From NCBI GenBank assembly GCA_045629205.1, contig JAZQQT010000187.1, positions 1-50,999 on the forward strand: a DNA stretch of 50,999 bases, in the 5' to 3' direction. The position numbers and the translations under genes were made by a program. Positions 1-50,999 of the stretch are shown here, in pieces (the stretch's first letter is position 1; every line of letters starts with the position of its first letter). Source of the DNA: Eubacteriales bacterium. Its GTDB lineage: Bacteria; Bacillota; Clostridia; Oscillospirales; UBA644. The notes beneath the pieces were generated by a model that was given only the letters and a program-made list of their open reading frames with translations, made no database searches and was not told the origin of the DNA.

Positions 1-1
1 C

Positions 2-73
2 AACGATTACGTTCAGATACAGATATCAAGTGCAGAGCAGACAATCGAAAGACTTAAAACAAACGAAAACTGA
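2..73 (+). CDS. 3' end of an unidentified CDS truncated by the window edge
   Basis: Frame is open from the window edge to TGA at 71-73 (...NDYVQIQISSAEQTIERLKTNEN*). Only 23 codons are visible, so no family can be assigned. It is not recognisably a GAPDH C-terminus despite the pgk-tpiA context. Confidence 0.25.
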   Translation, partial: NDYVQIQISSAEQTIERLKTNEN

Positions 74-260
74 CCTCCGTCCGGCCGTCTGTTTTAAGAA
101 TCTATTTTTATTTTTAACAAAAAATAAAATATTTTTAAAAAAAATCAATCTGTCTTGATTTTTTCACTTGGCGGTTATATTATGTTATCGTATAAAAATC
201 ATCAAAAGTTCGGTAATACGGCGATTACCGAAAATAAAATCAGCCGGGAATGGTAATTAA

Positions 261-1454
261 ATGAACTACAACAAAAAGACAATCGAAGACATCGAAGTTG
301 CAGGCAAAAAAGTCCTCGTAAGATGCGACTTCAACGTTCCCCTCGACAAAGAGCTCAATATCACTGACGAAACCCGTATCAACGGCGCTCTGCCCACAAT
401 CAAATACCTTGCAGATAACGGCGCAAAGGTTATTCTCTGCTCACATCTCGGCAGACCGAAGAACGGACCCGAAGAAAAATTCTCTCTTAAACCCGTTGCC
501 GCACGCCTTTCCGAGAAACTCGGCAAGCCCGTTGCAATGGCAAAAGACGTTATAGGAGAAGACGCGCAGGCAAAAGTTGACGCGCTCAAAAACGGCGACG
601 TTATGCTTCTCGAAAACGTTCGTTTCCACAAAGAAGAAGAAAAGAACGATCCCGAATTCGCAAAGAAGCTCGCTTCTTTCGCAGAAATTTACGTTAACGA
701 CGCTTTCGGAACGGCTCACAGAGCGCACGCTTCCACAGAAGGCGTTTCCCATTACCTCAGCCCCAGCGTTTGCGGATATCTTATCAAAAAAGAAATTTCC
801 ATCATGGGCGAAGCTCTTGAAAATCCCCAGAGACCTTTCGTTGCCATTCTCGGCGGCGCAAAAGTATCGGACAAAATCGGCGTTATAAACAACCTTCTCG
901 ATAAAGTCGACACACTTATCGTAGGCGGAGGAATGGCATACACATTCTTCAAAGCGCTCGGCAGCGAAATCGGAACTTCACTCTGTGAAGATGACAAGCT
1001 TGAAGTTGCAAAAGAGATCCTCGCAAAAGCAAAAGAAAAGAAAGTCAACTTCCTTCTTCCCGTAGATAACGTTATCGGCAAAGAATACAAAGAAGACACG
1101 CCGTTCATGACCATTTATTCCGATTCTATCCCCGACGGATGGATGGGTCTTGACATAGGAAAGAAAACACAGGAACTTTTCTACAAATCCATTATAGGCG
1201 CAAAAACAGTTGTCTGGAACGGACCTATGGGCGTTTCGGAATGGGAAAATTTTGCAGCGGGAACAACAGCAGTCGCACAGGCAGTTGCAGATTCCGGCGC
1301 TATTTCGATCATCGGCGGCGGAGACTCCGCAGCTGCAGTTGAAAAGCTCGGCTTCGGAGACAAAATGACCCACATCTCAACAGGCGGAGGCGCTTCCCTC
1401 GAATTCCTCCAAGGACTCGAACTTCCCGGCATCGCTTGTCTCGACAACAAATAA
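261..1454 (+). CDS. pgk: phosphoglycerate kinase
   Basis: 397-aa ORF with PGK hallmarks: [43 protein letters not shown]. Followed by tpiA. Confidence 0.97.
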
Positions 1455-1471
1455 TCAAAATAAACATTATT

Positions 1472-1501
1472 TTCGGCGTGGAGATAATTCTTCACGCCGA
1501 A
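1472..1501 (+). other. intercistronic stem-loop between pgk and tpiA
   Basis: 9-bp inverted repeat ttcggcgtg / cacgccgaa (1472-1480 / 1493-1501) with no U-tract after it. Likely an mRNA processing or stability hairpin rather than a terminator. Confidence 0.45.
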
Positions 1502-1523
1502 TCCATAAAGAAAGGCACACACA

Positions 1524-2291
1524 ATGGATAAAGAAAAAAGAAGAGCCGTTATAGCCGGCAACTGGAAAATGAACAAAACACCCTCCGAAGCAGGCGCATT
1601 CATCAAAGAACTGCTTCCCCTTATAAAAGACGCAGAATGCGAAGTTGTCGCATGCGTTCCTTTCACATCGCTTCCCGTCGCCGTTGAAGCGGCAAAAGGC
1701 TCCAACCTCAAAATCGGCGCGCAGAATCTCCATTTTGAAAAATCGGGCGCTTTTACCGGAGAAATCTCGGCAGATATGCTTGTTGACCTCGGTGTTGAAT
1801 ACGTAATCATCGGTCACAGCGAAAGAAGACAGTATTTCAATGAAACAGACGTTACGGTCAACAAAAAAATGCACGCTGCTCTTAACGCTGGATTAAAGCC
1901 CATTCTCTGCGTAGGCGAATACCTCGAACAGAGAGAGCAGGACATTACCGCAGAAGTTGTTTCTTTGCAGACAAAAATCGCCTTTAAGGATATTTCCGCC
2001 GAAGAAGCGAAGAAAGTCATTATCGCATACGAACCCGTCTGGGCAATCGGAACGGGCAAAACCGCGACCGCGGAGCAGGCAGACGAGGTTTGCTGCATTA
2101 TCAGAAGCGTTCTTATTGAGCTTTACGGCATTGATGTCGCAATGGGAATGACCATTCAATACGGCGGTTCCATGAATGCCAAAAACGCTCAGGAACTTCT
2201 TTCGATGTATAACATCGACGGCGGTCTTATCGGCGGCGCTTCCCTCAAATCGGCAGATTTCACAATAATCACCGAAGCAACGAAGCAGTAA
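1524..2291 (+). CDS. tpiA: triosephosphate isomerase
   Basis: 255-aa ORF with [28 protein letters not shown] and GGLIGGASL motifs. Confidence 0.97.
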
Positions 2292-2306
2292 CTTATATAC
2301 GAATTT

Positions 2307-2336
2307 AACGCCCGGATAATCGGGCGTTATTTTTTA
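2307..2336 (+). terminator. rho-independent terminator after tpiA
   Basis: aacgcccg-gataat-cgggcgtt hairpin followed by atttttt. Confidence 0.8.
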
Positions 2337-2435
2337 ACTTTATTTTGAACTCTCGCCGCTTTCACCGTTTTCGCCGAAAAAGGACGGAAAGTGTGGTATA
2401 ATATATATATATTAAATATTGAAAAGGACAAACAT

Positions 2436-2906
2436 ATGAAAAATATTATTGCACCTGCGCTTATCCTTATTCTTATTCTGTCGGCGGCAGGCTGCGGAAT
2501 GTCTAAAAAGCTGACCGACGAACAAAAGGCTCTAAAAGGACAATATCCAGAATACTTCGACATAAATCCATCCGGAGGTCTCGATGTTATAGTGTGGCAG
2601 ATGGCGGAAAAATCTTATTCCTTTGCGCTGCTGAAACATTCATCGAAAGAAAGAAACCGCTTCTCCGATGAGTTCCTGAATCTTAAAGGCGTAAACGCGG
2701 AAGATATGAAGACGATTTTATCGGCATATAACATAGATAAAAATAACATTCACGTTATTCCGTGGCAAAATCCCTTCTCAAGTTATCTCCCGGATTACTG
2801 CATCAGGCTCGAGAACGATACGGACGAGACAATGGAACAACATTATCTGGATTATATCGACAGAATAGAAGAAATGCTCGGTATATCCAAATTTCCGACA
2901 CAATAA
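2436..2906 (+). CDS. hypothetical lipoprotein
   Basis: ATG at 2436 preceded by AAAGGA. N-terminus MKNIIAPALILILILSAAGC has a lipobox-like LSAAGC. No recognisable family. Confidence 0.7.
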   Translation: MKNIIAPALILILILSAAGCGMSKKLTDEQKALKGQYPEYFDINPSGGLDVIVWQMAEKSYSFALLKHSSKERNRFSDEFLNLKGVNAEDMKTILSAYNIDKNNIHVIPWQNPFSSYLPDYCIRLENDTDETMEQHYLDYIDRIEEMLGISKFPTQ

Positions 2907-2930
2907 AAAACTCCCATACAGGCAAAAATA

Positions 2931-2978
2931 AAGGACAAGGTAATCCACCCGGGCAATTATATACCTTGTCCTTTTTTA
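2931..2978 (+). terminator. rho-independent (possibly bidirectional) terminator
   Basis: aaggacaagg ... ccttgtcctt 10-bp stem followed by a T-run, with an A-run upstream. Lies between convergent genes. Confidence 0.6.
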
Positions 2979-3012
2979 TATCCTATATTCTCAAAAGCAA
3001 ACGAAAAGGGAC

Positions 3013-3468
3013 TCAATTCTCGCGTTTGCTTTCTTCTTTTTTTATTATTGCTCTTCCGATCGCTCCGAGAATAAACGGAACGATCCCGATAACAAATAAT
3101 ACGATAAGCAATGAGAAATAATGCGACGAAAAAATCATATGACTTATATCCATATACGATTCATCATATAAACTCATATCAAAGAACAACAACAAATAAT
3201 ATATCCAGCCGAAAAGTATCTGCAGAACGAAATGCACCGTATGAAATCTGATTTTATACAGCCATAAAACCGTCAGCACGGTATCGGCAATAATAACAAA
3301 AATGAGAATCGACAGCGACAGATAATCCGAAGTTATGACTTCATACTGTTTATCAAATAAGCTGTAACCTCTCATTATCAAAACAGAAATCATCATATTA
3401 ATAACAAGCCTGATAATGATGCCGACATTTATACAACGTTTCGCGCCGAGTATTTTTTTATTCATCAT
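3013..3468 (-). CDS. hypothetical small integral membrane protein (about 4 TM)
   Basis: 151-aa hydrophobic ORF. Overlaps the stop of the upstream PstS-like gene by 11 nt, suggesting translational coupling. Confidence 0.6.
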   Translation of the reverse strand: MMNKKILGAKRCINVGIIIRLVINMMISVLIMRGYSLFDKQYEVITSDYLSLSILIFVIIADTVLTVLWLYKIRFHTVHFVLQILFGWIYYLLLFFDMSLYDESYMDISHMIFSSHYFSLLIVLFVIGIVPFILGAIGRAIIKKEESKREN

Positions 3469-4522
3469 AAGACAGCTCCCTTATCGGACAGTATCCCGCA
3501 AGAGCGATGATTTGCTGTCCTTCGTCCGTAAGCATATAATCACGCAGTTTTCTGTAAACGCTGTCCTCCGGCTCGTCGCCGCGTATCACGGCGTAATACC
3601 CCGTTGTAAACGGATACGTTCCTTTCATGAAATTATTGTTGTCGGGAGAAATACCGTTGACCTTCAGAACTTTTATATTCGGATTTGTATACAGATTGTT
3701 GATGTAATAATAATATGTATATCCGATTGCCGACGGAAGATTTTCATATTCCGCCACCATTTCCACCAATTCGCCCATAAAAGACGGAATCAATGTAACC
3801 GGAGCTTCCTGCATGGGTTCACCCTGCATGACCAATTCTTCCATGGCTGTCTGACTGCCGGAATTTTTTGAACGCTGAAACGCCCTTATTTCCTCATCCC
3901 TGCCTCCGACCTGTTTCCAGTTGGTGATTTTTCCAGTGTATATATCCCGGATCTGTTCAACCGTCAGACTGTCTACCGGATTATTCTTGTTTGTGATAAA
4001 AACGAAACCGTCCAACGCGACCTGTTCAACTTCAAGGGTGACGTTGTTTTTCCGTGCCGTTTCGTATTCGTCCACAGACGGCGGAGTGGCAAACACAAGT
4101 CCTACCCTTTCAAAATAATTTATGCCTGTCGAAGGAATGTAACTATGCGCGCCGTAAATAAGTCTTTCATAAGCCACGTCGGTCTTGTAATGATGAACTA
4201 AATTTTTGACGGAATTTATTACTTCATATCCACCGTCCTTCGCGTCACAAAACTGTCGTGCGAGCTCTGCCGTTATCGGAATAGTTGCCGTAGAACCGTC
4301 TATTCCTTCAAAATCCTTTGATGAAAGCAGATTTACCGAAGCGATTTTGTGCCAGTTTTCCGGACGGACAAGCATAACGTTGATGTCGGCCGTTTGGTCG
4401 GGTTGTTTACCAACTCCTTTATTTTTTGCCGATATGATCTCGGCTGCCGTTATACCGCAGAAAACAAGTATTGTCATACATAACAGCGCAATAATTATCT
4501 TTGAAACGCTTTTTTTCTTCAT
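3458..4522 (-). CDS. PstS-like (PBP_like_2) periplasmic-binding-fold protein, membrane anchored
   Basis: N-terminal TM/signal anchor. PstS-family-like motifs: GSTATIPIT, RSKNSGSQTAMEELV, PSAIGYTYYYY. No ABC permease or ATPase gene is adjacent. Confidence 0.7.
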   Translation of the reverse strand: MKKKSVSKIIIALLCMTILVFCGITAAEIISAKNKGVGKQPDQTADINVMLVRPENWHKIASVNLLSSKDFEGIDGSTATIPITAELARQFCDAKDGGYEVINSVKNLVHHYKTDVAYERLIYGAHSYIPSTGINYFERVGLVFATPPSVDEYETARKNNVTLEVEQVALDGFVFITNKNNPVDSLTVEQIRDIYTGKITNWKQVGGRDEEIRAFQRSKNSGSQTAMEELVMQGEPMQEAPVTLIPSFMGELVEMVAEYENLPSAIGYTYYYYINNLYTNPNIKVLKVNGISPDNNNFMKGTYPFTTGYYAVIRGDEPEDSVYRKLRDYMLTDEGQQIIALAGYCPIRELSYDE

Positions 4523-4589
4523 TATTTTTCTCCTTTTAATTTTTGTTGAAAAATATTACAGATGACTCTCACAAAAAATCGAACATACG

Positions 4590-5495
4590 CTAAGCATTGT
4601 CAATGTCAAAGCATATATTTATATTTTCGTTCCGGACTGATTGATATATTGCAGAATCAGGGTTCTTTATTCCTGTCGGCTTTTTGTTTTGTTTTATTAA
4701 AGGTAATATCCATATTATTATCGCAATCAAAACCGCCGAATATGAAATCAAAACCGGGATCTTCTTTGTTCTTGCATTTTTCTCGGTAACGGTTTCAACA
4801 CAAGGACCTATATATTCGCATTCGGGACATTTGAGACTCCGGGTTATATGTGAATGTCTTGTGCGGATATAGTTAATAAAAGTCGGTTTGAAAGTATGAC
4901 CGCATTCAGGACAGGTATATACTATTTTATTATAACAATACAGGGCAAAAAATATTATTCCCGAAACGGCAAGAGGGATATATACCGCCGCTAAAGGCCA
5001 CCATATTCCGGTTTTGATCCAATAGACGATGAATGTAGGTAACGCAACAATAAAGGCAATTGCCGTTCGGGCAGCCGGAATACGTAATTCTTCGATCTGC
5101 TCTTTTATTTTCATCTTTTTCACTGTATCTCCGAGTTTGCATATCGGAATATCATATTTCCCGAGATACTGTTTCAGTTCAGTGATTTTTTCAAGCTTTT
5201 TATTGCATATATCTATTTCGTTTCTGATTTCCGCTTCTGTCTGATTAACAAATATATCTATGATTTTTGCCGAATTGTTTTCTTCAAACAGTCTGACTAT
5301 ATCTTTTACGGACATTCCGATTTCACGCAAATAACAAACAGTTTTGAGCTTTTCGATATCGTCATCGGTATATACTCTTTTCTGTCCGCTTCCTGTTTTC
5401 TTTGCATTAAGCAGTCCGCAGTTATCGTAATACTGCACTGTTCTGACGGTAACGCTGCAGATTTTTGCAGCTTCTCCGGTTGAATATTCAGCCAC
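4590..5495 (-). CDS. MerR-family transcriptional regulator fused to 3 TM helices and a CxxC...CxxC zinc ribbon
   Basis: GTG start at 5495 after GGGGGA. N-terminus YSTGEAAKICSVTVRTVQYYDNCGLL is a MerR HTH, followed by a coiled-coil region. Then two hydrophobic helices, CPECGHTF...CPECEY, and a third helix. Ends in TAG. Confidence 0.8.
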   Translation of the reverse strand: MAEYSTGEAAKICSVTVRTVQYYDNCGLLNAKKTGSGQKRVYTDDDIEKLKTVCYLREIGMSVKDIVRLFEENNSAKIIDIFVNQTEAEIRNEIDICNKKLEKITELKQYLGKYDIPICKLGDTVKKMKIKEQIEELRIPAARTAIAFIVALPTFIVYWIKTGIWWPLAAVYIPLAVSGIIFFALYCYNKIVYTCPECGHTFKPTFINYIRTRHSHITRSLKCPECEYIGPCVETVTEKNARTKKIPVLISYSAVLIAIIIWILPLIKQNKKPTGIKNPDSAIYQSVRNENINICFDIDNA

Positions 5496-5587
5496 TTTTT
5501 TATTTCCCCCATCCTGCGATGTTTTTTCAGCTTCGGAATCTTCCGCTTTATCTGCTTGAAGTGTGCTTTTTTAACATATCCGCCGTC

Positions 5588-5618
5588 ATTATATCACATG
5601 ACATTACATTACTGTCAA
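5588..5618 (-). promoter_or_regulatory. sigma-A-type promoter with 19-nt spacer (MerR-type architecture)
   Basis: Minus strand reads TTGACA-gtaatgtaatgtcatgtga-TATAAT. The spacer is 19 nt and contains the dyad TGACA-N9-TGTCA. About 85 nt upstream of the MerR start. Confidence 0.6.
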
Positions 5619-5622
5619 TACG

Positions 5623-5635
5623 TGACGTTACGTCA
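5623..5635. promoter_or_regulatory. perfect 6-1-6 palindrome tgacgt-t-acgtca just upstream of the -35
   Basis: Read directly from the sequence. Candidate additional regulator-binding site. Confidence 0.35.
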
Positions 5636-5685
5636 TCTAAACGGAATTCATAAAAAGTTAAAAAACATCATACGGCTTTTGCAGA

Positions 5686-5735
5686 TAAAAAATCACTCAC
5701 GACCTGATAACTAAGTCGTGAGTGATAATTTTTTC
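5686..5735 (-). terminator. rho-independent terminator (bidirectional shape) after the 166-aa secreted-protein gene
   Basis: 12-bp stem atcactcacgac / gtcgtgagtgat (5692-5703 / 5715-5726), flanked by A- and T-runs. Confidence 0.8.
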
Positions 5736-5741
5736 TAAAAC

Positions 5742-6242
5742 TTATGATAAATTGCCGTAAGTATCGCAGGTAAGGCTTATATCTATGTTATTTGTTTCTA
5801 ACACGATCAAACCAAGAAGTTTCCTTTCAAATTTTCCGTATCCGTGAGCAACATTGCCTGAAATGGATGTTGAGCCATCACTGAAAGACCAAATAGATGA
5901 ATTGTTCTCAACCGAGTAAGTAGCATTTGTGCATGTTGAACTTACTCCGGGAATATATGAGAATGTTGCGGTCAAACCATATCGCCAGACAAGGTTTCCG
6001 TTTGAATCTTGACGAGTTACATATTTGGTTCCATCTTTTATTCCGGATGCTTTTGTTGAATTCTTTGTAACTAAAACTATAGAAATACATCCGCCATCGT
6101 CTGTTTTGATGGTTTTTATCTCATTACAATCGAAAACGCAATCTGTTGCAGTGATTTTGGACGAGGCAAATGATGTTGAAGCAAAACAAATAGTTGATAA
6201 AACAAAAACCAAAATAAAAATTAATGTTTTTTTCATGTTCAT
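5742..6242 (-). CDS. hypothetical secreted protein
   Basis: 166-aa ORF with signal peptide MNMKKTLIFILVFVLSTICFASTSFASS. Several Cys residues. No recognisable family. Confidence 0.6.
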   Translation of the reverse strand: MNMKKTLIFILVFVLSTICFASTSFASSKITATDCVFDCNEIKTIKTDDGGCISIVLVTKNSTKASGIKDGTKYVTRQDSNGNLVWRYGLTATFSYIPGVSSTCTNATYSVENNSSIWSFSDGSTSISGNVAHGYGKFERKLLGLIVLETNNIDISLTCDTYGNLS

Positions 6243-6259
6243 TTTCTCCTTTTTAGTTA

Positions 6260-6622
6260 TTAATCGGTAATTGTGATGTTAATAGTATTGAAAAGACTTT
6301 CAATATGTGGATACAAAATAATCGCAACAACAATAAAAAGAATAATTAAACCAAGCAATATAATTTTTACTCTCCGAGATTTTTTTACTTTTTTTATTAA
6401 CTCTGTATAATCATTATTTCTGATAAATTCTTTTGCAACAACCTCAGGATAACCGAAAGCTTCACAAAGAGAAATATAACTGACGTCTGAATGATTATTA
6501 ATATATTCATCAATATCGTTTGAAATATCCGAAATAAATGTTTTTTTATTTTTTCCTATTTCTCGAAGACCTTTTTTCAACACATTAATATATTGTTTTT
6601 TGCAGGCAAGAATATTGTTCAT
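6260..6622 (-). CDS. PadR-associated membrane-anchored protein (DUF1700-like)
   Basis: 120-aa ORF. The N-terminal soluble part resembles the DUF1700 pattern (KKGLREIGKNKKTFISDISNDIDEYI...AFGYPEVVAKEF), followed by a single C-terminal TM. Lies immediately downstream of the PadR gene. Confidence 0.5.
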   Translation of the reverse strand: MNNILACKKQYINVLKKGLREIGKNKKTFISDISNDIDEYINNHSDVSYISLCEAFGYPEVVAKEFIRNNDYTELIKKVKKSRRVKIILLGLIILFIVVAIILYPHIESLFNTINITITD

Positions 6623-6694
6623 ATATGCAGAACTAATTCACGAATGAGTGATATCCTTTCTTTTTTATTTGGGATGAAATTTTAATTTTCCAAA

Positions 6695-7195
6695 TTAAGG
6701 TTTATCTGTTTTTTTTATATCAAAATCTGTATAATTGAGATATTCCGAAATAATTGTATCGGTAACATTAAACAAAGTATAAAACCTATCAATGCAACAA
6801 GCAAGATATTCCTTGCCCAAGTCTTCCAGATGATAATATTTACGAAACCTTTTTTCTCCAACCAATTCCTGCCGACAAGAGATAAGTCCTCTTTCCAACA
6901 TTTTATAAATTGGTCCGTACATTGATCCGTCTTTAATGTTGAACTCACCATTGCTGCGGCTTTGGATTTCTTGTTTTATGTCGTATGCATACATGTCTTT
7001 TTTGACTAGCATTGATAAAATCAACAGCTCAATCATTCCGTAACGGAAACTCTCATCAATTACGTTTGCCCAATTATCAGGCAACTTGCTTTTACACTTG
7101 TTATCCATATCAGAATTACTAATTACCTTTCTAAGTATAATCATATCAAAAAAATATATTTTGTCAATACTAAAACGAAAATAGTATATTGACAA
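6695..7195 (-). CDS. PadR-family transcriptional regulator
   Basis: Winged-helix PadR core: MIELLILSMLVKKDMYAYDIKQEI...GSMYGPIYKMLERGLI...KYYHLEDLGKEYL. The true start is probably internal (ATG at 7144 or 7108). Confidence 0.8.
   Translation of the reverse strand: MSIYYFRFSIDKIYFFDMIILRKVISNSDMDNKCKSKLPDNWANVIDESFRYGMIELLILSMLVKKDMYAYDIKQEIQSRSNGEFNIKDGSMYGPIYKMLERGLISCRQELVGEKRFRKYYHLEDLGKEYLACCIDRFYTLFNVTDTIISEYLNYTDFDIKKTDKP
7161..7195. promoter_or_regulatory. imperfect inverted repeat spanning both -35 boxes of the divergent promoters (candidate PadR operator)
   Basis: ttgtcaatacta (7161-7172) versus the reverse complement of tagtatattgacaa (7182-7195). The arms match apart from a 2-nt indel. 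Confidence 0.45.
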
Positions 7196-7217
7196 ACATA
7201 GTATCAGGTGATATTAT
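7189..7217 (+). promoter_or_regulatory. sigma-A-type promoter for the large secreted-protein gene
   Basis: TTGACA - 17 nt - TATTAT with a TGn extended -10 (ggTGaTATTAT). A second TATAAT sits inside the conserved 5' UTR near 7305. Confidence 0.5.
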
Positions 7218-7246
7218 AAATTATAGTAAAATGACGAAATGAATTT

Positions 7247-7396
7247 CCATTCATATTACACAAGGTTTTTTGCAGTAATACCATCAAATTACAAAATTTA
7301 TAATTATGACATAAACGGAGGTAAAAAAATGAAACGTAAAGCATTATCACTTGCTATGGCACTGTGTCTTGTTTTTTCGTTATTTAGCTGGTGTTG
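7247..7396 (+). repeat. copy 1 of a ~150-bp repeat (5' UTR + RBS + signal-peptide codons)
   Basis: Aligns by eye with 10921-11070 at offset 3674. The UTR core is nearly identical and the signal-peptide codons are about 90% identical. Confidence 0.85.
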
Positions 7397-10091
7397 CCAG
7401 ATTTCGGCGACAGAGGAAAAGGATACTACAAGAAATTATACTGTAAAAGATATTATCAGTGGAGCTGCCGCTGTTGATGAAGTATACGGAACACTAGAGG
7501 CAAAATCTGTCCCGGAAATAGTAGGATATGAGCGCGCTGTAGCCAAGAATCATATCAAACGGTTATATGATGATGAAAAAGATAATTTAAACAAAATCGT
7601 ATTTTTAAATGCCGACGGCTCAACAACAGAATATTTATTTGCTTATCCAGTAAAGTATTTAGCTGACGGAAAAATACAAGATATTACATTAGATATATCT
7701 AAAAATGAGTTATCTGAATCATTTGAAAGTTCGGCAAACTCATCAAAAACTGTTTTTCCATATAATCTTGCTGATGGAATTTCGCTGACAGGTAATAATC
7801 AAACTATATCACTTGTCCCGTATATTAATCAAACAGAGATTATAAACGCAACACTTATAGACCATAAAAAAGTAATTTATAAATTTGATGACACAACCGA
7901 ATATGAATATTCGTTAACGTATACCGGATTTAAAGAAAACATTATAGTAAGTGAATACACAGGTCAAACCGAATTTTTATTCTATTTATATACAAACGGA
8001 TTGAAACTTACGGAACAAGATGGGTCGTTTTCTTTGAAGAATAAAGAAAACGAAATATGTGCGGTCATTGGTGATGTTATTATTTTTTCGGCTGATGAAA
8101 AAAACAATTCAATGGGTAGATTGGAAGCATCCCAAATAATTGAAAACGAGCAGTATGTTTTACGTATTATAGTTGATCAAAACTATCTCATGGATGAGAA
8201 TACAGCATATCCAATTCGTATTGACCCGACTATTGAAATATGTTACAATAATAATGGTAGTAGTGCTATAGAAGATGTTACAATTAACAGTCTTTCTGGA
8301 ACGGACGGCAGTTCTGGATCATTACGTGTGGGGTTACGTGATACTTATGGCGTTTCTCGGATATTAATGAAATTTCCTGGCTTAAATTTGTCTTCACTTG
8401 GAACAAATTATTCTATTACAAATGCAACTGTTGAAGTCCGTGATGTAATGTGCGAAAGTGCTAGTATGACAGTTTATTGCTATGTTTTTTCAGGTAATGA
8501 ATGGAGTGAATCGACAGCAAATTGGTCTAATGTTAATCCGAACAATATTTCCACATACCTTTCTTCAAATGTTTTTTCATACTCAAATGGACTACAGCAA
8601 TCGACTCCGCATTGGTATTCTTTTGATATAACCGAAGCTGTTAAAGGCTGGAAGTCTGAATACTATAATATAAATAAGGGAATTATATTTAAAGCACCTT
8701 CTTCTGTTGAAAACGGTAACACATATATAAATAAAACCATTGCTTCATATAATCGTTCTTCATACAAGCCGACGCTTACAGTTACATATGGTTCAGATTC
8801 ACATTATATTCCTGATGATACATATTACGTTAATAATAAAAATTCCGGAAAATATTTGAAATATACATCATCTTCTACAACTGCTTCTTCTGGTTTAATT
8901 TCTTCATTAGGTGATTCTATTCGATGGGAAATCAGAGCCGTAGATAATGGCTATATTATCAGAGAAAAATCCAACCCCACTTATTATCTTAGCGTTCCAA
9001 CAAGTTCGTCAAGTAGCTCCTTATCAATAGTATCTGTTGCTGATGCTTCAATCCCAGAACGTTGTATATGGGATATTTCTTTAGCATCCGGATCAGGATG
9101 TCTAATAAAAAATAAATATAATTCACGGTATTTATATTATTCTGGGAATTCAGTCGCAACGTCTTTAACTCTCGGAACAACTGGAACTGAAACATATTTT
9201 TCCCGTGTTTGGAGGTTAGCAAGTACTTCTTCATATGGAAATACTTCAATGTATGAAGATAGAGAATTAATGAATGGCTTTTTAATTTCGTGTTGTAATG
9301 CAGATGTTGGAGAGACAATTAATCAAAGTATTGCAAAGAATCCAACAAATGCTTTATGGGCTAATAAATCCGATTTTGTATATACTACAAATTATGCTTC
9401 ATTACTAAGCATAGATGGTGATGAAATAAGTGCAATATCTTCTGGTTATGCATCAATTTCAGCGACGCATAAAGTAACTGGTTTGACACAATCCTTTTCT
9501 TTGACTATTTTCCCTGGAACATTTGATGTGTACATAATGGCAAGTGGGGTTTCTTTTGATAATTTCATTAATGGTAGTTTTGCTGGACATGGATGGATTG
9601 AAATTATCAGCAATTCAGCACACGAATATACTATTGGGCATTATAGTTTACCATCTTCTGAGACAGTTACAATTGGACGATGGGGAAGTCAGATAAACCA
9701 AAATGATGGTAATTTCGTCGGAATATGGTATAATCGAGAAGTCTATGAAATAAATGTAAATGGGAAATATGGGTCTAAAACTTATTCATATCTTACGGTG
9801 AATAAAAACAAATTAAATCAAATCACATCTCTTATCACATCTACATATAGTGGGTATAATTTAATTACTAACAACTGTGTAACTTTTGCAATTGAAGTCT
9901 GGAACATTTGTGCCGATACAAATAATACGATTGACACATCTATTTTTACGCCAAACGGATTGGTCAATGCAATTGAAGATTTAACATATCATTATTCAGG
10001 GAATTTAACTCGTATTCCTGAAACAATTATGTGTGGATTTTATAATGGAATAAATTATGTTGAACATATCGTTCCGAATTCTATTAGTTGA
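7329..10091 (+). CDS. large secreted multidomain protein: DNRLRE/CBM-like, ricin-type lectin-like and Ig-like segments, then a C-terminal His/Cys 'NC-motif' domain
   Basis: ATG at 7329 after GGAGG. Signal peptide MKRKALSLAMALCLVFSLFSWCCQISA. SRILMKFPG...NATVEVRDV...GNEWSESTANWSN resembles the DNRLRE domain. YYVNNKNSGKYLKY...WEIRAVDNGYII looks like a beta-trefoil lectin. The C-terminal 193 aa carry AGHGWIEII and NNCVTFAIEVWN. Confidence 0.75.
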   Translation: MKRKALSLAMALCLVFSLFSWCCQISATEEKDTTRNYTVKDIISGAAAVDEVYGTLEAKSVPEIVGYERAVAKNHIKRLYDDEKDNLNKIVFLNADGSTTEYLFAYPVKYLADGKIQDITLDISKNELSESFESSANSSKTVFPYNLADGISLTGNNQTISLVPYINQTEIINATLIDHKKVIYKFDDTTEYEYSLTYTGFKENIIVSEYTGQTEFLFYLYTNGLKLTEQDGSFSLKNKENEICAVIGDVIIFSADEKNNSMGRLEASQIIENEQYVLRIIVDQNYLMDENTAYPIRIDPTIEICYNNNGSSAIEDVTINSLSGTDGSSGSLRVGLRDTYGVSRILMKFPGLNLSSLGTNYSITNATVEVRDVMCESASMTVYCYVFSGNEWSESTANWSNVNPNNISTYLSSNVFSYSNGLQQSTPHWYSFDITEAVKGWKSEYYNINKGIIFKAPSSVENGNTYINKTIASYNRSSYKPTLTVTYGSDSHYIPDDTYYVNNKNSGKYLKYTSSSTTASSGLISSLGDSIRWEIRAVDNGYIIREKSNPTYYLSVPTSSSSSSLSIVSVADASIPERCIWDISLASGSGCLIKNKYNSRYLYYSGNSVATSLTLGTTGTETYFSRVWRLASTSSYGNTSMYEDRELMNGFLISCCNADVGETINQSIAKNPTNALWANKSDFVYTTNYASLLSIDGDEISAISSGYASISATHKVTGLTQSFSLTIFPGTFDVYIMASGVSFDNFINGSFAGHGWIEIISNSAHEYTIGHYSLPSSETVTIGRWGSQINQNDGNFVGIWYNREVYEINVNGKYGSKTYSYLTVNKNKLNQITSLITSTYSGYNLITNNCVTFAIEVWNICADTNNTIDTSIFTPNGLVNAIEDLTYHYSGNLTRIPETIMCGFYNGINYVEHIVPNSIS

Positions 10092-10102
10092 GGTTGAGAT
10101 AT

Positions 10103-10864
10103 ATGTTATATTTCTTACTTTTTATTTGTTCGTATCTTGAGCTTTTGTGTTCAACATTGATATATTCGATAGGAACTGGATTTATCATTCTTCCTGTTTA
10201 TCTGTTCAAGCTGCTTTGTCTGCCGCTAATTCATTTTGCGATAATAGGTAATTTTATTAAAAAGCAGACATTCAAAAAAAACACGATTCTTTTTTCTGTT
10301 ATTTTATTTTTAGTAACGATTGTTCTGAATGACTGTTTGTTATCTCTGCTTGCCCAAAACAAAAACGGATTTCTTTTGCTGCTGTGTTTTGATGTTATTT
10401 GGGCAATAATGTCCGGCTTGCTGATTGTCGGAAACAGTCTGATATTAAAATCAAATAAAAGCAGATTGTTTATAAACGCCGTAATTACAATCGAAGCAAT
10501 AGTCGCATTGGCGGGCAATATACTTGTGAATTTTTTTATAACTCCCGTAATAAAATCGTTCGATATTGATGCTCCGGAGGTAATTATATGGCCGCTGTGT
10601 GCAATCATGCTTTGTGTCGTTTCATATTTTCTCGGAAAAGATTTTTCGGCGAACCACAGAGTATTTAAACTGATTATTTGGTTTATAGGTGTTGCTGCTT
10701 CTGTATTTGTTGTGTTGTGGCTGTCGGGAACTCCGCACGAAATTCCGATAATGCATCCCGTTACAACTGCCGCGTGGATTATCCCGACTGTTATTGCTTT
10801 TCTGTGTGCCGTAACCGGAATGTGTTTGTCAGATAAAAGCAGACAGAATGAATTGTCAAACTAA
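10103..10864 (+). CDS. polytopic membrane protein (about 8 TM), candidate cognate/immunity partner
   Basis: ATG at 10103, 9 nt after a GAGG that overlaps the upstream TGA (10089-10091). Highly hydrophobic, no recognisable family. Confidence 0.6.
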   Translation: MLYFLLFICSYLELLCSTLIYSIGTGFIILPVYLFKLLCLPLIHFAIIGNFIKKQTFKKNTILFSVILFLVTIVLNDCLLSLLAQNKNGFLLLLCFDVIWAIMSGLLIVGNSLILKSNKSRLFINAVITIEAIVALAGNILVNFFITPVIKSFDIDAPEVIIWPLCAIMLCVVSYFLGKDFSANHRVFKLIIWFIGVAASVFVVLWLSGTPHEIPIMHPVTTAAWIIPTVIAFLCAVTGMCLSDKSRQNELSN

Positions 10865-10920
10865 ATGTAACACTTTTAAAGAGATGCTTTAAATATAAAA
10901 TTAAATATTATAAAAAAATA

Positions 10921-11070
10921 CATTTCATCTCACACAAGGTTTTTTGCAGAAATACCATCAAATTACAAAATTTATAATTATGACATAAACGGAGGTAAAA
11001 AAAAGAAACGCAAAACATTATCACTCGCTTTGGCACTTTGTCTTGTTTTTTCGTTATTCACGTGGTGCGG
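10921..11070 (+). repeat. copy 2 of the ~150-bp 5' UTR/signal-peptide repeat
   Basis: Same UTR, GGAGG and signal-peptide codons as 7247-7396. The position equivalent to the ATG (11003-11005) reads AAG. Confidence 0.85.
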
Positions 11071-11095
11071 TTTGACTTCGACTGCCGAAGATATC
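11003..11095 (+). pseudogene. 5' remnant of a paralogous secreted-protein gene (start codon lost, body replaced)
   Basis: Signal-peptide codons (K)KRKTLSLALALCLVFSLFTWCG are retained, with ATG changed to AAG. Composition switches to GC-richer transposase-like sequence near 11090. Confidence 0.6.
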
Positions 11096-11600
11096 AAGCC
11101 ACCTGATAATAACGAAGTCGTTCAGGCAACCGAACCGGGCGAAGAAGCGGTTCCGTATCTGCGTCTTTACGAAGAAGACCAAATTGTTTACGCGGACAGT
11201 GCGTATGTTGGCAAGAAATCCCCGACCATGTGGAAAACCGTGTTTGTGAAAAAGGGTATCGCGGCAAGCCGTTGACCGATGAGCAAAAGGAAAACAACAG
11301 AAAGAAATCCAAAACCCGCTGCCGGATCGAGCATGTATTCGGCTTTATGACCGGCTCCATGCACGGAATTACGCTTCGTTCGATTGGGATCGGACGTGCT
11401 GAATTCAATATTGGTCTGACCAATCTTGTTTACAACATTTGCAGGTATTCGATTTTAAAACGAAAAGAGGTGCATCTGGGATAACACTATGCCAAGTTGA
11501 GGAAATATCCCGTTTTCCGGGCTGATTCACCCCGATATGACAGGAAAACAGCATTTTCGGTTCTCGGTTTTGGAACTTGCTGTTTGAAAAACACAAAAAC
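11095..11600 (+). mobile_element. IS5/IS1182-type (DDE_Tnp_1) insertion-sequence remnant: 5'-truncated, frameshifted transposase
   Basis: ...QIVYADSAYVGKK in one frame (to 11275), then GYRGKPLTDEQKENNRKKSKTRCRIEHVFGFM...NLVYNICR in another (11230-11484). These are typical C-terminal DDE transposase motifs. The N-terminal two thirds are absent. Confidence 0.65.
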
Positions 11601-11644
11601 CGATATAATCCGATGGATAACCTAATTATTAGAAGGTATTATAA

Positions 11645-12082
11645 ATGAAGAAAAAAGTTATTATCGGCATAATCATTGTTGCCGTAATTGCAGTTATTCT
11701 TGCAGCATTTTTATTGTATTATTCAAAAGCAAAATTTACCGTCGAATTCACGGTAGCTTCTCCTGTAAATACGAGTGAAAACCATTACGGGATGATTATG
11801 GTTATTGAACATGAAAATCCGTTGTTCAAACCTTCCGAAGAGAAATTAAATAATCTTCTTGAAATTTACGATTGGCTTAACAGCGCGGATACCGATGTGA
11901 GAAAATATTTTAATAACGGTGCTTACAACATTGAAGGCTCCGGCGAGATGAAGGACGGAAAAACAACGCTTCGTTATAAAGGCAGCGTTACAAACGAAAA
12001 CGGCGAGCAAATCGAATATCTCAACGAAAAAACTTTTGATTTTACCGTTACGGATGATAGTAATTTTTTATTGGACAAATAA
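11645..12082 (+). CDS. hypothetical membrane-anchored protein
   Basis: 145-aa ORF. N-terminal TM MKKKVIIGIIIVAVIAVILAAFLLYY. No recognisable family. Confidence 0.55.
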   Translation: MKKKVIIGIIIVAVIAVILAAFLLYYSKAKFTVEFTVASPVNTSENHYGMIMVIEHENPLFKPSEEKLNNLLEIYDWLNSADTDVRKYFNNGAYNIEGSGEMKDGKTTLRYKGSVTNENGEQIEYLNEKTFDFTVTDDSNFLLDK

Positions 12083-12108
12083 AAACGGAATACAGTATTG
12101 TATAACGT

Positions 12109-12145
12109 GGAGCGGAGCCGACCTAAGTCGGCTCCGCTTTTGCGC
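12109..12145. terminator. stem-loop terminator between convergent genes
   Basis: 12-bp stem agcggagccgac / gtcggctccgct with a ctaa loop, followed by tttg. Confidence 0.6.
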
Positions 12146-12151
12146 GATTTA

Positions 12152-14554
12152 TTATTTTGTATAATCTTTTTTGTTGAGATATGCGGGTTCGGGACCGACA
12201 TCGAAATACGTTCCGGATTCTTCTCTCGGACGTTTGCCGGAGAATACGGTAACGTCGCGGACGGTGCTTACAAAGCCTTTGGGGTCGATGAGCCAGAAAC
12301 GGAAGATATCGTTTCCGCCGTCGGCAAGACGTCTCTTGAGGTCATCGCTCCATATCGGGAAAATAACTTCACGGCGTTCGCCGGGTTTTACGTTAACGGT
12401 GAAATCGTGCCATCTCATAGTCGAGTTACGGTCGGTAACACGAATCGTGCATTCGGCAAGATTGATATCGTTATACTGATTCCAGAGTTCAAAGCGAAGT
12501 CCTTCGTCGCCTTCGAACCACTCGATCTCGTCGGGGAACCAAATCGGGCTGAGAGCGTTACGGAGAGACCAGAATGTGGGCTTGGGAAGAAGCTCCGGAG
12601 TCATAACGCCCCAGTCGCAGTCCTCGGAAAGAACCGTCCAGCTGAAAGGATGGCCGAGATTTACGGACGAACCGGAGGACATCCATGGGAAATACGCTGC
12701 TCCGAGAGCGGAAGGCTCGCTGCGGATAAAGCCCCAGTCGCGGCGGATAAGATCGTCGAACGCCTCAAGCTGAGTTGCTTCCTTTGAATAAGTCTTGCTG
12801 TCGTCGGCAATAACGATGCAGCAGTTTGCCGAACGGATTATATCGGGGAAGGCGCTGAAGCCCATAAATTCGGAGGAGAACCATGTGCCGCTCCAGCCGC
12901 GAGCAAGCGCTTCTTCCTTGGTATCGGTTTCCATGGTAGCTTCCCATGAGTAGGGGTTATCGCACTTTCCCTCGGCGAGAAAACGTTTAACATGCTTGAA
13001 TGAATAATGAGTATCGGCGATATCGCCCATACGCAGCTCGAAAATACCGGAAATAAGCTTGCCGTTCTGCGCCCATGCGGGTCCCGGCGGGGGGAACATC
13101 GTCAGACCGTTGGGGTCGAGACGCTAGGCAAATTTCTCATACATACGAAGATGCATCCATCCGTTTGCGGCAACAGCGTCCGATTCGGGCATATTTTCGT
13201 TACCTATGGACCATACCATAACGGAAGGATGGTTACGGTCGCGGCAAATACCGCCCTGAAGGCGGAACAGAGCGGGGCCTACCCACTCGGGATCGTGAAT
13301 ATAATGTGTGCCCCAGTCTACGGGAAGCTCCTGAGCAAGGTAAATACCCATTTCATCGCACAAATCAGCCAGCCAGCGAGGACCCATAAAGTGGGTGCGG
13401 ATGCAGTTTACATTAGCGAGCTTCATAAGCTCGAAATTACGGCGCAGCCATTCCTTCGGGGTATAAAGACCGTATTGCGGATGGCCTGTAAGATGATTGA
13501 CTCCGCGGAATTTGATGGGGTTTCCGTTAAGATACGGACGGCAATCCTTGAAATCCATACGGCGGAAGCCGACACGCCACTTGAATACGTCGGTCTCCAC
13601 ACCGGGAATTTCCGAATCGAGCTGCGCGGAATAGAGGAACGGATGTTCGTCGTTCCAGAGCATGGGATTATTGACAACGAGGTCGATATCTGCGGTTACT
13701 GTCTGTCCCGCGGGAACCTTAACGACTGCGTTCTGTTCCCCCGCAAATGCTCCGTTGGGGTCGGTGAGGATCAGTTTGAGCGTTGCGGAGACATCACTGT
13801 CGGAAGAGTTGCGAAGACGCGCCCAGCCTTTGACGTGGCCTGTAACGAGGTCTTCTTCGAGAGTTGCGGGAAGATAATAATCTTCGACATGGCAGCGTTC
13901 TTTTGCAAACAGATATGCGGGCTGCGCCATACCGCCGAATTCGTTTGAATGACGGGGCATATCCATCATGATAAACGGATGCTTACGAAGGATACGGATG
14001 GCAACCGTTACGGTCTGTCCCGGAGTTACCAAATCTGTAACGTTGCGGCAAACCGGAGTCAATCCGCTGCGGTGGTCCGCGACAAGCTTGCCGTTAACAT
14101 AAACCCGGCCGGCAGGATAAATCGCGTCGCAGCAGAGGAATATTTCTTTATTCTCAAATGATTTCGGAACGGTAACGGTGCGGCGGATCACGGCGCCGTC
14201 GTTGTCGTCGATGTGTGCAAGGCGGATACGGTCCCAGTTGCCGTAAAGGGCGGGATCGTAGTTGGGATCTGCCGTAAAGATACGTCCCGGCTGTTCCGCA
14301 TGCTCCCAATCAAGATCGTAGAGACCGGGAGCGGCAAGATCCTCCTCGGGTGAAGAGAACGGATAGCGGGCAACCGCCCAGCTGCCGGAAAGGTCGATTA
14401 TATTGTTTGTCGGGTATGCTTCCACAACGACCGGCGTGAGAGTTGTTTCCCAATCGCCGTTCCGCTGCGTGCAGACCGTTTCTGCTGTGGCAGCCAGCTG
14501 CGCGGCGATGACGGATTCCGCGAGCGCCTGCTCTTCTTTGGTGAATGGAGTCAT
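12152..14554 (-). pseudogene. GH2-family glycoside hydrolase (beta-mannosidase/beta-galactosidase-like) interrupted by one in-frame TAG at 13124-13126
   Basis: The 476-aa and 315-aa ORFs are in the same frame, separated only by TAG plus 8 sense codons. The upstream part carries NHPSVMVWSIGNEN (acid/base region). The downstream part carries FSSEFMGFSAFP (nucleophile-type SEFG motif). Junction reads ...YEKFA*RLDPNGL... Confidence 0.8.
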
Positions 14555-14581
14555 ATTTTTTCTCCTGTATTTTAAATAATA

Positions 14582-15835
14582 TTATTCTTCTTCAGAATCT
14601 TTTTCCTGCTGAAGCACGTCGGCGCGGACTATTCGCTGACCGTCGGTTTCGGCAACCGAGACCTTGATATTCGCGTATTCGAAGGTATCGCCTTCCTCGG
14701 GGGCCTTGTTGAGCTGCTCCATTATCCAACCGCCGAGAGAAACGCTTTCGGCATCTTCGATCTCTATATCAAAGAACTCGCAGAAATCGTCGAGCGATTC
14801 GGAGCAATCGACACTGAAATGATTATCTCCGAGCTTCTGATACGTTTCGACGACCTCGTCGTGCTCGTCCCAGATATCGCCGACTATCTCCTCGAGAATG
14901 TCCTCCATGGTAACGATGCCAAGTGTTCCGCCGTATTCGTCGAGAACGACGGCAACGTGGGATTTTGCTTTCTGAAGCAGTTTAAGAAGATCGTCTACGC
15001 ACTCCGTTTTGGGAACGAAAATGGGTTCGGTCATAATCTCTTTAACCGATTTTTCGGTAACACCCATACCGCAGTAAAAATCTTTTTGGTGAATAACGCC
15101 GACGATGGTATCAATTGTATCTTCAAAAACAAGAATACGCGAAAATTTAGACTGCGTAAACGCTTCGGCGATCTCCTCCTTGGAGGTATCGACCGATACC
15201 GCTTCGAGATCCACACGGTGAGTCAGTATATCGACAGCGCGGATCTCATTGAATTCGATAACGTTTTTAAGCAAACTGCCTTCGTCGGTATCAATGCTTC
15301 CGTCCTGCTGGACCTCATCTACAAGCATAAGCAATTCTTCCTGCGAGAGCTTGCGGTCGGCTTCAATACCGAATATTTTGGCGATAAACTTTTTCAATAA
15401 CGTAAAGATAAAATTGAGAGGAGTGAAAACCCAGATAAGAAACTGAATAAAAGGAGCAACAAAGCACGCATACTTTTCGGGAATATCTTTAGCGATGCTC
15501 TTGGGGGTTATTTCGCCGAATATAAGAACCGCGACCGTAATGACGGCGGTGGAAACGGTTGCGCCCTTACCTTCTCCGAGCAAGTCGACAAAAAAGACTG
15601 TGCCGATTGAAGCAAGCGCGATATTGACTATGTTGTTTCCTATCAGAACGGTGGAAATAAGCTTATCATATTTTTCAAGGAGGGAAAGCGCAAGCTTTGA
15701 GCCTTTTTTTCCATCCTCATTCATTAATTTCAGTTTTGTTTTGTTAAGCGATGAAAATGCCGTTTCGGTTGCCGAAAAATATGCCGACAACAGGATAAGC
15801 ACGGCCATGGAAATAATGCGGGGAACTGTATTCAT
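14582..15835 (-). CDS. CNNM/HlyC/CorC-family transporter (DUF21-CBS pair-CorC_HlyC)
   Basis: 417-aa ORF. N-terminal 4-TM DUF21 region, a CBS-pair region, and a C-terminal transporter-associated domain (GGWIMEQL...GDTFEY...). Confidence 0.9.
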
Positions 15836-15861
15836 ATAAACTCCTGTAAAATAATTACCGT

Positions 15862-15915
15862 AAAAAATAAAAAAACAAAAGCCGACCTACAAGCGCAAAC
15901 CGCCGTAGACCCGCC
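15862..15915 (-). terminator. strong intrinsic terminator inside the CNNM leader (attenuator)
   Basis: RNA GCGGGUCUAC...GUAGGUCGGC: a 10-position stem with one G.G mismatch and two wobbles, followed by UUUUGUUUUUUUAUUUUUU. Located between the promoter at 16010-16038 and the start codon at 15835. Confidence 0.65.
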
Positions 15916-15985
15916 TTACAACAATATTCAAACGGTAATTATCGTAGTCGTCCTCGCTACTGTCTCCGTCCATTATCGAGATCAT
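15887..15985 (-). CDS. possible leader peptide ORF (28-32 codons) ending inside the terminator stem
   Basis: GGGAGG (15987-15992), then in-frame ATGs at 15985 and 15973. Encodes (MISI)MDGDSSEDDYDNYRLNIVVRRVYGGLRL, with TAG at 15887-15889. SD spacing is poor for both ATGs (1 nt and 13 nt). Confidence 0.25.
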   Translation of the reverse strand: MISIMDGDSSEDDYDNYRLNIVVRRVYGGLRL

Positions 15986-16009
15986 TCCTCCCTTACGTAT
16001 AGATAACTT

Positions 16010-16038
16010 ATTATATCACACAGCACAACAAATATCAA
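16010..16038 (-). promoter_or_regulatory. sigma-A-type promoter for the CNNM leader
   Basis: Minus strand reads TTGATA - 17 nt - TGaTATAAT (extended -10). Confidence 0.65.
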
Positions 16039-16057
16039 GGAAAAGACTTGATATTTT

Positions 16058-16100
16058 ACAAAAAAGTTGAAACGGAAGAGAGTTTTTCCCTCTTCCGTTT
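16058..16100 (-). terminator. rho-independent terminator ending the 16.1-25.3 kb operon
   Basis: Stem aacggaagag / ctcttccgtt (16071-16080 / 16090-16099), followed on the minus strand by a T-run. Confidence 0.75.
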
Positions 16101-16109
16101 ATATAACGA

Positions 16110-17666
16110 TTATTTAACAGAATAATAACCAGCAAGTTTTGCGATTTCTTTGTCGTCAAGAGCCTTGTCGCATACAATAAAATCGTCAAGCAACGCGGCA
16201 AGACCGGCTTTGCAATCCTTGGTTTCGTTCTGACCGACGATAAACGAAGCGTCTTTTACAGAAGCGATTGTCTTTGTAAACTGAGGAGCATCTATCTCGA
16301 AAACCTTGTCGAAGTCAACATAGAATGACATCTTGTTTGACTCATAATCGATAGTGAACATAACATGAACCCATCCGCCGACGTAATCGAGAGGCAATAC
16401 GCCCGGAACCCAATTATTATCCTTGCCGCCGAAAGCAAAGAAATCGAGCGTCCTGTCTTCAAGAACGATTTTGAAGCCTGCTTTATTTTCCTCTTCACCC
16501 GTTACGGCGCTGCAGACGGTCGCACCTTTGATTCCGAAAGATTTCATCCACATACCGACAGTCAAGCCCTTGTCGGAAGCAGAAAAGCCGTTGATAGTCA
16601 GATAACCGTCGTCAAACTTCATTCCCTTGCCGTAGTAACCGTCGAGGAAATAATACTTGCCTGTTCTTTCCGGGTTATGTTTACCTGTTGCGTCGGCAAA
16701 ATCATTTTCGAATTTCAGATATACGTTAAGGTCTTTTCCTACGATTTCTTCAATGGAAGAAGGACCGGGAACAGCATTCGCATCGTGTGAACGAGTCTGG
16801 GAAATGGCAATTTTCATGGGTTTGCGCGGATATGCCGTAACGCCTTCGAACAGTCCGGAAGGAACACGTCCGTCCCATGTTTCGGGGATATCGACGCCGA
16901 GAGCATAAAGAACGATGGCAGCCGTATCTCTGATCGCCATATCTTCAATATGACCGTGTTTCTTTACGGAATAACCGGTTGCACCGAAATATACGTATTT
17001 TTCGGCATCACTGTCGCCGCCGTGAGAACCTCCGCCGCCGTTTCCGTCACCGGGAGTTCCGCCGTGGTCTGCGGTAACGATGAATAAAGTTTTGTCGAGA
17101 ACACCGGCCTCTTCATATTTTTTATAAATCTCACCGATAAATCCGTCTGTTTTATGAATCTGTTCGAGATATTTAGGTGAATCGGCGCCGTAACCGTAAA
17201 AATGGCCGTAACCGTCGACCCAGTCGAACTGAACGAAAAGCATTTTCGGAATGGTATGAGACAGATATTCGCAGGTTTTCGCCGTTACGTCCTCATCCTC
17301 TCCGGCAGTATCTTTATATACGTCAAGGCCGTTTTCGATAATACCGAAGTTTATCGGATTCCAGTTTGAAATCGACGCCATGGGAGCATCGGGATATTTC
17401 TTTCTGATTTCGCGGAACAGGGACGGATACGGAGACTGACGGTCGTATTCGACGGTATCGCAAATTCCGTTTGTAAGGCGATGATATTCGGGTTTTACGC
17501 CGTGAAGCATAGCGCCCCAGCATTCGCCGCTGATAGTGGGGATAGAAGTAAGAACATCCTCGCTGGTCGCTGCTTCAGCCATAATTCTGTCGAGATTCGG
17601 TGTGTTTGCCTGACGGAAAAATCTGCCGGCGCCGTCTACGCCGATTAAAGCAACATATTCATACAT
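16110..17666 (-). CDS. alkaline-phosphatase-superfamily phosphodiesterase (type I phosphodiesterase/nucleotide pyrophosphatase-like) with C-terminal LamG-like domain
   Basis: IGVDGAGRF, IPTISGECWGAMLHG, DGYGHFYGYG and VTADHGG motifs. The C-terminal ~200 aa have a concanavalin/LamG-like pattern (GLTVGMWMK...GGWVHVMFTID...LDDFIVCDKAL). No signal peptide. Confidence 0.75.
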   Translation of the reverse strand: MYEYVALIGVDGAGRFFRQANTPNLDRIMAEAATSEDVLTSIPTISGECWGAMLHGVKPEYHRLTNGICDTVEYDRQSPYPSLFREIRKKYPDAPMASISNWNPINFGIIENGLDVYKDTAGEDEDVTAKTCEYLSHTIPKMLFVQFDWVDGYGHFYGYGADSPKYLEQIHKTDGFIGEIYKKYEEAGVLDKTLFIVTADHGGTPGDGNGGGGSHGGDSDAEKYVYFGATGYSVKKHGHIEDMAIRDTAAIVLYALGVDIPETWDGRVPSGLFEGVTAYPRKPMKIAISQTRSHDANAVPGPSSIEEIVGKDLNVYLKFENDFADATGKHNPERTGKYYFLDGYYGKGMKFDDGYLTINGFSASDKGLTVGMWMKSFGIKGATVCSAVTGEEENKAGFKIVLEDRTLDFFAFGGKDNNWVPGVLPLDYVGGWVHVMFTIDYESNKMSFYVDFDKVFEIDAPQFTKTIASVKDASFIVGQNETKDCKAGLAALLDDFIVCDKALDDKEIAKLAGYYSVK

Positions 17667-17694
17667 TTTTATTTTCTCCTGTCTGTAACAGTAA

Positions 17695-19677
17695 TTATTT
17701 CAGATTTGAGCCAACATCAGCGAAATCCCAGAGATCGAATTTCTCGAAATCGTATAATGAGGCATTTTCTTTGAGGCTGAAATCGCGGGCAGCGGGATCG
17801 ACAAAACCCGGATCTTCATCGTAATACTCAGCAAACGTGCAGTCGTTCAGATATTTGCCGGAATAGTTAAAGCAGTAATTTCCCATGTCAATTCCCTGTG
17901 TTGCAAGCGACTTATACATAAAGTCCGTTTCGGGTTTATCCGATATGAACATATTGTTTACAACCTTATCGGTTATAAACGGGAAATCTCCGGTAAACGC
18001 GAAGATATTATTGGTAATCGAAAGTCCGGCACCTTCTTCGTGTTTTGCGAGCGCACCGCCCGTAGTATCGTAAATCAGATTATGATTTATTTCCAAATAA
18101 GACGAACCTTCGTCGAGGAATATTCCGTTTCCGCCGTAACCCGATTCGGAATCGAAATAGTAACCGGAATGAGGGAAATCGCAATGAGAAACATTGTGTA
18201 TAACATTATATGTCAGGCTGCTTCCGGGCTGTTTTCCGAGAGTATAAATACCTCCCATATCGGAAAGGGCAAGCTGCCCGATATCGTAAATCAGATTGTG
18301 CGAAACTTTAATATTGTTTGTGGGTGACTCGGCGAGACCCCATACCCAACCGCAGGAAATACCGGTATAGTATCCGTCGTGAATCGTGTTATACGAAACT
18401 TCGGCGCCGTCGCAGTGGCCTATCAGCAAACCTTCGCCTGACTGATAAACACGGCTGAAATGCTCCACGAGATTATTTGTAAAGGTAAAGTTTCCGGTCA
18501 TATTCTCGGGGAACTCGATATCTTTCTTTTTAAAAGAATGAGAAACGCTGCATGCTGTCCCCCCGACACTGTCGAATCGGCAACTTTTAACGGCACAGTC
18601 ACGACAGAAAAGGCCGAAATAAATTCCGTTAAAGCCGATGTTTCTGACAGTGCATCCGTCAAAAATTATCCCGTTTGATTCCTCAAATGAAATCGAAGGA
18701 TAAAGACCGTTGCAGCCCTGTCCGATTTTTCGCGGGGTTCTGTCACGGCGTGTATCGGAAAAAACAATGTTTCTGAAAGAAATATTATCGGTTTTATTTG
18801 CAGTCATCAATGCCGACAGATATCCGTAGGTGAGTGAAAACCCGTCAATCGATTCGCCGTCCTGCGGAACATAATATACTTTGCTTTCGGCGATGTCAAG
18901 ATACCACTGTCCCGGATTTTTAAGCATGGATTTTATGTTTTCAAAACGGTATCTGAATCCGTTTCCGCTGTATGACATGGTTTTTTCGCCGACATCGATT
19001 CTGATGATTCCGGATTCGAAATCGACCGACATGATCTTGTTGATTTGTTCTGTCCAGGGAGAATTCAGAATACGGATATAAACTTCATCGTCGGAGATAA
19101 ATTCCGGCATGTTCTCTTTATCTAGCTGATAAAACGACATTGTGCTGTCGCCGCCGACAGAGGTAGGATCGGAAACAGGTTCGCCGATAAAATATGAATT
19201 TTCGGGATAAAAAGTTGTGGGAAGATGCCCGTCTTTTCCGTAAAGAGCCATAAAATCTTCGCCCTGCGGAACATCTGCAACCCATGCGGTCACGCCGTTG
19301 ATTTCGGTCGTCTGCCAGCCTGTTATTTGTTTTCCTCCGCTGATAACGACTTCCTCATCGGGATAAGCGGAATAAACCGCATTATTCCGGTCTGTCTCGT
19401 CGAAGACGACCGTTTCATCAAGATAATATGTTCCTCCCCTGAACCATACGGTTACGGCTTCGCTGCCGGCAACCGATTTGGCTTTTTCTTTTGCCGCCGC
19501 AAATGAAGCGAGAGGACTGTCTTGTGTTCCGGGATTTGAATCGTTGCCGTCTGTTGCCACAAAAATGTCGTCAGCGCCCGGAGTTATGTCCGGATCGTTA
19601 TTTTCTTCCGCACTGAAAACGGCAAACATTGCCAAAAGTAACACTAAAACAAGAGAAAGAGAAATGGTTTTTTTCAT
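17695..19677 (-). CDS. secreted right-handed parallel beta-helix repeat protein (pectate-lyase fold), paralogue 1
   Basis: Signal peptide MKKTISLSLVLVLLLAMFAVFSA. N-terminal cap IFVATDGNDSNPGTQDSPLASFAAAKEKAK. Repeated NxxxxG/IHD-type coils. Roughly 70% identical by eye to the adjacent gene. Confidence 0.75.
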   Translation of the reverse strand: MKKTISLSLVLVLLLAMFAVFSAEENNDPDITPGADDIFVATDGNDSNPGTQDSPLASFAAAKEKAKSVAGSEAVTVWFRGGTYYLDETVVFDETDRNNAVYSAYPDEEVVISGGKQITGWQTTEINGVTAWVADVPQGEDFMALYGKDGHLPTTFYPENSYFIGEPVSDPTSVGGDSTMSFYQLDKENMPEFISDDEVYIRILNSPWTEQINKIMSVDFESGIIRIDVGEKTMSYSGNGFRYRFENIKSMLKNPGQWYLDIAESKVYYVPQDGESIDGFSLTYGYLSALMTANKTDNISFRNIVFSDTRRDRTPRKIGQGCNGLYPSISFEESNGIIFDGCTVRNIGFNGIYFGLFCRDCAVKSCRFDSVGGTACSVSHSFKKKDIEFPENMTGNFTFTNNLVEHFSRVYQSGEGLLIGHCDGAEVSYNTIHDGYYTGISCGWVWGLAESPTNNIKVSHNLIYDIGQLALSDMGGIYTLGKQPGSSLTYNVIHNVSHCDFPHSGYYFDSESGYGGNGIFLDEGSSYLEINHNLIYDTTGGALAKHEEGAGLSITNNIFAFTGDFPFITDKVVNNMFISDKPETDFMYKSLATQGIDMGNYCFNYSGKYLNDCTFAEYYDEDPGFVDPAARDFSLKENASLYDFEKFDLWDFADVGSNLK

Positions 19678-19692
19678 ACAAAAGTCCTTTTT

Positions 19693-21726
19693 TTAATCAA
19701 AATTACATCCGACGTCATTAACATTCCAAATTTCAAATCCCTCGAAATCGCGCAGCGCAGCATCATCTTTAAGAGTAAAATCATAATTCAGAGCATCGGT
19801 AAAACCGGGATCCACATCAAAATTATCGTCAAACTCAAAAGCGTCACGGTAAGTTCCGGAAAAGTCGTAACAATAATTGAAATTACCGATTGCGATGATT
19901 TTCTGGCTTGTAAATCCGAAGCTTATGTCCGGATCATTGTTTAAGTAAACGTTTTTATATGTTGTTTCCATAATTCCGGGGAAATCGCCGACAAAGGCAA
20001 ATATGTTATTTGCAACTATAAGATCAACGCCTTCCTGATTCTTTGCGACAGCGCCTCCGGTCGTGTTATACACAAGGTTATATTTTACATCCATATAGGA
20101 AGATCCTTCATCAAGGAAGATACCGTTGCCGCCGTAGCCGCCCGAGCCTTCTCCGTTCCAACCCGATTTCGGGAAGAGGCAGTGAGAAATGTTATATATC
20201 GTGTTATAAAGGAGGCAGCTGCCGGGCTGCTGTCCGAGCATATATATACCGCCAAGATCGGAAAGACATCCCTGTCCGATATCGTAAATAAGATTATGCG
20301 TAACTTTGATATTGTTGGTCGGAGATTCGCCGAGCCCCCATACCCAGCCGCAGGAAATACCGGTATAGTATCCGTCGTGAATCGTATTATACGAAACGTC
20401 GGCGCCGTCACAGTGACCTATCAGCAAGCCTTCGCCATGCTGATATACGCGGCTGAAACGTTCAACAAGATTGTTTGTGAATGTAAAATTACCGGTCATA
20501 TCCTCGGAATAAGTAACTGTGGAATGAGTAACGTTGCATGCCGTTCCGCCAATACTGTCGAAATGACAGTTTGAAACGATACAATCACGGCAATACGGAC
20601 CGAAATACAGTCCGTTGAAGCCGGTATTCTTAATTGTGCAGGCATTGAATTTTATATTGTTTGATTGCACGAAAGAAACCGCGGGATTAAGTTGGTTACA
20701 GCCCTGTCCGACATGGAGGCCGACTCTGTTACGTCTCGAATCCGAGAAGGTAAGTTCGGCAAAAACAAGATTATCGATATTACTTGCATCGACAAGTTTC
20801 ATCAGGTTGCCGTAAACGAGAGTAAATCCGTCTATGGTTTCGCCGCTCTGAGGAACATAATAAACCTTGCTTTCTGCGACATCAAGATACCACTGACCCG
20901 GGTTTTTAAGCATGGATTTAATATTTTCAAAACGGTATCTGTAACCGTTGCCGTTATAGTGCATCGTTGTTCCGCCGACATCAAAGGTCAGTATGCCGGT
21001 TGTGAAATCAACAGATAAAACTCTGTTTATCTGCTCTGCCCATGGATCGTTCAGAACACGGATAAACACGCCCTCATCCGCTATGAATTCGGGCATGTCG
21101 GACGTATCAAGCTGATAATATGCTTTTGTATAATCACTATTGCTGACAGGATCGCCGTTCAGATACGTTCCTTCGGGATAAAACGTGGTTGAAAGATGAC
21201 CGTTTTTGCCGTAAAGAGACATAAAATCTTCACCCACGGGAACATCTGCGACCCAGGCGGTCACGCCGTTGATTTCGGTCGTCTGCCATCCGGTAATCTC
21301 TTTTCCGCCGCTGATAACGGCTTCTTCATCGGGATAGCTTCTGTAAACTACGTTCTGACGGTCTGTTTCATTGAAAATAACAGTTTCATCAAGATAATAA
21401 GTTCCGCCGCGGAACCATACTGTTATCTTTTCATCTCCGGATACAGTCTTTGCCTTTTCTTTTGCGGCGGCAAAAGATGCGAGCGGACTGTCTTTTGTTC
21501 CTGAATTCGAATCGTTTCCGTCAGGAGCGACGTAAATATCGTTATCGCCGAATACGATTTCTTCGGCAGGTTCCCCATGAGGAACATCGGGATCATCTGT
21601 CGGATCCACTACAGGATCATCGGTAGGATCTTTCCCCGGATTGACGGGCTCTTCCGGATTGCTGCACGCAGCAGCCGCGGTGAATAAAAACAGAATTGCC
21701 AAAACCATTGCAAGAATTTTTTTCAT
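19693..21726 (-). CDS. right-handed parallel beta-helix repeat lipoprotein, paralogue 2
   Basis: Lipoprotein-type signal MKKILAMVLAILFLFTAAAAC. Pro/Asp-rich linker. Same beta-helix body as 17695-19677. Confidence 0.75.
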   Translation of the reverse strand: MKKILAMVLAILFLFTAAAACSNPEEPVNPGKDPTDDPVVDPTDDPDVPHGEPAEEIVFGDNDIYVAPDGNDSNSGTKDSPLASFAAAKEKAKTVSGDEKITVWFRGGTYYLDETVIFNETDRQNVVYRSYPDEEAVISGGKEITGWQTTEINGVTAWVADVPVGEDFMSLYGKNGHLSTTFYPEGTYLNGDPVSNSDYTKAYYQLDTSDMPEFIADEGVFIRVLNDPWAEQINRVLSVDFTTGILTFDVGGTTMHYNGNGYRYRFENIKSMLKNPGQWYLDVAESKVYYVPQSGETIDGFTLVYGNLMKLVDASNIDNLVFAELTFSDSRRNRVGLHVGQGCNQLNPAVSFVQSNNIKFNACTIKNTGFNGLYFGPYCRDCIVSNCHFDSIGGTACNVTHSTVTYSEDMTGNFTFTNNLVERFSRVYQHGEGLLIGHCDGADVSYNTIHDGYYTGISCGWVWGLGESPTNNIKVTHNLIYDIGQGCLSDLGGIYMLGQQPGSCLLYNTIYNISHCLFPKSGWNGEGSGGYGGNGIFLDEGSSYMDVKYNLVYNTTGGAVAKNQEGVDLIVANNIFAFVGDFPGIMETTYKNVYLNNDPDISFGFTSQKIIAIGNFNYCYDFSGTYRDAFEFDDNFDVDPGFTDALNYDFTLKDDAALRDFEGFEIWNVNDVGCNFD

Positions 21727-21756
21727 ACATTCCTCCGATTATCTACAAAGTATATG

Positions 21757-22911
21757 TTATTTATCTTTTGAAAAGATTTTTGCTATTATTGTTCTGTTTA
21801 CTTTCATTGCGCCTTTGGGACAAAACTCCTGACAACAAAAACATTTTATACATTTTTTTCTGTCTATAACAGGTTTATCATTTTGCATCGTTATTGCTTT
21901 TGCGGGACATACCCGGAAGCATTCTTTACATCCGACACATTCGTTTTTTCTGACCTTCGGCCGTGCTTCAAGGAAAAATTTTATAAGTTTTCCGATAAGC
22001 CTTCCGAAAACATTATCGGAATCGCTTTCAAATGCGTGAGATTTATTCACGGGAAGTTTTTTATAATCACGGATAACCAGAGAATCGGTTTCACCGTAAA
22101 TATTCAGTTCATCGGCAGTCGCTGTTGTATAACCGCGATTGAATGCTTCCTCAAGAATCGGAATATCGTCTTTCGTCAGCCCGATAAGCTTTGCGCAGAC
22201 GGTATCGAGTTTATAAGGAGAATCGGATGCCAGAACAGCCCCTATATCTCTGGGATTGCCTGCCGTAGGGCCGTTGCCCTCCATACCCGTAATCGCATCG
22301 CATATTGTAAGAATCGGCTTAAAATATTCATTTAAGTCAACTATCATCGAGGCGAAATCGGCAACGTTGGGATATTTGTAATGATATTCGGGTTTTACAA
22401 TGCCCGGAACAACGCCGAACATATTTTTGATTCCTGCAGACATTCCCATCATGCCGTGCGTTTTGAGTTTACAGAAATCAATGATATAATCGGCCTTATC
22501 GAGATATGCCGTGTAGTAAAACTCTTTTGCGGTCTTTGCTTGGGGAAACTCCGCTTTTGCCTCGAAAAAATCATCGTTCAGCTTTGCGCCGTGTTCTTCG
22601 GCTGACCTCATTCCCGTTACATTGTAAACATGATTGAGATGAGCAGCGTTATATATTCCTCCCGGAGAATCACCGACTATGATATCCGCGCCCTTTTCAC
22701 GCAAAATATCGATCAGCGCACACAAAAGAACGGGATGAGTTGTGGCAGCTTTTTCGGGTTTCATTGCCGAAACGAGATTGACTTTTATAACCACTTTTTT
22801 TCCGAAGGTTATTTTGTTTATTCCGTCTGTCTTTGAAAGAACTTCTTCCAACGCCGAACGGCATTCGGAATATTCGTATGATTTACATTTTGCAACTGCT
22901 ACGTCGAACAT
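21757..22911 (-). CDS. DUF362 domain protein with C-terminal 2x[4Fe-4S] ferredoxin motifs
   Basis: Likely ATG at 22911 (MFDVAVAKCKSYEY) after GGAG. C-terminus has CVGCKECFRVCP and CIKCFCCQEFCP. Confidence 0.8.
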   Translation of the reverse strand: MFDVAVAKCKSYEYSECRSALEEVLSKTDGINKITFGKKVVIKVNLVSAMKPEKAATTHPVLLCALIDILREKGADIIVGDSPGGIYNAAHLNHVYNVTGMRSAEEHGAKLNDDFFEAKAEFPQAKTAKEFYYTAYLDKADYIIDFCKLKTHGMMGMSAGIKNMFGVVPGIVKPEYHYKYPNVADFASMIVDLNEYFKPILTICDAITGMEGNGPTAGNPRDIGAVLASDSPYKLDTVCAKLIGLTKDDIPILEEAFNRGYTTATADELNIYGETDSLVIRDYKKLPVNKSHAFESDSDNVFGRLIGKLIKFFLEARPKVRKNECVGCKECFRVCPAKAITMQNDKPVIDRKKCIKCFCCQEFCPKGAMKVNRTIIAKIFSKDK

Positions 22912-22928
22912 ATATATCTCCGCATTAA

Positions 22929-25223
22929 TCACTGCACTTGTGAAACATAATATTTTGCGAAATACGTGTCTCTTGCCGACTCTCCGCGCGTAACCGATCT
23001 CGAAGCCCTGTCGGACGGTCGTTCAAAGTTATAGCAAACCGAATAACCCGCGTCATAAGCGCCGTCGGCATCATTCCATACTGTCGAAAGAGTCTCCCAT
23101 GCAAGACGGTATCTGCTGTTGCTCTGTATCTCTATGGCAAAGAAATCAAGCTGAGCAGTTATATCGGATATTGAAACGCCGCGTTCCTTTACGAAATTGT
23201 AATATTCTGTTTTTCGTTCCTCGGATGTCCATTGGAACAATCCGTATCCGGCCTTGTCGGTGCAGAAATTCTTGTATTCGCCGCTGTCTACCGCCGCGGT
23301 ATAAGTTGCGTCGGAATATCCGAGAGATTTCTCGTAGATTCCTTCGAGATTATTGTTTCTGAAAGAACTTTCGGCTTTAATGTTTGCAAGAATACCCGAC
23401 GCTGCGGCGGTATTGAGATTCATTACCATCGTAAAATAATTATAACAGGTTTCCTCGTTTGTTTTCCCGATATAATACGGTGTTATCCGGTCTTCTCCGG
23501 GATCATCGTCAGGCGATATTTCTTCTTCTGTCCATTCCGAATGTATCGGTGAGAGCTGAGTAATATCATCTCTGATGCCGTTCCAGTCCATCGTGTTTAC
23601 TTTTCCGTCACGGTTTACATCCGCAACGTCAAGCAGGTAATCATCGGTTATTTTCGTAAGGCCCGTAATGTGATCACGTATACGGTTCCAGTCAACCGTA
23701 TTGATCACACCGTTTCCGTCGGTGTCTCCCGCAAGCAGCATCTCGACATTCTGAACAACATCCGTATCGGCAACAACCAATGTGTATTCACGTGAAACGT
23801 GGTTCTGCTTGGAAACGCGCAGAACATAATTTCCGGCTTTTACATTTTTTATTGAAAAATCTTTATAGCACTTGATTTCTTTGACCGTTACACCGTTTAA
23901 AATCAATTCGATCACGGTTACGGTCTTATCTTTTCCGAATGAACTTATACTCCCCGAAACGACGACTCCCTCGGTTTGCGGTTTTGGTATGATCTCGGTA
24001 TATTTCGATTCGCATAACGAGCACTTATAAACGGTTTGCCCGTCTTTGGATGCTGATGCGGGAACGGTATACCAGTATGTTTTGTAATCTGCGCAGGCGT
24101 GTCTGACAAATATTCTTCCGTCTGAAAGATGCTGATAACCTGACGTTATATCAGAATCGGGAAGGAGAGGGGTAATTGCCGAATACGATGTAAGATTCCG
24201 GAAATAACAACCGATTGCGTCTATAAAACCAATACTGTTTTCATTCTCGGCTTTATATATCCCCGTTACTCTTCCGTTTATATCTTTTAATATTGCATTA
24301 ACCGACGTAAGATCGGGTGTCCCGTTTACGTCAACAGATTCCGAAGAGCCGGTCTGAGCGACTTTTATTCCGGATAAAGGCATCAGAAGAATATTAACGC
24401 TACAGTCGGCATCTTTTACGGTAATCTTGGGATATCCTTCTTTGTTATATAAAATATTGATAAATGCGAAATCGGTCTGTGCGGCATGATATACTCTGTC
24501 GATTACGATATCTATCTTACCGGCTTTTCCGTTCCATACAGCCCCGCTTTCGACACGGATATAATCACTCGGCTGCTGCATATAATACGCTTCGATATCA
24601 ACTTTATATGTTTTATCGCTTCCGAGCGGAGTTCCGAACGAAACGCAGCCTTTTACCTTATTTGCATAAAACTCGCCTTCGGTAAAAGAGAATCCGACTG
24701 ATGTCACGGTGCCGACGTCGATCAACGATATATTCAGGGTTGAATAATTCAAAACTACCGAGGAAGAATTTTCGCCTGCCAATTCCGTTCCTTTTGCGCG
24801 GGAAACTCTGTTGAAGCCTATCGCAGACGAACCGATATCTATTTTATTAAACCGAACCGAAACATTCGCAAATTCCAAAGCGGACGAAACAGTAAAAGTA
24901 TCGACGGTTATGGTTACGTTTTTATCGGTCGGTAATTCATTTCTGATTACAATACTTTTTGCGTCCGGTGTTTTATCCCCCGAAACAGTATAATCGGTGT
25001 TTTCATCTGTCAGCAGAATAACATAATCGGTTTGAGAATCGGTTATTAAAGCAAATGCAGAATCAATGTCGGGAAAAGAATCGGTTTTTATGCCGTTTGC
25101 ATATAAAACCACGCCGTTATCGGAAGCCAGAGGCGATTCGGAGGGCTCGGCAAAAACACAGAGTCCGAACCATAGAAACAATACAGCGGCGACTAAAATC
25201 AAAATATGTTTTCTGATCTTCAC
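22929..25223 (-). CDS. secreted protein with type-I dockerin and C-terminal phage-tail-lysozyme-like (peptidoglycan hydrolase) domain
   Basis: GTG start after GGAGG, then a signal peptide. Dockerin duplicated Ca-binding loops: GDTDGNGVINTVDWNRIRDHI / DVNRDGKVNTMDWNGIRDDI. C-terminus ASGILANIKAESSFRNN...GYGLFQWTSEERK...AQLDFFAIEI resembles the phage tail lysozyme family. Confidence 0.75.
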   Translation of the reverse strand: MKIRKHILILVAAVLFLWFGLCVFAEPSESPLASDNGVVLYANGIKTDSFPDIDSAFALITDSQTDYVILLTDENTDYTVSGDKTPDAKSIVIRNELPTDKNVTITVDTFTVSSALEFANVSVRFNKIDIGSSAIGFNRVSRAKGTELAGENSSSVVLNYSTLNISLIDVGTVTSVGFSFTEGEFYANKVKGCVSFGTPLGSDKTYKVDIEAYYMQQPSDYIRVESGAVWNGKAGKIDIVIDRVYHAAQTDFAFINILYNKEGYPKITVKDADCSVNILLMPLSGIKVAQTGSSESVDVNGTPDLTSVNAILKDINGRVTGIYKAENENSIGFIDAIGCYFRNLTSYSAITPLLPDSDITSGYQHLSDGRIFVRHACADYKTYWYTVPASASKDGQTVYKCSLCESKYTEIIPKPQTEGVVVSGSISSFGKDKTVTVIELILNGVTVKEIKCYKDFSIKNVKAGNYVLRVSKQNHVSREYTLVVADTDVVQNVEMLLAGDTDGNGVINTVDWNRIRDHITGLTKITDDYLLDVADVNRDGKVNTMDWNGIRDDITQLSPIHSEWTEEEISPDDDPGEDRITPYYIGKTNEETCYNYFTMVMNLNTAAASGILANIKAESSFRNNNLEGIYEKSLGYSDATYTAAVDSGEYKNFCTDKAGYGLFQWTSEERKTEYYNFVKERGVSISDITAQLDFFAIEIQSNSRYRLAWETLSTVWNDADGAYDAGYSVCYNFERPSDRASRSVTRGESARDTYFAKYYVSQVQ

Positions 25224-25257
25224 CCGAATATCCTCCTCTTTATAAATCTCCTTTTAT

Positions 25258-25286
25258 ATTATATATTTATATAACGCAAAAATCAA
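25258..25286 (-). promoter_or_regulatory. sigma-A-type promoter of the 16.1-25.3 kb operon
   Basis: Minus strand reads TTGATT - 17 nt - TATAAT, about 30 nt upstream of the GGAGG/GTG start. Confidence 0.55.
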
Positions 25287-25348
25287 GTAATTTAATCAAT
25301 TCATTCGACACAGAATTATTTTTTTTCATTTATTCCCATATACAGCAG

Positions 25349-25375
25349 TAGAGCCGGACATTATGTCCGGCTCTT
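25349..25375 (-). terminator. stem-loop after rplQ (end of the ribosomal supercluster)
   Basis: 11-bp perfect stem agagccggaca / tgtccggctct with a 3-nt loop. The U-tract is poor. Confidence 0.55.
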
Positions 25376-25388
25376 ATAAAAATCAAAA

Positions 25389-25730
25389 TCAGTCAACGAG
25401 AGAGATAACTGCCATTTCGGCTGAGTCACCTACACGGGGTCCAATCTTAACTATTCTGGTATAACCACCTTTACGGTCTGCATACTTGGGAGAAATTTCG
25501 TCGAACAGTTTTTTAACGACGTCCTCCTTTGTAATAAAGCTAAGTGCCTGTCTCTTATTATGAAGAGTATTTACCTTACCGAGTGTAATCATTTTCTCGG
25601 CAAGACAACGTACTTCCTTTGCTCTCGTAACCGTTGTTTCAATGGAACCTTTTTCTAACAGATAAGTAACCATACCTCTGAGCATAGCTTTTCTGTGATC
25701 GGTTTTTCTGCCTAATTTACGTGTGCCCAT
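25389..25730 (-). CDS. rplQ: 50S ribosomal protein L17
   Basis: [20 protein letters not shown]... Downstream of rpoA. Confidence 0.95.
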
Positions 25731-25749
25731 TTTTTAACAACCTCCTTCT

Positions 25750-26709
25750 TTATTCTTTGTCTTCTCTGAAGCTCAATCCGTACTGTTCAATCTTATTGGT
25801 AACCTCTTCAAGAGATTTCTTACCGAGATTACGAACGTTTGACATTTCCGTGAATGTCTTTGCAACAAGATCCTCAACGGTATTGATTCCTGCCCTCTTA
25901 AGGCAGTTAAATGAACGAACGGAAAGTTCAAGTTCCTCAATAGTCATACTGAGAACTTTTTCGGTCATGGGTTCGTCGCCGCTCTTCCAGCCTGCGCCGC
26001 CGCCGATTTCGTTGATTTCTTCTCCGAGCTCGACAAAGAGTGAAAGATGTTCGCTCATTATCTTTGCGGAGAGAGCAACAGCGGAACGTGCCGAAGTTGT
26101 TCCGTTTGTCCAAACTTCAAGTGTAAGTTTATCATAGTCGGTAATCTGACCGACACGTGTATTTTCTACACTGTAATTTACCTTAAGAACCGGGGAATGC
26201 GAAGAATCGATTGCTATAAGGCCGATCGGAGCGGATGCGGGTTTGTTCTTTTCGGTCTGAACATAACCTCTGCCCATTCCAACCGTGATTTCCATATAGA
26301 AACGAACGTTTTTGGTTAACGTTGCGATATGCATATTGGGATTAAGAATCTCAAGATCAGAATCCGACTGAATATCGGCAGCGGTAACTTCGCCTTCTTC
26401 GTTAACTTCAATAAAGGCAAATTTATTGGTTTTTCCTCCGTGCAGTCTGCAGATAAGGCCCTTCATATTAAGGACGATTTCGGAGATATCTTCTTTGACA
26501 CCGGGGATGGTCGCAAATTCGTGCTGCGCTCCGTCTATTTTAAGAGAAGTAACAGCCGCGCCCTGCAGTGATGAAAGAAGAATTCTGCGGAGGGAGTTGC
26601 CGAGGGTTATACCATAACCTCTTTCCAGAGGCTCTACGACAAATTTTCCATATGTTCCGTCATTTGTTGATTCTACAATTTCAACTGTCGGTTTTTCTAT
26701 TTCTATCAT
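25750..26709 (-). CDS. rpoA: DNA-directed RNA polymerase subunit alpha
   Basis: MIEIEKP... N-terminal domain, and C-terminal domain [23 protein letters not shown]. The ATG at 26709 is preferred over the GTG at 26718. Confidence 0.95.
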
Positions 26710-26789
26710 AGTGTGCACCCTTTCTTTTTTGTTAAAAGTCTGAATGTCGGAATAAATATCCGTAGGATACTAACAGAAATACATACCTG

Positions 26790-27422
26790 TTATTTAGAAT
26801 ACAACTCGACGATCAGGTGAACTTTAATCGGGAGATCAACATCTTCCGCTGTGGGAAGAGCTACGACCTTACCGACATAATTATTGTCGTTTTTGGAAAC
26901 CTCAAGCCATTTGGGAAGGGGTTTGGATTCTGTGGATTCCAGAACTGCCTTCATTTTGGGTGAATCCATTGTGCTGACTTTGATAGCTATTTCATCGCCT
27001 GCCTTGAGAATGTAAGAAGGAATGTCTACCTTGCTTCCGTTAACAAGAAAATGGCCATGACGAACGAGCTGTCTTGCTTCCGGACGGGAAACTGCGAAGC
27101 CCATTCTGTAAACTATGTTGTCCATTCTGGTTTCGAGAATCTGAAGAAGATTGTCACCGGTGATACCGGACATCTTCGTTGCTTTTTCATAATATTCAGC
27201 GAACTGTTTTTCCGCTACACCGTAAAATCTCTTTGCCTTCTGTTTTTCACGAAGCTGAACTCCGTATTCGGTAAGTTTCTTACGGCGGGCACCGTGCTGA
27301 CCGGGAACGCCTCTGCCGGCATTCAGGGGGCACTTATCGGAATAACATTTATCGCCTTTAAGGAACAGTTTCTGCTGTTCACGTCTGCACTGTTTGCAAA
27401 CAGGACCTGTATATCTTGCCAT
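26790..27422 (-). CDS. rpsD: 30S ribosomal protein S4
   Basis: [15 protein letters not shown]... Confidence 0.95.
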
Positions 27423-27436
27423 TTCGTTACCTCCTA

Positions 27437-27838
27437 TTATACTCTACGTCTCTTTGGCGGACGGCATCCGTTGTGAGGAATAGGTGTTACATCCTTAATG
27501 GAAACAACCTGGAGTCCTGCTGTTTCAAGGGCTCTGATTGCGGATTCACGACCGGATCCGGGGCCTTTTACGTAAACTTCTACTGTTTTCATTCCGTGAT
27601 CTGCAGCAGCTTTGCCTGCAGTTTCGGCAGCCATCTGAGCAGCGAACGGAGTGGATTTTTTGGATCCTTTGAATCCGAGTTCACCGGCAGATGCCCATGA
27701 TACTGCGTTGCCGTTTACGTCTGTAATGGTAACGATTGTATTGTTATAGGAAGCACGGATATGAGCAGCGCCTTTATCTATGTTCTTTTTGTCTTTACGT
27801 CTTTTAACAACTGTTTTTTTAGCAGCAGCTTTTGCCAT
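27437..27838 (-). CDS. rpsK: 30S ribosomal protein S11
   Basis: ...[28 protein letters not shown]... Confidence 0.95.
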
Positions 27839-27853
27839 TTCTGTATCCTCCTA

Positions 27854-28222
27854 TTACTTCTTCTTATTTGCTACGGTCTTAGAGGGACCTTTACGTGTGC
27901 GGGCATTTGTCTTTGTTCTCTGACCTCTTACGGGGAGAGATTTTCTGTGACGGATGCCTCTGTAGCAACCGATTTCAACAAGTCTCTTGATGTTAAGAGC
28001 GACTTCTCTTCTGAGGTCACCTTCAACAACGAGGTTCTTGTCTATATAATCACGAAGTTTTGCGATATCATCATCTGACAAATCTTTTGCTCTGATATCA
28101 GGGTCAACACCAGTGATAGCCAAAATGTCTCTGGATTTGTTGATTCCGATTCCGTATATATAAGTAAGAGCTACTTCAATACGTTTTGTGTTAGGTAAAT
28201 CAATACCGGCTATTCTTGCCAT
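27854..28222 (-). CDS. rpsM: 30S ribosomal protein S13
   Basis: [26 protein letters not shown]... Confidence 0.95.
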
Positions 28223-28243
28223 ATTCTAAAATACACCTCCAAA

Positions 28244-28357
28244 TCAGCCTTGTCTCTGCTTATGCTTGGGGTCGGAGCAGATAACCATAACTTTGCCTTT
28301 GCGTTTAATAACCTTGCATTTGTCACACATAGGTTTAACAGAAGGACGTACCTTCAT
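28244..28357 (-). CDS. rpmJ: 50S ribosomal protein L36 (zinc-ribbon form)
   Basis: Not in the ORF track because it is under 60 aa. Hand translation gives [37 protein letters not shown]. Confidence 0.9.
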
Positions 28358-28401
28358 AATAATTACCTCCTATTTTGCACATAAGTGCTTGGTAAATGTC
28401 T

Positions 28402-28632
28402 TTACAGCGCAGCTTTTTTCCCGCGCCAGGTAATTCTGCCTTTAGTCAGGTCATTGGGTGACATTTCAACCGTAACTCTGTCGCCGAGCAGTATCCTGAT
28501 GTTGTTGAATCTGAGTTTACCGGAAATATACGCCGTAATCTTAAATCCGTTGGAAAGCTCAACTATAAACTTTGTATTCGGTAATATTTCGATTACTGTA
28601 CCTTCGAACTCGATCAAACCGTCTTTAGCCAA
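28402..28632 (-). CDS. infA: translation initiation factor IF-1
   Basis: [29 protein letters not shown]...RITWR. Confidence 0.93.
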
Positions 28633-28900
28633 TCTGTAAATCCTCCTTGTTCAGGAACTCTTTGATACATTTTCTGATTTCGGCATTTGCTACGCCGATG
28701 TCTTTTGATGTCCGGATCACCGGATTTTCTTTGACAAGCACGCAATGCCGCAGATTCTTTTTCTTGGGTTTTTCGACCCTTCTTAAATCTCCGTCCGCAA
28801 GATAAAGGAAACCGTCTTTAACGGATATAACGATAAAAAACTGATTTTTATCGTGTCCGGCAAGAGATTTGACCAAATCACCCTGTTTTGGAAAATTCAT
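28625..28900 (-). CDS. KOW-domain RNA-binding protein (the small gene commonly found between map and infA in Clostridia)
   Basis: 91-aa [21 protein letters not shown] is KOW-like. The position between map and infA fits. Confidence 0.7.
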
Positions 28901-28936
28901 ATCGGGCCTCCGATTATTTCCGGAAAAAAATCCGGA

Positions 28937-29686
28937 TTACAGAGATGTGAGTATTAACGGCTCGTTATCGGTAATCGCTATCGTATTCTCATAATGAGCA
29001 GAAAGCTTACCGTCCGTCGTTACAACAGTCCACTTGTTCGGTAAAACCATAACATCGGGATCACCCTCGTTTACCATTGGTTCTACCGCAATGGTCATTC
29101 CGGAGCGAAGCCTGAGACCTCTGCCCGGAGAACCGTAATTGGGAACATCGGGATCTTCATGTAAATGTGTTCCGACACCATGTCCGATATATTCATAAAC
29201 AACCGAATAACCGTTTGAATTGGCATAACTTTCGATTGCCGATCCTATATCTCCGATTCTTTTTCCTGCCGTTGCATTTGCTATACCTCTGTAGAAGCAC
29301 TCTTTTGTAACTTCCACAAGTTTTTCGGCAGCAGCCGAACATTCCCCTACGAGAAAAGTTCTGGCAGTATCGGAATGGTAGCCGTTTAATAGAACACCGA
29401 CATCAATACTCACCAAATCCCCATTGTTAATGACACGACGCTCTGACGGAATCCCGTGTATTACCTCATCATTGACAGAGATACATGCAGAAGCGGGAAA
29501 TCCACCATAACCCAAAAAGGAAGGTGTCGCGCCATGGGAAGAAATAAACTTGTGAATAACCGTATCGAGATACTTTGTTGTTATTCCCGGTTCAAGCGCT
29601 TTTTCGGCAACAACGAGAAGCTGCGCTGCCAAAGCACCTGCCTTACGCATCAAGTCTATTTCTCTTTGTGATTTAATTGTGATCAT
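28937..29686 (-). CDS. map: type I methionine aminopeptidase
   Basis: 249-aa ORF with GHGVG and metal-ligand pattern (D...D...H...E...E). Confidence 0.93.
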   Translation of the reverse strand: MITIKSQREIDLMRKAGALAAQLLVVAEKALEPGITTKYLDTVIHKFISSHGATPSFLGYGGFPASACISVNDEVIHGIPSERRVINNGDLVSIDVGVLLNGYHSDTARTFLVGECSAAAEKLVEVTKECFYRGIANATAGKRIGDIGSAIESYANSNGYSVVYEYIGHGVGTHLHEDPDVPNYGSPGRGLRLRSGMTIAVEPMVNEGDPDVMVLPNKWTVVTTDGKLSAHYENTIAITDNEPLILTSL

Positions 29687-30342
29687 TCGCCAATGCCTTC
29701 TTCCAAAGCCTTTCTGACATTTGCCGAAGTATCGGCAAGCAATTCACAACCTTTTGCTCTTCTGAGTTTTCCCTGTGCATCGTAATAGGTCTCGAGAGGA
29801 GCTGTTTTTTTGTGATAGACAGCCAATCTGTCTGCAACGACCTGAGGATTGTCATCCGGTCTGATTGCAAGCTCGGATCCGCATTTATCACAAATATTTT
29901 CTTCCTTGGGCGGATTATACATAACATGATATGATGCGCCGCATTTCGGACAAACGCGTCTTCCGGACATTCTTGTTATGATATCTTCATCGGCAACATC
30001 TATAGACAATACTATATCGATTTTGCCGCCGTTTTCGGAAAGCATAACATCAAGTGCTTCCGCCTGAGGAATCGTGCGGGGAAAGCCGTCGAGGATATAA
30101 CCGTTTTTGCAGTCTGCCTGAGCAAGTCTGCCTTTAACGATCTCGATAACGTCACTGTCGGGAACAAGCTGACCGGCTTCTATTATTTCTTTGAGTCTGT
30201 TTCCGAGTTCGGTTCCCGATGCAATTTCTTCACGAAGAATGGCTCCGGTTGAAATCTGCGGAATACCGTAGTGTTCGGAAATAATTTCAGCTTGTGTGCC
30301 TTTACCGGCGCCGGGGGCACCGAGTAAAATCAATCTCAACAT
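29683..30342 (-). CDS. adk: adenylate kinase (zinc-lid form)
   Basis: Start at MLRLILLGAPGAGKGTQA (ATG 30342, after AAGGGA). Lid motif CPKCGASYH...CDKCGSEL. Confidence 0.93.
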   Translation of the reverse strand: MLRLILLGAPGAGKGTQAEIISEHYGIPQISTGAILREEIASGTELGNRLKEIIEAGQLVPDSDVIEIVKGRLAQADCKNGYILDGFPRTIPQAEALDVMLSENGGKIDIVLSIDVADEDIITRMSGRRVCPKCGASYHVMYNPPKEENICDKCGSELAIRPDDNPQVVADRLAVYHKKTAPLETYYDAQGKLRRAKGCELLADTSANVRKALEEGIGE

Positions 30343-30427
30343 ATTTGTTTTCCCTTCTTCGACAAAACATTCGGGATCAGGTCGCCGTCTGTCGAATAAC
30401 GGCGACCGATCCGGTATATAGCTGTTA

Positions 30428-31720
30428 TCAATCAAGGAAGCCTTTATAGTGACGAAGCATCATCTGAGATTCAAGAGACTTGACTGTTTCGAGTGCAACA
30501 CTTACAAGAATCATCATAGATGTACCGCCAAGACCGATATTGGCTCCGTTGTCAAAGATAAGCTGTAAAATGTAAGGACAAACGGCTATAAATCCGAGGA
30601 ATATAGCGCCGAACAAGGTAACTCTGTTTACAACTTTCGTAATATAGTCACTTGTCGGTTTTCCGGGTCTGATACCGGGAATCGTTCCGCCCTGGTTCTT
30701 AAGATTGTTTGCTATTTCAACCGTGTTATACTGGATGGAGAGGTAGAAATAGTTGAAAGCAATAATAAGAATGAAAGTGATTATCATATATGCGGCGCTT
30801 GTTTGTGAGAAATAGTTCTCAATAAACTTTGCAAATCCGGAACTCGGGAAAAACGCAGCGATGGTATTGGGAATAGCGACGATCGCATAAGCGAAGATGA
30901 TAGGCATAACACCGGTCATACATACTTTAATGGGAAGGTTGCTGCTCTGTCCGCCGTAAAGTTTGCGGCCCATCTGACGTTTTGCATACTGAACATAAAT
31001 ACGTCTTTCGGCGCTGTCCATGAAAACGATGAGCGCGAACATTGCGATACCGAGAACGAGAATGATAATGGAAACGTACCAATTACCGTTCTTGAACTGA
31101 TTGATAAGATACGAAACAAAATCTATACCGCGGGATACGATAGATGCGAAAAGAATCATTGAGATACCGTTTCCGATACCTTTTTCATCGATACATTCGC
31201 CGAGCCACATAACAAGCATGGAACCTGCAACGAGAGTTGCAATCATAACAACCGGAGCTACAACGCCGGAGAATCCGGAGTAGGAATCGATTGCGTTGAT
31301 TGAATTAAGCGTTACATAATATCCGAGAGCCTGGACAATTGCGATGGCGATTGTAACATATCTTGTGATGGCATTGAGCTTTTTCTTTCCTTCTTCTCCG
31401 CCGTCTTTCTGCAATCTCTCAAAATAAGGAATTGCAATCGTCAGCAATTCAATAATAATGCTGGCATTGATGTAAGGCTGAATGGTTAAAGCAAAAATCG
31501 TTCCGTAAGACAAAGCGCCGCCGGATAACATATTGAGATAACCGAGAAGCCCTGCGGATGTATCGGAGTTAAAGAAATTCTGAACTGCCGCCTGATTAAG
31601 AAATGGAACAGGAAGATTTGCGCCGATTCTGAACAATACGATGATAAACAACGTAAATAACAGTTTTTTGCGGATATCTTCAACTTTCCATGCGTTGCGT
31701 AAAGTTTGGAGAATAGACAT
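30428..31720 (-). CDS. secY: preprotein translocase subunit SecY
   Basis: 430-aa polytopic ORF located between rplO and adk. Confidence 0.95.
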   Translation of the reverse strand: MSILQTLRNAWKVEDIRKKLLFTLFIIVLFRIGANLPVPFLNQAAVQNFFNSDTSAGLLGYLNMLSGGALSYGTIFALTIQPYINASIIIELLTIAIPYFERLQKDGGEEGKKKLNAITRYVTIAIAIVQALGYYVTLNSINAIDSYSGFSGVVAPVVMIATLVAGSMLVMWLGECIDEKGIGNGISMILFASIVSRGIDFVSYLINQFKNGNWYVSIIILVLGIAMFALIVFMDSAERRIYVQYAKRQMGRKLYGGQSSNLPIKVCMTGVMPIIFAYAIVAIPNTIAAFFPSSGFAKFIENYFSQTSAAYMIITFILIIAFNYFYLSIQYNTVEIANNLKNQGGTIPGIRPGKPTSDYITKVVNRVTLFGAIFLGFIAVCPYILQLIFDNGANIGLGGTSMMILVSVALETVKSLESQMMLRHYKGFLD

Positions 31721-31722
31721 TG

Positions 31723-32166
31723 TTATGCCTCCTCTGCTGTTCCGCCCGCTGCCTCAATCTTTGCCTTAGCGGATTCGGAAAACTTTGTAGCCTTTACCGT
31801 GAGCTTTTTTTCGAGCTCGCCTCCGCCGAGGATCTTAACTTCCTTGTCAACATCGTTGATAAGGCCTTCATTATAGAGCTCTTGTGCGGTGATAACAGAA
31901 TCACTGTCAAAGCCGTTTAAATCGCATACATTAACGATCTGATAAACTTTAGCGAAATGAGAGTTATCAAAACCACGCTTAGGCTGTCTTCTTTGTAAAG
32001 GCATCTGGCCGCCTTCAAAACCGGGTCTTACTCCGCCGCCTGAACGTGCTTTCTGACCCTTATGGCCTCTGCCTGCGGTTTTACCGTTACCTGTGCCCGG
32101 GCCTCTGCCCTTTCTCTTGGCAACTTTAACGGAACCTTCGGCAGGGAAAAGATCTGATATTTTCAT
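31723..32166 (-). CDS. rplO: 50S ribosomal protein L15
   Basis: [25 protein letters not shown]. Confidence 0.95.
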
Positions 32167-32178
32167 GCCGATACCTCC

Positions 32179-32373
32179 TTATTCTTCAACCTTGAGCATA
32201 TAGCTGATTAATTTGATTTTTCCCAAAGTAGCTTCATTATTCGGCTGTTCGACTGTCTGGCCGATTTTACGGAGACCGAGAGACTGCGCAGTGGCAATGT
32301 GGCTCTTGTTTCTTCCGATGAGGCTCTTTGTGAGAGTGATTTTAAGGGTATCTGCCGTATATGTCTGTGCCAT
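32179..32373 (-). CDS. rpmD: 50S ribosomal protein L30
   Basis: [29 protein letters not shown]. Confidence 0.93.
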
Positions 32374-32386
32374 TATAATACCCTCC

Positions 32387-32887
32387 TTAACCTATAACTT
32401 CTTCGACGGACTTGCCTCTTACTTCAGCAACCTGCTGTGCATCTCTGAGTGAGAGAAGACCGTTGATTGTAGCTTTTGCAAGATTTTTGGGGTTTCTGGA
32501 ACGAAGAGCTTTTGTTCTTATATCCTTAACACCAGCCATCTCGAGAACGTCTCTGACTGCGCCACCGGCGATAACTCCGGTACCTTCTGCAGCGGGTTTG
32601 AGAACAACAAGGCTTGCGCCGTATTCACAAACTACTTCATGAGGAATCGTTGTTCCTTTAAGTGTAACAGTAACAAGATTCTTTTTTGCATCCTGAACTG
32701 CTTTTGCAACTGCATCGGGAACTTCGGCGGATTTTCCCATACCTACGCCGACTTTGCCGTTTCCATCACCGACAACCATAAGAACCGAGAATTTTCTCTT
32801 ACGGCCGCCTTTAACGGTTTTGGATACGGGGTCGCAGGCGATCATTTTTTCATTCAAGCCCGAATTGGAACTCTGTTTTACATTCAT
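32387..32887 (-). CDS. rpsE: 30S ribosomal protein S5
   Basis: [27 protein letters not shown]. Confidence 0.95.
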
Positions 32888-32909
32888 TGAATAATCCTCC
32901 TAACGCGAC

Positions 32910-33272
32910 TCAGAAATTGAGTCCGCCCTCTCTGGCGCCTTCAGCCAAAGCTTGGATTCTGCCGTGATAAAGGTAACCGCCGCGGTCGAAGACCACGTCT
33001 TTAATTCCTTTTTCGAGAGCAAGCTTTGCAATGTCGTTGCCTATCTTTTTTGCAGCTTCTATATTGCCGCCGTATACTTCAGAATATTCTTTGCTGACGG
33101 TGGAAAGGGAAACAAGAGTTACACCTGCTTCGTCGTCGATTATCTGAGCATATATGTTTTTAAGGGATCTGTAAACGCAAAGGCGAGGGCACTCTGCAGT
33201 TCCGGATATTTTACCGCGAACGCGAAGATGACGTTTTACGCGCAATGCATTAGCATCTTTTCTCGTAACCAT
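32910..33272 (-). CDS. rplR: 50S ribosomal protein L18
   Basis: [34 protein letters not shown]. Confidence 0.95.
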
Positions 33273-33299
33273 AATAGTTCAATTATCCTCCTACAGGTA

Positions 33300-33845
33300 T
33301 TATTTTTTACCCGTTTTGCCTTCCTTCTGTTTTACAAATTCTCCGGCATAACGGACGCCCTTGCCATGATATGGCTCGGGAGGTCTCTTTCCGCGGATCT
33401 CAGCGGCAATCTGACCTACCATCTGTTTATCGGCTCCTGATACCGTGAAAGTGGTTGCGCTTGTAACATCAAAAGTAATACCTTTGATTTCGGGAATGAT
33501 AACGGGATGAGAATAACCTAATGTTAATTCAAGACCGTTACCGTTTTTTGCTACCTTGTAACCGGTTCCGATGATTTCGAGAGCCTTTGTGAATCCTTTA
33601 GTAACACCGTCTACCATATTGGCAACCAATGTTCTTGTCAGTCCGTGAAGGGCTTTGTGCTCCTGACTGTCGCTGGGACGGACAACCTTGATAACTGCGC
33701 CGTCAACCTCAACAGAAATAGCAGGGTTGAGATTTCTGGAAAGCTCAGCCTTGGGTCCCTTTACGGTGATGATGTGTGCGTCGGCATTGTAATCAACGGT
33801 AACACCGGCGGGTATATTTATAAGTTTTCTACCAATTCTTGACAT
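33300..33845 (-). CDS. rplF: 50S ribosomal protein L6
   Basis: MSRIGRKLINIPAGVTV... Confidence 0.95.
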   Translation of the reverse strand: MSRIGRKLINIPAGVTVDYNADAHIITVKGPKAELSRNLNPAISVEVDGAVIKVVRPSDSQEHKALHGLTRTLVANMVDGVTKGFTKALEIIGTGYKVAKNGNGLELTLGYSHPVIIPEIKGITFDVTSATTFTVSGADKQMVGQIAAEIRGKRPPEPYHGKGVRYAGEFVKQKEGKTGKK

Positions 33846-33863
33846 TGATCTTTCCTCCAGTTT

Positions 33864-34262
33864 TTACCAAACGAATGCTAAAACTTCTCCGCCGATCTTT
33901 GCCTTTCTGGCTTCTTTATCGGTCATTACGCCGTTTGATGTGGAAACGATTGCAACACCAAGTCCGTTCATGACTTTGGGCATGTCTTCATATCCGACGT
34001 AAACGCGGAGGCCGGGCTTGGAAATACGCTGAACGCCGCGGATAGCCTGAGTCTTGCCGGCGCCGTATTTAAGAGCCACTTTGATTGTTCCCTGTTTCTC
34101 GTCGTCGATTACTTCATAAGATTTGATGTAACCTTCGTCGGCAAGGATGCGAGCGATTTCCTTTTTCATGTTGGAAGCGGGAATCTCTACGCTTTCATGT
34201 TTAGCGGAACTTGCGTTACGAATTCTGGTAAGCATATCCGCAATGGGGTCTGTAATCTGCAT
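33864..34262 (-). CDS. rpsH: 30S ribosomal protein S8
   Basis: [17 protein letters not shown]... Confidence 0.95.
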
Positions 34263-34283
34263 TTTCGCTACCTCCTGTCCTTA

Positions 34284-34469
34284 TTACCAGCTGGCTTTCT
34301 TTACGCGGGGAATCTGGCCGTGGTAAGCAGGGTCTCTGAAGCAAATAGGGCAGATGCCGAATTTTCTGAGGTAAGCATGAGGTCTTCCGCAAATTTTGCA
34401 TCTGTTATATGCTCTCGTAGAGAATTTTGCGGGTGCCTGCTGTTTTAACTTTAATGATAATTTAGCCAT
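34284..34469 (-). CDS. rpsN: 30S ribosomal protein S14 type Z (zinc-binding)
   Basis: 61 aa, [22 protein letters not shown]. Confidence 0.93.
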
Positions 34470-34483
34470 TTGCTTATCCTCCC

Positions 34484-35023
34484 TTACTTACTAAACGGTG
34501 CGCCCATCAGAGTGAGAAGTTCTTTTGCTTCTTCGTCTGTTGTGGCGGTTGTAACGAACATAATATCCATTCCGCGAACCTTGTCGATCTTATCGAATTC
34601 GATTTCGGGGAATATCAACTGCTCTTTGATACCGAAGGAATAATTTCCTCTGCCGTCGAAAGCATTGGGGTTAATTCCGCGGAAGTCACGGACACGGGGA
34701 AGAGCTACGTTGAAAAGACGATCAACGAATTCGTACATTCTTTCGCCTCTGAGCGTAACTTTTACGCCGATGGGCATTCCCTTACGAAGTTTGAAGTTTG
34801 CAACTGCTTTGTGAGATTTGCAAACCGTTGCCTTCTGACCTGTAATGGTTGTAATGTCGTTTACTACGGAATCGATAACTTTTGTGTTATCTTTTGCATC
34901 TCCGCATGCAACGTTTACAACGATTTTATCAAGTTTAGGAATCTGCATCGAGCTTTTGTAGTTGAATTTCTTCATCAACGCAGGAGCGATTTCTTTTACA
35001 TATAAATCTTTAATTGTAGACAT
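34484..35023 (-). CDS. rplE: 50S ribosomal protein L5
   Basis: Pattern and position between rplX and rpsN. Confidence 0.95.
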
Positions 35024-35040
35024 ATTCTCTTACTCCTCCG

Positions 35041-35355
35041 TTAAAATGTAGCCTTGCATTTTTTGCAAACTCTGACCTTTTTGCCGTCTTCCACTGTGTG
35101 GCCGACTCTGGTAGGTTTGCCGCATTTGGGACAAACAACCATAACCTTGGAAACTCTTACGGGTCCTTCGGTCTTGATTATTCCGCCCTGCTGCTGAGCG
35201 TTTCTGGGTTTAACATGCTTGGAAACCATATGAACGCCTTCAATGATAACCTGTCCTTCGGAGGGTGAAACTTCGATGACTTTACCTTTACTGCCTTTGC
35301 TGACGCCGGAAATAACCATTACGTTATCTCCTTTTTTGATGTTCATCTTGCTCAT
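35041..35355 (-). CDS. rplX: 50S ribosomal protein L24 (with C-terminal CxxC...CxxC ribbon)
   Basis: KKGDNVMVISGVSKGSKGKV KOW motif, then CPKCGK...CKKCK. Confidence 0.95.
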   Translation of the reverse strand: MSKMNIKKGDNVMVISGVSKGSKGKVIEVSPSEGQVIIEGVHMVSKHVKPRNAQQQGGIIKTEGPVRVSKVMVVCPKCGKPTRVGHTVEDGKKVRVCKKCKATF

Positions 35356-35370
35356 TTCGGTCTCCTCCTC

Positions 35371-35739
35371 TTACAGTACTTCGGGAGCGAGTGAAAGAAT
35401 CTTTGTGTATTCTTTTTCTCTGAGCTCTCTTGCTACGGGCCCGAAAATACGGGTGCCCTTGGGGTTTTTATCTTCGCCGATGATAACGGCTGCGTTTTCA
35501 TCAAAATGAATGTAGGAACCGTCTGCACGTCTGCAGCCTTTAACGCTGCGAACGATAACTGCTTTAACGACATCACCTTTTTTGACGACTCCGCCGGGAG
35601 TAGCTTTTTTAACAGCTCCCACGATTACATCGCCGATATTGGCAAATTTTCTGCCTGTGCCGCCCAAAACGCGGATGCACATAATTTCTTTTGCACCGGT
35701 ATTGTCGGCTATCTGAAGTAAACTCTGCTGTTGAATCAT
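35371..35739 (-). CDS. rplN: 50S ribosomal protein L14
   Basis: [27 protein letters not shown]. Confidence 0.95.
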
Positions 35740-35756
35740 ATCGATACTCCTTCTGA

Positions 35757-36011
35757 TTATTTAGCTTTCTCGATAATCTCAACCACACGCCATCTCTTTT
35801 CTTTTGAAAGAGGTCTGGTTTCCATTATCTTTACTTTGTCGCCGATACCGCACTGATTCTCTTCATCGTGAGCTTTCAGTTTTGCAGTTCTTTTGATAAC
35901 TTTTTTATAAACCGGATGCTTAACATTTTCAAACAATGCAACGACGACGGTTTTATCCATTTTATCGGAAACTACGGTTCCAACTCTTGTTTTTCTAAGT
36001 GCTCTCTCCAT
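35757..36011 (-). CDS. rpsQ: 30S ribosomal protein S17
   Basis: [19 protein letters not shown]. Confidence 0.95.
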
Positions 36012-36025
36012 TATGTTTCCTCCTC

Positions 36026-36220
36026 TTAAGCATTAAGCTCTTTCTCACGGATTACCGTTTTGACTCTTGCGATGTCTTTTCTGACCGCTGCAAGTCTAAG
36101 CGGGTTGTCAAGCTGGTTTGTAGCATGTTGGAAACGAAGGTTGAACATTTCCTGTTTGAGATCCTTGAGTTTATTCTCAAGCTCTGCAGAAGACAATGCT
36201 CTTAATTCGGTAATTTTCAT
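36026..36220 (-). CDS. rpmC: 50S ribosomal protein L29
   Basis: [25 protein letters not shown]. Confidence 0.93.
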
Positions 36221-36675
36221 TATTCGTTACCTCCGTCTTCTTCGGCTGCCGCTTCTTCGGCAACAGCTGTTTCTTTTGCGATGAATTTGCATTTAATGGG
36301 AAGTTTGTATGATGCAAGACGCATAGCTTCTTTTGCAACATCAGCAGGTATACCGGCCATTTCAAACATAATACGACCCGGTTTTACAACTGCTACCCAA
36401 TATTCGGGAGAACCTTTACCGGAACCCATACGGGTTTCAGCAGGTTTTTCGGTGATCGGCTTGTCGGGGAAGATTTTAATCCAGACTTTACCGCCTCTTT
36501 TGGTATAACGTGTCATTGCGATACGGGCTGCTTCGATCTGACGGGCTGTAATCCATGCAGGTTCGAGAGCTACGAGACCGTATTCGCCGCTTGACAGAGT
36601 ATTGCCTCTGGAAGCTTTACCGGTCAGTCTTCCGCGTTGAACACGTCTATATTTTACTCTTTTTGGCTGAAGCAT
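36220..36675 (-). CDS. rplP: 50S ribosomal protein L16
   Basis: [16 protein letters not shown]... Its GGGAGG RBS lies inside the rpsC 3' end. Confidence 0.95.
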
Positions 36676-37342
36676 GACGGCTTTCCTCCCTTGCTGTAAA
36701 ATTCTTACCTGAAGAAAGAACTTCGCCTTTGTAAATCCAAACTTTTACGCCGATTTTACCGTAAGTGGTATTTGCTTCGGTAAATCCGTAATCGATATCG
36801 GCTCTGAGAGTCTGAAGAGGTATTGTTCCTTCATGGTAATGTTCGATTCTTGCGATTTCGGCACCGCCGAGACGACCTGAGACGCAGACTTTAATTCCTT
36901 TAACGCCGGTTTTCATGGTTCTTTCGATAGCCATTCTTGTAGCGCGTCTGAAGGAAACTCTCTTTTCGAGGTCTGAAGCTATTCTCTGTGCAACGAGAAC
37001 GGCGTTCTGGTCGGGTCTTCTCTCTTCGAGAATCGTAATATAAATCGGTTTGCCTACATATTTTGAAACATCATTTCTGAGTTTTTCGATTTCGGCACCG
37101 TTTTTACCCATAATCTGAGCGGGTCTTGCGCAACGAAGGAAGAGTCTGATCTTATCGTTGTTGTCACGTTCGATCTCTATACGAGCGAGCTGTGCACCTG
37201 CAAGGCGCTTGGTTACGAATTTTCTGATGTTGTAGTCTTCAACGAGAGTATCGCCGAATTTTTCGTCGCGGGCGTACCATCTGGAATCCCAGTTACGAAT
37301 AATACCCACTCTAAGACCGTGCGGATTAACTTTCTGTCCCAT
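36647..37342 (-). CDS. rpsC: 30S ribosomal protein S3
   Basis: [24 protein letters not shown]... Overlaps rplP by 29 nt and ends in TAG. Confidence 0.95.
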
Positions 37343-37354
37343 TATCGTACCCCC

Positions 37355-37690
37355 TTATTCTTTCTCTGCAAGGATCATCGTAACATTGGATGATCTCTTG
37401 AGCATGATGTCGGCGCTGCCTCTTGCTCTGGGAACCATTCTCTTCATTGTGAGAGAAGGTCCGACATAGCATTCTTTTACATAAAGCTTCGAAACGTCCA
37501 TTCCGAAATTATGCTCCGCATTGGCAGCAGCGGATTTAACAAGTTTGTAAAGAGGCATGCTTGCAGCTTTCGGTGTGTTCTGCAAAATAGCCAGTGCAGT
37601 ACCCAAATCCTTCTTCCGGATAAGGTCAAGAACAACCTTAACCTTTCTGGGAGTGATGCGGATGCCTCTGAGATATGCTTTTGATTCCAT
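37355..37690 (-). CDS. rplV: 50S ribosomal protein L22
   Basis: Pattern and position. Confidence 0.95.
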   Translation of the reverse strand: MESKAYLRGIRITPRKVKVVLDLIRKKDLGTALAILQNTPKAASMPLYKLVKSAAANAEHNFGMDVSKLYVKECYVGPSLTMKRMVPRARGSADIMLKRSSNVTMILAEKE

Positions 37691-37711
37691 TTTCTTTCAG
37701 CCTCCTACTTA

Positions 37712-37993
37712 TCAGGATCCGGTATTGGATGTTTTTGAACCGGAGTGGCCTTTAAAAGTTCTGGTGGGAGCGAACTCACCTAACTTATGACCGACCATAT
37801 CTTCGGTAACATATACTGGAACATGACGTTTACCATCGTGAACGGCGAATGTATGTCCGACGAATTCAGGGAATATTGTTGAAGAGCGCGACCAGGTTTT
37901 GATAACGATTTTCTCGCCGGAAGCGTTCATAGCGGCAACCTTTTTGTAAAGAGATTCTTCTACATAAGGTCCTTTTTTAATACTTCTACTCAT
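37712..37993 (-). CDS. rpsS: 30S ribosomal protein S19
   Basis: [15 protein letters not shown]... Confidence 0.95.
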
Positions 37994-38008
37994 ATCAGTC
38001 GCACCTCC

Positions 38009-38842
38009 TTATTTACTGTTTCTGCGTTTAACGATAAATTTGTTGGTTCTGTTCTTCTTCTTGCGGGTCTTATATCCGAGAGCGGGTTTGCCCCAAGGAG
38101 TTACAGGACCGGGACGTCCGATAGGAGACTTACCTTCACCACCACCGTGAGGGTGATCGTTCGGGTTCATAACGGAACCTCTTACGGTAGGTCTGATACC
38201 CATGTGACGTTTTCTTCCGGCTTTACCGATTTTGATGTTTTCATAATCGATATTACCAACGTTTCCGATAACGGCTCTGCAGTTGAGACTTACCATACGA
38301 ACTTCGCCGGAAGGAAGTCTGATCTGAGCATATCCGTTTTCTTTTGCCATCAACTGAGCTGCAGCACCTGCGGACCGGGCGATCTGAGCGCCTTTGCCGG
38401 GGTTGATTTCGATATTGTGAATAACAGTACCGACGGGAATGTTTTCGAGGGGGAGACAGTTACCGATTTTGATATCGGAGCCTGCGCCTGCTTCAAGGAC
38501 ATCGCCTACAGAGAGTTTTTCGGGAGCGATAATATATTTCTTTTCACCGTCCGGATACTGAACAAGAGCAATATTGGCGCTTCTGTTGGGGTCGTATTCG
38601 ATGGTCATAACTGTTGCGTCTGCATCGATACGGTTACGTTTGAAATCTACGATTCTGTATTTTCTTCTGTTTCCGCCGCCTTTATGACGAACTGTTATTT
38701 TACCGTAGCTGTTACGGCCGGAATGTTTTTTAAGTGAAGAAAGAAGTGATTTTTCGGGGGTTTTGCTTGTAATCTCTTCAAATGCCGAGACCGACATGCC
38801 TCTTCTGCCCGGAGTGGTCGGTTTATAATTTTTAATAGCCAT
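38009..38842 (-). CDS. rplB: 50S ribosomal protein L2
   Basis: [15 protein letters not shown]...[12 protein letters not shown]. Confidence 0.96.
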
Positions 38843-38854
38843 AGTCGCACTCCT

Positions 38855-39151
38855 TTACATTAAGTTGTCGAAGAATTCAATTGTCTTGGAGTCGGATGTA
38901 ATGGAAACGATCGCTTTTTTATAGGAAGCGGTTTTGCCGGGTTTGTATCTGACTCTTTTGGTTTTGCCGTCGTAATTCATTATATTGACAGCGGCTACCT
39001 TGACTTTGAAAAGTTCTTCTACTGCGTTTGTGATTTCGATTTTATTGGAATCTTTTGCTACGATGAAGGTGTATTTACGTTCGTTACGGATAAGATCCAT
39101 ACTACGTTCGGTAATTACAGGCTCCAAAATAATATCCTGAGCGAATTTCAT
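38855..39151 (-). CDS. rplW: 50S ribosomal protein L23
   Basis: ATG at 39151 (MKFAQDIILEPVITERS) overlaps the rplD TGA by 1 nt. The track start at 39157 is a TTG. Confidence 0.93.
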   Translation of the reverse strand: MKFAQDIILEPVITERSMDLIRNERKYTFIVAKDSNKIEITNAVEELFKVKVAAVNIMNYDGKTKRVRYKPGKTASYKKAIVSITSDSKTIEFFDNLM

Positions 39152-39771
39152 CAGCAATATACCTCCTCAATCTTCTCAACGGCCGATTTAGTAACGATGA
39201 ACTTGTCATTGTTAATAATGTCGTAAACGTTAAGAGTGTTTACATAGAGGGTTTTAACGGTCGGAATGTTTCTTGCGCTCTGAACAACGTTTTTATCGGG
39301 ACCGGCAAGAACTACGAGAGCCTTTTCGGAAACGTTAAGAGCATTAAGAACGTTAACCATCTGTTTTGTTTTGATCTGTTCAAAAGAAAGAGTATCGAGA
39401 ACTATCATATTGCCTTCTGCAACTTTTGCGGAGAAAGCCGATTTGAATGCCTGTCTCTTTGCTTTTTTGGTCATTGAATATCTGTAACTGCGGGGATGAG
39501 GTCCGAACACGATACCACCGTGTACCCATTGTGGCGCACGACGAGATCCTTGTCTGGCTGAGCCCCTGCCCTTCTGCGGAAACGGTTTTCTTCCGCCACC
39601 TCTTACCATTGTGCGGGTAAGGGTATTGGATGTGCCCTGTCTCTGATTTGCAAGATAATTCTTTACTGCTTCGTGAAGAAGAGCAACGTTGACATCAACG
39701 CCGAAGATGTCGTCTTTTAATTCCATCTTACCGGTTTCCTGGCCGGCCATGTTGAATACTTTAACTTCCAT
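39151..39771 (-). CDS. rplD: 50S ribosomal protein L4
   Basis: Pattern and position. Confidence 0.95.
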   Translation of the reverse strand: MEVKVFNMAGQETGKMELKDDIFGVDVNVALLHEAVKNYLANQRQGTSNTLTRTMVRGGGRKPFPQKGRGSARQGSRRAPQWVHGGIVFGPHPRSYRYSMTKKAKRQAFKSAFSAKVAEGNMIVLDTLSFEQIKTKQMVNVLNALNVSEKALVVLAGPDKNVVQSARNIPTVKTLYVNTLNVYDIINNDKFIVTKSAVEKIEEVYC

Positions 39772-39785
39772 GTTTCTCTTCCTCC

Positions 39786-40412
39786 TTATTTAGATTTAAC
39801 GGCTGTTCTGACAACGATCAAGCCGCCGTTAGGACCGGGGATAGCGCCTTTGATGGCAATCAGATTATTTTCTACGTCAACTTTAACAATGTCGAGGTTC
39901 TGAATCGTAACCTGTTCGCTGCCCATATGACCCGGCATTCCCTTACCTTTCATAACTCTGGAAGGATCGGTGTTAGCGCCCATTGAACCCTGATGTCTGT
40001 GATATCCGGAACCGTGAGCTTTAGGTCCGATATGGAAGCCGTGACGTTTGATGGCGCCCTGGTATCCTTTACCTTTTGAAATACCCGTTACGTCGACTTT
40101 GTCGCCGGCAGCAAAGGTATCAGCTTTAATAATATCGCCTACATTGAGAGCAGAATCAAGATCGAACTCTCTGAGGACTTTTTTATAACCTACGTTAGCC
40201 TTGTTGTAGTGGCCTTTTAAGGGTTTGGTTACAAGTTTTTCCCTTACGTCGTCGAAACCGAGCTGAACAGCTTCGTATCCGTCGTTGTCAACCGTTTTTT
40301 TCTGAGTTACAACACAGGGACCGGCTTCGAGCACTGTTACAGGCACAAGTTTGCCTGCTTCGGTGAAAAGTTGTGTCATTCCGACTTTTCTTCCGATAAT
40401 TCCTTTTTCCAT
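39786..40412 (-). CDS. rplC: 50S ribosomal protein L3
   Basis: [17 protein letters not shown]. Confidence 0.95.
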
Positions 40413-40599
40413 TATAAATTCTCCTTTCGGTTATTGGTTGGTTTCCCAACTTGACCGTACTCCTTGCGGAGTATCAGCGCGATTGAACCCGTTTGCTGCA
40501 TTATAATAATATGAGCATTACGGCGGCAGGGCCGGCATCCGTATAATCGCGGGCTGCGGACGACTTATGACGGTCATGGCTTCCCGTCCGTTTGTCAGA
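40413..40599 (-). ncRNA. 187-nt structured intercistronic spacer between rpsJ and rplC (candidate cis-regulatory RNA, unclassified)
   Basis: On the operon (minus) strand there are two adjacent GNRA-tetraloop hairpins: UACUCC-GCAA-GGAGUA (40458-40473) and GUUGG-GAAA-CCAAC (40437-40450). There are also helices CGGACG/CGUCCG (40557-40562 / 40585-40590) and CGCGAUU/AAUCGCG (40478-40484 / 40545-40551). No family recognised. Confidence 0.45.
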
Positions 40600-40908
40600 T
40601 TACAGTTTAACTTCGATTTCCACGCCTGCGGGAAGTTCTACTGACATAAGAGCTTCTACAGTCTTTTTGGTGGGATTGATGATGTCGATTACTCTCTTGT
40701 GAGTTTTGTATTCGAACTGTTCACGAGCGTCTTTATACTTGTGAACTGCTCTTAAAATCGTAATGATTTCTTTATCTGTGGGAAGAGGAATCGGACCTGA
40801 GAATGTAGCATCCATTCTCTTTGCTGTCTCAACGATTTTCTCTGCTGCCTGATCGATAAGGTAGTGATCATAAGATTTTAAGCGGATTCTCATCTTTTCG
40901 TTTGCCAT
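40600..40908 (-). CDS. rpsJ: 30S ribosomal protein S10
   Basis: [26 protein letters not shown]. Confidence 0.95.
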
Positions 40909-41225
40909 TTTGTCGCCTCCTATAAAATTTTGAAGTCCGTTCCGGCGTCTCCGTCAGGGACGGCTCCGAAACTCGGCATTCAGCCGTGACAGGCGATTGA
41001 ATATCCGAACACACCGCCGTGCGTTTCACTTTTTGAACATAATAAATCGGACACTGCTATAGCGTCCGAATCAATACGTCTCCGAGCGGTAAACGCGAGC
41101 GTTTACATCGGTAAAGTTCGGTCTAATCCAATCATGTCGGATTATGCTCCGTTGAAATTCCCCGGCAAGGTTTTCGTCCTTCCGGCAACCTCCAACTTCC
41201 GCGCAATATTTAGCCATGCTTGTCT

Positions 41226-41254
41226 ATTATACTCAAAATCAATAGAAAATGCAA
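41226..41254 (-). promoter_or_regulatory. sigma-A-type promoter of the S10 operon
   Basis: Minus strand reads TTGCAT - 17 nt - TATAAT. Implies a leader of about 310 nt before rpsJ. Confidence 0.55.
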
Positions 41255-41293
41255 TATGTATACCAATTATTTTTATGAACTTTTTATGAACTG

Positions 41294-41327
41294 ATAAAAA
41301 AGCGACGTTTTCCATCATACCGACGCG
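41294..41327 (-). terminator. weak candidate terminator after the 950-aa beta-helix gene
   Basis: GCGUCG...CGUCGC-type stem with one mismatch, followed by UUUUUUA on the minus strand. Confidence 0.35.
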
Positions 41328-41361
41328 GGGATCCGATATGTTATCGCGGTGAAAAATCGGT

Positions 41362-44184
41362 TCAGATAATTTCGGCAACAGTATTTGATTCTGTTTCAAC
41401 ATTCTCACACCTTTGAATCACAATCGCCTGCTCGGGGATCCGACAAAGCAGTTTGTTATTCCGGATCTTAAGTCCTTTTGTCAGGCCCGCGTATATGGCG
41501 CGTTTCGTATCTGAACATGAAATCACATTGTTTTCGATTACGATATTTTCATGAACGGGACGAACCGGATGTTCACCGCCTATATTCACGGCGATTCCGC
41601 CTGCATTGTCGTATCCGCCGAATTCCCACCTTCCGCGGCGGGTCACAATATTGTTCCGGACAATAACATTGGTCGCATGGGTTCCTTCCCGCCATCCGCC
41701 TTCGGCACAAATATGAACGGCGTTAAGCGTATCACAGTCGAAAATACATCCTTCCACCAGAACATTGCTCGTTTTTATCAGCACGCTGCGGGCAAGATGG
41801 TTACGCATCCTGCATCCTGTCATTTCGACCGACGGCTGCTGCGTAAGATTTGCAAACAGATGTTTTTTGCTTGCATAATCCTCTTGCGGAAGATCATGAT
41901 CCACGGTCATTTTATATGTCCAATTCCCGAGATCTTCAATTTCAATCACACGGTAAACATCTTTCGGATAAAGGGTCTCGTCATCGCATATAAATATCTC
42001 GTCACCGGGATCGGGATGATCCGCTTTCTGACTATGTGTTCCGGTGGGCGGAAGAGTTGCGAAGACACATGTGTTTTTATCTGCGGAAAGAATGGTCTGA
42101 TAATAAGTATGGACGTTGGTCGAGTCATCACCCTGTCCTTCAAACAGACAGTTTTCAAAACGTATCGTTCCCTTACATGACGGGAAGTGAGTTGCATCTC
42201 CGTTTGTGCTCATATTTTCACCCGGCGCCGGCACAACCGCAAGACGCCGCATGGTTATATTCTCACTGCGATGCCCGACTATGCCCATTCCGTTGTTGGC
42301 GTGGATCCTGACATCCTCAATCAATACGTCCTTCGACTCCCATATGAGAATTGTCGGACGGTAATGATATGAATGCCAGATATACATTTCATACCCGACG
42401 TAATCTTTCAGATCCCAGTCATGAATGCGTATCGTATTGGGCGCAATCAGTTCTTTTTTTTCACCTCTTCCGTCCCACGAAATAAAGCGCTGGGTTTCGG
42501 GGTCGAAAACCACACATCGTTCCGCCGCCATTTCCGCGGAAATATATTTCTGATCCGGGATAAAGACATCGCCCCAGACGTCATCGCCGAAAAACTCCTT
42601 ATTGCCTGCACGGCCGCCGTCAATGATATATCCGTGACTGAAAGGTCTGCGAACATGATCAAAAGTCAGATTTTTTATAGTGACTCCCTTAGTTTGGTAA
42701 AGAGCCGCAGATTCCATATATCCGTCAACGAGAATACGAGCTCCGTTTCCGTCGAGCGTAACATTTTGAGCTCCGGTAAGATCCAAGCCGATTGAATAGG
42801 GGAAATCACGATGAAACACAATCGGTTCGGGATTAACACCGTATTTCCCCTTAAATGTATCTATAAGCAACCGGTGAGCAAAATCATCCCGAATTATATA
42901 TTCGCGATCTTCAAGAAACAGCGTTGCACCATCAGTCTCGCGCAGCCATTTCATACCCTTACGAAGCAAATCGGTATCGTCTTCCGCGTCAAATGACGTT
43001 ATACTGCGAACCAAAGCATTTTCTTCGTTCTTCGGAGGTTCGGATATCAGCGAACAGTTTTTATACAGAGCCGTTTTTTCTCCGTCAAGAGAAAGAAGCT
43101 CATTTCCGTATGCGGTAACATCGGCGGAAGATATAAAAACACATCCTTCGGTGTCGGGACATATAATAGAATTATGAATCAGCCGGACCTGCCCTCCGTT
43201 ACCGTTTATAACCATTCCGCCGGCACCGAGTTTTGCCTCAAACCTGTATTTACGACCCCTGCGGATAATCCTGTTATGGAGAAATTCAATTTTGCCTGAA
43301 GTATTTCCTTCAAAAAGATACACGGCGGTATCCCGGCAGCCGTCGAACAGACCACCTTCAATATAAATGTTACCTGCGGGAGCCGAAACAGAATGGATAA
43401 AACAGTTTCGTGTATAAAATCCGGTCAATACGATTTGTCCGCAATGTTCCGACGGAACTACGGCCACACCGTTTCCGAGCGCTCCTTCTACGCAGCAATC
43501 GACCAATGTGACATTTTCGGAATCCGAAATTCGTATTCCGTCCGACAAAGAACTCAGATTGCTTCCCGGTTCTGGAATGATACATACACGTATTCCGGTA
43601 ACATTACTGCAGTTATCTATTGTCATTCCGACATCCGGACTCCCGAAAATCATTATATTTTTCAGTTCCGCGCGATCACAGTTTACAAATGAAAGAACCG
43701 AATGTCTCCTTGATTCGGTTTTAACGCATATTCTGTCGCCCAACATAATATTTTCAAAATCGCCGTTAATCCGAACCGAACCGTCGAAGAGCATCTCAGC
43801 AGATTTTACGGCTGATGCATTGATAAAATCGAGAAAACGTTCTTCCTTTCCGAGTATATGAACGGAATTCTTCGGAAACGAAAACAACGAAAGGTCAGGA
43901 TCAAACCTGCGAATCGGACGTATATTAAAGCCATAGGGATCGGATGCAACTACGGAATACTCATGAAAACTCAATTCCGGAAGCTCAAATGCGCAATTCC
44001 GTATGGCAAAATCTTTACAGTTGACAAATTCAAAAGACGAAGGCGCATATGCTTTTCCGTCTCCGTCAATAACTCCGTTCCGAAGACCGTCGAAAACAAT
44101 CCTTACACCCGGATTTACCGCGCATTTGCGCAGTGCTTCTTCGGCTTCTGCAAAATCGTAAACGAAAATTTTATTTATACTCAT
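41362..44184 (-). CDS. large cytoplasmic right-handed beta-helix repeat protein (two beta-helix regions)
   Basis: Long ORF with many NxxIxxN/C-type coil repeats (IRNCAF, VNCDRA, IDNCSN, VDCCVEG, FENCLFEG, VEGCIFD). No signal peptide. Start set at MSINKIF (44184); the ORF is open to 44226. Confidence 0.7.
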   Translation of the reverse strand: MSINKIFVYDFAEAEEALRKCAVNPGVRIVFDGLRNGVIDGDGKAYAPSSFEFVNCKDFAIRNCAFELPELSFHEYSVVASDPYGFNIRPIRRFDPDLSLFSFPKNSVHILGKEERFLDFINASAVKSAEMLFDGSVRINGDFENIMLGDRICVKTESRRHSVLSFVNCDRAELKNIMIFGSPDVGMTIDNCSNVTGIRVCIIPEPGSNLSSLSDGIRISDSENVTLVDCCVEGALGNGVAVVPSEHCGQIVLTGFYTRNCFIHSVSAPAGNIYIEGGLFDGCRDTAVYLFEGNTSGKIEFLHNRIIRRGRKYRFEAKLGAGGMVINGNGGQVRLIHNSIICPDTEGCVFISSADVTAYGNELLSLDGEKTALYKNCSLISEPPKNEENALVRSITSFDAEDDTDLLRKGMKWLRETDGATLFLEDREYIIRDDFAHRLLIDTFKGKYGVNPEPIVFHRDFPYSIGLDLTGAQNVTLDGNGARILVDGYMESAALYQTKGVTIKNLTFDHVRRPFSHGYIIDGGRAGNKEFFGDDVWGDVFIPDQKYISAEMAAERCVVFDPETQRFISWDGRGEKKELIAPNTIRIHDWDLKDYVGYEMYIWHSYHYRPTILIWESKDVLIEDVRIHANNGMGIVGHRSENITMRRLAVVPAPGENMSTNGDATHFPSCKGTIRFENCLFEGQGDDSTNVHTYYQTILSADKNTCVFATLPPTGTHSQKADHPDPGDEIFICDDETLYPKDVYRVIEIEDLGNWTYKMTVDHDLPQEDYASKKHLFANLTQQPSVEMTGCRMRNHLARSVLIKTSNVLVEGCIFDCDTLNAVHICAEGGWREGTHATNVIVRNNIVTRRGRWEFGGYDNAGGIAVNIGGEHPVRPVHENIVIENNVISCSDTKRAIYAGLTKGLKIRNNKLLCRIPEQAIVIQRCENVETESNTVAEII

Positions 44185-44250
44185 ACGCGCATTTAATCCT
44201 TTCTCTGCGAAGCAGCCTGGCAACACATACTGCGTATCAAAGAAAACTGC

Positions 44251-44403
44251 TTATTTCTTGTTTTGACACCGCAAACCGTTTTTGCAGGAAATACAGTCGC
44301 CGTAACAGGTTTTGCCGTATTTTCCGTCTTTGACAATAACAATTACCGCCGCGATGACCGCAACAATGATAAGAGTTATAAGAATCCAATCTCCGAATGA
44401 CAT
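44251..44403 (-). CDS. FeoB-associated Cys-rich membrane peptide
   Basis: 50 aa: MSFGDWILITLIIVAVIAAVIVIVKDGKYGKTCYGDCISCKNGLRCQNKK. The ATG overlaps the feoB TGA by 1 nt. Confidence 0.75.
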   Translation of the reverse strand: MSFGDWILITLIIVAVIAAVIVIVKDGKYGKTCYGDCISCKNGLRCQNKK

Positions 44404-46415
44404 CAGAAAAGTCCTCCGATCGAATATACGGCAAATGAGACTATCCATGCAATCGCGCATTGAAAAATAACAACGCCGATTGCTTTTGAACTTGATTTAA
44501 GTTCATTTTTCACTGTGGCGATTGCCGCTATACACGGTGTATATAATAATGTAAATAATAAAAAGGAGACTGCCGAAAGCACAGAACCGAAAACCGACGC
44601 AAGCTGCGCGGCAAGAGTATCTACGGTCGTAGACGTTAAAACCGCAAGAGTACTTACAACGGATTCTTTTGCTATCAATCCGGAAATAAGCGAAGTAGCG
44701 GCACGCCAATCCCCGAATCCAACGGGTGAAAATACAGGTGCAATTATTTTTCCGATCATTGCCAGAAGGCTCAGAGAGCTGTCGGATGTATAATTCAGTT
44801 TGGCATCAAAAGAGCCGAGGAACCATATAACAACCGTTCCGACAAAAATAACCGTAAAAGCTTTTTTGAGAAAATCTTTTGCCTTTTCCCAAAGAAGAAG
44901 CAAAACGCTCTTTGCCGACGGCAACCTGTAATTCGGAAGTTCCATAATAAACGGAGCCGAATTGCCTTTATAAACCGTCTTATTCAGAATAAGAGCGACA
45001 ATCACTCCCACAAGCAGTCCCGTAACATACAAAGCAGTCATTACAAGAGCCGAATTTCCGTGGAAAAACGCCGCGCTGAAAACTGCGTAAATCGGGATCT
45101 TTGCCGAGCACGACATATAAGGCGTAAGCAAGACCGTCATTTTTCTGTCGCGCTCGCTCGCCAGTGTCCGGGTTGACATTACCGCAGGAACAGTGCAGCC
45201 GAACCCGATAATCATCGGAACGAAACTGCGACCGGATAAACCGATTTTACGCAGAATGCTGTCCATAACGAAAGCGACTCTTGACATATAACCCGTATCT
45301 TCAAGAACAGAAAGAAAGAAAAAGAGAACAACTATAATCGGCAGGAAAGATACAACGCTTCCGACACCGACGAATATCCCGTCTATAATCAAACTGTTTA
45401 CTACCGGATTGATCCCGTAATTTTTCAGGGCAGTGTCAACAAGTCCGGACAACGTATTAATACCCGAAGCCAGTAAATCGGATAACGGCTGACCGATCAA
45501 GCCGAATGTAAGCCAGAAAACAAGCGCCATCACAAGAATAAACAGAGGAATCGCAAGAAATTTATTCGTAAGGACCTTATCAATAATGACGCTGCGCCTG
45601 TGTTCTTTTGATTCCCCGCTTTTGACAACCGTTTGAGAACAAAGTTTTCCTATAAAGGCGTAACGCATATCCGCCAGCGCGGCATTTCTGTCAAGTCCGC
45701 GCTCATCTTCCATTTCGACGATCGAATGTTCTATAAGTTCAAGTTCGTTTTCGGAAAGATTCAAAGCGGCTATAAAATCGGCATCATCGCCTTCGATGAG
45801 TTTCGTTGCCGTATATCTTCTGCTGCATCCGAAATTATCGGCATGGTCTTCTATGACATGACTGACGGCGTGAATACAACGATGGACAGGACCGGGAAGA
45901 CAGAAATCGGTTACTTTGGGCTGCACCTTTTTTCTTGCGGTTTCTTCCGCAACGGTTACAAGCTCCGATATACCCTCGTTTTTTACAGCCGAAATCGCGA
46001 TCACGGGCACACCGATCGTTTCGGACATTTTTTCAACATCAACCGTTCCGTTATTTCCGCGGAGTTCATCAATCATATTAAGAGCTATTACAGTCGGAAC
46101 TCCGAGCTCGAGTATCTGCAACGTAAGATACAGATTGCGCTCTATATTTGTCGCATCAATTATATTTATTATCCCGTCAGGCTTTTCTTTAAGAATAAAA
46201 TCGCGGGTAACTTTTTCTTCAATGGAATACGGTCTAAGAGAATACACACCGGGCAAATCGACAACAGAACAGTCCCTGACGTTTTTTATTTGCCCGATTT
46301 TCTGTTCGACGGTTACGCCCGGGAAATTGCCCACGTGCTGATTTGAACCGGTCAACACATTGAAAAGGGTCGTTTTCCCGCAATTCTGATTACCGACCAA
46401 CGCAAATGTAAGCAT
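44403..46415 (-). CDS. feoB: ferrous iron transporter FeoB
   Basis: N-terminal G-domain LVGNQNCGKTTLFN, DLPGVYSL. C-terminal polytopic permease region. Confidence 0.95.
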   Translation of the reverse strand: MLTFALVGNQNCGKTTLFNVLTGSNQHVGNFPGVTVEQKIGQIKNVRDCSVVDLPGVYSLRPYSIEEKVTRDFILKEKPDGIINIIDATNIERNLYLTLQILELGVPTVIALNMIDELRGNNGTVDVEKMSETIGVPVIAISAVKNEGISELVTVAEETARKKVQPKVTDFCLPGPVHRCIHAVSHVIEDHADNFGCSRRYTATKLIEGDDADFIAALNLSENELELIEHSIVEMEDERGLDRNAALADMRYAFIGKLCSQTVVKSGESKEHRRSVIIDKVLTNKFLAIPLFILVMALVFWLTFGLIGQPLSDLLASGINTLSGLVDTALKNYGINPVVNSLIIDGIFVGVGSVVSFLPIIVVLFFFLSVLEDTGYMSRVAFVMDSILRKIGLSGRSFVPMIIGFGCTVPAVMSTRTLASERDRKMTVLLTPYMSCSAKIPIYAVFSAAFFHGNSALVMTALYVTGLLVGVIVALILNKTVYKGNSAPFIMELPNYRLPSAKSVLLLLWEKAKDFLKKAFTVIFVGTVVIWFLGSFDAKLNYTSDSSLSLLAMIGKIIAPVFSPVGFGDWRAATSLISGLIAKESVVSTLAVLTSTTVDTLAAQLASVFGSVLSAVSFLLFTLLYTPCIAAIATVKNELKSSSKAIGVVIFQCAIAWIVSFAVYSIGGLF

Positions 46416-46660
46416 TATTTTCCGTCCTCCGTTCCGACAATGATGCAGGCCGCATCATCTTTTCGTATGGTCAATTCATATCCTCGCAATTTTATCTGAA
46501 TCGGATCTCCGAGCGGAGCTGTTTTTTCGACTTTGACAGTTGTTCCGGGAATCAATCCCATATCAAGCAATCTGAGTCTTATATTCCCTTCACCGGAAGT
46601 TTGGGAAATAATACCGGAATGACCTATCGGGAGTTTATCAAGAGATGTGACGCTGTTCAT
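46415..46660 (-). CDS. feoA: FeoA-family protein
   Basis: ATG at 46660 after GGAGG. SH3-like FeoA pattern (LRLLDMGLIPGTTVKV...PIQIKLRGYELTIRK). Confidence 0.88.
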   Translation of the reverse strand: MNSVTSLDKLPIGHSGIISQTSGEGNIRLRLLDMGLIPGTTVKVEKTAPLGDPIQIKLRGYELTIRKDDAACIIVGTEDGK

Positions 46661-46670
46661 TTTTCCTCCG

Positions 46671-46686
46671 ATTAGCATATGCTAAT
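46671..46686. promoter_or_regulatory. perfect 16-bp palindrome ATTAGCATATGCTAAT between the TSS and RBS of feoA (candidate metalloregulator operator)
   Basis: Read directly from the sequence. Lies about +7 to +22 relative to the predicted promoter. Confidence 0.5.
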
Positions 46687-46698
46687 TGACTTTGCTGA

Positions 46699-46727
46699 AT
46701 TCTAACATATATATATAATCTTGTCAA
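46699..46727 (-). promoter_or_regulatory. sigma-A-type promoter of the feo operon
   Basis: Minus strand reads TTGACA - 17 nt - TAGAAT. Confidence 0.6.
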
Positions 46728-46811
46728 TAAGTCCGAAATCCGATTTGGAAAAATGTCAAAATTCATCACAAAAAAAGGGCTTCCCGAAGGAAGCCCGAAA
46801 TTAATATTTGC

Positions 46812-48878
46812 TTATTTGGAGAAGCTGTTGATGATTTCGTTGAATACGTCTGTTCTGTCGAATTTATCAACGTTGCCGTCGATCCAGTATGTATACTGAA
46901 CTCTCGAATGAAGCTGTGCGTAATAATCTGCATGTTTGTATTCATAATCGAAGAGTCTGTCGAAACCTACTTCAGGCGCATCGTGACGAGCGTAAACATC
47001 TTCCCATATCTGACCCAATTCTTTAGCAAGAGTAAGATCATATTTTGCTGCGCCGCGCGCATTGTCGTTTCTTGCGATGGGAAGAATATTGTCGGGATCG
47101 GAAAGAATCGTGAAGCTCTTTGCAGCAGCTGCGGTAAATTTGTCTATATAACTCTGGATCTTATCGGCGTTGTCACCGTAAAGATCTTTAAGAACTGTCT
47201 TATAAAGTGCGTCGTAATCTTCTTTTGCCATTGTAGGATTCTGAAGCATTGCTCTAATAAGAGGCAGACGGAGCCAAGCAAATTCAAGAAGAGCGGCGTT
47301 GCTTTCCCATGTCATATAAACATTATCAATACCAATTTCGGCATAGAACGCAATATTCGGATAGATAATACCGAAGTTCGGGAAAGTGGAAGGATAATCA
47401 TAATATGCCATTGTCATATCAAGAACTGTTACGTTGGATGCTGCTGCAACCCAAGCTTTGAGGTCGTCTGCAAACGCTTTATTGAATGCGCATGACTCAT
47501 CGTTAATGGCTTTTGCACAGTCAACTTCGGGTTCAATAACATAAACCTTTACGTTATCGCTCATTTTTTCAACAGTGGGTTTTCTTGTCTCTTTGTATGC
47601 TGTTACGCCGATTGTTATGCCTTCAGCCGCAAATTTTTCGGCAACTGCGTTAACGGTATTGAAGAATGCTTCGGTTCCGCCTTTGCATTTATCGCAATCA
47701 CAATATTTAGCTGTATTGTTAACAAGAAGAACTTCTTCTCCTTTGAACGGAGCAGGCTGGCTGTTTTTGATTGCGTCATAAAGTTTATCTGCTATTGTGC
47801 TGTCGGAGAAGCAGACTGTTTCGCCGTAACTGATTCCGAGATAATCGGAAATGTTATGTCTGATGTAATCAGAAGAGAAAACTCCGTCAACTTTATAGGA
47901 ATCGAACATATATCCGGCTTTACCGGTAATATTTAAGGAAGCAGGGATATCGAGAACATATTCGCCTGTGTAATATCCGTTTTTGCAGAAAAGAGCGTCT
48001 TCACAGAAACGGTTAACGGCATATTTAACGGCGCTGACGTCGCTGCCTGCTATAACAATATTGCCATCCTGACATGTAACTGAAAATTCACCGTCTGCAA
48101 CGCCGCCGATTTTTAAAGTAATCGTTTTTGCTGTTTCGGCAACTTCTCCGGATTTAACAACGGCAATATCTTCGCCGCCGACTGCGAAAAGATTTCTTCT
48201 GAGATTGAGAAGAGCATCTTCCGTTCCTTCGTCATAGACGATGGAGTAATCGGTGATTTTGTTTCCGGCAATAGTAAGATCGACTATACCGTTAATATCA
48301 AGATATTCGCTGTAAATATAACCGCGATTTATATTAACAGATAAATTGGAAGTTTTTGTTTCAGATTCGGTATACGGAATAGAAATACCAATATATTTTG
48401 TAAGAAAATACCAAAATGATTCATAAGTAGCATCCAAAGTAACACCAAGGAGGAATATTCTGCGAACTTGAGCGCCGCTTTCATCGGTTCCCTCGAAAAA
48501 TCTTACTGCATATCCGGAATCTCCGAGCAACTCTGCATCAAGCTGATAATATCCACCTTGTGCAACACGGGCCAATACATTTGAGCCTTTGTAAGATTGA
48601 GTGTTACCGATATAGATTTCATAATTTTCTAAACCAGCCTCTGCAGTTTTTTCCTCAAAACCCGCGTCTGTAATCATTTCCAAATAGTATGCAAGAACAT
48701 TGGAAGCACCATACACATCGCCATCAAATGCCTTTGCACTTCTGCAGATTGAGTAAAGTGCCGTTCCGTCTTTAACAATATCCCAAGTTATTGTATCATC
48801 TGCTGAAGCAGTCATACAACCTGTAATCAATGCCAAAGACATAGCGGCCATTAATAAAAGGGCGATAACTTTTTTCAT
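46812..48878 (-). CDS. large hypothetical lipoprotein (possibly glycan-related, DUF4838-like; family uncertain)
   Basis: ATG at 48878 after AAAGGA. Signal MKKVIALLLMAAMSLALITGC. Internal CDCDKCKG motif. No firm family call. Confidence 0.6.
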   Translation of the reverse strand: MKKVIALLLMAAMSLALITGCMTASADDTITWDIVKDGTALYSICRSAKAFDGDVYGASNVLAYYLEMITDAGFEEKTAEAGLENYEIYIGNTQSYKGSNVLARVAQGGYYQLDAELLGDSGYAVRFFEGTDESGAQVRRIFLLGVTLDATYESFWYFLTKYIGISIPYTESETKTSNLSVNINRGYIYSEYLDINGIVDLTIAGNKITDYSIVYDEGTEDALLNLRRNLFAVGGEDIAVVKSGEVAETAKTITLKIGGVADGEFSVTCQDGNIVIAGSDVSAVKYAVNRFCEDALFCKNGYYTGEYVLDIPASLNITGKAGYMFDSYKVDGVFSSDYIRHNISDYLGISYGETVCFSDSTIADKLYDAIKNSQPAPFKGEEVLLVNNTAKYCDCDKCKGGTEAFFNTVNAVAEKFAAEGITIGVTAYKETRKPTVEKMSDNVKVYVIEPEVDCAKAINDESCAFNKAFADDLKAWVAAASNVTVLDMTMAYYDYPSTFPNFGIIYPNIAFYAEIGIDNVYMTWESNAALLEFAWLRLPLIRAMLQNPTMAKEDYDALYKTVLKDLYGDNADKIQSYIDKFTAAAAKSFTILSDPDNILPIARNDNARGAAKYDLTLAKELGQIWEDVYARHDAPEVGFDRLFDYEYKHADYYAQLHSRVQYTYWIDGNVDKFDRTDVFNEIINSFSK

Positions 48879-48944
48879 ATAATTATATCCTTTCAAATTC
48901 AGCGAATGTATCTTTTTATGGATACAATACACTATTTTGGTCTC

Positions 48945-48973
48945 AGTATAGCAAATATAAATTGATTTGTCAA
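48945..48973 (-). promoter_or_regulatory. sigma-A-type promoter of the lipoprotein gene
   Basis: Minus strand reads TTGACA - 17 nt - TATACT. Confidence 0.5.
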
Positions 48974-49133
48974 CGGCTTAAAGAAAAAAAATTCATTTTC
49001 TTTTCAATGTTTACTTCACCACCCAATAACAAGTCCGCGTCAGCGCATTTCGATTTGTTCATGTTTGCCGAATTCAAAAAAACCGATTCCCGAATCTTTT
49101 GCTATGAAAATGCCGAAATTTCGATTTGCATTG

Positions 49134-49162
49134 TTGACAACGGCTTCATATAGATATATAAT
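49134..49162 (+). promoter_or_regulatory. sigma-A-type promoter of the radical SAM gene
   Basis: TTGACA - 17 nt - TATAAT, about 35 nt upstream of the ATG. Confidence 0.6.
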
Positions 49163-49196
49163 GATAAAAGAGAAGTTTGTTATTTAAGAGGGCACA

Positions 49197-50999
49197 ATGA
49201 GGGAAACAGACAAAAAACTCGAAAAAATACTGCCGAAAGTTCAGAAGCCGGCATCATATAACGGCGGTGAATTCGGCAGCGTTTACAAAGATAAGTATTC
49301 AATAAATGTAAGAGTAGCTTTCTGCTTTCCGGACCTATATGATATCGGAATGTCAAATCTCGGTATGAAGATTCTTTATCATACCCTTAATTCGGCTGAT
49401 AATGTTTGGTGCGAAAGATGCTTTATGCCGAATATCGATATGATCGATCAGATGAAATCCGGCGGAATTCCGTTGTATGCGCTCGAAAGTAAAGACGCCC
49501 TTAAAGATTTTGATTTTATTGCTTTTTCTTTATCATATGAACTTGCTTATACCAATGTTCTGGCAATGCTCGAACTGGCAGGTCTCCCGTTAAAAGCCGA
49601 TGACCGCAGAAAAAAACGCGAAAACGGAGAAAAAATACCGATAGTAATTGCCGGCGGAATGTGCATGTGCAATCCCGGTCCGATGGAAGATTTTGTCGAT
49701 GTTTTCTCAATCGGAGAAGGGGAAGAAAATCTGCCGAAATTAATGAATCTTTATTCCGAATCTTCAAAACGATACGGCAGAATGACGCCCGAAACGGCAA
49801 ACGCATTTTTTGATGCCGCAGCCGAAGAACCCGGAACATATATTCCCTGCAGAAAACAAAATCTTCCGGTCAGGATGTCAAAAATCGAAGACTTTGAAAA
49901 CTCGCCTTTCCCAGATAAATTCGTAGTTCCTTTCACCGAGATCGTTCATGACCGCGCGATGATCGAAATAATGCGCGGATGCGTAAGAGGATGCCGTTTT
50001 TGTCAGGCGGGATTTTTATACAGACCGTTCAGGCAACGTTCACCCGAAAAGCTTACGTCACAGGCCGAGATACTATGCAAAAATACCGGATATGATGAGA
50101 TTTCCCTGACATCTCTTTCATCCGGTGATTATGAAAGAATCAATGAGCTCTGCGACGATCTGCTGAAGTTCTGTATTCCGAAATCAATAAATCTTGCGCT
50201 TCCTTCGCTCAGAATCGATAATTTTTCGGATGAACTGCTGAAAAAAGTTCAGTCTGTCCGTAAAAGCAGCCTTACCTTCGCGCCGGAAGCCGGAACTCAG
50301 AGACTGAGAGACGTTATAAACAAGAATGTTACGGAACAGGATATAATCAATACGTGTTCCATCGCCTTCAAAGGCGGAACGACATCCGTCAAACTGTATT
50401 TTATGATCGGTCTTCCGACAGAAACCGACAATGATATTATAGGCATTGCCGATACGGCTCAGAAAATCGTTGACCTGTATACCGAAATAACCGGGAGACC
50501 CGGCGGAAAAGGACTGAATATCACCATCAGTCTCGCTTCGTTCGTTCCGAAGCCGTTTACTCCATTCCAATGGGAGCCGCAGATAACACTCGAAGAAATC
50601 AGAAGAAAACAGCAGCTGCTGCTTTCTTCGATAAAATCAAAGCGAATAACACTTAACTATCACGAAGGCAAAACATCAGTCCTCGAAGGCGCTTTCGCAA
50701 GAGGTGACAGACGGATCGGAAAGGTTATCCTGCGCGCTTACGAACTCGGACAACGACTCGACGCGTGGAACGAACATTTCAGATTTGACGTCTGGCAGCA
50801 GGCTTTCGCCGACTGCGGTCTTTCGATGGAAGAATACGCATGCCGGCGCATCGGGTTTGATGACAAGCTCCCGTGGGACGTGACCGATATGGGAGTAACA
50901 AAAAAATTTCTTGTATCCGAATGTAAAAAAGCATACGAAGGGCAGACTACACCGCCTTGCAGCCAAAAGTGTTCGGGATGCGGCGTAACATCGATTTGC
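49197..50999 (+). CDS. B12-binding-domain radical SAM protein (TIGR03960-like), 3'-truncated by the window edge
   Basis: Not in the ORF track because no stop is reached. Hand translation from ATG 49197 (after AAGAGGG) stays open for 601 codons. Contains IEIMRGCVRGCRFCQAGF (CxxxCxxC), an N-terminal B12-like region, and LPSLRIDNFS. Confidence 0.85.
   Translation, partial: MRETDKKLEKILPKVQKPASYNGGEFGSVYKDKYSINVRVAFCFPDLYDIGMSNLGMKILYHTLNSADNVWCERCFMPNIDMIDQMKSGGIPLYALESKDALKDFDFIAFSLSYELAYTNVLAMLELAGLPLKADDRRKKRENGEKIPIVIAGGMCMCNPGPMEDFVDVFSIGEGEENLPKLMNLYSESSKRYGRMTPETANAFFDAAAEEPGTYIPCRKQNLPVRMSKIEDFENSPFPDKFVVPFTEIVHDRAMIEIMRGCVRGCRFCQAGFLYRPFRQRSPEKLTSQAEILCKNTGYDEISLTSLSSGDYERINELCDDLLKFCIPKSINLALPSLRIDNFSDELLKKVQSVRKSSLTFAPEAGTQRLRDVINKNVTEQDIINTCSIAFKGGTTSVKLYFMIGLPTETDNDIIGIADTAQKIVDLYTEITGRPGGKGLNITISLASFVPKPFTPFQWEPQITLEEIRRKQQLLLSSIKSKRITLNYHEGKTSVLEGAFARGDRRIGKVILRAYELGQRLDAWNEHFRFDVWQQAFADCGLSMEEYACRRIGFDDKLPWDVTDMGVTKKFLVSECKKAYEGQTTPPCSQKCSGCGVTSIC

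What the first reader, a model, noticed from the sequence alone, without database searches (positions are those of the whole stretch)
7329..10864. Secreted multidomain effector-like protein coupled to an 8-TM protein: candidate toxin/immunity-type pair
The 920-aa mature protein has a Sec signal. It strings together a DNRLRE/CBM-like segment, a ricin-type lectin-like segment and an Ig-like segment, then ends in a distinct 193-aa domain. N-terminal targeting or carbohydrate-binding modules followed by a variable C-terminal module is how polymorphic toxins and secreted lytic effectors of Firmicutes are typically built. The next gene's GAGG overlaps the TGA of the large gene, and its product is a family-less polytopic membrane protein. 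That is the usual position for a cognate protection factor. The pair sits in an A/T-rich block, next to a PadR module and a decayed second copy of the same 5' end.
Basis: partly seen in the sequence, partly recalled or inferred. Interest (0 to 1): 0.7.

Follow-up and report, generated by a model that had tools for sequence, protein, structure and literature searches.

The report
Secreted lectin-enzyme with membrane partner
A gut bacterium carries a two-gene module: an exported sugar-binding protein ending in a previously unclassified Cys-His enzyme domain, always followed by a private membrane protein; it is most likely a lipid-attacking weapon plus its antidote, but it could instead be a two-part enzyme that remodels the cell's own envelope.

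Summary
Gene 7329-10091 encodes a 920-aa Sec-exported protein: unassigned N-domain, CBM96/DNRLRE, ricin-type lectin, Ig-like, then a 192-aa C-terminal domain. Gene 10103-10864 encodes an 8-TM protein with no known family; its GAGG overlaps the upstream TGA.

The C-terminal domain is not a binding module. It heads an unannotated family (398 representative clusters) with near-invariant His754 and Cys850. The AlphaFold model is confident (pLDDT 95.9), with Cys at a helix N-terminus and His on a strand. Its only database echoes are sub-threshold hits to PPPDE, DUF4105/Lnb and LRAT, all circularly permuted NlpC/P60 enzymes. Foldseek found no solved relative.

An 8-TM homologue follows the domain in every close relative's locus, once on a predicted viral contig. 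Distant relatives are followed by other, unrelated membrane proteins. A more distant relative's locus (L017) repeats the window's whole layout, including PadR, DUF6120 and a small secreted protein.

Two published precedents fit. Tox-Act1/Imm-Act1 is a lipid-targeting toxin with a membrane immunity protein. LnsA/LnsB is a two-part acyltransferase. I favour toxin/immunity (about 0.45) over a two-part enzyme (about 0.35). No toxicity has been shown.

The parts
5742..6242 (-). 166-aa exported protein of unknown function, a conserved member of the locus
   Evidence: N-terminal hydrophobic signal. It is 41% identical (E 3e-29) to the 150-aa protein at the same position in locus L017. No Pfam or PHROG family.
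6260..6622 (-). DUF6120 protein, 120 aa, with a C-terminal membrane anchor; probable signalling partner of PadR
   Evidence: Pfam DUF6120, 32.4 bits against a cut-off of 27. The same PadR-DUF6120 pair stands upstream of the homologous gene in L017. The likeness to the HAAS-PadR dyad (bioRxiv 10.1101/2020.09.24.301986) is an inference and was not tested.
6695..7108 (-). PadR-family transcription regulator (probable start ATG 7108; the listed ORF runs up to TTG 7195)
   Evidence: Pfam PadR, 54.3 bits. A promoter-like site on the minus strand at 7167-7140 lies inside the longer ORF, so the downstream ATG is the likelier start (inference).
7140..7217 (.). Back-to-back promoter-like sites for the PadR operon (minus strand) and the large gene (plus strand)
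   Evidence: These are the two best sigma-70-like matches in 5500-11700, each 11 of 12 with an extended TG: plus strand 7189-7217 and minus strand 7167-7140. They are consensus matches only.
7329..10091 (+). Gene for the 920-aa exported multidomain protein
   Evidence: ORF and ribosome-binding site. Full-length orthologue P0008 (937 aa) is in L003, and a 1102-aa relative is in L017.
7329..7409 (+). Sec signal peptide, aa 1-27 (cleavage after ISA judged by eye)
   Evidence: KRK followed by a hydrophobic stretch at aa 5-23. There is no lipobox.
7413..8213 (+). N-terminal domain, about aa 29-295, with no family assignment
   Evidence: Conserved in L003 (46% over aa 1-487), L017 (40%) and the L004 830-aa paralogue (27%). 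No Pfam or PDB match.
8262..8786 (+). CBM96 / DNRLRE carbohydrate-binding module, aa 312-486
   Evidence: Pfam PF24517, E 6.5e-8, 33 bits against a cut-off of 26.
8793..9233 (+). Ricin-type beta-trefoil lectin-like segment, about aa 489-635
   Evidence: RicinB_lectin_2 at 22.1 bits, below the 25.6 cut-off. The homologue that is 62% identical over this region scores 42.9 bits.
9234..9512 (+). Ig-like (Big_2-like) segment, about aa 636-728
   Evidence: Not detected in the window protein itself. Big_2 scores 23.1 against 22.8 in the homologue that is 62% identical over this region.
9513..10088 (+). C-terminal 192-aa His-Cys domain (His754, Cys850): a new family, probably a circularly permuted NlpC/P60-type enzyme
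   Evidence: 398 representative clusters in the family. His is conserved in 122 of 123 members and Cys in 122 of 123; Asn761, Tyr801, Asn802, Glu804, Asn849, Trp858, Asn859 and Pro875 are also near-invariant. AlphaFold pLDDT 95.9, with Cys at the N-terminus of a helix and His at the start of a strand. Sub-threshold Pfam hits: PPPDE in 31 of 123 members, DUF4105/Lnb_N in 9, LRAT in 6; the family consensus scores E 1.4e-5 against PPPDE.
10103..10864 (+). Gene for the 253-aa membrane protein with 8 predicted TM helices, translationally coupled to the large gene
   Evidence: GAGG 10090-10093 overlaps TGA 10089-10091. Eight hydrophobic segments. Homologues stand directly downstream of the His-Cys domain in L001, L002, L003, L004, L005 and L018. 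Invariant residues: H44, F45, E131, E159, K189, W193, S200-V-F202, P211, W225.
10924..11091 (+). Decayed second copy of the 5' UTR and signal-peptide region (start codon ATG changed to AAG)
   Evidence: 168 nt, 86% identical to 7250-7417. In L017 a second large paralogue occupies this same position after the membrane gene, so this copy is probably the stump of a lost paralogue (inference).
11230..11484 (+). Fragment of a DDE transposase (insertion-sequence remnant) that truncates the second copy
   Evidence: Pfam DDE_Tnp_1, 34.8 bits, matching only profile positions 120-200 of 200. High and variable depth in metagenome runs.

Best explanation
The two genes form an effector/immunity-type pair, a Sec-delivered version of the Tox-Act1/Imm-Act1 kind.

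Proposed mechanism:
- The large protein is exported by Sec.
- Its carbohydrate-binding modules (CBM96/DNRLRE, ricin-type lectin, Ig-like) dock it onto surface glycans of a target cell. The target is a competing bacterium or possibly a gut eukaryote.
- Its C-terminal domain is a new family of circularly permuted NlpC/P60-type Cys-His enzymes (His754, Cys850). This domain attacks an acyl or lipid-linked substrate at the outer face of the membrane, in the manner of a phospholipase or acyl-transferase.
- The co-translated 8-TM protein sits in the producer's membrane and blocks the enzyme there.
- The divergent PadR/DUF6120 pair probably controls expression.

Shown here: the gene structures, the domain order, the His/Cys conservation and the conserved gene pairing. 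Inferred: membership of the enzyme superfamily, a lipid substrate, toxicity and protection.
For: - Catalytic signature: His and Cys are each conserved in 122 of 123 family members, with the motifs GH(A/S/G)(F/W) and LL(T)NNCxxFA..WN. In a pLDDT 95.9 model, Cys caps a helix and His starts a strand.
- The only recurrent database echoes are PPPDE, DUF4105/Lnb_N and LRAT. The literature places all three in the papain-like/NlpC-P60 group: PPPDE and LRAT as circularly permuted members, DUF4105 as a newly recognised papain-like family (PMC10318531) and a clade of permuted NlpC/P60 (PMC12994826).
- Pairing: an 8-TM homologue lies directly downstream in the window, L001, L002, L003, L004, L005 and L018, whatever the N-terminal architecture (920, 937 or 499 aa).
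- More distant relatives are followed by other, non-homologous membrane proteins: 7 TM in L017, 7-8 TM in L008, and 2 TM in L006, L011, L012, L015 and L016. Replacement of the partner by unrelated proteins is typical of immunity genes.
- The 8-TM protein diverges faster than the enzyme domain (42, 33 and 27% identity against 69, 63 and 54%). It has no relatives away from this domain.
- Paralogues share the N-terminal scaffold but carry a different C-terminal domain with an HG...C motif, followed by other small genes.
- Accessory, mobile character: an A/T-rich islet with an IS remnant; one version lies on an IMG/VR viral contig beside LexA-like, ImmA-like and MazF-like genes; no relative was found in 185,579 species genomes; the region occurs in gut and horse metagenomes.
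- Precedent: Tox-Act1 has a permuted NlpC/P60 core (His43, Cys151), is toxic only outside the cytoplasm, cleaves PG and PE, and is neutralised by a downstream 2-TM protein. Its clade includes RHS-fused proteins from gut Firmicutes (PMC12994826).
- The DNRLRE domain also occurs in the wall-binding part of a Sec-dependent WapA toxin (PMC12704120).
Against: - There is no functional evidence of toxicity or protection.
- Foldseek found no solved or viral structure resembling the confident model (best E 0.48 and 0.1). This includes no known permuted NlpC/P60 structure. All Pfam matches are below their curated cut-offs.
- Most of the family are small exported proteins or lipoproteins (109 of 143 hits that span the domain core). 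Two of them, L011 and L012, share a conserved neighbourhood (YfhO, MgtC, TruB) that looks vertically inherited and unrelated to conflict.
- There are no orphan 8-TM copies or immunity arrays, and no T6SS, T7SS, RHS or LXG elements.
- A PadR plus membrane-partner regulator is more usual for envelope-stress responses.
- Shared N-terminal scaffolds with varied enzyme domains also describe ordinary Firmicute cell-wall protein families.
Confidence: 0.45

Rival explanations
1. Two-component envelope enzyme of the LnsA/LnsB or Lnb type. The exported Cys-His domain caps the polytopic membrane protein on the producer's own surface. Together they move acyl chains between membrane lipids and an envelope acceptor such as a lipoprotein N-terminus, a lipoteichoic acid or a wall glycopolymer. 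The lectin modules hold the protein in the producer's own wall or bind the acceptor. PadR/DUF6120 switches the system on under envelope stress.
For: - S. aureus LnsA is a Sec-exported NlpC/P60 (LRAT-like) His/Cys enzyme. It must dock on the polytopic membrane protein LnsB to be active, and it uses phosphatidylglycerol as acyl donor (PMC13559823).
- Bacteroides Lnb fuses a DUF4105 domain (Asn66-His49-Cys148) to five TM helices (PMC11573676). The window domain's His-to-Cys spacing of 96 residues is close to Lnb's 99.
- Every family member examined has a tightly coupled downstream membrane protein, including small lipoproteins in conserved, non-conflict contexts.
- The 8-TM protein keeps invariant polar residues in or near its TM segments (H44, E131, E159, K189), as an active partner might.
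- The PadR/DUF6120 pair is conserved with the locus. It resembles the HAAS-PadR envelope-signalling dyad (bioRxiv 10.1101/2020.09.24.301986).
Against: - The partner proteins of different subfamilies are not homologous to each other. None is a CPBP protein like LnsB (and no precomputed Pfam hits). That is unexpected for a co-catalyst.
- A housekeeping envelope enzyme would not be expected to carry about 730 aa of lectin modules. Nor would it sit in an A/T-rich islet with an IS remnant, ride on a predicted viral contig, or be absent from 185,579 species genomes.
Confidence: 0.35
2. Glycan-targeted extracellular hydrolase for nutrient acquisition or host interaction. It would act as a peptidase, isopeptidase or esterase on host or dietary glycoconjugates, or as a peptidoglycan hydrolase/autolysin. 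The 8-TM protein would be a product transporter or an unrelated co-transcribed gene.
For: - CBM96, ricin-type and Big_2 modules are common in carbohydrate-active and surface enzymes (PMC9971899).
- Neighbouring window genes include GH2, GH28-like and beta-helix proteins.
- The best Pfam echo is PPPDE, a family of isopeptidases.
- Paralogues carry what looks like a cysteine-peptidase C-terminus.
Against: - The strict coupling of the domain to a membrane protein across the whole family is not explained by a transporter role. This includes partners of only 88-129 aa with 2 TM, which cannot be transporters.
- The islet's base composition and gene content are unrelated to the flanking glycoside hydrolase genes.
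Confidence: 0.12
3. The C-terminal domain is a non-catalytic binding module, and the pairing with the 8-TM gene is accidental.
For: No curated family or solved structure matches the domain.
Against: His and Cys are near-invariant across a family whose members are only about 25% identical. Cys sits at a helix N-terminus. The pairing recurs in every locus examined.
Confidence: 0.04

Closest known systems
Tox-Act1 / Imm-Act1 (Salmonella T6SS effector-immunity pair; PLoS Biol 2026, PMC12994826)
   Same: - The catalytic order is His first, then Cys, as in a permuted NlpC/P60 core (His43/Cys151 there, His754/Cys850 here).
- The enzyme acts outside the cytoplasm.
- The gene immediately downstream encodes a membrane protein.
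- Members of that clade form C-terminal domains of large modular proteins, including some in gut Firmicutes.
- Both families give weak DUF4105 echoes.
   Different: - Delivery here is by a Sec signal with lectin modules, not by T6SS, T5SS or RHS.
- The partner here has 8 TM rather than 2 TM.
- Sequence membership in the Tox-Act1 clade could not be tested, because no Tox-Act1 sequence was available.
- The strongest Pfam echo here is PPPDE rather than DUF4105.
- No toxicity data exist for this pair.
LnsA/LnsB (S. aureus lipoprotein N-acylation; PMC13559823) and Lnb (Bacteroides; PMC11573676)
   Same: An exported NlpC/P60-type His/Cys domain of about 190 aa works at the outer membrane face with a polytopic membrane protein. 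In LnsAB the two are separate proteins; in Lnb they are fused. The His-to-Cys spacing is similar to that of Lnb.
   Different: - Here the domain ends a 920-aa lectin-rich protein.
- The partner is not a CPBP protein and not an Lnb-type TM domain.
- The locus is an accessory islet rather than a core gene.
- lnsA and lnsB are described as a two-gene system, whereas here the genes are translationally coupled.
PPPDE/DeSI (Pfam Peptidase_C97), LRAT/PLAAT and YiiX (C92) families
   Same: - They share the 'H-box ... NC-box' arrangement.
- The motif around the Cys (Y-x-L-L-x-N-N-C-x-x-F) resembles their signatures. For the LRAT NCEHF motif this comparison is from my own knowledge.
- 31 family members hit C97 and 6 hit LRAT, at or upstream of the Cys helix in the hits whose coordinates were printed.
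   Different: - All scores are below the curated cut-offs.
- Foldseek found no structural match.
- This family is extracytoplasmic and bacterial, and is always coupled to a membrane protein.
Polymorphic toxin systems / Sec-dependent WapA (Zhang et al. 2012, cited in PMC10318531; S. suis WapA, PMC12704120)
   Same: A Sec signal, an N-terminal wall- or glycan-binding part that includes a DNRLRE domain, a variable C-terminal enzyme domain, and a small gene directly downstream.
   Different: No RHS or other repeat shell, no pre-toxin domain, no orphan toxin or immunity cassettes, and a polytopic membrane partner.

Membership tests
Circularly permuted NlpC/P60 superfamily (LRAT, PPPDE, YiiX, TseH, Tox-Act1, DUF4105) | Conserved catalytic His placed before the catalytic Cys in the sequence | tested here: met
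   His26 and Cys122 of the domain (His754 and Cys850 of the protein) are each present in 122 of 123 aligned members. The spacing is 96 residues.
Circularly permuted NlpC/P60 superfamily (LRAT, PPPDE, YiiX, TseH, Tox-Act1, DUF4105) | Cys at the N-terminus of an alpha-helix and His on a beta-strand of the sheet that precedes it | tested here: met
   In the AlphaFold model (pLDDT 95.9), the helix at 122-133 starts at Cys122 and the strand at 26-33 starts at His26.
Circularly permuted NlpC/P60 superfamily (LRAT, PPPDE, YiiX, TseH, Tox-Act1, DUF4105) | Statistically supported sequence or profile match to a member family | tested here: inconclusive
   The family consensus scores E 1.4e-5 and 25.4 bits against Peptidase_C97, whose cut-off is 29.2, and E 3.2e-3 against Lnb_N. 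Sub-threshold hits occur in 31 (C97), 9 (Lnb_N) and 6 (LRAT) of 123 members. A profile search against PDB sequences found nothing.
Circularly permuted NlpC/P60 superfamily (LRAT, PPPDE, YiiX, TseH, Tox-Act1, DUF4105) | Fold similarity to solved members (for example 3EBQ, 2WP7, 6V98, 3KW0) | tested here: inconclusive
Pfam Peptidase_C97 (PPPDE) | Score at or above the gathering cut-off (29.2 bits) | tested here: not met
   The window domain scores 14.5 bits and the family consensus 25.4 bits. The domain is therefore not filed as PPPDE.
Tox-Act1 / Imm-Act1 effector-immunity pairs | Membrane-protein gene immediately downstream of the permuted NlpC/P60 domain | tested here: met
   The window and L001-L005, L017 and L018 all show it. 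The partner here has 8 TM, against 2 TM for Imm-Act1.
Tox-Act1 / Imm-Act1 effector-immunity pairs | Fusion to, or neighbourhood of, an antibacterial secretion system (T6SS, T5SS, RHS) | tested here: not met
   No such domains occur in the protein or the window. Export is by a Sec signal.
Tox-Act1 / Imm-Act1 effector-immunity pairs | Toxicity outside the cytoplasm that depends on His and Cys and is neutralised by the partner; phospholipase activity | not testable with these tools
   This needs expression and lipid assays.
Tox-Act1 / Imm-Act1 effector-immunity pairs | Sequence membership in the Tox-Act1 clade | not tested
The paper's tables give accession numbers only.
LnsA/LnsB-type two-component acyltransferase | Partner is a CPBP (CAAX protease / bacteriocin-processing) family membrane protein | tested here: not met
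   None of the five 8-TM homologues hits a CPBP family, or any other Pfam family at a significant level, at E up to 1.
LnsA/LnsB-type two-component acyltransferase | [quoted passage not shown] | not testable with these tools
   This needs reconstitution or complex modelling.
Polymorphic toxin systems | Shared N-terminal part with alternative C-terminal domains, each followed by its own small gene | tested here: met
   The L004 830-aa protein aligns with window aa 1-602 (26%, E 3e-38) but ends in a different domain and is followed by a lipoprotein gene. L017 carries a second paralogue with the same kind of alternative C-terminus.
Polymorphic toxin systems | Orphan toxin tips or extra immunity genes | tested here: not met
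   tblastn with three 8-TM proteins found only the one cognate copy per locus.
CBM96 / DNRLRE domain | Pfam PF24517 score above the gathering cut-off | tested here: met
   33 bits against 26, at aa 312-486. The NCBIfam scan at E up to 1 returned no family, so no DNRLRE model matched.
Ricin-type beta-trefoil lectin | Pfam RicinB_lectin_2 score above the gathering cut-off | tested here: inconclusive
   The window protein scores 22.1 against 25.6. The homologue that is 62% identical over this region scores 42.9.

The most novel reading that the evidence does not exclude
The C-terminal domain founds a large, unannotated family of extracytoplasmic, circularly permuted NlpC/P60-type enzymes (at least 398 clusters at 50% identity). 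In every locus examined, a private membrane protein follows it.

In the window's branch the enzyme has been mounted on a lectin scaffold, making a Sec-secreted, glycan-guided, lipid-attacking bacteriocin with a polytopic immunity protein. That would be a delivery route and an immunity type not described for this toxin class. The whole unit is controlled by a PadR/DUF6120 sensor pair.
Probability: 0.35. Interest if true: 0.7.

Novelty: new variant of a known kind. Interest (0 to 1): 0.55.

Why it matters
- If the pair is a toxin and its immunity protein, it extends the recently discovered lipid-targeting permuted NlpC/P60 toxins (Tox-Act1, TseH). Those are contact-dependent weapons of Gram-negative bacteria. 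This would be a freely secreted, lectin-guided protein from gut Firmicutes, with a new kind of membrane immunity protein.
- If it is a two-part enzyme, it adds a widespread relative of the LnsAB and Lnb systems. Those systems tailor surface lipids and lipoproteins, which the innate immune system reads.
- Either way, the work defines an unannotated domain family with a simple, testable rule: His-Cys domain plus membrane partner. It also defines a conserved five-gene locus with its own regulator.

Tried and rejected
- Sequence searches of the whole protein, the C-terminal domain, the family profile and the family consensus against PDB sequences found nothing meaningful.
- The N-terminal profile against PDB gave only chance-level hits.
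- The first AlphaFold run, with a 3-sequence alignment, was useless (pLDDT 40.6). It was replaced by a run with a 123-sequence alignment.
- NCBIfam and PHROGs gave no family for either protein.
- Two scans of species genomes with C-terminal-domain patterns found no relative. The alignments A2 and A3 were too divergent for pattern scans.
- tblastn of the domain and the family consensus against the plasmid and phage collections found no match.
- Exact look-ups of the window's two proteins in the contig index found them not on record.
- Rfam found nothing in 5500-11700, so the conserved 5' UTR is not a known riboswitch.
- Homology between the window 8-TM family and the partners in L008 and L017 was rejected (hhalign probability below 1%).
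- The upstream ATG at 7239 was rejected as the start. It has no ribosome-binding site, it would put 30 residues in front of the signal peptide, and it lies inside the stretch that is duplicated as 5' UTR.

Full report
**Observation.**
- The long ORF runs 7239-10091, but the start with a ribosome-binding site is ATG 7329 (GGAGG 8 nt upstream). This gives a 920-aa precursor with a typical Sec signal: KRK, a hydrophobic stretch at aa 5-23, then ISA|TE. There is no lipobox.
- Pfam places CBM96/DNRLRE at aa 312-486, above its cut-off (33 bits against 26). A ricin-type lectin segment at aa 496-562 scores just below cut-off.
- A homologue that is 62% identical over aa 480-919 scores above cut-off for both RicinB_lectin_2 (42.9 bits) and Big_2 (23.1 bits). 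The lectin and Ig-like labels are therefore sound.
- The stop codon TGA 10089-10091 overlaps GAGG 10090-10093. ATG 10103 opens a 253-aa protein with eight hydrophobic segments.
- The block 5742-11229 has 25-37% G+C, against 42-50% in the flanks.
- The window is chromosomal. It carries pgk, tpi, secY, adk, map, rpoA and a ribosomal protein gene. The same DNA occurs in gut and horse metagenomes.
- A 168-nt copy of the 5' UTR and signal-peptide region lies at 10924-11091. It is 86% identical to the first copy, its start codon is mutated from ATG to AAG, and it runs into a transposase fragment.

**The C-terminal domain.** Word-indexed search found only two metagenomic fragments. An exhaustive profile search of 1.84 billion representatives found more.
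- 398 proteins matched at E up to 1e-3. Of the listed hits that span the domain core, 15 carry it at the C-terminus of a large protein. 109 are exported proteins or lipoproteins of 300 aa or less, most of them about 210-230 aa.
- In a 123-sequence alignment, members are only about 25% identical to the window domain. Even so, His26 and Cys122 of the domain (His754 and Cys850 of the protein) are each present in 122 of 123 sequences. Asn33, Tyr73, Asn74, Glu76, Asn121, Trp130, Asn131 and Pro147 are also near-invariant.
- With this alignment AlphaFold gives a confident model (pLDDT 95.9, pTM 0.92). Cys122 starts a helix and His26 starts a strand of the preceding sheet. That is the geometry of a papain-like enzyme with the circularly permuted order, His before Cys.
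- No curated family covers the domain. The sub-threshold echoes are consistent, however. Peptidase_C97/PPPDE is hit by 31 of 123 members, Lnb_N (DUF4105) by 9 and LRAT by 6. The family consensus scores E 1.4e-5 against PPPDE over profile positions 51-121.
- The literature places these families together. PPPDE and LRAT are circularly permuted members of the NlpC/P60-like cluster, and DUF4105 is a newly recognised papain-like family (PMC10318531). DUF4105 is also one of five clades of permuted NlpC/P60 (PMC12994826).
- Against this, Foldseek found no solved or viral structure like the model. I therefore call the domain a probable new family of that superfamily, not a member of any named family.

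**The membrane partner and the locus.**
- The 8-TM protein has no relatives by word-indexed search other than itself.
- Every locus that encodes a close relative of the C-terminal domain has a homologue of it directly downstream: L001 (33% identity, E 1e-34), L002 (partial), L003 (27%, E 9e-13), and L004, L005 and L018 (41-42%).
- The pairing holds whether the upstream protein has 920, 937 or 499 aa.
- The partner keeps invariant H44, F45, E131, E159, K189, W193, SVF200-202, P211 and W225. It diverges faster than the enzyme domain.
- More distant family members are also followed, with 2-17 nt gaps or overlapping reading frames, by membrane proteins from unrelated families. These are a 7-TM protein in L017, a 7-8-TM protein in L008, and a 2-TM protein with a QPRF...SSLGFLI motif in L006, L011, L012 and L015. 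In L016 the 2-TM protein is fused to a GNAT domain.
- L017 carries a 1102-aa relative (33% identity in the domain, 40% in the N-terminal part). Its locus repeats the window's whole layout: small secreted protein (41% identical, E 3e-29), DUF6120 and PadR on one strand; the large protein, a membrane protein and a second large paralogue on the other.
- The window's decayed 5' copy sits exactly where that second paralogue would be. It is therefore probably the stump of a lost gene.
- The second paralogue in L017 and an 830-aa protein in L004 share the N-terminal scaffold (26% identity over window aa 1-602, E 3e-38). Both end in a different domain with an HG...C motif.
- The L004 version lies on a contig that IMG/VR classes as viral, next to LexA-like, ImmA-like, MazF-like and ParB-like genes.
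- The two best promoter-like sites in the region stand back to back between PadR and the large gene.
- A gut metatranscriptome holds contigs matching the 8-TM gene and the signal-peptide region. This is weak evidence of expression.

**Interpretation.** Two published systems match the combination of an exported permuted NlpC/P60 domain and a membrane protein.
- Tox-Act1/Imm-Act1. This is a lipid-targeting antibacterial effector with catalytic His43 and Cys151. It is toxic only outside the cytoplasm, cleaves PG and PE, and is neutralised by a downstream 2-TM protein. Relatives are fused to RHS proteins in gut Firmicutes (PMC12994826).
- LnsA/LnsB and Lnb. Here the exported enzyme needs a polytopic membrane partner, or is fused to one, to N-acylate lipoproteins (PMC13559823, PMC11573676).

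The reasons:
- the lectin scaffold;
- the alternative C-terminal domains on shared scaffolds;
- the repeated replacement of the partner by non-homologous membrane proteins, and its faster divergence;
- the A/T-rich islet with an IS remnant;
- carriage on a predicted viral contig;
- absence from 185,579 species genomes.

The second reading keeps about 0.35. The reasons:
- the small family members sit in conserved, non-conflict contexts, with YfhO, MgtC and TruB neighbours in both L011 and L012;
- the partner has conserved polar residues in its membrane segments;
- no orphan immunity genes exist;
- a PadR plus membrane-partner regulator is more typical of envelope-stress responses (bioRxiv 10.1101/2020.09.24.301986).

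A plain glycan-directed hydrolase (about 0.12) or a non-catalytic module (about 0.04) fits the data poorly.

**Verdict.** What is new is an unannotated enzyme family with a strict membrane-partner rule, and, in this branch, its mounting on a Sec-exported lectin scaffold under PadR control. It is a new variant of known kinds, not a new category. The deciding experiments are ordinary ones: expression with and without the partner, active-site mutants and lipid assays.

Noticed in passing
window 5742-7217: The PadR gene, the DUF6120 membrane-anchored protein and a 166-aa secreted protein form a unit that is conserved with the large gene in a distant locus (L017). The unit is read divergently from overlapping promoter-like sites. 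It looks like a HAAS-PadR-type sensor pair.
   Followed up: partly
window 10924-11484: The decayed copy of the 5' UTR and signal peptide (ATG changed to AAG) is cut off by a DDE transposase fragment. In L017 a second large paralogue occupies this position, so a whole gene was probably lost here.
   Followed up: yes
L004 4272-6764 and L017 9218-12379: These paralogues share the N-terminal scaffold but end in a different domain with an HTHG/HGH ... C(N/S)(T/S)G motif. By eye it resembles a clan CD (caspase/gingipain-like) cysteine peptidase. In L004 it is followed by a lipoprotein gene and a weak C39-like protein.
   Followed up: partly
window 7329-7470 in runs X1, X3 and X21: Metagenome and metatranscriptome contigs match the signal-peptide region but continue into unrelated sequence on either side. 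The same 5' end therefore seems to be shared by several genes or strains. One contig in X1 joins 7691 to 10292 with 9 extra letters, which could be a deletion variant or an assembly artefact.
   Followed up: no
L016 2688-3416: In one distant family member, the 2-TM partner protein is fused to a cytoplasmic GNAT acetyltransferase domain.
   Followed up: no
window 12152-14554: Two adjacent same-strand ORFs lie in a 50-53% G+C stretch. The 476-aa ORF has glycoside hydrolase family 2 domains whose TIM-barrel match is only partial; the 315-aa ORF has no family. This may be one split or frameshifted GH2 gene.
   Followed up: no
window 22929-25223: A 764-aa protein carries a C-terminal phage tail lysozyme domain (Phage_lysozyme2, 87 bits). 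It sits among housekeeping genes, next to two large beta-helix proteins (17695-21726).
   Followed up: no
window 4590-5495: A MerR-family regulator is fused to a zinc-ribbon-like segment and hydrophobic stretches. It lies at the left edge of the A/T-rich block.
   Followed up: no
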